Below are positions 1 through 38,030 of a DNA stretch of 38,030 nucleotides, piece by piece. Source of the stretch: a virus; the UHGV virus genome UHGV-0362136; one strand, given 5' to 3'. A program made the translations under genes and the position numbers. Position 1 is the stretch's first letter; every line of letters starts with the position of its first letter. The notes beneath the pieces are model-generated. The model had not been told where the DNA came from. It did not search any database and was given only the letters and a program-made list of their open reading frames with translations.

Positions 1-745
1 CCGCGCCGGGGGCATCGATGACGTCGGGGTAGTAGGTGGTTTCCCATCCGGCGCGGTCCTTGTGGGCCTGAGTGATGCCGCCGATGGGTGATACGCGCAA
101 CCACCGGCGGTCGTAGCGCCCGCGCATCGACATGGCGTAGGCGGGATGAACTGGCAGATCGTGGCGGTGCAGGTAGGCGAACACGTCCACTGCCGTCCAT
201 CGGCCGATGGGGCGGCAGGCGCCCGGCCCAGCCTCACCCCAGCGACCCATTGCCATCGCCCTCATGCGGGACTCCTCGGCGCGAACCCCAGAGATATGCC
301 GCGAGCCGTGGTGGACCTCAGCCTCATGGAACTGCCCCCCGACATGAGAGGCGGTCCGCTTGGCGTCTGCCAGGTCATCGATCTGCCACCATCGAGGCCC
401 CGGGGAAACCCAGTACTCGTGGTAGTCGACATAATCTCCCCACCGTTCGAGGAACGCGTCGCGCACTGTGAGGCAGTCGGGGTTCTCGTAGCGGCGCATA
501 CGCACGTAGACCAGCGGCAGCACGAGCCCGCTAGTGGCTGCCAGGTGGGCGACGACGGTGGAGTCCTTGCCCCAGGAGGTCGAGACGTAGCAGGGTCCGG
601 AGCCAGCGAAGTCGGTGATGACACCCTTGGCGCGGGCCTCGCGGCGCGGCCACGACGGGTTTTGCGCCAACCGGGCGTCGTAGCGTTCGATGCTGCGCCA
701 GTGGTCGAGGTCGCCGGGCTTGAAGCGGGGTGATGGGATCAGCAC
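1..745 (-). CDS. CysH-like phosphoadenosine-phosphosulfate (PAPS) reductase family protein; N-terminal about 248 aa in window, 3' end runs off the left edge
   Basis: Translating the minus strand from a GTG at 745 (GGAGG 7 nt upstream, overlapping the stop of the upstream ORF) gives an open frame to position 1. It contains a PP-loop-like motif CYVSTSWGKDSTVVAHL (variant of SGGKDS) typical of PAPS reductase/DndC-like ATP pyrophosphatases. It is not in the ORF track because no stop lies inside the window. Confidence 0.55.
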   Translation of the reverse strand, partial: MLIPSPRFKPGDLDHWRSIERYDARLAQNPSWPRREARAKGVITDFAGSGPCYVSTSWGKDSTVVAHLAATSGLVLPLVYVRMRRYENPDCLTVRDAFLERWGDYVDYHEYWVSPGPRWWQIDDLADAKRTASHVGGQFHEAEVHHGSRHISGVRAEESRMRAMAMGRWGEAGPGACRPIGRWTAVDVFAYLHRHDLPVHPAYAMSMRGRYDRRWLRVSPIGGITQAHKDRAGWETTYYPDVIDAPGA

Positions 746-963
746 AGCTTGACCTCCGGAGGGGTGGCGGCCTTGTGCCAGCCGGTAGAGCGGGGGCCGT
801 CCCATGCGGCGTATCCGCCTCGGCGCAGCCGCACCAGGGACTCTCGGATTCGCTGGACCGGCGCGTCGAGGGCGTTGGCGCAGGCGGTGTCGGTGGCGCG
901 GCGGTGGCGGTTGGGGCGGGCTGGCAGCCAGCGCCATACCGCCAGGTCGGTCTCGGTCAGCAT
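739..963 (-). CDS. small basic protein (74 aa), possibly winged-helix DNA/RNA binding; part of the csf-like operon
   Basis: ORF track 739..963. ATG overlaps the upstream stop (ATGCTGA) and its stop overlaps the downstream GTG start. Sequence ...ALDAPVQRIRESLVRLRRGGY... is helix-turn-helix-like. Confidence 0.3.
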   Translation of the reverse strand: MLTETDLAVWRWLPARPNRHRRATDTACANALDAPVQRIRESLVRLRRGGYAAWDGPRSTGWHKAATPPEVKLC

Positions 964-1538
964 GATGTTCTCCTCGTGTAGTGCCAGTAGGGGGCGCGGG
1001 CGGCCTCCTGTGGCGGGAATGGGCGGTCATCCCAGCCGCCGTCGCGGTGCTCGATGGTCCATGCGGTGACGTGCCCGTGTCCGGCGTTGTGGCGGGCGCC
1101 GATATGGGTTACCAGGCGCAGCAGGTCGGCCAGGTCGTCGACGTCGGTGACCTCGGCGTCCCACCAGATCTGGTCTGTAATGGCGGCGGAGCGGATGACG
1201 TTGCGGGCCTTGCGGGGGCCGAGGCCGAGGTGGACCTTCGCGTCGTGGGTAAGGAACGTCATCGCTTGAGTGGCGGGCTTGCGGCGAATGTCGGTTGAGG
1301 TGTGGAGGGGCTCGGCGTAGTGGGCGCAGGAGACCTGCCAACCCCAGGTGCCGCCCAGCTCCCACCGCCTCAGCGGCAGCGGGAAGTCGGGCGCATGGGT
1401 GGGGGTGATCGGCTCGATGGGCTGCCCGTGGGCGCGGGCGCGCATGGCCCACGCCCACGACAGTGGCCCATCTAGCATGGTGGGGTGCTCCTCCAGCCCC
1501 ACCACGGAGGTGTCGAGATGGGCGGTGATCCTCACGCC
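957..1538 (-). CDS. small RAMP protein, Csf3/Cas5-like candidate
   Basis: In-frame GTG start at 1538 overlaps the stop of the upstream gene (GTGA), with GAGGTG upstream. The C-terminal glycine-rich loop THIGARHNAGHGHV resembles the GxxxxxGxG loop of Cas5/Cas6 RAMPs. The first 34 aa of the ORF-track product are overlap junk. Confidence 0.35.
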   Translation of the reverse strand, partial: GVRITAHLDTSVVGLEEHPTMLDGPLSWAWAMRARAHGQPIEPITPTHAPDFPLPLRRWELGGTWGWQVSCAHYAEPLHTSTDIRRKPATQAMTFLTHDAKVHLGLGPRKARNVIRSAAITDQIWWDAEVTDVDDLADLLRLVTHIGARHNAGHGHVTAWTIEHRDGGWDDRPFPPQEAARAPYWHYTRRTSC

Positions 1539-2413
1539 GACACCTCTGCGATCAGGGCGGTGATGGCCTCGGCGTTGTCCCGGGTGTGACTGGTGAGCCA
1601 GTCGATGGCCTCGGCCTGCCCGGTAGTGTCGGTGAGCCACTCAATATCGGCGGCCCCGTAGCCGGTGGCGGTGGAGGCTCCCAGCCTCACGTGGCCGTTG
1701 GGTGCCCACAGGCCGAGGGTGGCCAGCAGTACCCGCCGATGGGTGTCGGTGGCGGCCGGGGTGAGGGTGATGGATCCGGCGAGCATGGCCCCCGAGACGA
1801 GCACCTGGGTGTCGTAGATCATCTGCGTGGTGGTGACCGCCGGGGCATCGAGGGTGTCGGGCGAGGCGATCATGCGGGCCGCCATCGTGGATGCAGTGTC
1901 GTGGCGTGTGCCGAACTCCTCCCCGCGGTAGGCGGCAGCCCGCTTGGGGCGCAGGGCCGCCGTGTCGGGGTCGAGGCGCCACCCGTTTTCGGCGCACACG
2001 AGGATCGCATCAGAGACGCGCAGGGTGCCCTCGTGGATGTCGGAGCGGGCGGCGTATCCCATCATCGACAGGCCAGGCAGTAGCTCGTCGACGCGGCGCT
2101 GCATGTCCAGGTCGACCTGGGCGCCGGTGGAGGTGACCGCCCCGCCTGACCACAGCAGGTCGACGCCGGCCTTGGTGAGCGCGCCGTCCAGGTGGAGGGT
2201 GTCGGCCATGTGCCAGGCCAGCGCGTCGCGCAGGCCGTGGCGGATGGATCCCGCCGACAGGAACGGCACTCGGGCCGCTGTTCCGTCAGGCAGGACGACG
2301 TCCTGGGTGCGCAATAGGCGGGTATTGCCGGCGTTGCCTGCACCGTGGGCGAAGGGTGCGGTCAGGGTGGCGCGGTAGCGGTAGAGCGGTGCGGTGGTGG
2401 TGATGGTGGTCAT
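1532..2413 (-). CDS. Cas7-family RAMP (Csf2-like backbone subunit)
   Basis: ATG at 2413 shares one nucleotide with the preceding stop (TGATG). N-terminal motif LTAPFAHGAGN matches the RAMP motif (L.TPLHIG.G). VPFLSAGSIRHGLRDAL matches the RAMP signature (IPGSSLKGALR). C-terminal LGASTATGYGAADI matches the G-rich loop (LGG....GFG). There is also an internal LLWSGGAVTSTG motif. Confidence 0.55.
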   Translation of the reverse strand: MTTITTTAPLYRYRATLTAPFAHGAGNAGNTRLLRTQDVVLPDGTAARVPFLSAGSIRHGLRDALAWHMADTLHLDGALTKAGVDLLWSGGAVTSTGAQVDLDMQRRVDELLPGLSMMGYAARSDIHEGTLRVSDAILVCAENGWRLDPDTAALRPKRAAAYRGEEFGTRHDTASTMAARMIASPDTLDAPAVTTTQMIYDTQVLVSGAMLAGSITLTPAATDTHRRVLLATLGLWAPNGHVRLGASTATGYGAADIEWLTDTTGQAEAIDWLTSHTRDNAEAITALIAEVSA

Positions 2414-2808
2414 CAGAACGGGATCTCCTCGGTAGCAGCGGACTTCTTCGGTGCGGTCTTTTTCTTGGTGGTCTTGCGCTCGTCGCGTTCTGCCAGCGCC
2501 ATCGCGGCGATGTAGGTGACGTTGTGGGCGACATGTGAGGCCCACGCCTGGTAGTCGGCGTCAATGACGTTCGCGACCTTGACGGCCGCTTTGGCGTGGG
2601 AGGGGTGGATGGCCGGGATTTGGAGTTTGTGGCAGCAAGTGGTGATCGCCTGCCCGGCGTCCTGCGATCCGGCAGCGGCGGTTTCCAGGGCCGTGTTGAT
2701 CCGACCGGACCAGAACTCCAGCGGCCCGAGGTCGGCCAGGGAGCCGCGCAGCGCGAAGATCAGATCAATCGTGGCGGCGTCGAGTTCTTCTGGTGCGGGC
2801 GTGGTCAT
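2413..2808 (-). CDS. Cas11-like small subunit candidate (131 aa), with SSB-C-terminus-like tail EEIPF
   Basis: ATG at 2808 overlaps the csf1-like stop. It is a small predicted alpha-helical protein lying between the Csf1-like and Cas7-like genes, as in type IV-B loci. The C-terminus KKKTAPKKSAATEEIPF resembles the SSB C-terminal tip (the phage SSB here ends AEAPF). Confidence 0.35.
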   Translation of the reverse strand: MTTPAPEELDAATIDLIFALRGSLADLGPLEFWSGRINTALETAAAGSQDAGQAITTCCHKLQIPAIHPSHAKAAVKVANVIDADYQAWASHVAHNVTYIAAMALAERDERKTTKKKTAPKKSAATEEIPF

Positions 2809-3530
2809 TGCATTGTTCCTTTCGTGATGGTCCACAGTGCGAGGTCGAGCAGGGGAGAGCGGTGCCAGTTGGCAATCTGGGCGTCGAGGTCCCGCCAGTG
2901 CAGCAGGTCGGCGCGGGTGCGCACGTAGTCAGGTCGGCCCTCCCGAACGCCCTCGGCGGGGACGCCCATGCGCCGCAACTCCAGGGCGATGGCGTGGACA
3001 TGCCTCCACTGCTCGGGGGTGGCGGAGACCTGGGTGTCCTCCATGCGGATCGTCCAGGCACCGTCGCCGTGATTGAGGGGGGTGTAGGGGACGACGTGCT
3101 TCTGGCCGGAGATGGCCACGGACGCCACCCAATCACCAGCTGGTGGGCTGGCGAGCAGCTCCACCAGTGGAGCTGGGTTGGCTCGATTGAGCAGCGACAG
3201 TCCGGGGGTGTCCTGCAGCCATGCCTTCTCGTGGGTACGACAAGGGGCGTCCGGCTCCCCGGCCACGATCGTCCACATGCGCAGGGTTGCCGGTGGCTTG
3301 CCGGAGCAACACCACAGGCAGGCGGTACACACCCGCGAGGTGGGAGCCACGCACAGCGACCTATCGGTGAAGTTCTTGCCCAGGGCGCGGTCGAAGTCTG
3401 CGGTCACCTCCTCGTGGTGGCCGCAGATCGCACACACTCCCGGTTCATCGGTCAGGTGCTTGGCGGTCGAGGCGACGGTGATCTCAGGGGATCCGGCTCG
3501 GGCGTAGATGAGTCTGGTGGCCTCACTCAC
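2805..3530 (-). CDS. Csf1-like (Cas8-like) large subunit candidate with N-terminal zinc finger
   Basis: 241 aa with a Cys cluster CAICGHHEE...(23 aa)...C...CTACLWCC in the N-terminal third. Its position directly upstream of the cas11-like/cas7-like/cas5-like genes matches type IV csf1. Start overlaps the upstream stop by 4 nt. Confidence 0.4.
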   Translation of the reverse strand: MSEATRLIYARAGSPEITVASTAKHLTDEPGVCAICGHHEEVTADFDRALGKNFTDRSLCVAPTSRVCTACLWCCSGKPPATLRMWTIVAGEPDAPCRTHEKAWLQDTPGLSLLNRANPAPLVELLASPPAGDWVASVAISGQKHVVPYTPLNHGDGAWTIRMEDTQVSATPEQWRHVHAIALELRRMGVPAEGVREGRPDYVRTRADLLHWRDLDAQIANWHRSPLLDLALWTITKGTMQ

Positions 3531-4078
3531 AGCAGACCCTCCATGATCGTTAGACCACAGCCGTAGGCCTTACCGGTGCCGATCCCGGCCAGACGCAGGC
3601 CGTCGAGCGCTCCGGCGTCGGTCACAGTCCCCGTGGCGATCGCCGTGCACTGCTTCACCGTCGCCGTCGTGCCGGGCTTGTAGGCGCGAGCCACGCGCAG
3701 TAGATCGACCGTGCAGGAGTCCACATCGACCGCCCCGGCGAGCTTCCGGGCGTACCAGTCAGACCACCGATCGGAGGGCAGCGGGCGGCGCTTCCCTCTC
3801 TTGCCGGCACCGCGGGACACCGAGACGGTGGGGCAGACCACGCTCAGTACGCGCACCGGCTCCCCGGCTCCGATATCAGGCAGCGGACTGCAGTTCAGCT
3901 CGACCATCCCGACGGGAGGGTGGCCCCGCTCGGCCTGCACGAAGCAGGACCTCCCGATCCACGCCCACAGCACCCGCTCGGCCTCATAGGAGGCGGCGAT
4001 GTCGCGATGCAGGCCTCGGATGTTGCGCCCGGCGGCGTCACAGGAGCGCTCACTCATCTCAAGGGCGTAGAGGTTCAT
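3527..4078 (-). CDS. Cas6-family endoribonuclease candidate (Cas6e-like)
   Basis: C-terminal LAGIGTGKAYGCGLTIMEGLL closely resembles the Cas6e G-rich loop (GIGPAKSMGCGLLSL in E. coli CasE, from memory). N-terminus MNLYALEMS...RNIRGLHRDI parallels CasE MYLSKV...RDLYQLHQGL, including the catalytic-His position. Its ATG overlaps the SSB stop (TGATG). Confidence 0.4.
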   Translation of the reverse strand: MNLYALEMSERSCDAAGRNIRGLHRDIAASYEAERVLWAWIGRSCFVQAERGHPPVGMVELNCSPLPDIGAGEPVRVLSVVCPTVSVSRGAGKRGKRRPLPSDRWSDWYARKLAGAVDVDSCTVDLLRVARAYKPGTTATVKQCTAIATGTVTDAGALDGLRLAGIGTGKAYGCGLTIMEGLL

Positions 4079-4551
4079 CAGAACGGCGCCTCAGCGGACT
4101 GGGCAGCCCACGGGTCTGTGGGTTGCTGGGGCTGCTGGGGCCAGCCGTTGCCCTGGGGCTGAGTCCCGCGCTGGCGTCCGCCGGAGGGCTGGTTGCGAGC
4201 CACCTTGACCGAGGCGAACCTCAGCGCCGGGCCGACCTCAGCCACGTCGATCTCGTAGGAGGTGCGACGGTTGCCGTCGCGGTTCTCGTAGGAGCGAGCC
4301 TTGAGGCTGCCCTGGACGATGACACGCATGCCCTTGGAGAGGGACTCGGCGACATTCTCGGCGTACTGGTGCCACACCGAGCAGTCCAGGAACATCGCCT
4401 CGCCGTCCACCCACTCGTTGCGCTGCTTGTCGAATCGGCGCGGGGTCGATGCCACGGTGAAATTCGCCACCGGGGTTCCGTTGTTCGTGAACCGCAATTC
4501 CGGGTCGGATGCCAGATTGCCAACAACAGTAATGGGAGTTTCTCCACTCAT
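4078..4551 (-). CDS. ssb: single-stranded DNA-binding protein
   Basis: OB-fold SSB sequence [34 protein letters not shown]...[11 protein letters not shown], a Gly/Gln/Pro-rich linker and an acidic C-terminal tip ...SAEAPF. Confidence 0.9.
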
Positions 4552-5015
4552 TTTTTCAGCCTTTCAATATATGCGATTGCGTCAGTTTTTAGGGATTCAT
4601 GGATACGCCGTACATGGGGGATGTCAGCCACGTCCTGCGCGGTCCATCCGGTGGTCTCGCCGATGAGCTGCCATGTCCACTCGCGGGCGCGCATGTAGGC
4701 GACCTGGTCGAGGTCAACAGGTGGCCTGTCGTCCTCGCCGGACTCTGAGGCGATGACCTCCAGGTGGTCAGGATTGGCGCACCGTGGGGTGCTGCAGGTG
4801 CGGCGGAGCTTGCCCGGAGAGGTGACCCACCCATGGGTGGAGGCATGTGCCACGCGGGAGGCGTAGAGGCCCACGGACCCACCGTCGGCAGTGCGGATGT
4901 ACAGCTGTCGGTTCTTGGATATGGCACACCCGTCAGGGGTCCACACCAGGTTTCGGCTGAGTGATTTCGCGGCCTGCATGGGGTCGAGGGACAGTGGATG
5001 CCGAGAGTCAGTCAT
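4548..5015 (-). CDS. HNH endonuclease
   Basis: Start chosen at MTDSRHPL (the ORF-track N-extension overlaps the upstream gene). Motif ...[34 protein letters not shown]...[13 protein letters not shown] is typical of phage HNH nucleases. Confidence 0.6.
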
Positions 5016-5283
5016 GCCAGCGCTCCCTCGTGGACGCCACATTGACCATGGAGGCCAGGAGCCCCGGCTCGCCATGGGTGGCCTCATGCTGTGAGTCGAT
5101 GGCCTCGAGCCAGCGCACTAGGCTGACGATGTTTTGCACGATCGCATCGGCAAGATCAGCCCCACCTCGGTGGTCGTCGTCCAGGAGTTCGTCCGGGAAC
5201 TCCCGGTCCTGCCTGGCCCTCTCCAGTGCGATGAGGGCGAGCGCGTCAGGGTTGATGTGCGACGCGATGTAGTCGTCCATCAT
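5008..5283 (-). CDS. hypothetical acidic protein (91 aa)
   Basis: ORF track. Start and stop overlap its neighbours. No recognisable motif. Confidence 0.4.
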   Translation of the reverse strand: MMDDYIASHINPDALALIALERARQDREFPDELLDDDHRGGADLADAIVQNIVSLVRWLEAIDSQHEATHGEPGLLASMVNVASTRERWHD

Positions 5284-5567
5284 GACTCCACCTCGTCATC
5301 CAGAGGGAGGCCCGCAAACCAGGCGAGCAGGGGGTCTAGCTCACTCGTAAACCGTGCAAAACTGCGGAGGTTCACGCCCTGGGATTGAGATTCCTCGAGG
5401 CTGCTGGCCTGTGCCGACAATTGGAGAATGGTGTCCTTCTTGTCGGTAGGCATGCCAGGATGCAAGCAGAGCCTGTCAAGCTCGTACGACAATTCCCCGA
5501 AATGCTCATATACGGCGAGGCTCGTCATGTATCCGGCCTCGAAAACATCTTTTCGTGTGATGTTCAT
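5280..5567 (-). CDS. hypothetical protein (95 aa), visibly lower GC than neighbours
   Basis: ORF track. Coupled to RecT (stop of RecT at 5564) and to the downstream gene. Confidence 0.4.
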   Translation of the reverse strand: MNITRKDVFEAGYMTSLAVYEHFGELSYELDRLCLHPGMPTDKKDTILQLSAQASSLEESQSQGVNLRSFARFTSELDPLLAWFAGLPLDDEVES

Positions 5568-6373
5568 CGGTCCACCTCGCCGGTGTTTTCGTCGATGACC
5601 TCGGCGTCAAACAGCTGCCCCGGCTCCTGTGTCTCGGGCTCGTCAGAGTGAGCCTCGGTCAGTGCGGCGGCGGTGGCGTTGAGCTCGTCCTGGGTGAGGC
5701 CACCGAGGGTTGTCACCTGCCTGCCGAGCACCCGGGAAGCAACCCCGAGGACCTGCTGCTGATCCGCTCCGGTGTCGCGCATGGCTGCGAGGATGATCCC
5801 CCAGTCGGGACGGTCGTCGTGGTGCTCGGTGACGGTCACGCCCTCAGGGCGGGATGGGGCGAAATCGAGCACCTCGTCAGGGGTGTAGCCGACACCACCC
5901 ATCACCTCATAGCACGCCTCCCGTACACACTCGCTCAAGGCGCGGTTGGCGAGCATAAGCTCAGGATTCTTCGCCCAGTGACCTTTCCCCCAGAGGCTGT
6001 GCTTCTCGGCCTTGGCGCGGTCCCAGGTGGCCACGTGCTCAAACTCTGGGTCGTCGGCGCGGATGATGACGCAGCGGGCCACGCCATCGTTGAAGGATTC
6101 GCGCAGCAGGTGACCGGCCTTGCGGATGCGGGTGCGCATGAACTTGGCGGAGAAGGATGGCTTGCCGCCGATGATCGCCATCTCCTGCATGATCGTCCAC
6201 GGGGACTCGCCCAGCTCGGTGGCCTCAGCGAGGGCCACGAGCACGTTGGCTGGCTGGCGCTGGAAGGCGGGCGGGAGGATGGTGGCTGAGCTGAGGGCTT
6301 CGGCATATCTCATTTGGTCGTCGAGGCTGGCTGGGGTGACGTTGGTTGTTGAATGCTCAATTTCTTTGCTCAT
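5564..6373 (-). CDS. recT: RecT-family single-strand annealing recombinase
   Basis: Start at MSKEIEHSTT (GGAGATCATC upstream). Motifs ...PANVLVALAEATELGESPWTIMQEMAIIGGKPSFSAKFMRTRIRKAGH... are RecT-like. Paired with the YqaJ exonuclease upstream. Confidence 0.8.
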   Translation of the reverse strand: MSKEIEHSTTNVTPASLDDQMRYAEALSSATILPPAFQRQPANVLVALAEATELGESPWTIMQEMAIIGGKPSFSAKFMRTRIRKAGHLLRESFNDGVARCVIIRADDPEFEHVATWDRAKAEKHSLWGKGHWAKNPELMLANRALSECVREACYEVMGGVGYTPDEVLDFAPSRPEGVTVTEHHDDRPDWGIILAAMRDTGADQQQVLGVASRVLGRQVTTLGGLTQDELNATAAALTEAHSDEPETQEPGQLFDAEVIDENTGEVDR

Positions 6374-7325
6374 GATGATCTCCTTGGCTGAGGGTGATGA
6401 ATGGGGTTCCGGGTTGTCCGTCGCGCCCCTTGCGGGCTCGACGTGTCGCGAGCGTGGTGCCGTCTGGTGCGACGGCGGTTCGGGCATCGCCCATCACTGG
6501 GGCGAGGATGGCCTTCGCCTGGTCGGTGAACGCCTTCGCCTCGGCGGCGGCATCCTTGGCGGCGGCGTTGAGCTGGGCTGCTTGGCCGATGACCTGGAGG
6601 GCGTCAAGGTCATCGATGGCCACCCGCTCTTCGGTGATATCCGGGTGTCGCAGCCGCTCGAGCGCGTACCTGCGGCCCGCAGGCTCGCGGCTGTCGTCGG
6701 GCTCGACGCCGAGGGCGAGCATGGCGAGGAAACGCTCAGCCTCGTCGAGGGCGTAGCCGATCCACTCGTCGTCGCGCTCGACGTGGAAGCGGCGGAACCC
6801 CCATGTGGAGAGGACGGCGAAATCAGCCCACTCGACGCCGAACACGCTCATATACCACTGCACCTGCGCCCAATAATGTGCGGGCGCACTACCGGTGCCG
6901 TCGCGCCCCCACTCGCTCGAAGTGTTGGGCGTGAACTTGATTTCCAGGACGCCGACCGGATGCCGCACCGAGTGCGGGTTGTCGACGATGAGCCGGTCAG
7001 GGTTGGCCAGCTGCCAATCCCGATCCTGGTGGACCCATGTGCCGGTGTTGCGCAGCCACGTCCCCTCGGGGAGGTGATGGTCGGCGTACCAGCTGGCCGC
7101 TGCTGGCTCGACGTAGTGGCCTGCCTCCATAAGGTCGCTGGAAGGCTTGTCGTCGATGGTGCCGCGCTTGCGGTGCCACAGCTGCCAGGCAGAGCACCAC
7201 GGCGACAGCCCCATGATGGCGGCAATGTCGGAGCCTCCGATGCGGCTTCTGCGAGCCTCCAGCCATTCTGGCGACCCGTCCGGCCATGACCCGAGGGCTA
7301 CTGCTGTCCCTGCGCGTCTCATCGT
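6357..7325 (-). CDS. YqaJ-like viral recombinase-domain exonuclease (lambda Exo-like, PD-(D/E)xK)
   Basis: Start at MRRAGTAV. N-terminal motif RIGGSDIAAIMGLSPWCSAWQLWHRKRG is the hallmark of YqaJ/alkaline exonuclease. Confidence 0.8.
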   Translation of the reverse strand, partial: TMRRAGTAVALGSWPDGSPEWLEARRSRIGGSDIAAIMGLSPWCSAWQLWHRKRGTIDDKPSSDLMEAGHYVEPAAASWYADHHLPEGTWLRNTGTWVHQDRDWQLANPDRLIVDNPHSVRHPVGVLEIKFTPNTSSEWGRDGTGSAPAHYWAQVQWYMSVFGVEWADFAVLSTWGFRRFHVERDDEWIGYALDEAERFLAMLALGVEPDDSREPAGRRYALERLRHPDITEERVAIDDLDALQVIGQAAQLNAAAKDAAAEAKAFTDQAKAILAPVMGDARTAVAPDGTTLATRRARKGRDGQPGTPFITLSQGDHHEQRN

Positions 7326-7501
7326 CGCACCTCGGGGTCGATTCCGTCGCCACCGCAGGTGCGGCACCAGCCGCCCCACTTGCCCTCGCCCGAGCCGTCA
7401 CACTCGGGGCATGGGTACTCGTCGCGTCGTGGCACCCGGCTCACATCGGCGAGCCATTCTCGCTCTGCTCTCGCAATGCTCCGCCCGTCGATGGTGCTCA
7501 T
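7319..7501 (-). CDS. small zinc-ribbon protein with two DnaJ-type CxxCxGxG repeats
   Basis: Start at MSTIDG. CPECDGSG and CRTCGGDG repeats. Confidence 0.45.
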   Translation of the reverse strand: MSTIDGRSIARAEREWLADVSRVPRRDEYPCPECDGSGEGKWGGWCRTCGGDGIDPEVRR

Positions 7502-8325
7502 GCCGACCACCTCGCGGCGAGGTTGTCGATCACGCCTGGATGAGCCGCCATGTGGGTGTCGCACAGGTCGCAGAACGCGGACAACAGCGGGCGGCGCTCG
7601 GCTGCCTGCTCGCCGGTGGCCTCTGGCCAGCCGTCGTCGCTGGCGATGAGGGAGCGCAGCTCAGCGACAGTTCCCGACCAGCAACCGATGGTGACCCTCC
7701 AGCCGTCAGGCGTGGGGATTAGTAGACAGCGGTAGGGGTGGATGCCGTCGATGCACAGGCCGTCCCACAGCCTCCCGTACAGGTTGGCCCCGCGCAGGTC
7801 GACCCCGTACAGGTTGGCCCCGCGCAGGTTGGCCAAGTGCAGGTTGGCTCCGCGCAGGTCGGCCTCGTGTAGGTCGGCCCCGCGCAGGTTGGCCCCGCGC
7901 AGGTCGGTCTCGCCCAGGTCAGCCTTACGCAGATTGGCCTTACGCAGGCCAGCCCAACGCAGGTCGGCCCCGTGCAGGTCGGCCTCGTGCAGGTCGGCCT
8001 CGTACAGGTCGGCCCCGCTCAGGTTGGCCTTACGCAGGTTGGCTCCGCGCAGGTCGGCCTCGTGTAGGTCGGCCCCGCGCAGGTCGGCCTTACGCAGATT
8101 GGCCCCGCGCAGGTTGGCCAAGTGCAGTTTGGCTCCGCGCAGGTCGGCCTGAAGCAGGTCAGCCCAACTCAGATTGGCCCCGTGTAGGTCGGCCCCGCGC
8201 AGGTTGGACCCGTACAGGTCGGCCTTACGCAGGTTGGCCCCACGCAGGTCGGCCTTACGCAGGTTGGGTGTCTCTCCACGGTATCTGGCCTCGCGGATGA
8301 TCTCTAGAACGTCGTCGCGGTTCAT
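7498..8325 (-). CDS. pentapeptide-repeat protein (about 38 A(D/N)LxxA-type repeats) with a unique roughly 85-aa C-terminal domain
   Basis: Translation is almost entirely ADLRGANLRKADLYGSNLRGADLHGANL... repeats. The DNA shows a 15-nt periodic repeat (gcgcaggtYggccYY) across about 7742-8280. Confidence 0.85.
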   Translation of the reverse strand: MNRDDVLEIIREARYRGETPNLRKADLRGANLRKADLYGSNLRGADLHGANLSWADLLQADLRGAKLHLANLRGANLRKADLRGADLHEADLRGANLRKANLSGADLYEADLHEADLHGADLRWAGLRKANLRKADLGETDLRGANLRGADLHEADLRGANLHLANLRGANLYGVDLRGANLYGRLWDGLCIDGIHPYRCLLIPTPDGWRVTIGCWSGTVAELRSLIASDDGWPEATGEQAAERRPLLSAFCDLCDTHMAAHPGVIDNLAARWSA

Positions 8326-8429
8326 TTCTTCTCCATGTCGTCGTGCAGTTTGGTGATGACGATGACGGCTGCCATGGCGATCACGAGGACCAGGCAGCGC
8401 CCGTCGATGGGGATCATGAGTGCAGTCAT
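8322..8429 (-). CDS. small membrane protein (35 aa)
   Basis: MTALMIPIDGRCLVLVIAMAAVIVITKLHDDMEKK has a single hydrophobic helix. Start and stop overlap neighbours. Confidence 0.3.
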   Translation of the reverse strand: MTALMIPIDGRCLVLVIAMAAVIVITKLHDDMEKK

Positions 8430-8632
8430 GACAGCCTCCTGGTGACCGTGTGCTCTCGCATCCATGCGTTGATTGCTGACTGGGCGATGAGATAGCGGGG
8501 CTGCCCCTTGGGGCCAGTCATCTCGATGTGGGTAATCTCGCGCGACGAGCACATCTCGCGGACGGTTCTGGCGCTCTTGCCAAGCTGCTCAGCGGCCTGG
8601 CGCGGCGTAAAAAAGGCCTCTGTGGTGCTCAT
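8426..8632 (-). CDS. helix-turn-helix DNA-binding protein (MerR/excisionase-like HTH_17 type)
   Basis: MSTTEAFFTPRQAAEQLGKSARTVREMCSSREITHIE... is a classic small phage HTH. Confidence 0.5.
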   Translation of the reverse strand: MSTTEAFFTPRQAAEQLGKSARTVREMCSSREITHIEMTGPKGQPRYLIAQSAINAWMREHTVTRRLS

Positions 8633-9414
8633 GCCGCCGCCTCCTCGGAGTCGAAGCGCCCCGACAAGAAGCGATCCACGAAGTACGTCTGCCCCTTGCC
8701 GGTGACCTTTGGCGTTTTTGAGATAGTGACGTGGCCGTCGGAGTGAGTGACTGCGGTTTCCTTGACCTCGAATAACCCCAGTTCCATGGAGCGCTGGGTG
8801 GGCATGTTCCAGGCAGTTCCCTGCTGCTTGACGAGGTATCCGTTGCCGCGCATCCATGCGAAGAGGCGCGTCGCTCCTATCTGGATGCCGTTGCCGCGAA
8901 GAATCTTGGCGAGGTCACCCACGAGGATGGAGGTGCGTGACGCTGCTACCGAGTCAGCGAAGAGGACTTTAGGCTTGTCGGCTTCGTGTTGGGCTTCAAG
9001 CTCGGCGCGGCGGGCGCGTTCCTCCTTGAGGTCGGTGGCGAGTCTGATAATGAAGTCCGGGTCGGTTAAGGCCTTCTCGGCGGCCTCGGGGGTGAGGTAG
9101 CCGCCGTGCTTGCGGATCGAGGGCAGAACCTCGCTGGTGATCCAGCGGCGGAACGCTGCCGCCTCGGGCTTGTCGGATCGGATGACGACTTCGTACATGC
9201 CCGCCTCAGACACGATGGTCATTTCCTGGTCCCCGCCAGGGGTCGTCATCTGAGTACGACCCTTCATGTCACCGGCAAGCCGGGCTGCGACTCGGTGAGG
9301 CTGAGATAGGTTGAGCACCTTGCACAGATCGGCAAGCACGAACCACGGCTCGGCGTTGATGGTGACGACGCGGACGGGCTGGTCCTCGTAGGTGAATGGG
9401 GTAAGCTGAGTCAT
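8629..9414 (-). CDS. phage antirepressor (Bro-N domain + KilA-C/Ant C-terminal domain)
   Basis: Start at MTQLTPFTYEDQPVRVVTINAEPWFVLADLCKVL (Bro-N-like) with AAAGGAAG RBS. The C-terminal ...LFADSVAASRTSILVGDLAKIL...GYLVKQQ... part is antirepressor KilAC-like. Confidence 0.8.
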   Translation of the reverse strand: MTQLTPFTYEDQPVRVVTINAEPWFVLADLCKVLNLSQPHRVAARLAGDMKGRTQMTTPGGDQEMTIVSEAGMYEVVIRSDKPEAAAFRRWITSEVLPSIRKHGGYLTPEAAEKALTDPDFIIRLATDLKEERARRAELEAQHEADKPKVLFADSVAASRTSILVGDLAKILRGNGIQIGATRLFAWMRGNGYLVKQQGTAWNMPTQRSMELGLFEVKETAVTHSDGHVTISKTPKVTGKGQTYFVDRFLSGRFDSEEAAA

Positions 9415-9444
9415 GGAACTTCCTTTCTTGGTTCTTCTGTTTGC

Positions 9445-9470
9445 CGCCCCTGTTGCCTCGGGGGCGGCTT
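9445..9470. other. GC-rich stem-loop between cro-like gene and antirepressor gene
   Basis: GCCGCCCC-tgttgcctc-GGGGCGGC inverted repeat. It is followed by a T-rich run only on the plus strand (tttcttt). Could be an attenuator or an antisense terminator. Confidence 0.3.
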
Positions 9471-9488
9471 TCTTTATGTCTGGCGTGG

Positions 9489-9758
9489 TCATGCTGCCCG
9501 CCCTACTTGTTTTGCACGTTCCGAACTTGCATGCGACGGCATAGAAAAGTCCTCTCCATATGCGAAGGCGTCTTCTATGTCGATGTCGAGCTTCCGGCAC
9601 ATCGTCAGCGCGAGACGTTCGGAGCATGTGGCCGCTCCCCCCGTCTCAACGAGCGACACGAACTGCTGTGTGCATCCGGTGATCGCGGCTAGGTCCGACT
9701 GAGACAGTGAGCGTCGACGGCGCGCTCTGGCGATAGCGCCAGGGTTAATGATCCGCAT
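9489..9758 (-). CDS. XRE-family HTH regulator (Cro-like, 89 aa)
   Basis: Start at MRIINPGAIARARRRRSLSQSDLAAITGCTQQFVSLVETG (AGGGAGG RBS). The ORF-track N-extension is not credible. Transcribed divergently from the repressor-like gene. Confidence 0.7.
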   Translation of the reverse strand: MRIINPGAIARARRRRSLSQSDLAAITGCTQQFVSLVETGGAATCSERLALTMCRKLDIDIEDAFAYGEDFSMPSHASSERAKQVGRAA

Positions 9759-9818
9759 CCATGAGCCTCCCTTTCGTTGCGGTCTGGCTGCATGTCCTAT
9801 TCTGCAAGCTCCGCGCTT

Positions 9819-9962
9819 GGAATACAAGTTCCTCATGTCCCTAGACCATAGTGGTTGTGGCTTGTACAAGCAAGCTAGACGCTTGTATTGCCTAGTCGCG
9901 CCGCGTGTCGTGATGCCCGTAAAGCTTCTTGGTTGTACAAGCGATACGCTTGTGACATGTAC
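9819..9962. promoter_or_regulatory. operator cluster in the divergent regulatory region: perfect 12-bp palindrome GCTTGTACAAGC (9860-9871) plus related copies
   Basis: Related sites are GTTGTACAAGC (9932-9942), GCTTGTAttg (9881-9890), GCTTGTgACATGTAC (9948-9962) and GGAATACAAGTTCC (about 9825-9841). All lie between the Cro-like start (9758) and the repressor-like start (9985). Confidence 0.5.
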
Positions 9963-9984
9963 GCCATGACACAAGGGGCCAATC

Positions 9985-10473
9985 ATGGATGACGTGACAG
10001 CGCTCCAGCGTCTCATCGCAAACCGGCAACGGGACCTCAACGCCCCGAGCCTCATCGCGATGTACCGTGCGGCAAACCTGCCCAGGGGTGCCATCACATA
10101 CGAGACCCTGCGTCGTATGGCGACAGGGCGGCAGCGGTCCATTCGTGGGGATCAAACCTATGAGGACCTGTCGACCATCCTCCGGGTGAGCGTTGATGAC
10201 GTGAAATCGGCAGAGGCCGGGTACACGCCCATCGGGGGATGGGAGCGGTACGAGCGGCTCAACGCCGAGGAAAGGAAGGCTGTCGAGGGCGTCATGGACG
10301 CCATACTCGCGGCACGGGAAGCAGGAGGTAGCAGTGATGACCGGCAATCTGAGGCTCAGAAGAGCCCGCTAGAGGCGTCGGGGAGCGAGGAAGCCACCCT
10401 CGCCGCCGACAACCCCGGCACGCCGACCGACCGCGAGCGCATGGAAGCAGAGTGGGGCGATGAACCCGCCTAA
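9985..10473 (+). CDS. repressor-like DNA-binding protein (ImmR-like partner of ImmA)
   Basis: AAGGGG RBS before the ATG. Has a degenerate HTH and an acidic C-terminus. Overlaps and precedes the ImmA/IrrE metallopeptidase gene, as in ImmR-ImmA modules. Confidence 0.45.
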   Translation: MDDVTALQRLIANRQRDLNAPSLIAMYRAANLPRGAITYETLRRMATGRQRSIRGDQTYEDLSTILRVSVDDVKSAEAGYTPIGGWERYERLNAEERKAVEGVMDAILAAREAGGSSDDRQSEAQKSPLEASGSEEATLAADNPGTPTDRERMEAEWGDEPA

Positions 10474-10861
10474 CCCGTGGGCATGGCTGCGCTCGCGGCC
10501 ATCCATTGACCTCGTGTGGGGTGGGCTGCCGGTCGGATGGCGTGGAGCCACGGACGGAAGCACCATCTGGATAGCCGAGAGGCTCACCCAGCGGGAGCGA
10601 CGATCCACCCTCGCGCACGAGATCACACACATCGAGCTAGGGCTCCTCGGGCCACAGTCACCCGTCTGTGAGGAGCGTGTCAGGGTCGCCACGGCACGGT
10701 GGCTGCTGCCAGACCTGGACGCGATAGCGGACGCCCTGGCTGACTCGACACCCGAGGATGCCGCCACAGACCTGTGGGTAGCAGACGATATCCTCGCCAC
10801 GCGACTAGCACACCTCACCGCCGGTGAGCGTGACCACATCAGCCGCACAGCAGAGATATAG
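10460..10861 (+). CDS. ImmA/IrrE-family zinc metallopeptidase (anti-repressor protease)
   Basis: HEXXH motif in STLAHEITHIELGLLGP with the typical size and context (COG2856-like). Confidence 0.7.
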   Translation: MNPPNPWAWLRSRPSIDLVWGGLPVGWRGATDGSTIWIAERLTQRERRSTLAHEITHIELGLLGPQSPVCEERVRVATARWLLPDLDAIADALADSTPEDAATDLWVADDILATRLAHLTAGERDHISRTAEI

Positions 10862-10873
10862 AGAGGATTCGCC

Positions 10874-11176
10874 ATGAAGAAAATCGGTGCCGACATGCTG
10901 GCCAATCTCGACCAGCAGCTCGCCGATGGCAAGATCGGTCAGGCCGAGCATGACTCGCGACGGATCGAGATCGAGGAAATGATTCGCACTGGCAAAGATG
11001 TCGACATGGACGCGGGGGAGCGCGTCGGGCGTGCCATCGGCGGCATTCTCGTGTGGCTGTTGGTGGCGTTCGCCTTCGGGTTTCTAGTCCCTGGACCCCA
11101 GCCGCTTCCATTCATCATTGGGATGCTTGTCGGCTTGTGGCCTGCCCTGCGGATCGCTCATCCACGGCTGCGCTGA
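10874..11176 (+). CDS. small membrane protein with SHOCT-like N-terminal motif and two TM helices
   Basis: LANLDQQLADGKIGQAEHDSRRIEIEEMIR resembles the SHOCT motif. Followed by GGILVWLLVAFAFGFLV and IIGMLVGLWPAL hydrophobic segments. Confidence 0.4.
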   Translation: MKKIGADMLANLDQQLADGKIGQAEHDSRRIEIEEMIRTGKDVDMDAGERVGRAIGGILVWLLVAFAFGFLVPGPQPLPFIIGMLVGLWPALRIAHPRLR

Positions 11177-11178
11177 CC

Positions 11179-12231
11179 GTGGCTGTCCAGGACCTGTGGC
11201 GGGATCGTCACGGCAATCCCACTCGCCGGGATGGTCGCGGGAAACGGTGGCGTGTCGTGGTGGCTGGCTGGCCCACCACGGCATGCCGCACCAGGGCTGA
11301 GGCCGACCGGATCAACGCCATTCGGCTCACGACGAAGCCGCCGCGCCCCGAGGATGGGCGAACCGTCGGCGACCTCGTGAGCGTGTGGCTGGATGGCAAG
11401 CGCGGCCTGAGCCCCAAGGGTTACGAGGCGGCAGAGCTCGCGGCCTCGTATGTGCGAGAACGATGGGGCGATGTGAGCCCGTCGGACGTGAGTGCCCCCG
11501 ATGTGCAGTCGTGGATCGCGTCGCTGCGCACCGCACATGGCCCGGCGTCGGCGTCACTGCGACACAAGGTATTGCAGTGTCTCCGGGGGGCTGTGGGGGA
11601 CCGTGCAGACCTGTCAGCGGTGAGGGCGCCGCGGGAGGTGCGCCGGGACGTGCACCCGCTGAGCATTGATGAGCTGAGGGTGCTCGCCGAGGAGATAGGC
11701 AAGGGGCACGGGCGTGACGATTCGGCGGCCCTCGTCTGGCTGCTGGGCACGACAGGTCTGCGCATCAGTGAGGCGATGGCGTTGAATGTGGGGGACGTCG
11801 ATTCGGAGCGCAAGCGGCTGAGGGTGCACCGCTCCAAGACGGGCCGCGCCCGCGATGTGCCAGTCCCGGCGTCCGTGTTGGCCATGCTCGATCTGAAGCG
11901 AACCCCGTCGGAACCGCTTGTGCGTGGGGCTCGTGGCAGGAGGCTGTACAAGGATTCATGGCGGCAGCGGAGGTTCCGTCCGGCCTGCGACAGGCTGGGA
12001 TGGCAGGGGCTACGCATCCATGACCTGAGGCACACGGCGGCATCGCTGGCCATCGCGAGTGGCGCGGACGTCAAAGCGGTCCAGCGGATGCTCGGGCATG
12101 CGTCGGCGACGATGACCTTGGACTTGTACGGGCACTTGTGGGATCGCGGGCTGGATGATGTCGCCGACCGGATGGAGGCGATGATGGCGGCTGAGGACGA
12201 TACCCAGACTGTACCGGGGTCGCTTGACTAG
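11179..12231 (+). CDS. int: tyrosine integrase (phage integrase family)
   Basis: Start placed at a GTG just after the upstream stop. The catalytic region has ...LRISEAMAL..., HDLRHTAASLAIASGADVKAVQRMLGHASATMTLDLYGHL (R..H..R..Y signature). Confidence 0.9.
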   Translation: MAVQDLWRDRHGNPTRRDGRGKRWRVVVAGWPTTACRTRAEADRINAIRLTTKPPRPEDGRTVGDLVSVWLDGKRGLSPKGYEAAELAASYVRERWGDVSPSDVSAPDVQSWIASLRTAHGPASASLRHKVLQCLRGAVGDRADLSAVRAPREVRRDVHPLSIDELRVLAEEIGKGHGRDDSAALVWLLGTTGLRISEAMALNVGDVDSERKRLRVHRSKTGRARDVPVPASVLAMLDLKRTPSEPLVRGARGRRLYKDSWRQRRFRPACDRLGWQGLRIHDLRHTAASLAIASGADVKAVQRMLGHASATMTLDLYGHLWDRGLDDVADRMEAMMAAEDDTQTVPGSLD

Positions 12232-12237
12232 GCATGG

Positions 12238-12290
12238 GGCCTACTTTGGGAGCAGGAGACCGCAGGTTCGAGTCCTGTCGCCCCGACCCC
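12238..12290 (+). other. attP-like core: 3' portion of a tRNA (anticodon loop TGG suggests tRNA-Pro) from anticodon arm through T-arm to acceptor 3' strand
   Basis: With numbering from 12215, the T-loop TTCGAGT falls at tRNA positions 54-60. T-stem is GCAGG/CCTGT, anticodon loop is ttTGGga with U33, and the 3' acceptor strand is CGCCCCG-A-CC. The 5' acceptor and D stems do not pair, so only the 3' part is tRNA-derived. It lies immediately after int. Confidence 0.5.
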
Positions 12291-12296
12291 TAGCCA

Positions 12297-12341
12297 GGGC
12301 CACTTTGACGGCGTTATGCCTAGTCAAGTGGCCTTTTTTCA
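12297..12341 (+). terminator. rho-independent terminator-like hairpin + T6 downstream of int/att core
   Basis: GGGCACTTTGAC-loop-GTCAAGTGGCC (about 11 bp stem with one bulge and one mismatch) followed by TTTTTTC. Confidence 0.4.
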
Positions 12342-12684
12342 TGCCTTCTCATGTGATACGCAGTGGCATCGAGTGCCCCTGAGTGCCTCCATGTGTCCGT
12401 ACCGGGTACGGCGCTGACTAGGGGTCGAGCATGTGGGGGTCGGGATGATCTGTACCCAGACTGTACCGGCGGCTGTACCTCGAGCCAGCACGGGGCCATC
12501 ATGGTTGCAGCCGATGAAACGCGATGAAACTCCTAGTCGCAACTATATCGCTCATCCATGTTGAGCGATTCTGATAACTCGGTTGCGCATGGTGTCATGG
12601 GGTGCCATTATTAATGGTGTCAGCAAGAAAGACCCCCGCGAGGTGGCAGCCTCCGGGGGTATGGACAGAGAAAGGACCTCTGAC

Positions 12685-12999
12685 ATGACCGAGAATACCA
12701 ACACCAACACCGCCACCGACGAGAACCTGTTTGACCTGCACGCGGCGCTGATTGATCGTGGCGCTGATGTCGACTTCGCGACTGACTCCTACGATCTGTC
12801 CGACCTGCTCAAGGTCTGGGACGACGACCGGGAGACCTACACGCTGGTTGGGGAGGCCCGCGACGAGAACTACACCCCCATGGACGGGTTCCAGTGGAGC
12901 CGGTACGAGGTTATCGACGACGGGTCCGACCAGAACGTAGGCGGCGAGGGATACGCGTCCACCGTGGCTGAGGCTGTCGCCTACCTCGCCGGAAACTGA
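12685..12999 (+). CDS. hypothetical acidic protein (104 aa)
   Basis: Start at MTENTNTNTATDEN (AAAGGA RBS) within ORF 12583..12999. Followed by hairpin GCCGGGGC-tacaa-GCCCCGGC (13018-13038). Confidence 0.5.
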   Translation: MTENTNTNTATDENLFDLHAALIDRGADVDFATDSYDLSDLLKVWDDDRETYTLVGEARDENYTPMDGFQWSRYEVIDDGSDQNVGGEGYASTVAEAVAYLAGN

Positions 13000-13090
13000 C
13001 CCGAATATCAACCCTGAGCCGGGGCTACAAGCCCCGGCCCCACTATGACCGGGGAGACGACGACCCAACCGGTCCGAAAGGAACACTGTT

Positions 13091-13540
13091 ATGGCTCGGA
13101 CGACCATTCACGCCGCGATCCAGGATGATCTAGCCGCGTGGGTCACCCACCGCGAGGCCCTGAGGGGTGAGGCGAGGTCGCTGGGACGGGCGTCTGTCTC
13201 GGAGCTGCGAACCTTCAAGGACCTGCTTGATGCTGAGTTGGCGCGGACGCGCTGGAGTCTGGCGGAGCTGGAACTTCTGGCCCGGTCAACGATGGGCACT
13301 ACCGCCGGCCCCGGTGTGTCGACCTCGGTCGGTGCGATGTTCGGCGCGGTCTACGATGCGCGCCGTCTGGGTGATGTGCCCGACGACGAGGCCACAGCGG
13401 CCCTGCTCGACAGGCTCGGAGCGCTGTCTCCCGCCGCCGACATGGCACTCGAGTATGCGGTGGCTGCATGGTGGGCTGATGGCCATGCGCTCACTGCGCT
13501 GGAGTGGGAGTCCGTCGGCGTCAGAGTCACCACGGACTGA
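13091..13540 (+). CDS. hypothetical protein (149 aa)
   Basis: ORF track. AAAGGAAC-like RBS upstream. No motif recognised. Confidence 0.45.
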   Translation: MARTTIHAAIQDDLAAWVTHREALRGEARSLGRASVSELRTFKDLLDAELARTRWSLAELELLARSTMGTTAGPGVSTSVGAMFGAVYDARRLGDVPDDEATAALLDRLGALSPAADMALEYAVAAWWADGHALTALEWESVGVRVTTD

Positions 13541-13543
13541 CCG

Positions 13544-14512
13544 ATGAGCCGCAAACCACGGTGGGGTGCGTTGGCGTGGCCTGGTATTTGCCGGGCTACC
13601 GCCTCAGCGCTGACCGACGAGTCACGGCGGCTGGGCGGTCTGGCGATGCGCGCCGAGTCGATGGGGGCTATCGGCCCCCGCGACGAGCTGGGGGCTGAGG
13701 CGGTGGCCTGCCGCGACTATGCGGGGATCCTGGCCTCCGGTGAGCGCATCTGGGTATCAGCTGACATGGTGGCGGCTACCACTGATGCCGCCGCCGACGT
13801 GCCCAGCCTCGACACGATCGACATGCCTGAGGCGCGCGGGTGCCTCGGCCTGGCCACGCCTCTCCCCCCAGTCGGCCTGGGGCATCCCCTGTGGCTGCGC
13901 ACACCGGAGGGAGGGACGAGAGAGCATACCGAGCCGATATCGGTTGATGCGCTGGCGTGGACGACCGTCGGGACATCGGTGCGAGTGGTGCTCATGACGC
14001 GCACACATCGCCTGCCAGCCCCTCTGCATGGCACCGACTCGCCACTGAGCGTGGTCGAGTCCATGACAGTTCCCGCCCGGATGGATTTCGACGGCATGGA
14101 GGCGCGGCAGGTGCAACCAGGCGGAGCCATGGACCAACTACCGCACGACCGGGTGCGCCCGATGCTGCGGGTGGCATCCTGGCTGAGCGCGGCATGGGTG
14201 CTCATGGCGACCCCGACGGTGTCGGAGCCGCACCCCATGGATGGCCGGTGGGGAGGCCCAGCAACAGGGCAGACCCGTCCACGTGATCGGGTGACCGTCG
14301 TCGACATGCGACCCATGAGGCAGGTGCACACCACCACCGACCCCACTGGCAGGCGGTTGACGACCCGCCACGTCGTGCGAGGACACTGGACACACCAGCC
14401 CTACGGCCCGGCCCGCAGCCTCCGACGCCTCCAATGGGTCGCCCCATTCATCCGAGGCCCCGAGGGGGCACCGTTTGTCGGCACCGACACCGTGCGAGTG
14501 TGGCGACGCTAG
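13544..14512 (+). CDS. hypothetical protein (322 aa)
   Basis: ORF track. Closely follows the previous gene (4 nt). Ends just before the bidirectional terminator. Confidence 0.45.
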   Translation: MSRKPRWGALAWPGICRATASALTDESRRLGGLAMRAESMGAIGPRDELGAEAVACRDYAGILASGERIWVSADMVAATTDAAADVPSLDTIDMPEARGCLGLATPLPPVGLGHPLWLRTPEGGTREHTEPISVDALAWTTVGTSVRVVLMTRTHRLPAPLHGTDSPLSVVESMTVPARMDFDGMEARQVQPGGAMDQLPHDRVRPMLRVASWLSAAWVLMATPTVSEPHPMDGRWGGPATGQTRPRDRVTVVDMRPMRQVHTTTDPTGRRLTTRHVVRGHWTHQPYGPARSLRRLQWVAPFIRGPEGAPFVGTDTVRVWRR

Positions 14513-14520
14513 AGACGCAA

Positions 14521-14562
14521 AAAAGAGCCCCCGAACCCGCAGGTTCGGGGGCGGCTTGTTGA
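14521..14562. terminator. bidirectional rho-independent terminator (end of the minus-strand late operon and of the plus-strand moron block)
   Basis: Perfect hairpin GCCCCCGAACC-cgca-GGTTCGGGGGC flanked by aaaaaaga on one side, so the minus-strand read is hairpin + TCTTTTTTG. Confidence 0.7.
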
Positions 14563-14569
14563 GGAAGCG

Positions 14570-14965
14570 TTACTCCTGCGCATGGCGGAGCGCAGGAGCA
14601 GAGTCGGGCTCGCCATCGGCTGGGGGAGCGTCGTCGTTGATGGGCTCGATCATGCCGGGGTCATCGTCGGGGATATCCAGGGCGGGCTCGGCGGGAGGCT
14701 CAATGAGCTCCACGTCCTCGCCTGCGAGAGCCGGGGCCTCGGGGTGATTGCCAGCGACAAATGTCGGCGACCCCAGCGACGTGGCGACCGACAGGATGGC
14801 CGCAACCCCAGCCGTAATCAGCGCAGACAACCACGGCAGGCCGCGAACACTATCTACCGTGTACACGACACCTGCACCGACCCCAAGCGTAGCAACAAAC
14901 GTTTGCACAAACGTTTTCACAGCCCGCTCGAAACAGCCACGCCAAAAATACTTGTCCATGCTCAC
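14570..14965 (-). CDS. holin (two predicted TM helices, Pro/Asp/Glu-rich C-terminus)
   Basis: Immediately downstream of the endolysin with overlapping stop/start. Hydrophobic segments TFVQTFVATLGVGAGVVYTV and LSALITAGVAAILSVATSLG. Resembles the Cutibacterium-phage holin arrangement. Confidence 0.65.
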   Translation of the reverse strand: MSMDKYFWRGCFERAVKTFVQTFVATLGVGAGVVYTVDSVRGLPWLSALITAGVAAILSVATSLGSPTFVAGNHPEAPALAGEDVELIEPPAEPALDIPDDDPGMIEPINDDAPPADGEPDSAPALRHAQE

Positions 14966-15810
14966 TTGGCCTTTCGCTCGATCTCAGACAGGCGGTTTTC
15001 GATAGCCTGGATGCGGTTGCGGCATTCCAGCACGTAGTACCAGACAGACCACAGCGCATCCTTGGTGGACCACTTCTTGCCGGTGACGGGATTCTTCACC
15101 CAGGACAAATTCTCGATCTTGCTTTTGAGGGTGCCGTTCTGCGTCTGGACGACGCCAATGTCGTAGTGGAGCTGGTCGTTTGAGGCCTTGATGAGCTTGG
15201 TCAGGGTGTTGATGTCGGACATGCTGAGTTCTCCCTCTGAAGTGGTGTTTTTTCCTTGGACGGCGGCAATGAATTTATCCCACGGGAAGTAGGGTCCCGG
15301 GTCGTCGTGGTCGGATTGGTGAAAAGCGTCGGACACGTTGTCGTGTCCGCAAATGCCAGACATCCCGTTCTTCACCTGCGCGGTGGTGAGTTTGCGAACC
15401 GGGATGTGGTGGCGGTGGCAGATGCCGCGGGCGAGAATGGCGGCGCGCTCCACGGCGGGCCATACCTGCGGCGATAGCCACTGCTCACGAGTGTATGCAT
15501 GAGAAGGATTCTCAAATGAGGCGCGTGAGCCGCCATCGGAGCAGATCTCGATACCGATGGAGTGGCTGTTCGGCGGGGCGTGATAGCCGATGGTGTTCTC
15601 GGGCAGACATTGGACCGTGGTCGTGACGTCGACGACGTAGTGGGCAGAAGCGGGGCGGGATGTTGACGCAAAATACCCCGCGGTGGAGACCGCCCTACCC
15701 GCCCGCGATGCCGACGGGAACCCCACGTCAGGGCAGGTCGAATGTATGACCAGCCGGGTGACCGGTGCGTTGGTATTGCCGCCGTGATGGCGGGCCTGGA
15801 TGAATGTCAT
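14962..15810 (-). CDS. endolysin, N-acetylmuramoyl-L-alanine amidase (amidase_2/PGRP fold) with C-terminal cell-wall-binding region
   Basis: MTFIQARHHGGNTNAPVTRLVIHSTCPDVGFPSASRAGRAVSTAGYFAS...SAHYVVD...GYHAPPNSHSIGIEICS...DHDDPGPYFPWDKF...SWVKNPVTGKKWSTKDALWSVWYYVLECR. From memory this is very close to C. acnes phage endolysins. Confidence 0.9.
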   Translation of the reverse strand: MTFIQARHHGGNTNAPVTRLVIHSTCPDVGFPSASRAGRAVSTAGYFASTSRPASAHYVVDVTTTVQCLPENTIGYHAPPNSHSIGIEICSDGGSRASFENPSHAYTREQWLSPQVWPAVERAAILARGICHRHHIPVRKLTTAQVKNGMSGICGHDNVSDAFHQSDHDDPGPYFPWDKFIAAVQGKNTTSEGELSMSDINTLTKLIKASNDQLHYDIGVVQTQNGTLKSKIENLSWVKNPVTGKKWSTKDALWSVWYYVLECRNRIQAIENRLSEIERKAK

Positions 15811-15951
15811 GTCATGTCTCCTCGTCGTGTGTGTGATGCATTCGCCGTAGTCCCATCCTCAGCAGGTCAGGTGTCCGGTGGTCATGTCGGGTTCGTGGAC
15901 TGCTGGGCACAGATGGTGCAAATGGTGCGCTCGTCATGTACCATTAGTTCT

Positions 15952-16587
15952 ATGGCATACAGATACACGGGCGTTCCCCTCGTCTCTTCGATAGTTGAGC
16001 AACTGATCCCCGATATGGGCCTAACGGGCCCGATGACAAGAAATGAGATCATCGGTTTGGTGACCGACGAGCACATCAAGCGCGGCGGCCTGCCGCCGAA
16101 AGCCTCGGCGACCTCCGTTGTGAAGCGCGCGTTGAAGCACCTTGCGGAGGCCGGCCGGGCGGAATCAGTCTCGTATGGCTACTGGCGCTTCGTGGATGCC
16201 ACCAGCCCATCCGAGATTAAAGAGCCGGTCGAGATCGGCGAGGGCAAGGAGTCTGTTTACGTGTACTACTTCCCCGCCTACCGGGACCAGGCTGCATACC
16301 TCGGCCATGAAGACTGGCCCCTCAAGATCGGAAGAACAGCCGGTGAGGTCGGCTACCGGATCAAGGACCAGGGCACAACGGCCATGCCGGAAGACCCGAT
16401 CATCGGGATGATCTACCGGACCGACGACGCCACCAGTGCGGAGCGCCTTCTCCACGCGATGCTTACCCAGCGAGGGAAGCGTGTGTCGGGTGCGCCCGGT
16501 AAAGAATGGTTCATGACGAGCGTCCGGGAGATCCGAGAGATTCTCGACTTCGCCACTGGTTCCTTGACCGAGGCCAGCGCGTCCTAG
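15952..16587 (+). CDS. Mrr_N-like winged-helix + T5orf172 (GIY-YIG-like) domain protein, opposite strand to the late operon; start uncertain (15913-16033)
   Basis: N-terminal part ...TRNEIIGLVTDEHIKRGG...VVKRALKHLAEAGRAESVSYGYWRFV is Mrr_N-like. C-terminal SVYVYYFPAYR...PLKIGRTAGEVGYRIKDQGTTAMPEDP...ERLLHAMLTQRG...GKEWFMTSVREIREIL matches the T5orf172 pattern (YVY..., KIG.T, E..lH, EWF). Region is visibly lower GC. Confidence 0.5.
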   Translation: MAYRYTGVPLVSSIVEQLIPDMGLTGPMTRNEIIGLVTDEHIKRGGLPPKASATSVVKRALKHLAEAGRAESVSYGYWRFVDATSPSEIKEPVEIGEGKESVYVYYFPAYRDQAAYLGHEDWPLKIGRTAGEVGYRIKDQGTTAMPEDPIIGMIYRTDDATSAERLLHAMLTQRGKRVSGAPGKEWFMTSVREIREILDFATGSLTEASAS

Positions 16588-17306
16588 CTAGGCATGGATG
16601 TGGGCTGAGACTTGCAAGCAGTAGCGCCGGACACAATATCCCCGGGGTCGCCCGGTGCGCTGTCCGTCCATCTCACTCGCAAGTTGCCGTCTGAGTCACA
16701 AGCAATCGAGACGATCCCGCGCCCGGCAGGCCCACGTTCTCCCGTGGCGTCCTTGCCCGGTTGGCCTGGGTCCCCTTTATCGCCCTTCGGACCCGGGACC
16801 GTAGAATCAGCACCGGGCTGGCCGGTAGCATCTCGACCCGGTTGGCCTGGGGCTCCCGTGGCGTCCCGGCCGGGCTGGCCCGTGGCATCCTTCCCAGGTC
16901 TGCCAGCGGCGCCAGCCTTCCCGGTGGCATCACGTCCAGGCCTCCCGGCTGGCCCTATGGGCCCTGCCGGGCCGGGGGCTCCGGCGGTGGGCGCGGGGGC
17001 GTCACGAACCCGAGATTCGATGCGGCTGGCCTCATCGCACAGGCCCGCCTGTCGCAGTGACCGACCCTCATCGGTGCTGGTCGCGCACGCGGCCTTGACG
17101 CGACCGGCCAGCGATTTCGCGGCGTCGGCGTTGCTGGCGGCCTGTGATCCGGCGGCGTCTCGCTGACCCTGGATGTGTCCGGCCCAGCCTGTCAGCGCGG
17201 CCACCACGATCACGAGGAGCGCCAGCAGGACAGCCTGCCACACGTTGAGGCGCTCCGATGATCGGCGCTGGCGGCGTTCTGTTTCGAGTTCATTCGTCGG
17301 CTGCAT
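16584..17306 (-). CDS. membrane-anchored collagen-like repeat protein
   Basis: N-terminal TM helix WQAVLLALLVIVVAALTGW, then about 30 G-X-Y triplets (GPAGPIGPAGRPGRDATGKAGAAGRPGKDATGQPGRDATGAPGQPGRDATGQPG...GPKGDKGDPGQPGKDATGERGPAG), then a roughly 50-aa C-terminal domain with 2 Cys. Confidence 0.6.
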   Translation of the reverse strand: MQPTNELETERRQRRSSERLNVWQAVLLALLVIVVAALTGWAGHIQGQRDAAGSQAASNADAAKSLAGRVKAACATSTDEGRSLRQAGLCDEASRIESRVRDAPAPTAGAPGPAGPIGPAGRPGRDATGKAGAAGRPGKDATGQPGRDATGAPGQPGRDATGQPGADSTVPGPKGDKGDPGQPGKDATGERGPAGRGIVSIACDSDGNLRVRWTDSAPGDPGDIVSGATACKSQPTSMPS

Positions 17307-17544
17307 TGGTCATCCAATCTGGCAGGTCAGGCAGGGAAATCGGGGCTGCAGTGCCGGGTAGAGACGCGTTGTAGCGGCGTGCAGCGCGGCGGGCCTCATA
17401 GGCCCACTCCTCAAGTGCGTCGATCTGGGCGGCCTGGTGGCGCTGGATTTTGCGGGACCTGTGCGTCAGTGCTGGCAGTGCCGTGAGCAGGGCTGCCAGG
17501 ACTGTCGCGATCCCGGTGACGATCGTGGAGGCCAGCCCTCCCAT
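17290..17544 (-). CDS. small membrane protein (84 aa; 1 TM + charged C-terminus), holin-like/accessory lysis candidate
   Basis: MGGLASTIVTGIATVLAALLTALPAL then a highly charged tail. ORF track. Confidence 0.35.
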   Translation of the reverse strand: MGGLASTIVTGIATVLAALLTALPALTHRSRKIQRHQAAQIDALEEWAYEARRAARRYNASLPGTAAPISLPDLPDWMTNAADE

Positions 17545-17554
17545 GGCGGCCTCC

Positions 17555-17992
17555 TCAGGTCAGGTCGTGCTCACTCCATGCGGCGGCGGTCAACAGTGCC
17601 AGCGGGGTGCACACGAGCAGGCCGAGCATGGGGGCGACGAGCGAGGCGGGCGGTCTCGTGTCGACCGACCATGCCAGGTCGAGGGCGGACCACACCGCCC
17701 ATGCGGCGGCGCTGAGGCTGGCCCCGGCGATCCCCCATAGATGCGACGGGCGGACAGCCGCAATGGCGAGGATGACGGCTGCGGCCCCGTGGACGCTCAC
17801 CCACCACCAGTCGTCGACCAGGGCGACTGGCTGTGACAGCCCGTGGATCGGCAGGATCGCCGGTGCGGCCCGGTCGGCCAGGTGCAGGCTCAGCATGAGC
17901 ACGTGCGTCCACGCCAGCAGGACTGTGATGCGCACGACCAGGTGCGGGCGATGGCGCAGGTGAGCGAGAAGCTGGCGCACGTCGTGTCGCAT
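17555..17992 (-). CDS. integral membrane protein (about 4 TM helices)
   Basis: Start probably MRHDVRQ (the ORF-track start at 18004 would overlap the upstream gene). Multiple hydrophobic segments with WWW motif. Confidence 0.35.
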   Translation of the reverse strand: MRHDVRQLLAHLRHRPHLVVRITVLLAWTHVLMLSLHLADRAAPAILPIHGLSQPVALVDDWWWVSVHGAAAVILAIAAVRPSHLWGIAGASLSAAAWAVWSALDLAWSVDTRPPASLVAPMLGLLVCTPLALLTAAAWSEHDLT

Positions 17993-17993
17993 G

Positions 17994-18425
17994 TCACCTC
18001 CCAAATGCCTGCCAGGCTGCCGTGATGGGTGCGCTTACCCCAGCCGCGCTCCCGTCGACCGTGTAGATGACGAGAGTGAATCCGGTCGTGGTGACCTTAG
18101 ATGCGGAGACTGCCCACATGGCCGTGCCGCCGGGGAGTGAATCGCCGCGTGAGGCGATGACCGATGGCGGAGCCGCGAAGGTGTTCTTGAAGGATATTTG
18201 GTATGTGTATGCAGCGGACCCTGACGGTCGGATGTCCTTCGTGCCAGATTCGAAGTGGCCAAAGCCCAGGCTGTCAGTGGCGGCCTTAGTGGCGTCGGAA
18301 GTCTGCTTGATGGCGGCTACGTCGGTATCGATCGCGGTGGCAAGCTTTTTGACGTCGCCAGGGATGTCTACCGGGTCGCCGGTGGTGGGAAACGGGTAGT
18401 TACGGTTGGTGGTTGATCCAGCCAT
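17994..18425 (-). CDS. minor tail protein / tail fibre tip candidate (143 aa)
   Basis: Position downstream of the tail fibre genes. Gly/Thr/Ala-rich beta-type sequence. Confidence 0.35.
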   Translation of the reverse strand: MAGSTTNRNYPFPTTGDPVDIPGDVKKLATAIDTDVAAIKQTSDATKAATDSLGFGHFESGTKDIRPSGSAAYTYQISFKNTFAAPPSVIASRGDSLPGGTAMWAVSASKVTTTGFTLVIYTVDGSAAGVSAPITAAWQAFGR

Positions 18426-18426
18426 G

Positions 18427-19419
18427 TCATCTCCTTGTGATCGTGATTTGTCCTGAGGTCACGTTGCTGCCTGCCCCGACGAGGGAGGCGATGTCGGCTG
18501 CTCCCGTGGCGGTGACCCCGACCCCCTGCGCTGCTCCGGTGAGGAGCTGCTGGGTGATGGTGGCGGGTAGGGGGATGGTGCGGGTTTCTCTGGGCAGCCA
18601 TACACCGACGTCGACAGGGTTTCCGACGGCGGTTGGCGTGTCTGCGCGTGTGGATGCCGTGTGCCCCACGAGATGGATGGTTGCGGGGGTTTCGCCCCCG
18701 CCGCCACGAGTGATGGTGATCGTCGCTGAGGCGGATCTCCAGTCGGAGACAGCGTCGATGTGGGCGTCATAGAGCCAGCAGGCCAGCGTCGCCCCTGTGC
18801 CGGTCGTGGACCCCTGGATGAGGGTGTCGTCGGCGGACCAGCTGCCATCCCATGTGCCGGAGTCGACGGCCTGTAGTGTGACGGTGGTGGGGTCGTCTGG
18901 TGGGGTGAGGACGTCCGGGAGGGCTGTTGTTGCCTGTGCTGGGCTGTCGGGCTGGACTTTCCACGCGATATCAGGGGGTAGCTTGCGCGTCCAGCCCCGA
19001 GTGCCGTTGGCGACGGCCCCGTCGATGGTCCACTCGATGGACACGGCACTGCCCGCAGACAGGTACCCCGACCCCGGAAGGGCGGTAAAGGTACAGCCTC
19101 CGAGGGTTGGGTGAGTCGCCTGCACTGTGACATCTCGGATGTCGTTCGCGTTGGCCATGTTGAGACTCACGAGCGTTCCGAAAGTCGGACGCCAGGCCAG
19201 TGACCGGACAACCCGGATAGGGCCGACAGGCGACGGCTCGACAATGACGATGTCGCCATCCTGGTGCCACCACCCCGCCATCTCGTTGACGGCGTCGAGC
19301 TGCGAGCCGTTGACGATGACCGACATAATGCCGGGGCCAGCGTGATTTCCCGACACGATGCCGGTTCGCGGCATCTCGTCGGTGCGTACAGCAACAATGT
19401 CGGTGAAAATGTCAGCCAT
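18427..19419 (-). CDS. minor tail protein / receptor-binding candidate (330 aa)
   Basis: Position after Tal-like gene. Thr/Gly-rich with repeated TxT beta motifs. Confidence 0.45.
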   Translation of the reverse strand: MADIFTDIVAVRTDEMPRTGIVSGNHAGPGIMSVIVNGSQLDAVNEMAGWWHQDGDIVIVEPSPVGPIRVVRSLAWRPTFGTLVSLNMANANDIRDVTVQATHPTLGGCTFTALPGSGYLSAGSAVSIEWTIDGAVANGTRGWTRKLPPDIAWKVQPDSPAQATTALPDVLTPPDDPTTVTLQAVDSGTWDGSWSADDTLIQGSTTGTGATLACWLYDAHIDAVSDWRSASATITITRGGGGETPATIHLVGHTASTRADTPTAVGNPVDVGVWLPRETRTIPLPATITQQLLTGAAQGVGVTATGAADIASLVGAGSNVTSGQITITRR

Positions 19420-20542
19420 GCCACACCTTCTGCCATGGAACCTGAACGGTGAGCTTCATCGTGCCGTTGTCGATGTCGACCTTGGTTATGAGGCCGGACA
19501 TAGCGTCACCGCCGGGTAGCGCGATGGATGCCGTGTCGAGGACATCGATGGCGGGGTTCGCGGGGGCCTCGATGGTGATGTTGGCCATGCGGGAGCTGTG
19601 TACGGATGCCAGTTTCTTGTCGGCGGCGGCGTTAGCGTACTGGGTGGAGTGGACGAGCTTGGAGGTGGAGATGTCTGGGATGCGACCGAAGGGGCCTCCC
19701 CAGGCGAGTGGTCCTTCGCGGTCGTAGGCGGCACCCCAGATTTCGAATCGGTTTCCGGTGTCGGTTTCGGCTTTGACGGCGGCTCCGTTGACGAGGCCGG
19801 TGCGGGAGGCCTCGGGGGTCCAGGAGACGGCCACGTCGGTGCCCACCCGGTACGTCCAGGTGGTACCCGTGCCAGCAGTGGACGAGATGAGCTGGAGGAG
19901 ACCGGAGCGGTCGCACCAGATGGTGCGCCCATCAATGGCGACCAGCTGGAGTGCGGCATCGAGCTTGGTAGACCCCCACTCCATGTCTGAGGGGACTGGG
20001 GTGGTGGCTGACCAGCGACCGAGCCGGATATCGACGCCCTTGACGATGCGCGCCCAGGCGTCGCGGACAGTCTGAGCGTGAGGCTGGACCCAGTTGGTCC
20101 ACTTCTCGTCGGCGAGCTGCTGCAGCATGTCGCGGGCGGTGGGCTGGAGAGTCTGCCCACCGGTCCACCACTGGCCGTTGGACTGTAGCACCATGGCCGA
20201 CGACCCGTCGGGGCCAGAATCCTCGATGCGAAAAACGCCGATGGGGATGATTTGCCGCCATGCGTCGCCGACTGTGAGCATCGCCCTGACGATGAGCTGC
20301 TGCCCCCACGGAGCCAGCGGGGAGAGCGGGTCCGGGGTGAAGAGGCTCGAGTCGGGGTCGGAGATGGTGGCCTTGACCTCGCGGGTGATCTGCTGGCCAT
20401 CCCATGACGCCGAGAGCGTCAGCGAGTCGACCTGGATGTCCGAGGCGAGGACCTTACCGCCGCGCACGGCGGTTGCCAGCCAGAGGAGCTGGTGGGGTGA
20501 TGACAGGGCGTCATTCCACAGTGACGATACTGGGTATCCCAT
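19412..20542 (-). CDS. tail protein, Tal-like (tail-associated/baseplate hub candidate)
   Basis: Start at MGYPVSSLWND whose ATG overlaps the Dit stop (TGATGG). Position immediately after Dit. Confidence 0.5.
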   Translation of the reverse strand: MGYPVSSLWNDALSSPHQLLWLATAVRGGKVLASDIQVDSLTLSASWDGQQITREVKATISDPDSSLFTPDPLSPLAPWGQQLIVRAMLTVGDAWRQIIPIGVFRIEDSGPDGSSAMVLQSNGQWWTGGQTLQPTARDMLQQLADEKWTNWVQPHAQTVRDAWARIVKGVDIRLGRWSATTPVPSDMEWGSTKLDAALQLVAIDGRTIWCDRSGLLQLISSTAGTGTTWTYRVGTDVAVSWTPEASRTGLVNGAAVKAETDTGNRFEIWGAAYDREGPLAWGGPFGRIPDISTSKLVHSTQYANAAADKKLASVHSSRMANITIEAPANPAIDVLDTASIALPGGDAMSGLITKVDIDNGTMKLTVQVPWQKVWHG

Positions 20543-21366
20543 CAGAAAATACCCCGCTGTGCGTCCAGGTAGGTTGTCCACAGTGACGGCAGCCCGGCAT
20601 AGATGGTGACGCCCTGGGCTCGCGCATAGTCGGCGAGGCCCTGATAGGTCCACGGGGCGACGATGACAGGCAGCACGCCTGGATCGACCTCGTCGCCGGT
20701 GATGGTCCAGGTTGTCTCGGTGTGGCCGGGGTTGTCGGCGAAGTCGCGCTCGCGTCGCTCCACCGCCTCGGCGACGGTCATGTACAGCAGGCCGGTACGG
20801 TGCCGGATGGCTGGGGCGCGGACGAGCACGGTGATGGATCGGCGCAGCAGGTCCTCGAATTGCTGGGCGGTGTCAAGGTCGGGCAGGCGTATGACGAGGG
20901 TTCGCTTGCCGCCGAGCTGGCGGACTCCGACGACCGCCGAGGGCAGGTTGGTGGTCCATCCTGGCGTGGAGAGGGTGACGCTCTGATCGAAGCTCACCTC
21001 GTCGTCGGAGCCTGCCATGAGGTCGACGTGGAGGGCACTTGCCGGGTCGAGGGGGTTGGATATCCAGCAGGTGTCACAGTCGATGGTGCCTGTCTGGAAG
21101 GACGCTACCCGGTTCTCTAGATGGCCTCCGTTGGATTTCATGGCGAGTGCCCGGTATGTGACGTTTGCGCCGAGAGGGGCGTCCCAGTCGACGACGAGCC
21201 CCTGATTTCCGGAGATGATGACATTTTCCGCGCCACGCACGGGGGTCTCACTAGACCCCACAATCCGACTGACGCTCATCCGCTCGGTGCCGGATGGGGT
21301 GTCGCCGACCGTGATGGTCATATGGGGTGGATCATCGGCCCAGGTGGCGGTGATGGTCATGCTCAT
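20542..21366 (-). CDS. distal tail protein (Dit-like, siphovirus tail family)
   Basis: Start MSMTITATW overlaps the tape-measure stop (ATGA) with AGGAGCACACG upstream. Size and position are diagnostic. Confidence 0.55.
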   Translation of the reverse strand: MSMTITATWADDPPHMTITVGDTPSGTERMSVSRIVGSSETPVRGAENVIISGNQGLVVDWDAPLGANVTYRALAMKSNGGHLENRVASFQTGTIDCDTCWISNPLDPASALHVDLMAGSDDEVSFDQSVTLSTPGWTTNLPSAVVGVRQLGGKRTLVIRLPDLDTAQQFEDLLRRSITVLVRAPAIRHRTGLLYMTVAEAVERRERDFADNPGHTETTWTITGDEVDPGVLPVIVAPWTYQGLADYARAQGVTIYAGLPSLWTTYLDAQRGIF

Positions 21367-24300
21367 CGTGTGCTCCTGACGAGATTGCGTGCCGTGGAGC
21401 GGTTGGCGGCGATGATCTTGGCATCTACCGCGTTGGCGAGCCCCGGCACGGACAGGGTGATGTGTACCCCGGACAGGTCGAGGCCGCCCGCGCCGTAGCC
21501 GGGCTGGGCGGTTCCCGGCGGGGTGATGGGACGCGACGATCCCTGGGCTGGCAGCGCGCCGAGGCGGCGCCCTGTCTCCTGCCACAGCTGGAGAGACTGC
21601 GCACGCTTGGAGGGCGACAGCGGGATGTATGCCTCGCCTCCGGTTTCCGGCTCGCCCCAGATGCGCAGCCCGGAGCCGCTGGAGAATCCGCCGTCGGCGA
21701 AGTGGGTGGCCGACACGAGCCCCAGCCGGTCAGAGACGCGTTTGAGGGAGTTGGAGGCAGAGTTGAGGCTGTTGACGGCCTTCTTCCCGCCTGCAAGCAC
21801 GTCGCCTGCCAGCTGAAGGCCGCTCGGCCCCATAGCGGTGATGGTGTCGATGTTGTCCTGGGACAGGCCGAGGTTGCGCAGCCTGGCGAGCCTCCACCGG
21901 AACAGGTCGAGCTCTTCGACGCCTTGGCGCATGGAGGCCGCCCAGTCCTGCCAGGACCCGCCGACCCGGTAGTCCTTCGCCATGGACGCGCCCGCCTGCT
22001 CCGCTGCACGGGCCAGTGCCTCCTGGGCTTGGCGTGCCTTGTCGGTGGCCTCTTTCTCCTTGTCCTTGGCGGCATTGAGGGCGTCGCCGAGTTTCTTTTC
22101 GTTCTTGGAGTGGCGGCGGCGTGCGTTCCACCAGGCACGAGAGGCGCGCTCGCGTGCCCTAGTGGCGTTGGCGGCGTCCTGGACCGCCTGAATGTAGTCG
22201 ACGAGCTCACCTGTGGGGCGGGCCTCGATATTGAGGATGGCGCGTGCCTGGCTGCCGCTGATGCCGCCGTTGGCGAACCATTGCACAGCCCCGCCGAGAC
22301 GCTGAACGGTTTGTGTCGCGATTTCGCGGGAGCGGCCCCGCTTGGATCGAGCGAAGGGGATGTAGGCTTCACCTTCTGTTTCGGGCTCTGCCCAAACACG
22401 CCAGGTGCCAGCCTTAGCGATTTGGGCATCATGGCGCTCGTAGAGGCCGCCGTTGGCGTGGAACACTCCCTTGAGGGCGCTTCCCACGGTGTGCACAGTG
22501 GCTGTCACTGTCGTGAACAGCGGCCTGGTGAGGGCCTGGAGGGCCGAGCGTGCCCCACTGGTGTTGGCGTGGGCGGATACGCTCACGCGCTTGCCGTTGA
22601 CGCGGCTTGCTGTGCTTCCCAGACTCTTGACCTGCCCAGTCGCCCTGGTGGCCCCTGGCGCGGATGTGGCGACACGAGGACGTTTGCGCCCAACGCTATC
22701 GGCGGCCGATCCGACCTTGGCGAGCTGACTGCTGGTCCTGGCAGCGGTTGGCGCCGAAGGCCTGACTTGGGGGCGCTTCTTGCCGAGTTGATTGGCCGCA
22801 CCCGACACCTTGAGAAGGTTATTAAAGGCGTTACCGGACCCGGGCGCGCCAACCTTGACATTAGCTTTGCGTCCGTTGACCTTCTTGGCCTTTGTGTCGA
22901 CCTTTTGCAGCCCAGAGAGAGTGCCATTGGTGTTCTTCAACCCCAGCGGGATGAGGACGTTTTTGCCGTCAAGCTTGTCAACCTTGTATTTAAGGCCATC
23001 GATTTGGACGGTAGCGCCATAGGCTCCGGGAGCCGACGCGGTGACGAGAACCTTTTTCCCGTCAACGCTGGTGGCCTCCTTGCTCAGGATTTTGAGGTCT
23101 CGGGAGGCGCCGTCCTGCATGGTCGCTTTGACCACAATCGGCGGACTGGAATACATGGACCAGGTTTGCGTGCGCAGGTCTTGCAGCTGTTTGGATGCGT
23201 CGTCGAATCCTTTGGACTCGGCGGTGGCAGCCACCTTGAGCTGCTGCTCCTTGGGGAGCGCTTCGAGGTCGGTTTTGAGGGTGTCGACGGCTTTGGCGTC
23301 AGTTTCGCCCTTGATGCGGACGCGTACACCATCCTTGGTGTACTGGATGATGCCATCCATTTCCGCCTTGAAGGCATTGGCCCGGGAAATGGCGGCGTCA
23401 AACCCGTCGGCCTTGGCGGTGGCAGCCACCTTGATCTGCTTGTCCTTGGGAAGCTGCTCCATCTTGGTGCGCAGCCGGTCGAGGTCTGCGGTTGCCGTGG
23501 CCTTGACCTTGAGAGTGATGCCCTGTTTTGTCACCGTCGTGGAGACGGTGTTCTGCAATTGCTGCAGCTGCTTCTTGGCTTCGTCCAGGCCCTTGGTTTT
23601 CGCGGTGATGGACACCTTTTGAGCGGCCGCCTTGGAGAGGCCGTCGAGCTGCTCGCGGAGGGCGTGGACCTTTCCGGGGTCGGTGTTGCCCTTGATCTCC
23701 ACCGTCACGCCGTGCTTGGTGGTTTCCTGGAGCCCTTTGGCCTGCTTCTCGAAGTCCTTGGCTTGGGCCATCGCCGCCTTAAATCCCTTGGTTTTCGCGG
23801 TGGCGAGGACTTGGGACTGCTTCTTGGGCGGGACCTTGGCGAGCTCGGCGTTGAGCTGCATCACCTGGGCGTGGGTGCCGCCCTTGATGATGGTCTCCAC
23901 CTGGACGCGCTTCTTGTCTGGGACGATCCCCAGCGATTTCGCCAGCTTCTCGTTGGCGACGGCGGCACGGTTGACCGCCGACGGCACCTCTCCGCGCAGC
24001 CAGCCCGCGTAGTCCTTGGCGGACAGCCCGGTGACGCCGAGCTGGTGGGCTGTCGCGGACAGACCCTCCTGGAGCTTCGGGAACAACGACATGAGCTTGT
24101 CGTCACTGATGTGGTTGGCCTTGGCCGCATCGGCGATTTGTTCCCAGTTGCGCTGCAAGTCTCCCCAGGCGTGCGACCCGGCGAGCCCCGACAGGGCCTC
24201 GTCGAATTTCCCGAGCTGCGCCTTGGACTGCTGCGACAGGTCTGCAGCGGAGCCAACCAGGGAGGCGAACCGCCCCTCTTGGCGCTCCAGGAAGCTCAGG

Positions 24301-25985
24301 TTCTCGCCGGTGGCGTGGTTGAGGGCGTCTCCGAGCCCGTTGAGGTTTTCACGCAGTGGCCCGAATCCGCCGTCGTTGACCTGCTTCAGTTTGGCGTCGA
24401 GGTCAACGATGCCCATGCTGGCCTGCTTGGACCAGTCGGCCACCGAGCCAAGCTGTCTGTCGATGTCGGCGGCATGGTTGGCGCTGTCTTGATGTCCCCA
24501 GGCGATGGCGAGGGCTCCCAGCCCGGCGGCCACGCCGAACAGCTTTCCCGACAGTCCAGATGTGGACCCCTTGACGCCAGACAGGGCCTTACCGGCTCCT
24601 TCAGTGGCGCCTGCGGCCTTGGTGGCGGCCCCGCCGATGCCGGTGAATGCTCCAGCAATTCCGGCGACGCCGCGCACGGCCTTGAATGCTAGACCAACAT
24701 CCTTGACGGCGCGGGCGACCTTCCCTATCTGACCTGCGGCGATCAGAGATACGCCACCGAACGCGCCGATTTGGAGGATCATGTCCTTCGTGTGGTCCGA
24801 GAGGCCGTTGAACTTGTTGGCGTACTCGGAGACCTTTTGGGCCGCTCGCCCGAGGACTGGCAGGGCGGCCTGCCCGAGACTGATAGCGGCATCCTTGATG
24901 CGGTTGACGGCCAGCTGCATTTGTGAGGCGGTGGTCTGCTGGCGGCGGCCAAACTCCTCCTGCAGGGCCGTGTTTTGCGACCAGCCTTCGCCTGCGGTCT
25001 TAAGGGAGCTTGCCAGCTGGTCTTGGGCGTTACCGGCCCCGGCAGAGGCGCCAGCGAGTCGCTTCATCGCGTCGGTCTGATACTGGCCTTTGATGCCCAT
25101 CTGGTCGAGGAGTTTCGACACATCCTGACCGGATTTGGAGGCCCGACCTAAACCCTCGATCAGAGCGTTTGTTGCCCCGGCAGCGTCGGTCTGCCATGCC
25201 TTTTTGAACTGGGCAGCAGACATGCCGGACACCTTCGCCATGGTTTGCAGGCTTTTCCCACCGGAGCGTACGGCGCTGTCAATTTTGATCCAGTTGCGGG
25301 ACATGGCGGTGCCGCCCGCCTCGGCGTTGATGCCCACCGACGCCATGGCGGCTCCGAACGCCATCACCTGCGACTCGGACATGCGCATCTGCTTGCCGGT
25401 GCCAGAGAGCCGCTGACCCATCTCCACAATGTCACGCTCGGTGGTGGCAGAGTTGTTGCCCAGGTCGACGACGGTAGCGGCGAGCCGGTCCACATCCTTG
25501 GGGGCGGTGCCCATGACGTTCATGAACTGGCGCAGATTGGTGGCCGCCTCCTCCGATGTCATGTTGGTGGCGGTGCCCAGCTTGACCATCGTCGACGTGA
25601 ACTTGGCCACATCCTGCTGTTTTACACCCAGCTGGCCTGCCGCCTCGGCGACACCGGCGATCTCCTGATGCGACACTGGCAGCACGCTGGCGAGGGAGCG
25701 CAGCTGACCTTCGAGACGCGCATACTGGGCCGGTGAGGCGTCAACGGTTTTCTGCACACCTGTCCAGGCGGATTCCCAGTCGACAGCAGCCTTGACAGCC
25801 CCACCAACACCTGCTGTGACAGCCAAACCGGCTTTTGTGGATGCGGATGCCATCCGGTCGAAGGCGGCGCCGTGGGCCTTGACTTGGCTTCCGAGCTGCT
25901 TGGAGGCGGTGGCTGCACGGGCCATGGCGGCGGTGAAGCCGTGCGTGTCGGCGTTCAGCTTCACTGTCACGGTTTTGTCAGCCAC
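21363..25985 (-). CDS. tape measure protein (1540 aa; GTG start)
   Basis: Very long Ala/Gly/Lys-rich helical protein with a TM/glycine zipper segment (GVSLIAAGQIGKVARAV...GIAGAFTGIGGAA). Follows the G/T chaperone genes. GAGGAG RBS. Confidence 0.9.
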   Translation of the reverse strand: MADKTVTVKLNADTHGFTAAMARAATASKQLGSQVKAHGAAFDRMASASTKAGLAVTAGVGGAVKAAVDWESAWTGVQKTVDASPAQYARLEGQLRSLASVLPVSHQEIAGVAEAAGQLGVKQQDVAKFTSTMVKLGTATNMTSEEAATNLRQFMNVMGTAPKDVDRLAATVVDLGNNSATTERDIVEMGQRLSGTGKQMRMSESQVMAFGAAMASVGINAEAGGTAMSRNWIKIDSAVRSGGKSLQTMAKVSGMSAAQFKKAWQTDAAGATNALIEGLGRASKSGQDVSKLLDQMGIKGQYQTDAMKRLAGASAGAGNAQDQLASSLKTAGEGWSQNTALQEEFGRRQQTTASQMQLAVNRIKDAAISLGQAALPVLGRAAQKVSEYANKFNGLSDHTKDMILQIGAFGGVSLIAAGQIGKVARAVKDVGLAFKAVRGVAGIAGAFTGIGGAATKAAGATEGAGKALSGVKGSTSGLSGKLFGVAAGLGALAIAWGHQDSANHAADIDRQLGSVADWSKQASMGIVDLDAKLKQVNDGGFGPLRENLNGLGDALNHATGENLSFLERQEGRFASLVGSAADLSQQSKAQLGKFDEALSGLAGSHAWGDLQRNWEQIADAAKANHISDDKLMSLFPKLQEGLSATAHQLGVTGLSAKDYAGWLRGEVPSAVNRAAVANEKLAKSLGIVPDKKRVQVETIIKGGTHAQVMQLNAELAKVPPKKQSQVLATAKTKGFKAAMAQAKDFEKQAKGLQETTKHGVTVEIKGNTDPGKVHALREQLDGLSKAAAQKVSITAKTKGLDEAKKQLQQLQNTVSTTVTKQGITLKVKATATADLDRLRTKMEQLPKDKQIKVAATAKADGFDAAISRANAFKAEMDGIIQYTKDGVRVRIKGETDAKAVDTLKTDLEALPKEQQLKVAATAESKGFDDASKQLQDLRTQTWSMYSSPPIVVKATMQDGASRDLKILSKEATSVDGKKVLVTASAPGAYGATVQIDGLKYKVDKLDGKNVLIPLGLKNTNGTLSGLQKVDTKAKKVNGRKANVKVGAPGSGNAFNNLLKVSGAANQLGKKRPQVRPSAPTAARTSSQLAKVGSAADSVGRKRPRVATSAPGATRATGQVKSLGSTASRVNGKRVSVSAHANTSGARSALQALTRPLFTTVTATVHTVGSALKGVFHANGGLYERHDAQIAKAGTWRVWAEPETEGEAYIPFARSKRGRSREIATQTVQRLGGAVQWFANGGISGSQARAILNIEARPTGELVDYIQAVQDAANATRARERASRAWWNARRRHSKNEKKLGDALNAAKDKEKEATDKARQAQEALARAAEQAGASMAKDYRVGGSWQDWAASMRQGVEELDLFRWRLARLRNLGLSQDNIDTITAMGPSGLQLAGDVLAGGKKAVNSLNSASNSLKRVSDRLGLVSATHFADGGFSSGSGLRIWGEPETGGEAYIPLSPSKRAQSLQLWQETGRRLGALPAQGSSRPITPPGTAQPGYGAGGLDLSGVHITLSVPGLANAVDAKIIAANRSTARNLVRSTR
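23168..23918 (-). repeat. four tandem repeats of about 63 aa (about 190 bp) inside the tape measure gene
   Basis: Repeat units ...KV.ATAK..GF.......F........TK.GV.V.IKG.TD..KV..L...L..L.K.QQ.KV... recur from about aa 690 to 940. Matching nucleotide repeats are visible (ggtggcagccaccttga.ctgct...). Confidence 0.6.
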
Positions 25986-26009
25986 AGCGTCTCCTCTATG
26001 TGCGGTGTG

Positions 26010-26938
26010 TCACTGGAATTGCTTTGCCCATTCGGTGATGTGTTTTCGGTCGCCGTGGATCCAGCGGCGAGCCCTCTCTGGGTCTGGTTTCTGGTCTGTG
26101 TGGCCGTCGCGTCGTGCCTGGGCCACCTGATCCCGGTCTAGCGCCTGCAGCGATGGGCAGGTGATGGCGGCCGCCGTGTAGTCGGCTGCGGTTTTGCCGT
26201 CATGGCTGGACATGGGGTGGCCACATCCGGGGCACAGGGTGGACTGGTAGTCGTCGAGGGCGTCGAGGATGGCGCGGTCCTCGGGGGTCCACTGTGTCCC
26301 GTTGTCGCGGCCCCAATACACGGTTGGGGGTATCGACCACTCGCGAGCATGGTCGATGTCGCGGCGTATCTGCGGGTCGGCTACCGCCTCACTCAGAAAG
26401 GGAGGTCAATAGTTTCGGTGCAGGCCTCCAGCGCTGCGGCCCAGCAGCGGGACACGTCGGCGGGGGGAAGATTGTCCAGCAGGCGGTCCAGGTCCTCCTT
26501 GGTGAGTCCTGCATCGTTGCCGGTGACGGTTGTTGCGCCGGTGAGGCACTTCTGGGGGAGCCTGGACTGCTCGGCGATGGTGCGCTCCTCGTCGTTGTCG
26601 ATGGTGCGTAGTGCTGTGATGAGGCCGTTCCAGGCGGTGGTGGTGAGCCCGGTGAAGACGAGTCGGATGCTGGATTGTGCCAGGCGATTGCGGGCGTCCT
26701 TTTCGGCCTTGGTGGCGGCGGTTAGTCGCTTCTTGGCGGCGGAAGCTGCGCCGATGGTGCCTCCCGTCTCGTCTGCTTCATCGTCGACGGCGGCCTTGGC
26801 GTCAGTCAGCTCGGCGTCGGCGTCTTTCCAGGCGCGTGCACAGGCTGGGTCTAGGCAGATGTCCACATGTTTCGTGGGACGGTTGGTGCCTGCCACGTAG
26901 GCCTGCATGAGGGTGCGCATGTCGGGGGTTCCAGTCAT
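26010..26938 (-). CDS. tail assembly chaperone G-T fusion produced by programmed -1 frameshift at CCCTTTC (26396-26402)
   Basis: The downstream ORF (26010..26321 in track) is in the -1 frame relative to G. It is open from a TGA at 26406-26408 through the G stop, giving ...PPFLSEAVADPQIRRDIDHAREWSIPPTVYWGRDNG.... The heptamer C CCT TTC sits in the last two G codons. Confidence 0.55.
26393..26938 (-). CDS. tail assembly chaperone (gpG-like)
   Basis: 181-aa acidic protein directly upstream of the tape measure. Ends ...TETIDLPF with slippery site at its last codons. Confidence 0.65.
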   Translation of the reverse strand: MTGTPDMRTLMQAYVAGTNRPTKHVDICLDPACARAWKDADAELTDAKAAVDDEADETGGTIGAASAAKKRLTAATKAEKDARNRLAQSSIRLVFTGLTTTAWNGLITALRTIDNDEERTIAEQSRLPQKCLTGATTVTGNDAGLTKEDLDRLLDNLPPADVSRCWAAALEACTETIDLPF

Positions 26939-27036
26939 GGGGGGAGTTCTCCTATGGGTGCCGGATGAGTGCCAGATGGTGGGGGCGGCCAGGTCTAGGG
27001 TCTGGCACCCAGCGAGCCCTAGACCTGGCCACGATT

Positions 27037-27540
27037 TCAGGAGGCGACAGCGCCGTTGAGGGTGCGGTCGGACACTGACCAGCCGATGTTCATGGTGAAC
27101 ATTTCTCCGTCGTCGGTGGTGAGCTTGCCGGGTGTCTTGGTCTTGACGGTGGCCTTCCAGGCGTAATACTTCTGGCCTGCGACGACGTCAGCCCCTGGCT
27201 TGACGGCGGGAAACTCGACAAGGATCGTGTGGGCGCCCGGCTCGAGTCCGGCGATCACCTTGTCCTCCTTCTGGGGGTCGGTGATGATGATGTCGGTGTC
27301 GGAGATGCCGTAGGTGACAGGGCCGGGACGCTTGGAAGCGGCGCGGCGGCAGATGCGCTTATCCTCAGACTCGGAGGCATCCGAGGAGGTCTCAAAAGAC
27401 TTCAGGGCGCAGGTGATCTCGGTGCCCGCCTTCAGCTCGGTGACGGTTGCGGCCTCAAGCTTGGCGATGGACGGCACGATCATCACCTTGGAGTTCTCGA
27501 TGGTCTCAATGCCCTCGGGGTTGTAAACGCTAACAGTCAT
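27037..27540 (-). CDS. major tail protein
   Basis: 167 aa, begins MTVSVYNPEGIETIEN. Size, position before G/T, and beta-rich composition. Confidence 0.65.
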   Translation of the reverse strand: MTVSVYNPEGIETIENSKVMIVPSIAKLEAATVTELKAGTEITCALKSFETSSDASESEDKRICRRAASKRPGPVTYGISDTDIIITDPQKEDKVIAGLEPGAHTILVEFPAVKPGADVVAGQKYYAWKATVKTKTPGKLTTDDGEMFTMNIGWSVSDRTLNGAVAS

Positions 27541-27543
27541 GGG

Positions 27544-27732
27544 TCACTTCTCCTTTTTCGGGGTGTCGGTCTTGGCGGTACTGTCGGTGCGGGGCTTGGT
27601 TGGGAGTGGGCGGCCCTGCGGGTCGGTGGCGGGATGGTTGGCGAGAATGCGCGCACCGTCTGGGACGGCGTCTGCGGGGACGGTGCGCTGGCAGGTGCTG
27701 TCTGCGATGCGCACCCACTTGGTGTCAGTCAC
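27544..27732 (-). CDS. small Pro/Thr/Lys-rich protein (62 aa), GTG start overlapping upstream stop
   Basis: AAGGAGG is 5 nt before GTG. GTGACTGA overlap with the stop of the upstream gene. C-terminal part of track ORF 27544..28050. Confidence 0.3.
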   Translation of the reverse strand: MTDTKWVRIADSTCQRTVPADAVPDGARILANHPATDPQGRPLPTKPRTDSTAKTDTPKKEK

Positions 27733-28093
27733 GGGGCCTCCTTGTGGTAGTAATGCGGAATTCGTTGGTGCATGTCCAGCACCAGTTGGTGGGGTCTCCT
27801 CGGTCTGCCAGGACGGGGCCTGAGGTGACGTGGGTGAGCCGGTATCCGTCGATGCGCTGTCCGTCGAGGGCGTCGACGACGCGGCGGGTGTAGAGGCGGG
27901 TGCCTGCCGGGTTGTTGGAGACGGCCATGACGTCGACGGTGACATGCCAGAGGGGCCTGTCTCCGAGAGTGGTGGCGAGTCGACAGTCACGCTGGGTGAC
28001 GACCGCGTAGGGGTAGATATTGGGTGCCGGGTGGCGCCCGTCCAGGCCATTGCCGGGGACGAGGGTGACGATGTCGGTGATGACGTCAGTCAA
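27725..28093 (-). CDS. tail terminator / neck protein candidate
   Basis: 122 aa between the gp10-like gene and the major tail protein. Assigned by position only. Confidence 0.35.
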   Translation of the reverse strand: MTDVITDIVTLVPGNGLDGRHPAPNIYPYAVVTQRDCRLATTLGDRPLWHVTVDVMAVSNNPAGTRLYTRRVVDALDGQRIDGYRLTHVTSGPVLADRGDPTNWCWTCTNEFRITTTRRPRD

Positions 28094-28442
28094 GAAGCTT
28101 GCCTCCTATCTGCTCCATGGCTCGCACGAAGCCGGGGGTGACATCGTCGAGGGCGGGGCGCATGAATGGGCGGGCCTCCATGTGGCGGGTGCCCCACTCC
28201 AGGAACGGCGCGTAGTAGGTGGTGGGTCCGATCTCTGCCGACATGCCGCCCGCCGAGGCGGTGGTGTGGATGGATTCACGGGTAGCTCCGGTGTCGACGG
28301 GGCAGCGCTGTTTACCGATGCGTTCCACGTCGAGGGCGGATTTGCGGACTGCCTGGCCTGCCTCCTTGGTGGCCTTGTAGCCGGTTTTGCCGAGGTCTGC
28401 GGTGAGGCTGGTTAGCTGTGTGGTGTCAATCGTGAACGCCAT
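28086..28442 (-). CDS. HK97 gp10-family tail completion protein
   Basis: Motif RCPVDTGATRESIH resembles the conserved PVDTG.LR.SI of the HK97 gp10 family. 118 aa. Confidence 0.55.
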   Translation of the reverse strand: MAFTIDTTQLTSLTADLGKTGYKATKEAGQAVRKSALDVERIGKQRCPVDTGATRESIHTTASAGGMSAEIGPTTYYAPFLEWGTRHMEARPFMRPALDDVTPGFVRAMEQIGGKLLD

Positions 28443-28816
28443 GCTCGCACCAGGTATACCTTTCGGGTGATGGCCCAGGCCTGCTGTTCCATGTCGACAA
28501 TTCTGTAGAAATCTTCGTTGTCGGAGTCGTAGCTGTCGATGACATCGAGCATGTCTCCGACTTGGATGGAGACATTGGGGCTGGTTTTGCAGACGTGGGT
28601 GGCGATGCGGACTGAATCGCCAGCGGAGGTGGATTGACTTGCCTCGCCGTTGATGCGCTGCACAAGGCAGTCGATGGGGGCGCTTCGGTGCATATCGTCG
28701 TACTCCACGCCATCTTCGTCGGTTGATGTGTCGACGGTATGAAAGATGACCGCTTTGTCGGTGTATAGCTGCTCATGCCAGTCGCGGGCAGTATCGATGG
28801 CGCGTGTCAGGTCCAT
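28412..28816 (-). CDS. head closure / head-tail joining protein candidate
   Basis: Start MDLTRAIDTARDW inside track ORF 28412..29143 (whose N-extension overlaps the upstream gene). Acidic protein of about 134 aa at the expected position. Confidence 0.35.
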   Translation of the reverse strand: MDLTRAIDTARDWHEQLYTDKAVIFHTVDTSTDEDGVEYDDMHRSAPIDCLVQRINGEASQSTSAGDSVRIATHVCKTSPNVSIQVGDMLDVIDSYDSDNEDFYRIVDMEQQAWAITRKVYLVRAWRSRLTPHS

Positions 28817-29220
28817 GAGGTGTCCCCCCAGCCGCGATACAGGTCCGTGGTGGGGCTGTAGGCGTGAGGCTGATCCACCTCGATGAGGGCGAACCCTCCC
28901 CGGTGGGTGTCGGCCCAGATGCGGGAGCGGCGTCGCCATGCGGCGGCGGTGGTGCCCCAGTCCTTGGGGGTGACGATCATGGTGGTGCCCTCGGAGGTGA
29001 CGTGGGTGAGCTGGTCGCCTACCAGGGATGCCGCCAGTGTTGCCGCCTCGGCGGCAGCCCACCACTGGTCGTAGGTGGGCTGCCAGTCGGGGTCGCCGGG
29101 TAGGCGTCCATGGTCGTCTGGGATGGCTGAGCTGTCGACGCACTCGGCTATCTGGGAGGAGTCAAGCGCGTCGCCGCCGAGGAGCTCGCTCACGTGCAGG
29201 ATCGCGCTGCTTCTGTCCAC
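28807..29220 (-). CDS. head-tail adaptor/connector candidate
   Basis: GTG start with GGAAGGAG 7 nt upstream (the track start is a TTG further up). Position after the capsid gene. Confidence 0.4.
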   Translation of the reverse strand: MDRSSAILHVSELLGGDALDSSQIAECVDSSAIPDDHGRLPGDPDWQPTYDQWWAAAEAATLAASLVGDQLTHVTSEGTTMIVTPKDWGTTAAAWRRRSRIWADTHRGGFALIEVDQPHAYSPTTDLYRGWGDTSWT

Positions 29221-29322
29221 TGTCGGGCTCCTTCCTGGGCGTCCATCCAAGCTTGGCGGCCAGGTCTGGGGGGCAGGTGACCTGTGTGCCGCCTGGTGTG
29301 GTGAAGGTCACCTTTGCGTCAC

Positions 29323-30222
29323 TCATGCGGCGTTGGTGAGCTTGACGAACTGCTCGGGGGCGACGATGAGGCAGCCGAACTCCGCCTCGGCGAGGATGCC
29401 GACCAGGTTGTTCTGCCACAGCGGGATGAGCTCGCCGTTGATCTTGACGGTGGCCTCGGTGGAGACGGAGTAGGAGATGCCTCCCACCTGTCCCCAGACG
29501 ATCTTGGACCAGTCACCGCCGTAGCCGACGACAGTCTTCTTGTCGGCGGTGGCGACACCGTCGCCGATGAACGCGGAGCGTCCCAGCAGGCGGGCGGATG
29601 CGAGGGCGTTATCCGAGTAGACGGGCTCGGTGAGGAGGGGCCGTCCGGTGGTGTCGTAGGAGCCGTTGAGGAGGGGCTCTGCGGTGGTGTCGAAGGCCCA
29701 GCCGGTGAGCTTCTTGCCGTCGGCGACCATAAGCTGGATGGCAGAGTTGGCGTCGCCGTAGATGCCTCCGTGGGCGGCGTCGGCGGTACCGAGCTCGACA
29801 GCCTTCTTGGTCTCGTCGAGGTTGTGATCGAACGGCGAGTTGACGCCGTGCAGGACGGCGGCATCAAAGGCGAGCGCGAACGCCTCGGCAATGTCAGTCT
29901 TGAACAAATTGACGTAGTTGGCGGGGTTGGCGCGCACGACCTCGGAGGAGACGACGGCGATGGCGGCGATCTTCTTGGGCTCCATCTTGAGCAGCCCAAC
30001 AGCGCCCTCGGTGACGGGCTTCTCGCCCGCCTCAGGGACCCATCCGGCGGTGGGCTTGGAGGTGACAATCGGGATGGTCTCTCCGGAGATGCCCAGCGGG
30101 ACCTTGCGGGCGAGCTGCTGGACAACGGAGCGTTTGGCGGCCTCAGCGAAGAAGTCCTGGGCCATGTGCGGCTGGAGGTATCCAGCAAAATCAGTGGTCT
30201 TGGTGGGGGCGGTGACAGCCAT
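29323..30222 (-). CDS. major capsid protein (HK97 fold)
   Basis: 299 aa, MAVTAPTKTTDFAGYLQPHMAQDFFAEAAKRSVV.... Follows the scaffold gene. Typical actinophage MCP composition. Confidence 0.75.
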   Translation of the reverse strand: MAVTAPTKTTDFAGYLQPHMAQDFFAEAAKRSVVQQLARKVPLGISGETIPIVTSKPTAGWVPEAGEKPVTEGAVGLLKMEPKKIAAIAVVSSEVVRANPANYVNLFKTDIAEAFALAFDAAVLHGVNSPFDHNLDETKKAVELGTADAAHGGIYGDANSAIQLMVADGKKLTGWAFDTTAEPLLNGSYDTTGRPLLTEPVYSDNALASARLLGRSAFIGDGVATADKKTVVGYGGDWSKIVWGQVGGISYSVSTEATVKINGELIPLWQNNLVGILAEAEFGCLIVAPEQFVKLTNAA

Positions 30223-30231
30223 GGGGTCTCC

Positions 30232-30804
30232 TTAGGCGTGACGTCGCCCGACGGCTGCCGTGAGGGCGGCTGCAATCGGGTCGAGGGGGGCTGATGGTGT
30301 GGCGGGGGTGTTGAGGTCGCGTGCGCCTGCGCCGGCGGGCTTCGTCTTGAAGCGGGGGTGGGCGTCGACGAACTCGGTGATGGTGGCGGCGATGTCATCC
30401 GGCGTCGCGTCGGAGATGGCCTCACGGAAGGCGGTGGAGTCGAGGAGGGCTTCCCGGTCGACTCCGTCAGGCATGGACTGGTAGACGGCGAGCTGTAGCT
30501 GTGCCGCCTTGGTTTCTGCCTGGGCTTGGGTGAGCTGCTCTGTGAGCTGCTCGGGGGTGGGCGTCTCGCCCTGGTCGATCCCGAGGGCGGCGGCGAGGCC
30601 GTCGCGCAACTGGGAGAATTGGGCTTCGAGCTGGTGGCGCTTGTCACGCTCCTTGGCTAGGTCGGCGAGGACTGCGCTCTTAGAGCCGCGTCCTTCTGTC
30701 TGTGGCGTCTCGCCTGCGTCGACAGTGGTGCCTTGGCTGTCACCAACCTTAGCAGAATCGTCGGTGGTCTCGTCGATGGCGGTGTTTTCGGTGGTGTCAT
30801 CCAT
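30232..30804 (-). CDS. scaffolding protein
   Basis: Acidic N-terminus, helical QLTEQLTQAQAETKAAQLQLAVYQ core, between head morphogenesis and capsid genes. Confidence 0.6.
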   Translation of the reverse strand: MDDTTENTAIDETTDDSAKVGDSQGTTVDAGETPQTEGRGSKSAVLADLAKERDKRHQLEAQFSQLRDGLAAALGIDQGETPTPEQLTEQLTQAQAETKAAQLQLAVYQSMPDGVDREALLDSTAFREAISDATPDDIAATITEFVDAHPRFKTKPAGAGARDLNTPATPSAPLDPIAAALTAAVGRRHA

Positions 30805-30821
30805 CTCGGATGTCCTTTCTT

Positions 30822-31883
30822 CTAGTCGTCGTGGACTGGTCCGACGTGCCAGGAGTCGCGCCAGTCTTGGCGCATGACCCCGTGCTTGTCGGGTGACCAG
30901 TGGCGTTTGAGGGTGGTCCAGTCGTCGGGTGGGTAGCGGCCGTCGGTCCAGGCTTGGAATCGTTTGGGGCCGAGGATGTCGCGCTGTGTGGTTTCTGGTT
31001 GTGATTGGAACCAGGCGTATCCATCCCCCTCATTGACTGCCGAGTCGGGCTCGTCGATGTCGTCGAACCCGAGCTGGTTCCATGTTTTGGTCAGGGGTAG
31101 GCGTGTGCAGCGGCCTTGGTGGTGGTCGAGGGGCCCTGGCTCGTCGAGGGGGTGGGTTTCGCCGTGGTGGGAGATGCAGGAGGCGCATGTGCGGTGGTCG
31201 AGCTCGGCGTACCACTGCCATCCCTGGAGGATGTCGCGGTTGGCGGCGTGGTGGGCTTGCGCGGCGGCCCTGTAGGCGTCGAGTTGTTCGGTGCGTGCGA
31301 TGACGAGGGCTCGGGCGAGTCCGCCCTCGAAGTGTCCTTGGACGGCTGCGATCATGTGTGCGGCGACCTGTTTTGGGTTGCGACCGAGGGCGACGCCGAC
31401 GGTGAGGGCGTGCTTCATGGCGTCGGTGGCGGCAGCGTTGAGGTACCAGTGGCGCACGGTGATTTGCTGGAGCGTTCGCAGGGTGATCACGTCGATTTGG
31501 CTGGCGTCGACGGAGGCGAGGTTGATGGTGTGGCCTGGTGGTAGCTGTGTGGCGATGAGTGCGTCTTGGTCGGAGGCGGCCTGCTCGATGAGGTGGCGGG
31601 CGGTGGCGGCTGCCGCGTGGTTGGAGGCGGCGAGGCAGTCGGTGAGCCCGTCGGTGGCGATGGCGAGGGCGTCTCGGGCCTTGATGGTGCGGATGGCGGC
31701 GGTGGCTTTCTGGTCGTCGTCGAGTTGTGCGATGGCGAGGGTGGCTGTACGCAGCTCGGATTCAATGGCATCCCAGGTGGAGGCCCAGCGGGCGGCGAGG
31801 AGTCGGGTTTGCTCGTCCTGGATGTGGTCGATGAGGTGGCGCTGGCGTAGCAGCTCGGTGAGGGTGCGCTGGTTAGTTGTCAT
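30822..31883 (-). CDS. head morphogenesis protein (Mu F / SPP1 gp7-like minor head protein)
   Basis: ...ALVIARTEQLDAYRAAAQAHH...WYAELDHRTCASCISHHGETHPLDE... is the Mu F family signature. Follows the portal gene. Confidence 0.65.
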   Translation of the reverse strand: MTTNQRTLTELLRQRHLIDHIQDEQTRLLAARWASTWDAIESELRTATLAIAQLDDDQKATAAIRTIKARDALAIATDGLTDCLAASNHAAAATARHLIEQAASDQDALIATQLPPGHTINLASVDASQIDVITLRTLQQITVRHWYLNAAATDAMKHALTVGVALGRNPKQVAAHMIAAVQGHFEGGLARALVIARTEQLDAYRAAAQAHHAANRDILQGWQWYAELDHRTCASCISHHGETHPLDEPGPLDHHQGRCTRLPLTKTWNQLGFDDIDEPDSAVNEGDGYAWFQSQPETTQRDILGPKRFQAWTDGRYPPDDWTTLKRHWSPDKHGVMRQDWRDSWHVGPVHDD

Positions 31884-33210
31884 AGCCGATGGTGCCGGTC
31901 ATGAGGGCGCGCCCGGCGGCCTGCGCTGACTGTGCTGCAGTGTCGCTGGCCCGCTGGACGACACCGTCGGGGTCTGGTTCGTCGAGGTCGTGGACGATGT
32001 CGACGAGGGCGTATCCGAGCTGCTGCTTGGCCTGGGCGACCTGGAGTTGCTCGAGGGGGTCGAGAGGCATGGGTTCGGCCCACTGGATGCCCGGCTCAAC
32101 ACCAAGGAGCCGCAGGAGGCCGTTCCAGACGGGTTCGGCGTCGCGCTGCCACGCCATGATGGTGGCGGTGCGGCGAGTGGACAGGATGCGCAGCGCCTCA
32201 CCGGAAGGTACGTCGCCGGTGGATTGGGAAAGGTAGTGATAGGGGATGCCGACAACTCTGGCGATCTTCGCGGCGAACGCATCTTGGACTTTGAGTAGCG
32301 GGGTGAGGTCTGGCGGGTCGAAGCGCAGCAGCGGGCCCGGCCCGTTGGTGGCCCAGAACTGTTGCTTGTCGGGGTCGATGCGCCTTTCCTGTGGGGGCTG
32401 GGTGGGGGCGTAGGGGTTGCGGATGTCGTCGATGTTGTGGTTGAGCAGGGCATAGAAGGGGCGGGCGTAGGTCTCGGTGGTGATGATGAGATCGGCGAGG
32501 GCCTTGTTGAGGGCGTCCTGCAGGGGGATGACATCAGTGAGGACGGAGTGCCCGTGGCTCATGTGGTCGTCGGGGTCTCGTTTCCACCAGCAGACGGGCA
32601 CGGTGCCGAACTGGTGGGCGACGATGGGGCCGTCGTTGTCGGTGCAGCCGGTCCAGGCGTCGTCGAGGGCGGGCATGTCTCCGGCGACCTGCTGCTTGGT
32701 GATCCAGCGTTCCAGCCGGTCGGGAAAGTACAGGTTGACGCGCCCGTACTCGTTCTCGGTCCAGATGCGGGCGGCCCATGCCAGCTGTGAGGGATTGTCC
32801 ATGTCGGGCTGGGCGGTCATGGTGGTGGGGTCACAGAAGGTTGGTGTGAGCCCGTTGGGGCCGGGCCAGACGATGGCGTAGGCGTCGCCGTAGACGAATC
32901 CCGCCCGGTCAATGAACCCTTCAAGGCGGGACAGGCCGTGGGTTTTGGCGGTGCCGTCGTTGTCGTGGCCGTCGTCGGTGGTGGTCCACTGCTTGATGGC
33001 TATGCCGTCGGTGAATGCCGTGACGGCGGCGGGGCATAGGTTCTCGCGCAGTGACATGACTGTGTCGGTGAGGAGCTTTTGTGCCTGCTTGGTCTGGTAG
33101 TCGCGTGAGGCAAACTGCAGCTGGTGGTTGCCGCGATAGTAGTCATAGAGGAGGCTGTACGCGTCACGTCGGTTGGCCCATTGGGTGATGGCGTCTGTGA
33201 GGATGCTCAT
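31873..33210 (-). CDS. portal protein
   Basis: 445 aa directly after TerL. Typical portal composition with acidic C-terminus. Confidence 0.8.
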   Translation of the reverse strand: MSILTDAITQWANRRDAYSLLYDYYRGNHQLQFASRDYQTKQAQKLLTDTVMSLRENLCPAAVTAFTDGIAIKQWTTTDDGHDNDGTAKTHGLSRLEGFIDRAGFVYGDAYAIVWPGPNGLTPTFCDPTTMTAQPDMDNPSQLAWAARIWTENEYGRVNLYFPDRLERWITKQQVAGDMPALDDAWTGCTDNDGPIVAHQFGTVPVCWWKRDPDDHMSHGHSVLTDVIPLQDALNKALADLIITTETYARPFYALLNHNIDDIRNPYAPTQPPQERRIDPDKQQFWATNGPGPLLRFDPPDLTPLLKVQDAFAAKIARVVGIPYHYLSQSTGDVPSGEALRILSTRRTATIMAWQRDAEPVWNGLLRLLGVEPGIQWAEPMPLDPLEQLQVAQAKQQLGYALVDIVHDLDEPDPDGVVQRASDTAAQSAQAAGRALMTGTIGYDN

Positions 33211-33223
33211 GGGCCATGTGCTC

Positions 33224-34663
33224 CTATCCGAGGGCGGTGAGGGTGGTGCCTTGTCTGCGGCGGGTGACGACGGCCCACGTGATCGCCTGGGTGAGGGCGT
33301 CTACTTGGTCGTCGTGGGTGGCGTTGGGGAATCCGGCGAGTTCTTCGATGAGGTCTCCGGTCCAGGGCTCGTATCCGGGGAGGTGGACATTTCCGGCTTC
33401 GACGAGGGGCTGGACGACATTGGCGCGGGCTTCCTTGCCGCCCTGTGGCTGGACTGGGACGAGTCCGGGCAGGGTGTGGGCGAGGGCGTCGAGGACGGCG
33501 GGTCCGTTGGCCTTGTCCTCGACGAGATGGGCGGTGGCCTGTGGCCATCGTGCGGCGAGGCGCTGCATGTGCTGGCAGGTTTCGGTGAAGCTCCAGTGGC
33601 CTCGAGATTGGTCGAGGAGTCGCAGGGTGGACCCGTCGTGCTGCCAGACTTGGCCGACGACCCAGTCGGTGTGCTCGCCACCTTTGAAGGTGAGGTCCCA
33701 GGAGGTGAACACTTGCCCGCTCGGCACCCACCGTTGCTGGTTGTCGTCGGCCTGCCAGGCTGGGCGGGCATCTATGATCCAGTGGTCCCGGTTGAAGATG
33801 GTGCCGCCGGGAGGTGATGGGTGGCCCTGGTAGAGGGAGGCGAATGTCCGGGAGCCTGCTTGTCGCTTGATGGCCTCCCACTGGGCGTCGGTGCGGCCTC
33901 GAGCGGACTGGAGCCACTGGCCTGGTGCGCGTCCTAGCGGGTCTTCGCTGCTGTCGGCCTGGGCTGGAATGTTGATGACGCTCCAGCGGTCGGCGTCGTC
34001 GGAGGCGAGGAGTCGCCCGGCGAGGTCATCTTCGTGCCAGCGGGTGAGGATGAGGACGACTGGTGCGCCGGGGGCGAGTCGGGTGGAGGCGACGTCGGTC
34101 CACCAGTCCCAGACGCGCTCGCGGTACACCTTGGAGTCGGCCTGTTCGCGATCCTTGATGGGGTCGTCGATGATGAGCAGGTCGACGGCGCGTCCGGTGA
34201 GGGCTCCACCGACGCCGGTGGCGTAGATGCCTCCGTCGTGTCCGGCGAGCTGCCACTCGTGCTGGGCTGACAGGTCGGGGCGGACGGTGAGCCCGAGGTT
34301 AGGGTGGGCGGCGATGTCGTCTCGGATGACGCGACCCCACCGGCGCGCCACCGAGTGTGCGTACGAGGCGATGGCGATACGGGTGTCTGGGTTGTGGGTG
34401 AGTGCCCACAGGGGGAAGCGGCGGCTGCATCGCTGCGACTTCCCCTCCTGAGGAGGCATGGACACGATGAGGCGTCCATCGGTGGTGTCTGCAAGCTGGG
34501 CGAGCTGGGTGTCGATGAGTCGCAGGGCTGGAGTTTGGACGGTGGTGGGGTCGAGCGCCTGAGCCATGTCGCCGGGAGTGTCCCAGCGGTGGGCGCTGCC
34601 GGTGAGGATGGCGCGCATGGCTGCGGCGGTGGCGGGGTCGAGGCGCAGGAGTGGCGCTGTCAT
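33224..34663 (-). CDS. terL: terminase large subunit
   Basis: Start at MTAPLLRLD (GGAGG RBS; the track ORF extends upstream spuriously). Walker A-like PPQEGKS. ATPase DE in LLIIDDP. C-terminal nuclease region with ...HLVEDKANG.... Confidence 0.85.
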   Translation of the reverse strand: MTAPLLRLDPATAAAMRAILTGSAHRWDTPGDMAQALDPTTVQTPALRLIDTQLAQLADTTDGRLIVSMPPQEGKSQRCSRRFPLWALTHNPDTRIAIASYAHSVARRWGRVIRDDIAAHPNLGLTVRPDLSAQHEWQLAGHDGGIYATGVGGALTGRAVDLLIIDDPIKDREQADSKVYRERVWDWWTDVASTRLAPGAPVVLILTRWHEDDLAGRLLASDDADRWSVINIPAQADSSEDPLGRAPGQWLQSARGRTDAQWEAIKRQAGSRTFASLYQGHPSPPGGTIFNRDHWIIDARPAWQADDNQQRWVPSGQVFTSWDLTFKGGEHTDWVVGQVWQHDGSTLRLLDQSRGHWSFTETCQHMQRLAARWPQATAHLVEDKANGPAVLDALAHTLPGLVPVQPQGGKEARANVVQPLVEAGNVHLPGYEPWTGDLIEELAGFPNATHDDQVDALTQAITWAVVTRRRQGTTLTALG

Positions 34664-34722
34664 TGCGCCTCCTTGTCTGTTTTTGGGCGCACACGCCCCG
34701 CTAGTCGTCACCATACCATGCG

Positions 34723-35454
34723 TTATGCGGCTTTGTCTCTGTCCTCGATGGCTGCCGTGATGTCTGGCCAGAGTTGGGCTATGACATCCCATGGGAAAAA
34801 TCGTGGAGGTTGTGGAAGCTGTGCGCGTTGAGCTGGTTTGATCTTGCCGCGCCGGTGCCATTGGTTGATGCGTTTGCGCTGGACGGGGAGTTCTGCGGCT
34901 AGCTCGGCTGCGGTCATGGGTGGGGCGAATCGCCATCGCTTTTCGAGGGCGGCTGGTCCTGGGTATTCGTGGCGTTGGCCATCGGGTTGCCAGCGGGTGG
35001 CAGTGCAGGCGAGGACGGGGCCGTCGATCTCGCAGGGCGCTCCGCATGCGGGGCATGTGATGGCGCGGGGAGGTTTCAGTCCTACGGCGCGGGCCAGGTT
35101 GGCGTATGTGGCACTGATCATGTCATCGACCACGGCCATGTCGTAGTCGTCGAGCCAGGCCCGTGAGTCGGCCCACACGTCTGTCAGCCATGCGCATTCG
35201 GTGGTCCAGGTCAGGCCGCGCGGCTGGGGGTGTGCGGCACGGGTCTCGGGGTCGATGGCCTCCCAGATGACCCTGGATGCCTCTCCGGCGAGGGTGCGCA
35301 GCATGGGTGGCTCCCATCCTGGTGTGGGCAGGATGTCGAGGCGTGACACGTCCAGGGGCGGGCGTGATCCTGGCACGTGGCGGGTGTGGGTGGCCTCGCC
35401 GTCAGGGTTGCGGGTGTCACCGAGGGAGTGGAGTTCGGCGATGATGGCTGGCAT
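34723..35454 (-). CDS. hypothetical protein with Cys4 zinc-ribbon (CPAC...C...C) and C-terminal HTH-like segment
   Basis: Start at [11 protein letters not shown]. ...[19 protein letters not shown]... and [26 protein letters not shown]. Lies between the TerS-like gene and TerL. Confidence 0.35.
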
Positions 35455-35507
35455 CTGCTGGATGCGACCGAGCGGGTCGGTGGCGGGGATCCATGCGAGG
35501 GGTCTGG

Positions 35508-36197
35508 TCACTGGTCCTCCTGGAGGGCATCGAGGATGAGCTGCCGTCCGTCGATGGCGTGATCGGCGCGGGCGCGCTCGATCATGGCGAGCATGGCGGC
35601 GACGTTGGCTGTGGCGGTGAGTTCCTGGGAGTGGGCGATGCGGTCTTGGATGCCGAGCCTGCACATGCGGTCGAGTGCGTTGGTTGCTCGGTCGATGGCG
35701 CGTTCGTAGACGGTGACGGCGGCGCGAACCTCCTCGGCTCCGGTGATGGGGTTGTCGCGGGCCCATGAGTCGGTGACCTCGGAGAGTTTGGCGCGGGCGA
35801 GGTCGAGGAACGCGACCTGCTCTCCGACGATGCGGGCGAGTTCGCGAGCTGGGTCAGCGACGGGCTGGATGCCGATGCGGCGTAGTTCTCCGCCGATGCG
35901 AGCCTCGAGCGCTGTGGCACGTGCGGACGCGGTGCGCGTGGATGTTGATCCCAGGTGGAGTTTGCATGTGCCGTATCCGGGATGGCTGGTTCCCCACCCT
36001 GCTGGTCGGCGGCATGCCGACCCGGATCGTGTACGTGCTCCGCAGAAGCGACTGTCATGACCTGCGGCTTTTTCGGTCGCTGTCATGGCCGTGCGGCCAC
36101 GTCTCTGGTGGGCGCTGTCGTGTCGTACCGTGATGTCGCCTGAGTCTTGGGGGTCTCCTATCAGCGGGTCGCGCAGCTTGTGTGACGATGCGGCCAT
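35508..36197 (-). CDS. terminase small subunit candidate with zinc-ribbon motif
   Basis: Start at MAASSHKL (GGAGC upstream). Alternative start MTATEKAAG at 36086. Motif [30 protein letters not shown] resembles, from memory, actinophage TerS-like proteins. Position directly upstream of TerL. Confidence 0.4.
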
Positions 36198-36270
36198 GGC
36201 GAGCTCCTTGCTGTTTTTCGGCCTTTCGGGCCTGGTGTGGGTATCGGGTTGAGTCGGTGCCTGGAGCCGC

Positions 36271-36732
36271 TCATATCTCCGTCGCGCTGGACGCTCTTCT
36301 GATGGCCTCGCGCAGTTGCGCCCGCCTATCGACCCGCGATCGGGTTTCCGTAGCGTCAGAGGGGCGTTTTTGTGCGTCTGGCGGGCATTCCAGGGCCGGG
36401 GTGTCGGTTTGGTTTCCGCTGGCGATCTGCTGACGGGTGGATTTGAGCCACTCGCGGTAGGCGTCTGGGTCGGCGGGTGCGCCGGTGAGTTCGGCCCTGT
36501 CGAGGCGTGCGGCGCGGGCGCGGCGCACCTGGTTGAGGACCTGTCGGGGGTCGATCCACAGCGGGCGGGTGTCGGCGGATCGGGCGATAGCGACCACGGC
36601 GGCGCGGGCGTCATCGTAGGTCACGTCGGCCAGCACGTCGCGCCACACATCCGGGGTGTACTCGTCGATTTTCTGGGCGGGGCAGCATGCCTGTACGTAG
36701 CGGGTGAGCTGCAGGGCCTCGGTGGCGTTCAT
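36271..36732 (-). CDS. hypothetical protein (153 aa)
   Basis: Start at MNATEALQLTRY (AGGAG RBS). Confidence 0.4.
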   Translation of the reverse strand: MNATEALQLTRYVQACCPAQKIDEYTPDVWRDVLADVTYDDARAAVVAIARSADTRPLWIDPRQVLNQVRRARAARLDRAELTGAPADPDAYREWLKSTRQQIASGNQTDTPALECPPDAQKRPSDATETRSRVDRRAQLREAIRRASSATEI

Positions 36733-37628
36733 GCGGTCTCCTGTGCGTCTCGGGCTTGGGCGCGTTTGAGTGCTCGTGCCCACTGGTCGTCTGTGAGTCC
36801 AGCGCCAGGTCTGGCGCTGCCGCTGGTGTCAGCGGAGCGGCGGATCCAGTTGCGCCAGGTGGCGTCCCAGTCGCGTTTGCGGCCTCGTTGGCCGGGGACT
36901 CCGGCCCAGTAGTCGCGGAATCGGTCGAGCTGGTCGGTGAGCCATGCGGCGTCTCTGCCTGCCTCGGCGGCGAGATTGGTGTCGGTGCGGGCTGGGCTCC
37001 AGTCGTCTGGCAGGCGTGTGCCGTGCTGGCTGGCACCCGCCACGGCGGGTGCTGTGCGCCCCGTGACCAGCGCGAGTTGACCAGACTCAACGACAGTTGA
37101 GTCTTCTATATGGGTACGGGTACGGGGCTTAGCAGCGCTGTTTGCATTCTGCTTAGCGGTACGCTTGCCGTCCTGCTTAGCGGGCCGCTTAGCGCTCTGC
37201 TTAGCGTCCTGCTTGTCTCCCCTAGTGGTACGGGCTTTGCCACCCCTGCGTCCGATGTCGGCCATGCGCTTCCGTGTGGCCTCGACAGCGGCCTTTGTGG
37301 GCTGAAACTCGCCCCAATCGTGGTACTGATACCCCCCCTCCACCTGCATCCACAGTCCGGCGTCAAGCAGCGATTGCACCGGATCGTCAAGCGGGCGCTT
37401 AGCGTCCTGCTTAGCAGCGCTGCTTAGCGTGCCGCTAAGCGTGGTGCTAAGCGTGGCGCTTAAATGGCTGCCGAGCATGGCCGAAACCACCCTGTCCGGC
37501 ACGAATCCGTCCGTGAGCTGCGCGGCGCTCCAAGCCCCGCAGATCGTCCACAGCCCCAGCGCTTCCAACGGCAGGCCGATCACCTTGGGATTCATGGGCA
37601 GCTGGTCGTCAACCTTGAACCACGGCAT
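36729..37628 (-). CDS. hypothetical protein with conserved N-terminus (MPWFKVDD...) and Lys/Ala/Gln-rich repetitive C-terminal half; candidate replication/DNA-binding protein
   Basis: ORF track. N-terminal WTICGAWSAAQLTDGFVP. C-terminal half AKQDAKQSAKRPAKQDGKRTAKQNANSAAKP is encoded by GCTTAGCG-type nucleotide repeats. Confidence 0.4.
   Translation of the reverse strand: MPWFKVDDQLPMNPKVIGLPLEALGLWTICGAWSAAQLTDGFVPDRVVSAMLGSHLSATLSTTLSGTLSSAAKQDAKRPLDDPVQSLLDAGLWMQVEGGYQYHDWGEFQPTKAAVEATRKRMADIGRRGGKARTTRGDKQDAKQSAKRPAKQDGKRTAKQNANSAAKPRTRTHIEDSTVVESGQLALVTGRTAPAVAGASQHGTRLPDDWSPARTDTNLAAEAGRDAAWLTDQLDRFRDYWAGVPGQRGRKRDWDATWRNWIRRSADTSGSARPGAGLTDDQWARALKRAQARDAQETA
37130..37452. repeat. iteron-like array: about 10 copies of GCTTAGCG / CGCTAAGC (direct and inverted) inside the 36729..37628 gene
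   Basis: Direct copies of (c)tGCTTAGCG near 37131, 37155, 37179, 37191, 37204, 37398, 37409 and 37422. Inverted GCTAAGCG copies near 37434 and 37446. Confidence 0.5.
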
Positions 37629-38011
37629 TAGAAACTCACCTCCTGTTGGGTGATAACGAGACGTATGCGGTGGGTGCCCTTCGGGCTGCAGCCCGGCTCG
37701 CGGCGATAGTCGGGTCCGACGAGGTGTGTCGAGTCGTCATCGGGCAGCATCCCGGCATCCACCAGGCCATCGACCAGGGCCTTGACGGTGGGGGCGGCGT
37801 TGGCTGGGTCAGCCCGCCCGCCACGCGGATACTGAATCCAGGCGGCCACGTGCACCACTTGGTGGCTACCCAGGTGCGCCTGCTTGGCGGCCCAGTAGCC
37901 CCTGGTGCGCAGCTCCTTGGTGCGGTATGCGCGGTACGCCCAGTGTTGCACGCGGTCGTTAGCTGACAGCCACTCGACGTTGGGCACCTCAATGATGATC
38001 TGGTCAGTCAT
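37628..38011 (-). CDS. rusA: RusA-like Holliday junction resolvase
   Basis: 127 aa. ...ADPANAAPTVKALVDGLVDAGMLPDDDSTHLV... resembles the RusA Asp-rich catalytic region (D.DN..K...D.L...G...DD..v). Position at the end of the early/replication region. Confidence 0.5.
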   Translation of the reverse strand: MTDQIIIEVPNVEWLSANDRVQHWAYRAYRTKELRTRGYWAAKQAHLGSHQVVHVAAWIQYPRGGRADPANAAPTVKALVDGLVDAGMLPDDDSTHLVGPDYRREPGCSPKGTHRIRLVITQQEVSF

Positions 38012-38030
38012 GCTGCGCCTCCTTGCGCCC

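What the first reader, a model, noticed from the sequence alone, without database searches (positions are those of the whole stretch)
1..4078. Array-less type IV-B-like CRISPR-Cas effector operon inside the phage early region, fused to the SSB gene
Seven tightly coupled minus-strand genes sit directly behind the phage ssb, with every stop/start overlapping (TGATG, ATGA, GTGA). They read as Cas6-like (3527-4078), Csf1-like Zn-finger subunit (2805-3530), Cas11-like small subunit (2413-2808), Cas7/Csf2 RAMP (1532-2413), Cas5/Csf3-like small RAMP (957-1538), a 74-aa putative wHTH protein (739-963) and a CysH-like PAPS reductase (1-745, truncated by the window). The Cas7 candidate carries all three RAMP signatures I can recognise by eye: TAPFAHGAGN, VPFLSAGSIRHGLRDAL and LGASTATGYG. 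The gene order csf1-cas11-csf2-csf3 plus an adjacent cysH-like gene is the defining layout of subtype IV-B, which lacks CRISPR arrays and adaptation genes. No array is present anywhere in this window. Type IV systems are mostly known from plasmids. Here the module sits in a temperate siphovirus, co-transcribed with SSB/RecT/Exo recombination genes, and carries an extra Cas6-like gene that canonical IV-B loci lack. This suggests a phage-borne RNA-guided or RNA-binding complex used in inter-element conflict or for the phage's own replication/recombination.
Basis: partly seen in the sequence, partly recalled or inferred. Interest (0 to 1): 0.88.

Follow-up and report, generated by a model that had tools for sequence, protein, structure and literature searches.

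The report
Phage type IV-B Cas effector operon
A temperate phage of the skin bacterium Cutibacterium avidum carries an intact CRISPR-array-less type IV-B Cas complex plus a Cas6e-type RNA-cutting enzyme in its early operon; this is a real member of a known but functionally unsolved family, not a new kind of system.

Summary
Seven overlapping minus-strand genes downstream of ssb encode a Cas6e-family RNase, Csf1, Cas11, Csf2/Cas7, Csf3/Cas5, a 74-aa protein and a CysH-like PP-loop enzyme. Profile hits are strong (PADLOC E 1e-25 to 3e-88) and the Cas6 model matches E. coli CasE (TM 0.82). There is no CRISPR array, cas1/cas2 or helicase in the window.

The window is a complete, circularly permuted ~38-kb temperate siphovirus of Cutibacterium avidum. 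cysH is not truncated: it continues at 38008-38030.

The same module (cas6e-csf1-cas11-csf2-csf3-[variable slot]-cysH) occurs in at least 35 related prophage or viral loci across Actinomycetota. The Cas6e-like gene was found in all 35 clade loci, with an invariant catalytic-position His, under purifying selection. In about half the lineages the slot between csf3 and cysH holds a DNA methyltransferase, from either of two unrelated families.

The literature already records IV-B in actinobacterial prophages and 12 Cas6-bearing IV-B loci, so this is a new member of a known kind. The function of IV-B remains unknown.

My best guess is a phage early-expressed RNP that Cas6e nucleates on a hairpin RNA supplied in trans, possibly host I-E crRNA, working with CysH in phage-host conflict. 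That part is inference.

The parts
3527..4078 (-). cas6e-like endoribonuclease gene (183 aa); its start overlaps the ssb stop (TGATG)
   Evidence: Family hits: Pfam PF08798 4e-7, above the gathering score; PADLOC Cas6 2e-11 and Cas6e 4e-10. A family profile matches T. thermophilus Cse3 over its full length at E 3e-16, with invariant His24 aligned to the Cse3 'HRT' His. AF2 pLDDT is 96.7, and the top Foldseek hit is E. coli CasE at TM 0.82. NCBI names the identical protein 'type I-E Cas6/Cse3/CasE [Cutibacterium avidum]'.
2805..3530 (-). csf1 (type IV large subunit, 241 aa) with CxxC...CxxC cysteines
   Evidence: PADLOC Csf1_0_IV 9.4e-36; NCBIfam TIGR03114 1.7e-6, below the curated cutoff. The four cysteines are present here but lost in about half of the relatives.
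2413..2808 (-). cas11 (type IV small subunit, 131 aa)
   Evidence: PADLOC typeIV_Cas11 (Csf4gr11) 2.8e-47 over the full length.
1532..2413 (-). csf2 / cas7 backbone RAMP (293 aa)
   Evidence: PADLOC typeIV_Cas7 2.6e-88; PDB 7JHY Csf2 at 1.8e-7 for the single sequence and 2.1e-20 for the profile; phrog_22746 2e-29.
957..1538 (-). csf3 / cas5 (193 aa)
   Evidence: PADLOC Csf3_0_IV 1.5e-25; NCBIfam TIGR03116 2.2e-11; precomputed Pfam PF27782 Csf3 on the identical protein.
739..963 (-). 74-aa protein of unknown function in the variable slot between csf3 and cysH
   Evidence: No family hit in any library. The single-sequence AF2 model is low confidence, pLDDT 64.7. Homologues sit in the same slot in L012-L015, L018, L019 and L035. 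Other lineages carry a DNA methyltransferase or an HTH_3 protein there.
1..745 (-). cysH-like PP-loop enzyme, residues 1-248 of 255
   Evidence: Pfam PAPS_reduct 1.9e-9; phrog_2302 1e-27. The motifs SxSWGKDS, GxRAEES and CRPI are conserved in 23 homologues, and there is no C-terminal ECGLH-type cysteine.
38008..38030 (-). last 7 codons and stop of cysH across the circular junction; overlaps the start of the rusA-like gene
   Evidence: The junction translation gives a 255-aa protein equal to the gene called in contigs L004-L011. The downstream gene 37628-38011 is a RusA-like resolvase.

Best explanation
Identity (about 0.95). This is an intact subtype IV-B-class CRISPR-Cas effector module: csf1, cas11, csf2/cas7, csf3/cas5 and a cysH-like gene, with no array, no adaptation genes and no helicase. 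It belongs to a distinct clade borne by Actinomycetota prophages. In that clade the module is always preceded by a short Cas6e-family endoribonuclease. Here it sits in the cro-side early lytic operon of a ~38-kb temperate siphovirus of Cutibacterium avidum, between ssb and rusA / the replication initiator.

Mechanism (inferred; each step marked).
1. The genes are co-transcribed and translationally coupled on induction or infection. This is inferred from the overlaps and the lack of terminator-like sites.
2. Csf2 and Cas11 form a Csm-like filament on an RNA of roughly 55-60 nt, capped by Csf3 and Csf1. This is by homology to the solved JS623 complex (about 0.7).
3. In this clade Cas6e binds, and probably cuts, a hairpin RNA and stays at the 3' end, giving the complex a defined RNA. 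This rests on the conserved fold, catalytic-position His and G-rich loop (about 0.5).
4. The phage has no repeat or conserved hairpin of its own, so that RNA comes in trans. The most plausible single source is host type I-E CRISPR transcripts, which C. avidum has (about 0.25). Otherwise it is another cellular or phage RNA.
5. The PP-loop CysH-like enzyme acts on the bound or targeted nucleic acid by adenylation-type chemistry. The outcome serves phage-host or inter-element conflict rather than adaptive immunity (about 0.5).
For: Clade-wide conservation:
- Gene order is conserved in 23 IMG/VR contigs, 12 genomes (Cutibacterium, Corynebacterium, Nocardia, Brevibacterium, Scrofimicrobium, Streptomyces, Frankia and others) and in Collinsella.
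- A cas6e HMM hits 35 of 35 clade loci and none of the plasmid or Skermania-phage IV-B loci.
- dN/dS is 0.11-0.44 for informative pairs, including cas6 at 0.15-0.40.
- The module was present in all 24 contigs read that carry this phage's RusA.

Operon context: cro-like and cI-like switch at 9489-10473, and no minus-strand terminator-like site between 9700 and 1.

No array, no host-repeat copy and no positionally conserved hairpin were found.

The host is C. avidum, which carries a type I-E system with the repeat GTCTTCCCCGCCTACGCGGGGGTGAGCC (PMC3316620).

From the literature: the IV-B RNP structure and its RNA length (PMC7937560), and the PP-loop / adenylation proposal for CasCysH (PMC8175902).
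Against: Nothing here shows RNA binding, cleavage or any phenotype.

Against host-crRNA use:
- The JS623 IV-B complex did not enrich co-expressed I-E crRNAs (PMC7937560).
- IV-B is negatively correlated with I-E across genomes (PMC7038947).
- The phage Cas6e subfamily is far from canonical CasE: at least 131 bits within the subfamily against at most 89 bits to canonical proteins.

Cas6 is the fastest-evolving subunit, with mean pairwise identity of 34% against 48-56% for the others. That could equally mean a relaxed role.

No invariant Asp was found in the Cas7 loop, so target RNA cleavage is unsupported.
Confidence: 0.75

Rival explanations
1. Nucleic-acid modification module. The CysH-like PP-loop enzyme, often paired with a DNA methyltransferase, is the business end. 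The Csf RNP acts only as a scaffold or targeting device, so that replicating phage DNA or some RNA is chemically marked to escape host restriction or defence.
For: - In 14 of about 29 distinct related lineages a DNA methyltransferase sits exactly between csf3 and cysH. It comes from two unrelated families: D12/Dam-type PF02086 and N6_N4 PF01555.
- The module lies among replication and recombination genes.
- The PP-loop motif and a clade-specific Cys (CRPI) are conserved.
- CasCysH has been proposed to AMPylate or modify nucleic acid (PMC8175902).
Against: - The window phage itself has no methyltransferase in the slot or elsewhere in the module.
- Six lineages have an empty slot.
- Methyltransferases are common cargo in phage early regions, so the slot may simply be an insertion hot spot.
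- The catalytic Cys of DndC/CysH is absent (PMC8175902).
Confidence: 0.25
2. Pure guide-RNA sponge (anti-CRISPR). Cas6e and the Csf filament soak up host pre-crRNA or crRNA, or other small guide RNAs, during lytic growth. This disarms host RNA-guided immunity without any targeting by the phage complex.
For: - The RNA-sponge idea was raised for IV-B in PMC7038947 and PMC7937560.
- The module is placed in the early lytic operon.
- The host species has a I-E system.
- Cas6e is the I-E-type repeat-binding enzyme.
- Fast Cas6 divergence is compatible with tracking host repeats.
Against: - It does not explain the strictly conserved CysH-like enzyme or Csf1/Csf3.
- Six genes is costly compared with known anti-CRISPRs, a point made in PMC7038947.
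- There is no evidence that the phage Cas6e recognises the host repeat.
Confidence: 0.2
3. Accessory factor for the phage's own replication or recombination. An RNA-binding filament would work with SSB/RecT/RusA, for example on R-loops or primers, unrelated to conflict.
For: - The module is translationally coupled to ssb and followed by rusA and the replication initiator.
- It was present in all 24 contigs of this phage that were read.
Against: - Adjacency to ssb, recT or rep is not conserved in relatives.
- Only 1 of 50,697 deposited phage genomes has a Cas7 relative, and none has this CysH, so it is not a general replication function.
- The same family lives on plasmids without these neighbours.
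Confidence: 0.1
4. Inert remnant or mis-annotation: a decaying fragment of a host type I-E or type IV locus picked up by the prophage, with no function.
For: - NCBI labels the Cas6-like protein as type I-E CasE.
- There is no array or adaptation module.
Against: - All reading frames are intact and overlapping.
- Gene order is conserved across several actinobacterial orders at 42-71% identity.
- dN/dS is well below 1.
- Catalytic and structural motifs are invariant.
- The other subunits are type IV, not I-E.
Confidence: 0.03

Closest known systems
Subtype IV-B CRISPR-Cas (Csf complex of Mycobacterium sp. JS623 megaplasmid, PDB 7JHY; Zhou et al. 2021, PMC7937560)
   Same: It has csf1-cas11-csf2-csf3 plus an adjacent cysH-like gene, with no array, no cas1/cas2 and no helicase. 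Cas7 aligns to 7JHY Csf2 over residues 33-290 at E 2e-20.
   Different: - Only about 24-30% Cas7 identity to plasmid IV-B.
- Carries a Cas6e-family gene that plasmid loci L002/L003 and JS623 lack.
- Phage-borne, in an early lytic operon.
- Has a variable slot (p74, methyltransferase or HTH) between csf3 and cysH.
IV-B loci with Cas6, noted as 'rare exceptions: only 12 instances', and IV-B in actinobacterial prophages (Pinilla-Redondo et al. 2020, PMC7038947)
   Same: Probably the same clade: Actinobacteria, prophage-associated, IV-B plus Cas6. A CRISPRCasTyper-derived profile, Cas6_5_IV, matches this protein over its full length at 1e-6.
   Different: The paper gives no description of the clade. 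Here Cas6e was found in all 35 clade loci examined, retains the catalytic-position His, and is under purifying selection. I could not check the paper's supplementary list.
Type I-E Cas6e (E. coli CasE, T. thermophilus Cse3)
   Same: Same fold (TM 0.82), the G-rich loop GxGxxKAYGCGL, and a His at the catalytic position.
   Different: It is shorter: 179-197 aa against 199-250 aa. It forms a separate subfamily, with at least 131 bits within it against at most 89 bits to canonical CasE. It is encoded with type IV genes rather than Cascade genes, and there is no cognate repeat in cis.
Subtype IV-A (csf1-3, Cas6/Csf5, DinG, CRISPR array)
   Same: A type IV effector plus a Cas6-family processing enzyme. 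Some IV-A systems use Cas6e-type enzymes and cooperate with host I-E systems (PMC8175902, PMC7038947).
   Different: This locus has no DinG and no array. Cas11 and CysH-like are present here.
Virus-borne IV-B in Bathyarchaeia 'Fuxiviridae' (PMC10848311) and Skermania phage SPI1 orf40-44 (KR011061)
   Same: A IV-B effector with cysH-like encoded by a virus.
   Different: Fuxivirus has a mini-array, and no Cas6e is reported for it. SPI1 has no detectable Cas6e, its Cas7 is only 27% identical, and all its genes are annotated as hypothetical.

Membership tests
Subtype IV-B CRISPR-Cas | Csf1 large subunit | tested here: met
   PADLOC Csf1_0_IV 9.4e-36; TIGR03114 1.7e-6, below the curated cutoff.
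Subtype IV-B CRISPR-Cas | Cas11-like small subunit | tested here: met
   PADLOC typeIV_Cas11 2.8e-47, positions 1-117 of a 120-position profile.
Subtype IV-B CRISPR-Cas | Csf2 (Cas7) and Csf3 (Cas5) RAMP subunits | tested here: met
   Cas7: PADLOC 2.6e-88 and PDB 7JHY at 2e-20 by profile. Cas5: PADLOC 1.5e-25 and TIGR03116 2e-11.
Subtype IV-B CRISPR-Cas | Adjacent cysH-like gene of the CasCysH type: PP-loop present, no catalytic C-terminal Cys | tested here: met
   PF01507 1.9e-9. SxSWGKDS is conserved and there is no ECGLH-type Cys in the 23-sequence alignment. The criteria are from PMC8175902.
Subtype IV-B CRISPR-Cas | No CRISPR array, no adaptation genes, no DinG/RecD helicase | tested here: met
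   No array was found. All large ORFs of the complete 38-kb genome are accounted for as phage genes or as unknowns with no Cas1, Cas2 or helicase hit. The host genome was not examined.
Subtype IV-B CRISPR-Cas | Absence of Cas6 (typical of IV-B, though not strictly defining) | tested here: not met
   A Cas6e-family gene directly precedes csf1. The literature allows rare exceptions (PMC7038947), so this marks a variant rather than an exclusion.
Subtype IV-B CRISPR-Cas | Assembles a Csf2/Cas11 RNP on RNA | not testable with these tools
   Inferred only from homology to 7JHY.
Cas6e (CasE/Cse3) endoribonuclease family | Double ferredoxin-like fold with a C-terminal glycine-rich loop | tested here: met
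   AF2 pLDDT 96.7. Foldseek places E. coli CasE and T. thermophilus Cse3 at ranks 1-20, with TM up to 0.82. G165, G167, G173 and G175 are invariant.
Cas6e (CasE/Cse3) endoribonuclease family | Catalytic histidine in the N-terminal helix | tested here: met
   His24 is invariant in 19 clade sequences and aligns with the His of 'yemHRTl' in Cse3 (1WJ9/2Y8W). That this is the catalytic residue (His26) is from my own knowledge of the Cse3 literature.
Cas6e (CasE/Cse3) endoribonuclease family | Cleaves a cognate CRISPR repeat hairpin | not testable with these tools
   No repeat or host-repeat copy occurs in the phage. The substrate is unknown.
   No Pfam, NCBIfam, PHROG or PADLOC hit. The single-sequence AF2 model has pLDDT 64.7 and shows two helices only.

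The most novel reading that the evidence does not exclude
This prophage clade is a distinct IV-B variant in which a dedicated, fast-evolving Cas6e captures and cuts host type I-E CRISPR transcripts, or another defined host hairpin RNA. It loads them onto the phage's own Csf filament. The phage thereby steals or neutralises the host's guides during lytic growth, and the CysH-like enzyme (with a methyltransferase in many lineages) chemically marks the bound or targeted nucleic acid. That would finally give IV-B both an RNA source and a function.
Probability: 0.18. Interest if true: 0.85.

Novelty: new member of a known kind. Interest (0 to 1): 0.55.

Why it matters
Subtype IV-B is the one widespread CRISPR-Cas subtype whose RNA partner and biological role are still unknown (reviews up to Dec 2024).

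This clade adds a Cas6e enzyme with an intact active-site histidine, which implies a specific hairpin RNA substrate. It also sits in a small inducible prophage of a culturable skin bacterium that has its own type I-E system. That combination makes the open question directly testable by RIP-seq on induction, a Cas6e cleavage assay on the host repeat, and deletion phenotypes.

The recurrent methyltransferase between csf3 and cysH is a further lead to what CysH does. There is also a practical point: NCBI names these Cas6e-like proteins 'type I-E', which will mis-type the loci.

Tried and rejected
**RNA partner encoded by the phage.** None of these searches found one.
- TRF, Rfam (E up to 5), my own repeat-spacer scan of the window and 34 loci, and the repeat finder gave only coding repeats and iteron-like repeats.
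- The C. avidum I-E repeat with up to 3 mismatches, and the CCCCGC-N3-7-GCGGGG hairpin, gave 0 hits in the window.
- A relaxed hairpin pattern hit 3 of 47 loci at unrelated places.
- Perfect hairpins of at least 7 bp across the module in 18 loci showed no positionally conserved hairpin.

**Searches that returned nothing or failed.**
- Megablast of the region against deposited phages: no match.
- tblastn of CysH against phages: no match at 1e-5.
- A genome scan with an alignment that included plasmid Cas7s failed for lack of a conserved stretch. It was rerun with the clade only.
- The supplementary tables of PMC7038947 listing the 12 Cas6-bearing IV-B loci are not held.

**Tests that were inconclusive.**
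- The putative catalytic Asp42 of JS623 Csf2 could not be aligned, because alignments start at residue 45. RNase competence of Cas7 is therefore left open.
- The wHTH test of p74 by single-sequence AF2 was low confidence.

**Readings considered and rejected.**
- A type I-E fragment, as the NCBI label would suggest, because all other subunits are type IV.
- Type IV-A, because there is no DinG and no array.
- Dnd-type phosphorothioation, because there is no catalytic Cys and there are no dndA/B/D/E genes.

Full report
**1. Observation**

The seven minus-strand ORFs exist at the stated coordinates. Their GC3 of 0.81-0.85 is typical of real genes in this 65% G+C sequence.

The sequence shows an overlap at every junction: TGATG, GTGA, ATGA, TGATG and GTGA, plus two 7-nt overlaps, ATGCTGA and GTGCTGA. 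The quoted Cas7 motifs are present.

No CRISPR array exists in the window. The only strong tandem repeat is a pentapeptide-repeat gene.

**2. What the genes are**

| Gene | Evidence |
|---|---|
| Csf1 | PADLOC 9e-36 |
| Cas11 | PADLOC type IV 3e-47 |
| Cas7 | PADLOC type IV 3e-88 |
| Csf3 | PADLOC 1.5e-25 |
| Cas6 / Cas6e | PADLOC 2e-11 / 4e-10; Pfam PF08798 above its gathering score |
| CysH-like | Pfam PAPS_reduct |

NCBIfam gives sub-threshold csf1, csf2 and csf3 hits. Cas7 matches the only solved IV-B Csf2, 7JHY, at E 1.8e-7 as a single sequence and 2e-20 as a clade profile.

The Cas6-like protein is a genuine Cas6e.
- A profile of 19 clade members aligns to T. thermophilus Cse3 over its full length at E 3e-16. 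The invariant His24 falls on the Cse3 'HRT' histidine.
- An AlphaFold2 model has pLDDT 96.7.
- The model superposes on E. coli CasE at TM 0.82.

The CysH-like protein keeps the PP-loop (SxSWGKDS), GxRAEES and a clade-specific CRPI cysteine. It lacks the C-terminal catalytic cysteine. This matches the 'CasCysH' description in PMC8175902.

The 74-aa protein has no family hit, and its single-sequence model is unreliable.

**3. Context**

The window is a temperate siphovirus. It carries:
- integrase, an ImmA-like protease, and cI-like and cro-like regulators;
- Ant, an excisionase-like HTH protein, and a pentapeptide-repeat protein;
- RecE-like exonuclease, RecT, HNH and SSB;
- then the Cas module;
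- then a RusA-like resolvase, a replication initiator, terminase, portal, capsid, tape measure, tail proteins and endolysin.

The window is circularly permuted and complete. cysH reads through the junction (38008-38030 plus 1-745) to give the 255-aa protein called in independent contigs. Several of those contigs are 38.0-39.3 kb long.

The identical Cas7 occurs in 124 assembly blocks. These include prophages in ~310-kb contigs of two NCBI assemblies. Every one of the 24 contigs read that carry this phage's RusA also carries the module.

The host is Cutibacterium avidum.

There are no terminator-like sites on the minus strand between the switch region (~9.76 kb) and position 1. I therefore infer that the module is part of the early lytic transcript.

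**4. Relatives**

- Deposited phage genomes (50,697): only Skermania phage SPI1 has a Cas7 relative, at 27% identity. Its orf40-43 are unannotated csf1/cas11/csf2/csf3.
- Plasmids: 22 actinobacterial or archaeal plasmids match at 24-33% identity.
- IMG/VR: 23 viral contigs at 43-63% Cas7 identity.
- GTDB genomes: 12 further loci, in Cutibacterium porci, five Corynebacterium species or strains, Nocardia, Scrofimicrobium, Brevibacterium, Phytoactinopolyspora, Streptomyces and Frankia.
- Collinsella adds three more loci.

All share the order cas6e-csf1-cas11-csf2-csf3-[slot]-cysH.

An HMM of the Cas6e-like subfamily hits 35 of 35 clade loci. It hits none of the plasmid or SPI1 loci.

In the 5.8-billion-protein collection this subfamily forms 14 clusters of 179-197 aa scoring at least 131 bits. 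Canonical CasE proteins score at most 89 bits. NCBI calls all of them 'type I-E'.

The Cas7 family is rare: 632 representatives at E 1e-3 or better among 1.84 billion, of which 35 are at 1e-30 or better.

Selection and co-evolution:
- dN/dS is 0.11-0.44 in informative pairs, and 0.15-0.40 for cas6.
- Cas6 is the fastest-evolving subunit (34% mean pairwise identity) but still co-varies with Cas7 (rho 0.57).
- CysH identity does not track Cas7 (rho -0.10).

**5. The variable slot**

The content between csf3 and cysH differs by lineage.

| Slot content | Lineages |
|---|---|
| p74-like protein | the window lineage and its closest relatives |
| D12/Dam-type methyltransferase (PF02086) | 6 |
| N6_N4 methyltransferase (PF01555) | 8 |
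| HTH_3 protein | 2 |
| empty | 6 |

Neither PMC7038947 nor PMC8175902 mentions a methyltransferase.

**6. RNA partner**

None was found in cis.
- There are no arrays or mini-arrays in the window or in any fetched locus.
- There is no copy of the C. avidum I-E repeat or of its hairpin.
- There is no positionally conserved hairpin in 18 loci.

A conserved active-site His in Cas6e therefore points to an RNA supplied in trans. The host's I-E transcripts are the obvious candidate, but three results count against it. JS623 complexes did not enrich I-E crRNAs. IV-B anticorrelates with I-E across genomes. The subfamily is remote from canonical CasE.

**7. Comparison with the literature**

- PMC10848311 and PMC11656645 note type IV systems in prophages and some phages, and say the function of IV-B remains to be characterised.
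- Profiles that match these proteins closely already exist in PADLOC/CRISPRCasTyper.

The finding is therefore correct and well read. It is a new member, and probably part of an already-sampled clade, of a known kind.

**8. Verdict**

| Claim | Probability |
|---|---|
| Identity as a IV-B-class module with Cas6e on a C. avidum temperate phage | about 0.95 |
| RNP assembly, by homology | about 0.7 |
| Cas6e-defined RNA supplied in trans | about 0.5 |
| Host I-E crRNA as that RNA | about 0.25 |
| Role in phage-host or inter-element conflict | about 0.5 |

Interest is moderate, at 0.55. There is nothing categorically new, but this is a tractable entry point to the unsolved IV-B function, with two concrete leads: the Cas6e found in every clade locus examined, and the methyltransferase in the csf3-cysH slot.

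Noticed in passing
L016:9420-10268, L024:9415-10341, L048:11092-11871 and equivalents (slot between csf3 and cysH): In 14 of about 29 related lineages a DNA methyltransferase sits exactly between csf3 and cysH. It is either D12/Dam-type (PF02086) or N6_N4 (PF01555), two unrelated families. Two lineages have an HTH_3 protein there. The window lineage has the 74-aa protein.
   Followed up: partly
window 38008-38030 joined to 1-745: The window is a circularly permuted complete phage genome of about 38 kb. cysH reads across the junction. The same phage is seen both as 38-39 kb contigs and integrated in ~310-kb C. avidum contigs.
   Followed up: yes
window 7498-8325 (-): A 275-aa pentapeptide-repeat protein (Pfam E 3e-72) lies in the early operon just upstream of the RecE-like exonuclease. 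Similar genes occur in related prophages (L014, L016, L017). It may be a DNA mimic or anti-defence candidate.
   Followed up: no
window 37127-37215 and 37397-37460: 12/24-nt GCTTAGCG-type direct repeats lie inside the replication-initiator gene (36729-37628). They look like iterons or an origin embedded in the rep gene.
   Followed up: no
window 12215-12286 (+): A weak tRNA-like Rfam match (22 bits, below threshold) overlaps the 3' end of the integrase gene (11053-12231). It is probably the attP core derived from a tRNA gene.
   Followed up: no
window 2805-3530 (Csf1) compared with L015-L017, L020-L023, L027 and L029: The four Csf1 cysteines (CxxC...CxxC) are present in the window but replaced in about half of the clade, for example CxxT...GxxA. 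Zinc binding therefore seems dispensable in this clade.
   Followed up: partly
L001 (Skermania phage SPI1, KR011061) 4798-8431: orf40-43 of this deposited phage are csf1, cas11, csf2 and csf3 (PADLOC E 2e-28 to 1e-66), and orf44 is CysH-like. All are annotated 'hypothetical protein'. No Cas6e-like gene was detected.
   Followed up: partly
L045:4337-5065 (Streptomyces MAG): This locus has a second, canonical Cas6 (PF01881, 2.7e-8) after csf3, in addition to the Cas6e-like gene upstream of csf1.
   Followed up: no
window 9489-10861: Lysogeny switch: a cro-like HTH gene (9489-9758, minus) is divergent from a cI-like gene (9985-10473, plus), which is followed by an ImmA/IrrE-type metalloprotease (10460-10861, PF06114).
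   Followed up: partly
L004:678-1823: One variant of the same prophage carries a GmrSD_C (type IV restriction) gene next to the integrase. It is absent from the window, so it is a variable defence moron.
   Followed up: no

Follow-up and report, generated by a model that had tools for sequence, protein, structure and literature searches.

Of the CRISPR-Cas subtypes, type IV-B is the one least understood. By definition, it lacks an enzyme for crRNA processing (PMC8175902), in line with what a first-pass annotation of the DNA described here had stated about canonical IV-B systems, and Pinilla-Redondo et al. found only 12 IV-B exceptions with a Cas6 (PMC7038947). The source of the RNA and the role of CysH have been named in reviews as key open questions (PMC8175902). 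The sole IV-B complex that has been purified carried heterogeneous RNA (PMC7937560), and neutralization of crRNAs has already been proposed for the subtype (PMC7038947, PMC8175902). Type IV-A3 systems depend functionally on co-resident host type I-E systems (PMC7038947, PMC11656645).

The window, that is, the whole stretch of DNA analysed, comprises the 38,030 bp of the complete circular genome of a temperate Cutibacterium avidum phage. It is a circular permutation of this genome in which the cysH-like gene crosses the junction; in 7 independent contigs, the sequence runs unbroken across this point. A cas cassette lies within the early recombination/replication operon, preceded by the genes for a RecE-like exonuclease, RecT, an HNH protein and SSB and followed by those for RusA and a replication initiator. 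The features concerned are as follows.

4078-4551, minus strand: ssb, 157 aa, directly upstream of cas6e (PF00436, E=4.9e-31; NF005851, 223 bits).
3527-4078, minus strand: cas6e-like gene, 183 aa, first gene of the cassette (PF08798, 30.8 bits; Foldseek TM 0.81; His24 and G-loop).
2805-3530, minus strand: csf1, large subunit, 241 aa (PADLOC Csf1_0_IV, 9.4e-36; weak match to TIGR03114).
2413-2808, minus strand: cas11, small subunit, 131 aa (PADLOC typeIV_Cas11, 3.5e-47).
1532-2413, minus strand: csf2/cas7, backbone subunit, 293 aa (PADLOC typeIV_Cas7, 4e-88).
957-1535, minus strand: csf3/cas5, 192 aa (PADLOC Csf3_0_IV, 2.2e-25; TIGR03116, 3.9e-11; PF27782 on record).
739-963, minus strand: orf74, a small ORF with csf3 on one side and the cysH-like gene on the other, kept in few relatives only and with no family match found.
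1-745, minus strand: 5' part of the cysH-like gene, 255 aa in total, PAPS-reductase/PP-loop family (PF01507 on record; PHROG 2302, 1.2e-27).
38008-38030, minus strand: last 23 bases of the cysH-like gene, including its stop codon, reconstructed across the junction.

The cysH-like product rebuilt across the junction contains an SWGKDS PP-loop motif, and Csf2 matches Csf2 of the Mycobacterium IV-B complex (PDB 7jhy) over nearly its full length (E=1.8e-7). Since Csf1, Cas11, Csf2 and Csf3 stand together with a CysH-like neighbour, the order cas6e-csf1-cas11-csf2-csf3-orf74-cysH-like represents a type IV-B cassette, in keeping with the type IV-like complex of which the first-pass annotation had spoken, and with Cas6e as its first gene, it is a variant of that subtype. 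The cassette is without an array, adaptation genes, a nuclease or a helicase, and no match to a helicase or to Cas1/Cas2 was found among the phage proteins scanned; this is the gene content expected of IV-B, here flanked by ssb and rusA. Type IV-A is marked by a DinG helicase, Csf5/Cas6, its own array and the lack of Cas11, whereas Cas11 is present in the phage and DinG and an array are absent. The operon and array in which a type I-E Cas6e would be found are likewise absent, the neighbours being csf1, cas11, csf2, csf3 and cysH.

Cas6e enzymes cleave repeat hairpins independently of metal and retain the product. As judged from profiles and a predicted structure, the 183-aa product is a genuine Cas6e-family protein of the double-RRM type, in which both the G-rich loop for RNA binding and the position of the catalytic His are kept. 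It lies above the gathering cut-off of the Pfam family PF08798 (30.8 bits versus 25; E=4.3e-7) and matches the PADLOC Cas6 model over its full length (2.4e-11) as well as the PADLOC Cas6e model (4.3e-10), so that the profile alignment that had been suggested as a check supports the assignment. All 45 members of the subfamily are matched by the PADLOC Cas6e models, and the match of the phage protein to the IV-A3 Cas6 model is weak (5.6e-5). Against TIGR01907, the NCBIfam I-E CasE equivalog, it reaches 22.3 bits with the C-terminal 74 residues aligned, below the cut-off (45.2) at which both function and system would be taken as identical. Sequence matches in the PDB are to Cas6e/CasE/Cse3 chains only, and the alignments span the G-loop, which aligns to the E. 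coli and T. fusca chains. In a Foldseek search with the AF2 model (pLDDT 97.4, pTM 0.90), the top 28 PDB matches were all Cas6e, among them E. coli Cas6e (4tvx_A, E=9.3e-13, TM 0.81), while the type IV-A Cas6 6njy gave a TM of 0.41; the tandem ferredoxin/RRM fold of Cas6e, whose absence had been named as grounds for abandoning the assignment, is thus predicted to be present.

The protein ends in ...LAGIGTGKAYGCGLTIMEGLL. The first-pass annotation had likened this C-terminus to the Cas6e G-rich loop and the N-terminus to the catalytic-His region of CasE, and both likenesses were borne out: G165, G167, G173 and G175 of the loop are invariant across the 45 sequences, which share 25-55% identity, as are W38 and P83, and His24, located in RNIRGLH, is found in at least 90% of the 45 members. 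In a profile alignment, this residue falls on the catalytic His of Cas6e, including that of the host Cas6e. The protein sequence is identical on 39 contigs, and its NCBI name is "type I-E ... Cas6/Cse3/CasE"; because phage proteins are labelled in this way, type I-E systems are miscounted in Cutibacterium genomes.

The gene had initially been regarded as a one-off. Instead, Cas6e is the conserved first gene across a whole clade of variant IV-B cassettes, with the same gene order in about 50 related loci. In viral loci found with Cas6, csf1 is directly downstream in 22 of 23, and csf1-cas11-csf2-csf3 are present in 20 of 23, with a cysH-like gene also in 17, several of the contigs ending within the cassette. 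Cas6e is directly upstream of csf1 in 32 of the 38 informative viral loci found with Csf2, and the 6 loci without it are the most distant (Csf2 identity, 32-40%). P0157, P0156 and P0038, which are more distantly related members of the family, lie in cassettes of the same order, while the next-lower scorers, P0161 and P0166, belong to ordinary I-E operons; the closest relatives outside the subfamily among the search returns are I-E Cas6e proteins, and the organisms named are actinobacterial. The csf1 gene starts with GTG and overlaps the end of cas6e by 4 nt, and in dozens of loci cas6e keeps this place, its stop overlapping the csf1 start. Across the same loci, the Cas6e-like proteins share 27-41% identity and Csf2 shares 45-63%. 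The GC content of the relatives is 56-73%, and their host taxonomy was assigned from GC alone. A megablast search with the cassette against GenBank phages and a tblastn search with Cas6 against plasmids gave no match, and the sole match in a tblastn search with Csf2 against phages was the distant, Cas6-less Skermania phage SPI1.

The first-pass annotation had also noted that the cas6e ATG shares a nucleotide with the ssb stop codon, which is correct (TGATG, with base 4078 common to both), and had taken this as translational coupling to SSB, which is not. The overlap is ordinary operon packing, because all ~20 gene junctions of the gap-free early operon overlap, by 1-17 nt, and ssb is directly upstream of cas6e in only 4 of 32 related loci; on these grounds, SSB coupling as a functional link is ruled out. 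No minus-strand terminator was predicted over positions 1-10500.

With TRF, a direct-repeat search and a spaced-repeat scan, no CRISPR array or mini-array was detected in the window, which agrees with the earlier reading of this DNA. The repeats detected in the window and in 23 loci were coding repeats in a pentapeptide gene and probable ori iterons only, and a phage array or mini-array is thus ruled out; arrays or I-E repeats were also not found in related loci. The host I-E repeat has no match in the phage genome at up to 3 mismatches, and a solitary I-E repeat was rejected, as CCCGC-N3-7-GCGGG has 1 match versus 1.75 expected. Neither Rfam families nor tRNAs were found in the phage, and there is no excess of hairpins (23 versus 20.4 +/- 3.9 in shuffles). 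An 8-bp hairpin in csf1 (3156-3175) was dismissed as a substrate, its position not being conserved outside the same phage, and the intergenic gaps at 36198-36270 and L078:2211-2432 contain no notable structure (L078 fold, z = -0.3). Across ~50 loci, no conserved hairpin or RNA motif was detected in or near the cassette. Since the phage and its related loci are devoid of a repeat or hairpin substrate, Cas6e would have to take its RNA in trans.

A candidate substrate is present in the host. In C. avidum ATCC 25577, a type I-E locus contains 28 repeats and encodes a Cas6e of the host's own, and the repeat, GTCTTCCCCGCCTACGCGGGGGTGAGCC, forms a classic Cas6e hairpin (PMC3316620); whether the host has I-E repeats of this kind had been raised as a check, and it does. 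The candidate substrate RNA is 5'-GUCUUCCCCGCCUACGCGGGGGUGAGCC-3' (plus the next base), in which the hairpin CCCCGC-CUAC-GCGGGG is a canonical Cas6e substrate. Spacers of C. avidum or Cutibacterium sp. match the phage at 9822-9854, 12313-12345 and 28894-28926, at 31-32 of 33 nt, and each of these sites is preceded by AA, corresponding to an AAN-type PAM; ATCC 25577 itself has three matching spacers. The host repeat and this targeting of the phage by the host I-E system lend circumstantial support to the link with host crRNAs that the first-pass annotation had suggested, and the targeting bears no more than circumstantially on a putative anti-CRISPR function. The phage Cas6e-like protein and the host Cas6e share 24% identity over 123 aa, which rules out a recent capture of the host's own gene and means that a shared specificity is not readable from sequence.

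Given that there is no substrate in cis, that the host I-E repeat forms a suitable hairpin and that PAM-flanked spacers are directed against the phage, we infer that capture of host I-E crRNAs, as a decoy or for hijacking, is the best-supported mechanism. The likeliest RNA source would be host type I-E CRISPR transcripts. The phage Cas6e would bind or cut the host repeat hairpin and, once bound, would nucleate the assembly of Csf1, Cas11, Csf2 and Csf3 on host guides, so that during lytic growth guides would be diverted from Cascade-Cas3; nucleic acid bound in this way might be acted on by the CysH-like enzyme of the PP-loop family. In this form, with a nuclease-free Csf complex serving as a Cas-protein-based decoy or "crRNA sponge," the proposal is tentative, and we give it somewhat less than an even chance of being right. 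CASTs have been reported to use host crRNAs via Cas6-repeat binding (PMC11656645). Several points speak against a decoy. In the IV-B complex of Mycobacterium sp. JS623, I-E crRNAs were not enriched despite coexpression of an I-E Cas6 and array (PMC7937560), although the JS623 IV-B system itself is without its own Cas6, and across genomes, IV-B taken as a whole shows a negative correlation with I-E (PMC7038947). Furthermore, the capture of new crRNAs would come too late to disarm Cascade that already carried guides when infection began, and the cassette lies ~5.5 kb into the early operon rather than at its very start. A broader version of the decoy proposal, which we consider unlikely, is that the cassette is a phage Cas-protein-based anti-CRISPR: Cas6e and the nuclease-free IV-B effector would capture I-E (pre-)crRNAs, including the antiphage ones, and starve Cascade-Cas3, and they may also occupy or, through the CysH-like enzyme, chemically mark protospacers on the phage genome itself, which would keep Cas3 from ever being recruited.

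The position of the cassette between recombination and replication genes would suit a role in DNA metabolism equally well. It is conceivable, if somewhat unlikely, that Cas6e recognizes a non-CRISPR structured RNA of the host or the phage, possibly loosely, and that Csf-CysH serves phage nucleic acid metabolism or regulation outside any CRISPR conflict, for example in R-loop formation, priming, PP-loop DNA/RNA modification or control of the early-to-late switch. The placement between RecE/RecT/SSB and RusA/replication initiator and the conservation of the cysH-like gene, counted above in the Cas6-found loci, favour such a role; to our knowledge, however, CRISPR repeats are the only known substrates of Cas6e, the ~50 loci have no conserved hairpin or motif in or near the cassette and no Rfam family was found, and the nearest relatives outside the subfamily among the search returns are I-E enzymes. 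Also in keeping with a non-CRISPR RNA, the RNA on which the JS623 IV-B complex assembles is heterogeneous, regular in length and not of CRISPR origin (PMC7937560), and the occurrence of IV-B is negatively correlated with that of other CRISPR systems (PMC7038947).

Alternatively, captured host I-E crRNAs might be put to use, the loaded Csf complex silencing or blocking spacer-matched competing phages and plasmids in the infected or lysogenic cell. Type IV-A provides a precedent as a nuclease-free, crRNA-guided repression system that uses host I-E functions in trans (PMC11656645, PMC7038947), IV-A3 has recruited a Cas6e-like enzyme from I-E (PMC7038947), and the host has an I-E array while the phage has none. 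We nevertheless regard such guide hijacking as improbable: the cassette is inside the lytic early operon, with no promoter or gap of its own, and not in the position of a lysogeny-expressed moron; IV-B has CysH and no helicase, unlike the IV-A interference machinery; and the host spacers include ones against this phage, so that hijacked guides would also send the complex to its own genome. That the Cas6e-like protein lacks a specific RNA role, being a noncatalytic structural cap or a remnant in decay, as its length (183 aa versus 205-263 aa in I-E Cas6e), its score below the TIGR01907 cut-off and its divergence, faster than that of Csf2, could suggest, is very improbable in view of the conserved His24, the invariant W38, P83 and G-loop glycines, the fixed gene position and csf1 overlap, the fold predicted at very high confidence and the identical sequence on 39 contigs.

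Taken together, an IV-B clade with a dedicated and, by prediction, apparently active Cas6e and no repeat of its own turns the RNA question into an experimental one, as the RNA bound by the phage Cas6e would be a natural guide or ligand of a IV-B complex. The host-phage pair is tractable, because spacers directed against the phage are present in I-E arrays of its host species, and decoy, hijack and non-CRISPR roles are genetically separable. If the cassette were indeed a Cas-protein-based anti-CRISPR, this would give type IV-B its first defined RNA ligand and biological role, and it would answer the puzzle of why the CRISPR inhibitors that viruses have recruited include repeat RNAs but, it appears, no Cas proteins (PMC11656645).

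Compared with the I-E Cas6e proteins of E. coli (4TVX/4DZD), T. thermophilus (2Y8W) and T. fusca (5U07), the phage protein has the same double-RRM fold (TM 0.81) and shares the R-[DN]-x3-L-H motif of helix 1, an [AV]NP[TI] strand, RxPL...W..RKL and the C-terminal G[IV]GxxKxxGCGL loop. It differs from them in being only ~20% identical, shorter and below the equivalog cut-off, and in the loci examined, the phage-type cas6e adjoins csf1 and not cse1, cse2, cas7e, cas5e, cas3, cas1, cas2 or an array. Canonical IV-B, as on the Mycobacterium sp. JS623 megaplasmid (7JHY), shares with the phage cassette csf1, cas11, csf2, csf3 and the cysH-like gene, the lack of an array, adaptation module, nuclease and helicase, and residence on an actinobacterial mobile element; in contrast to the plasmid systems, the cassette described here is phage borne, is located inside an early lytic operon and has its own Cas6e as the first gene. 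A virus-encoded IV-B system with CysH has been described for Fuxivirus, a virus of Bathyarchaeia that is targeted by host spacers and for which counterdefence or inter-element conflict was proposed; in the sections of that report drawn on here, the cassette is described with a two-repeat mini-array and Cas6 is not mentioned among its components (PMC10541130), whereas the present phage has Cas6e and no repeat. Type IV-A3 likewise combines a type IV effector with a Cas6e-like enzyme taken from I-E (PMC7038947, PMC11656645), but it has its own CRISPR array and DinG helicase and is without Cas11 and CysH. Finally, RNA anti-CRISPRs (Racr/solitary repeat units) and CASTs make use of Cas6-repeat binding in trans, either to poison complexes of the host or to borrow its guides (PMC11656645). 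Unlike these, the phage encodes no repeat RNA and instead the protein side of the interaction, Cas6e with a full effector, and by analogy, its cassette would be the mirror image of Racr.

The 183-amino-acid protein encoded directly upstream of csf1 in the Cutibacterium avidum phage is a Cas6e by both family and fold. Its gene and the neighboring ssb gene are located as follows.

3527-4078, minus strand: cas6e, 183 amino acids, C-terminus ...LAGIGTGKAYGCGLTIMEGLL
4078-4551, minus strand: ssb, 157-amino-acid SSB (PF00436, E = 4.9e-31; NF005851, 223 bits)

The protein matches PF08798 (Cse3/CasE family) with 30.8 bits, above the curated Pfam cutoff of 25, and is recognized by the PADLOC models for Cas6 (2.4e-11, full length) and Cas6e (4.3e-10). 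Among PDB sequences, the only noteworthy matches are to Cas6e chains of T. fusca and E. coli, with an alignment spanning the PL...W..RKL segment and the G-loop, and in a full-length profile comparison with the host I-E Cas6e (98.3% probability), the histidines of the two proteins align. An exhaustive HMM search returned 230 cluster representatives with E values of ≤1e-3 (74 of them ≤1e-10), and the homologues among the matches listed are mostly 180 to 200 amino acids long. In an alignment of 45 homologues with 25 to 55% identity to the phage protein, W38, P83, G165, G167, G173, and G175 are invariant, and H24, R35, and W108, among others, are conserved in at least 90% of the sequences. The AlphaFold2 model built from this alignment (pLDDT 97.4, pTM 0.90) matched E. 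coli Cas6e (4tvx_A) in a Foldseek search of the PDB with an E value of 9.3e-13 and a TM score of 0.81; the first 28 matches were all Cas6e, and the Mahella type IV-A Cas6 (6njy) reached a TM score of only 0.41. The first-pass annotation had read this product as Cas6e-like from its G-rich loop and N-terminal histidine region, and both the family and the fold, including the conserved His and the G-loop, are borne out. In several genomes, NCBI labels the protein "type I-E ... Cas6/Cse3/CasE [Cutibacterium avidum]" (e.g., WP_334352966.1, WP_252932226.1, and WP_334338051.1). This is a systematic subtype misassignment, since the protein scores 22.3 bits against the NCBIfam I-E CasE equivalog, under the 45.2-bit cutoff, and the gene is never located in an I-E operon.

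The type IV-like module proposed to accompany cas6e was found directly downstream and consists of Csf1 (PADLOC, 9.4e-36), Cas11 (3.5e-47), Csf2/Cas7 (4e-88; PDB 7jhy, a Mycobacterium IV-B Csf2, E = 1.8e-7), and Csf3/Cas5 (2.2e-25), followed by a 74-amino-acid ORF and a gene for a 255-amino-acid CysH-like protein (PAPS reductase family) with a PP-loop-like SWGKDS motif. The window ends cut through the cysH-like gene, which leaves at the start and is completed at the end. Seven independent contigs contain the 800-nt end-to-start junction (1/38030) uninterrupted, and two contigs from metagenomes measure 38,085 bp, which corresponds to the phage genome plus a 55-nt assembly overlap; the window therefore represents the complete 38,030-bp phage genome in circularly permuted form. 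In genome contigs of C. avidum, the element is also found integrated beside an integrase. One such prophage copy (L004) has an extra gene beside the integrase (2059-3204) for a 381-amino-acid GmrSD_C protein (PF07510), and this site is a variable slot for defense-type cargo. In the phage itself, the accessory region by the integrase contains a 322-amino-acid ORF (13544-14512, plus strand) with a precomputed AcrVA2-like annotation (PF26125). The product of 15742-16587 (plus strand; opposite the lysis/amidase gene, 14962-15810) has a T5orf172/MUG113 (GIY-YIG-like) domain and may be a homing endonuclease or a defense-related moron.

The cassette is embedded in a gap-free minus-strand operon, with genes for Bro/ANT, a pentapeptide-repeat protein, a RecE-like exonuclease, RecT, an HNH-like protein, and SSB upstream and those for RusA, the replication initiator, and, further on, terminase downstream. 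Inside the initiator gene (36729-37628, minus strand; PHROG 2447) are 12/24-nt repeats of the iteron type (37127-37215 and 37397-37460) that include a GCTTAGCG...CGCTAAGC hairpin and probably constitute the origin of the phage; hairpin repeats resembling them are found downstream of cysH in three related loci (L017, L020, and L025). The ssb stop codon and the cas6e ATG have base 4078 in common (TGATG); here, as for the coordinates and the C-terminus, the first-pass annotation was accurate, but its suggestion of a special translational coupling to SSB did not hold. The overlap is ordinary packing, since genes overlap by 1 to 17 nt at every junction of the operon around the cassette and no minus-strand terminator is predicted over 1-10,500. 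Moreover, ssb is directly upstream of cas6e in only 4 of 32 related loci with Cas6e. The coupling is thus incidental; in that interpretation, family, fold, and context are correct.

The cassette is a member of a clade rather than a one-off. A search of IMG/VR based on the Cas6 alignment identified 23 loci; csf1 is directly downstream of cas6e in 22, its start adjoining the cas6 stop, csf1-cas11-csf2-csf3 is present in 20, and the CysH-like gene is also present in 17, several contigs stopping inside the cassette. A Csf2-based scan gave 39 loci, with Cas6e directly upstream of csf1 in 32 of the 38 informative ones, a fraction that is no estimate for IV-B overall because the scan was seeded from the phage's own clade. 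The six loci without Cas6e are the most distant (Csf2 identity of 32 to 40%) and resemble canonical IV-B. All related loci have a GC content of 56 to 73%. Gene order is identical in more distant metagenome family members (P0157, P0156, and P0038), one of which adjoins an FtsK/SpoIIIE gene, suggesting a nonphage element. The next-lower-scoring homologues (P0161 and P0166) are located in standard cse2-cas7e-cas5e-cas6e(-cas1-cas2) operons, and the IV-B-linked Cas6e proteins hence form a distinct, shorter subfamily; their closest relatives outside it, among those the searches returned, are I-E Cas6e proteins, the named organisms being actinobacterial. No match to the phage Cas6e was found among PLSDB plasmids. 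The only IV-B locus in GenBank phages is distant, unannotated, and Cas6-less: Skermania phage SPI1 (L075, KR011061.1, orf40-orf44, all labeled hypothetical) has an IV-B-like cassette with a Csf2 of 27% identity and a CysH-like gene.

As claimed earlier for the window, no repeat array is present, and this extends to the complete phage genome, which also contains no copy of the host I-E repeat (up to 3 mismatches allowed), no excess of I-E-like stems, and no Rfam families or tRNAs. Perfect hairpins are not in excess either (23, versus 20.4 ± 3.9 in dinucleotide shuffles), and there are no arrays within 6 to 10 kb of related loci. An 8-bp hairpin within csf1 was rejected as a substrate, as it is not kept in relatives. 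The IV-B effector, which is nuclease-free and brings no source of guides, has as a fixed, cotranslated component a protein of the Cas6e fold in which the catalytic and RNA-binding motifs are conserved.

The host repeat with a Cas6e-type hairpin that the first-pass idea of crRNA hijacking implies is present in C. avidum: the I-E repeat, GTCTTCCCCGCCTACGCGGGGGTGAGCC (PMC3316620), has a 6-bp GC stem and a tetraloop, the classic form of a Cas6e substrate. The I-E locus of ATCC 25577 comprises 28 repeats and cas genes that include a 221-amino-acid Cas6e, and the 24% identity between the phage and host Cas6e proteins over 123 residues excludes a recent theft. Arrays from ATCC 25577 and two other Cutibacterium genomes were compared with the phage, which has three protospacers.

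9822-9854, minus strand: host I-E spacer match, 31-32/33 nt
12313-12345, minus strand: host I-E spacer match, 31-32/33 nt, two identical spacers
28894-28926, plus strand: host I-E spacer match, 31-32/33 nt

The spacers come from C. avidum ATCC 25577 (L037), for whose array a 2012 paper assigned only 4 of 26 spacers, and a Cutibacterium sp. MAG (L033). AA precedes each protospacer, an AAN-type PAM in keeping with an I-E PAM of the AAG type, and such near-perfect matches with AA in front indicate that the phage is a real target of the host I-E system. The repeats of the pentapeptide-repeat gene in the early operon (7498-8325, minus strand; 275 amino acids, about 31 tandem 15-nt units; a shorter 180-amino-acid allele in another phage copy, L006) partially match two host spacers, and its product could be a DNA-mimic antidefense protein.

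The RNA for Cas6e is presumably supplied in trans. To our knowledge, the only Cas6e ligands are I-E-type repeat hairpins; since these are made by the host and used against the phage, capture of host I-E (pre-)crRNA is favored and, as a general idea, plausible. The Csf complex might then assemble on host guides and act in counterdefense as a decoy or sponge, drawing crRNAs away from Cascade-Cas3, a role that we propose tentatively, at somewhat under an even chance. Cascade loaded beforehand would be unaffected by the capture of new crRNAs, which counts against a decoy. Earlier speculation on crRNA capture by IV-B agrees with the general idea (PMC7038947, PMC8175902), and the Cas6e-bearing cassette gives it a concrete entry point. 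Weighing it down are the Cas6-less JS623 IV-B complex, which loaded no I-E crRNAs (PMC7937560), and the negative correlation between IV-B as a whole and I-E (PMC7038947). The replication and recombination neighbors and the obligatory CysH-like enzyme would suit a role in non-CRISPR RNA or DNA metabolism equally well; we consider such a role less likely than not. Use of host crRNA in competition with other elements seems distinctly improbable; the position of the cassette in a lytic early operon disfavors such lysogen-protecting exclusion, and the decoy role is ranked above it for this reason. That so conserved a Cas6e is a nonfunctional relic is very improbable.

By definition, IV-B has neither a CRISPR array nor an enzyme for crRNA processing (PMC8175902, PMC7937560), and the 2025 classification draws its loci without arrays (PMC12669027). 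Pinilla-Redondo et al. mentioned IV-B with Cas6 as "rare exceptions: only 12 instances," without further analysis (PMC7038947); those 12 loci lie outside our comparison, and we found no literature description of a Cas6e-bearing, array-less IV-B clade or of a phage link. With a host-phage pair for which I-E targeting is documented, it becomes directly testable which RNA is the ligand of IV-B, a question of long standing. By membership, the phage cassette belongs to IV-B but breaks one of its defining features, the absence of Cas6, whereas its proposed working would be most like the IV-A3-style borrowing of I-E parts.
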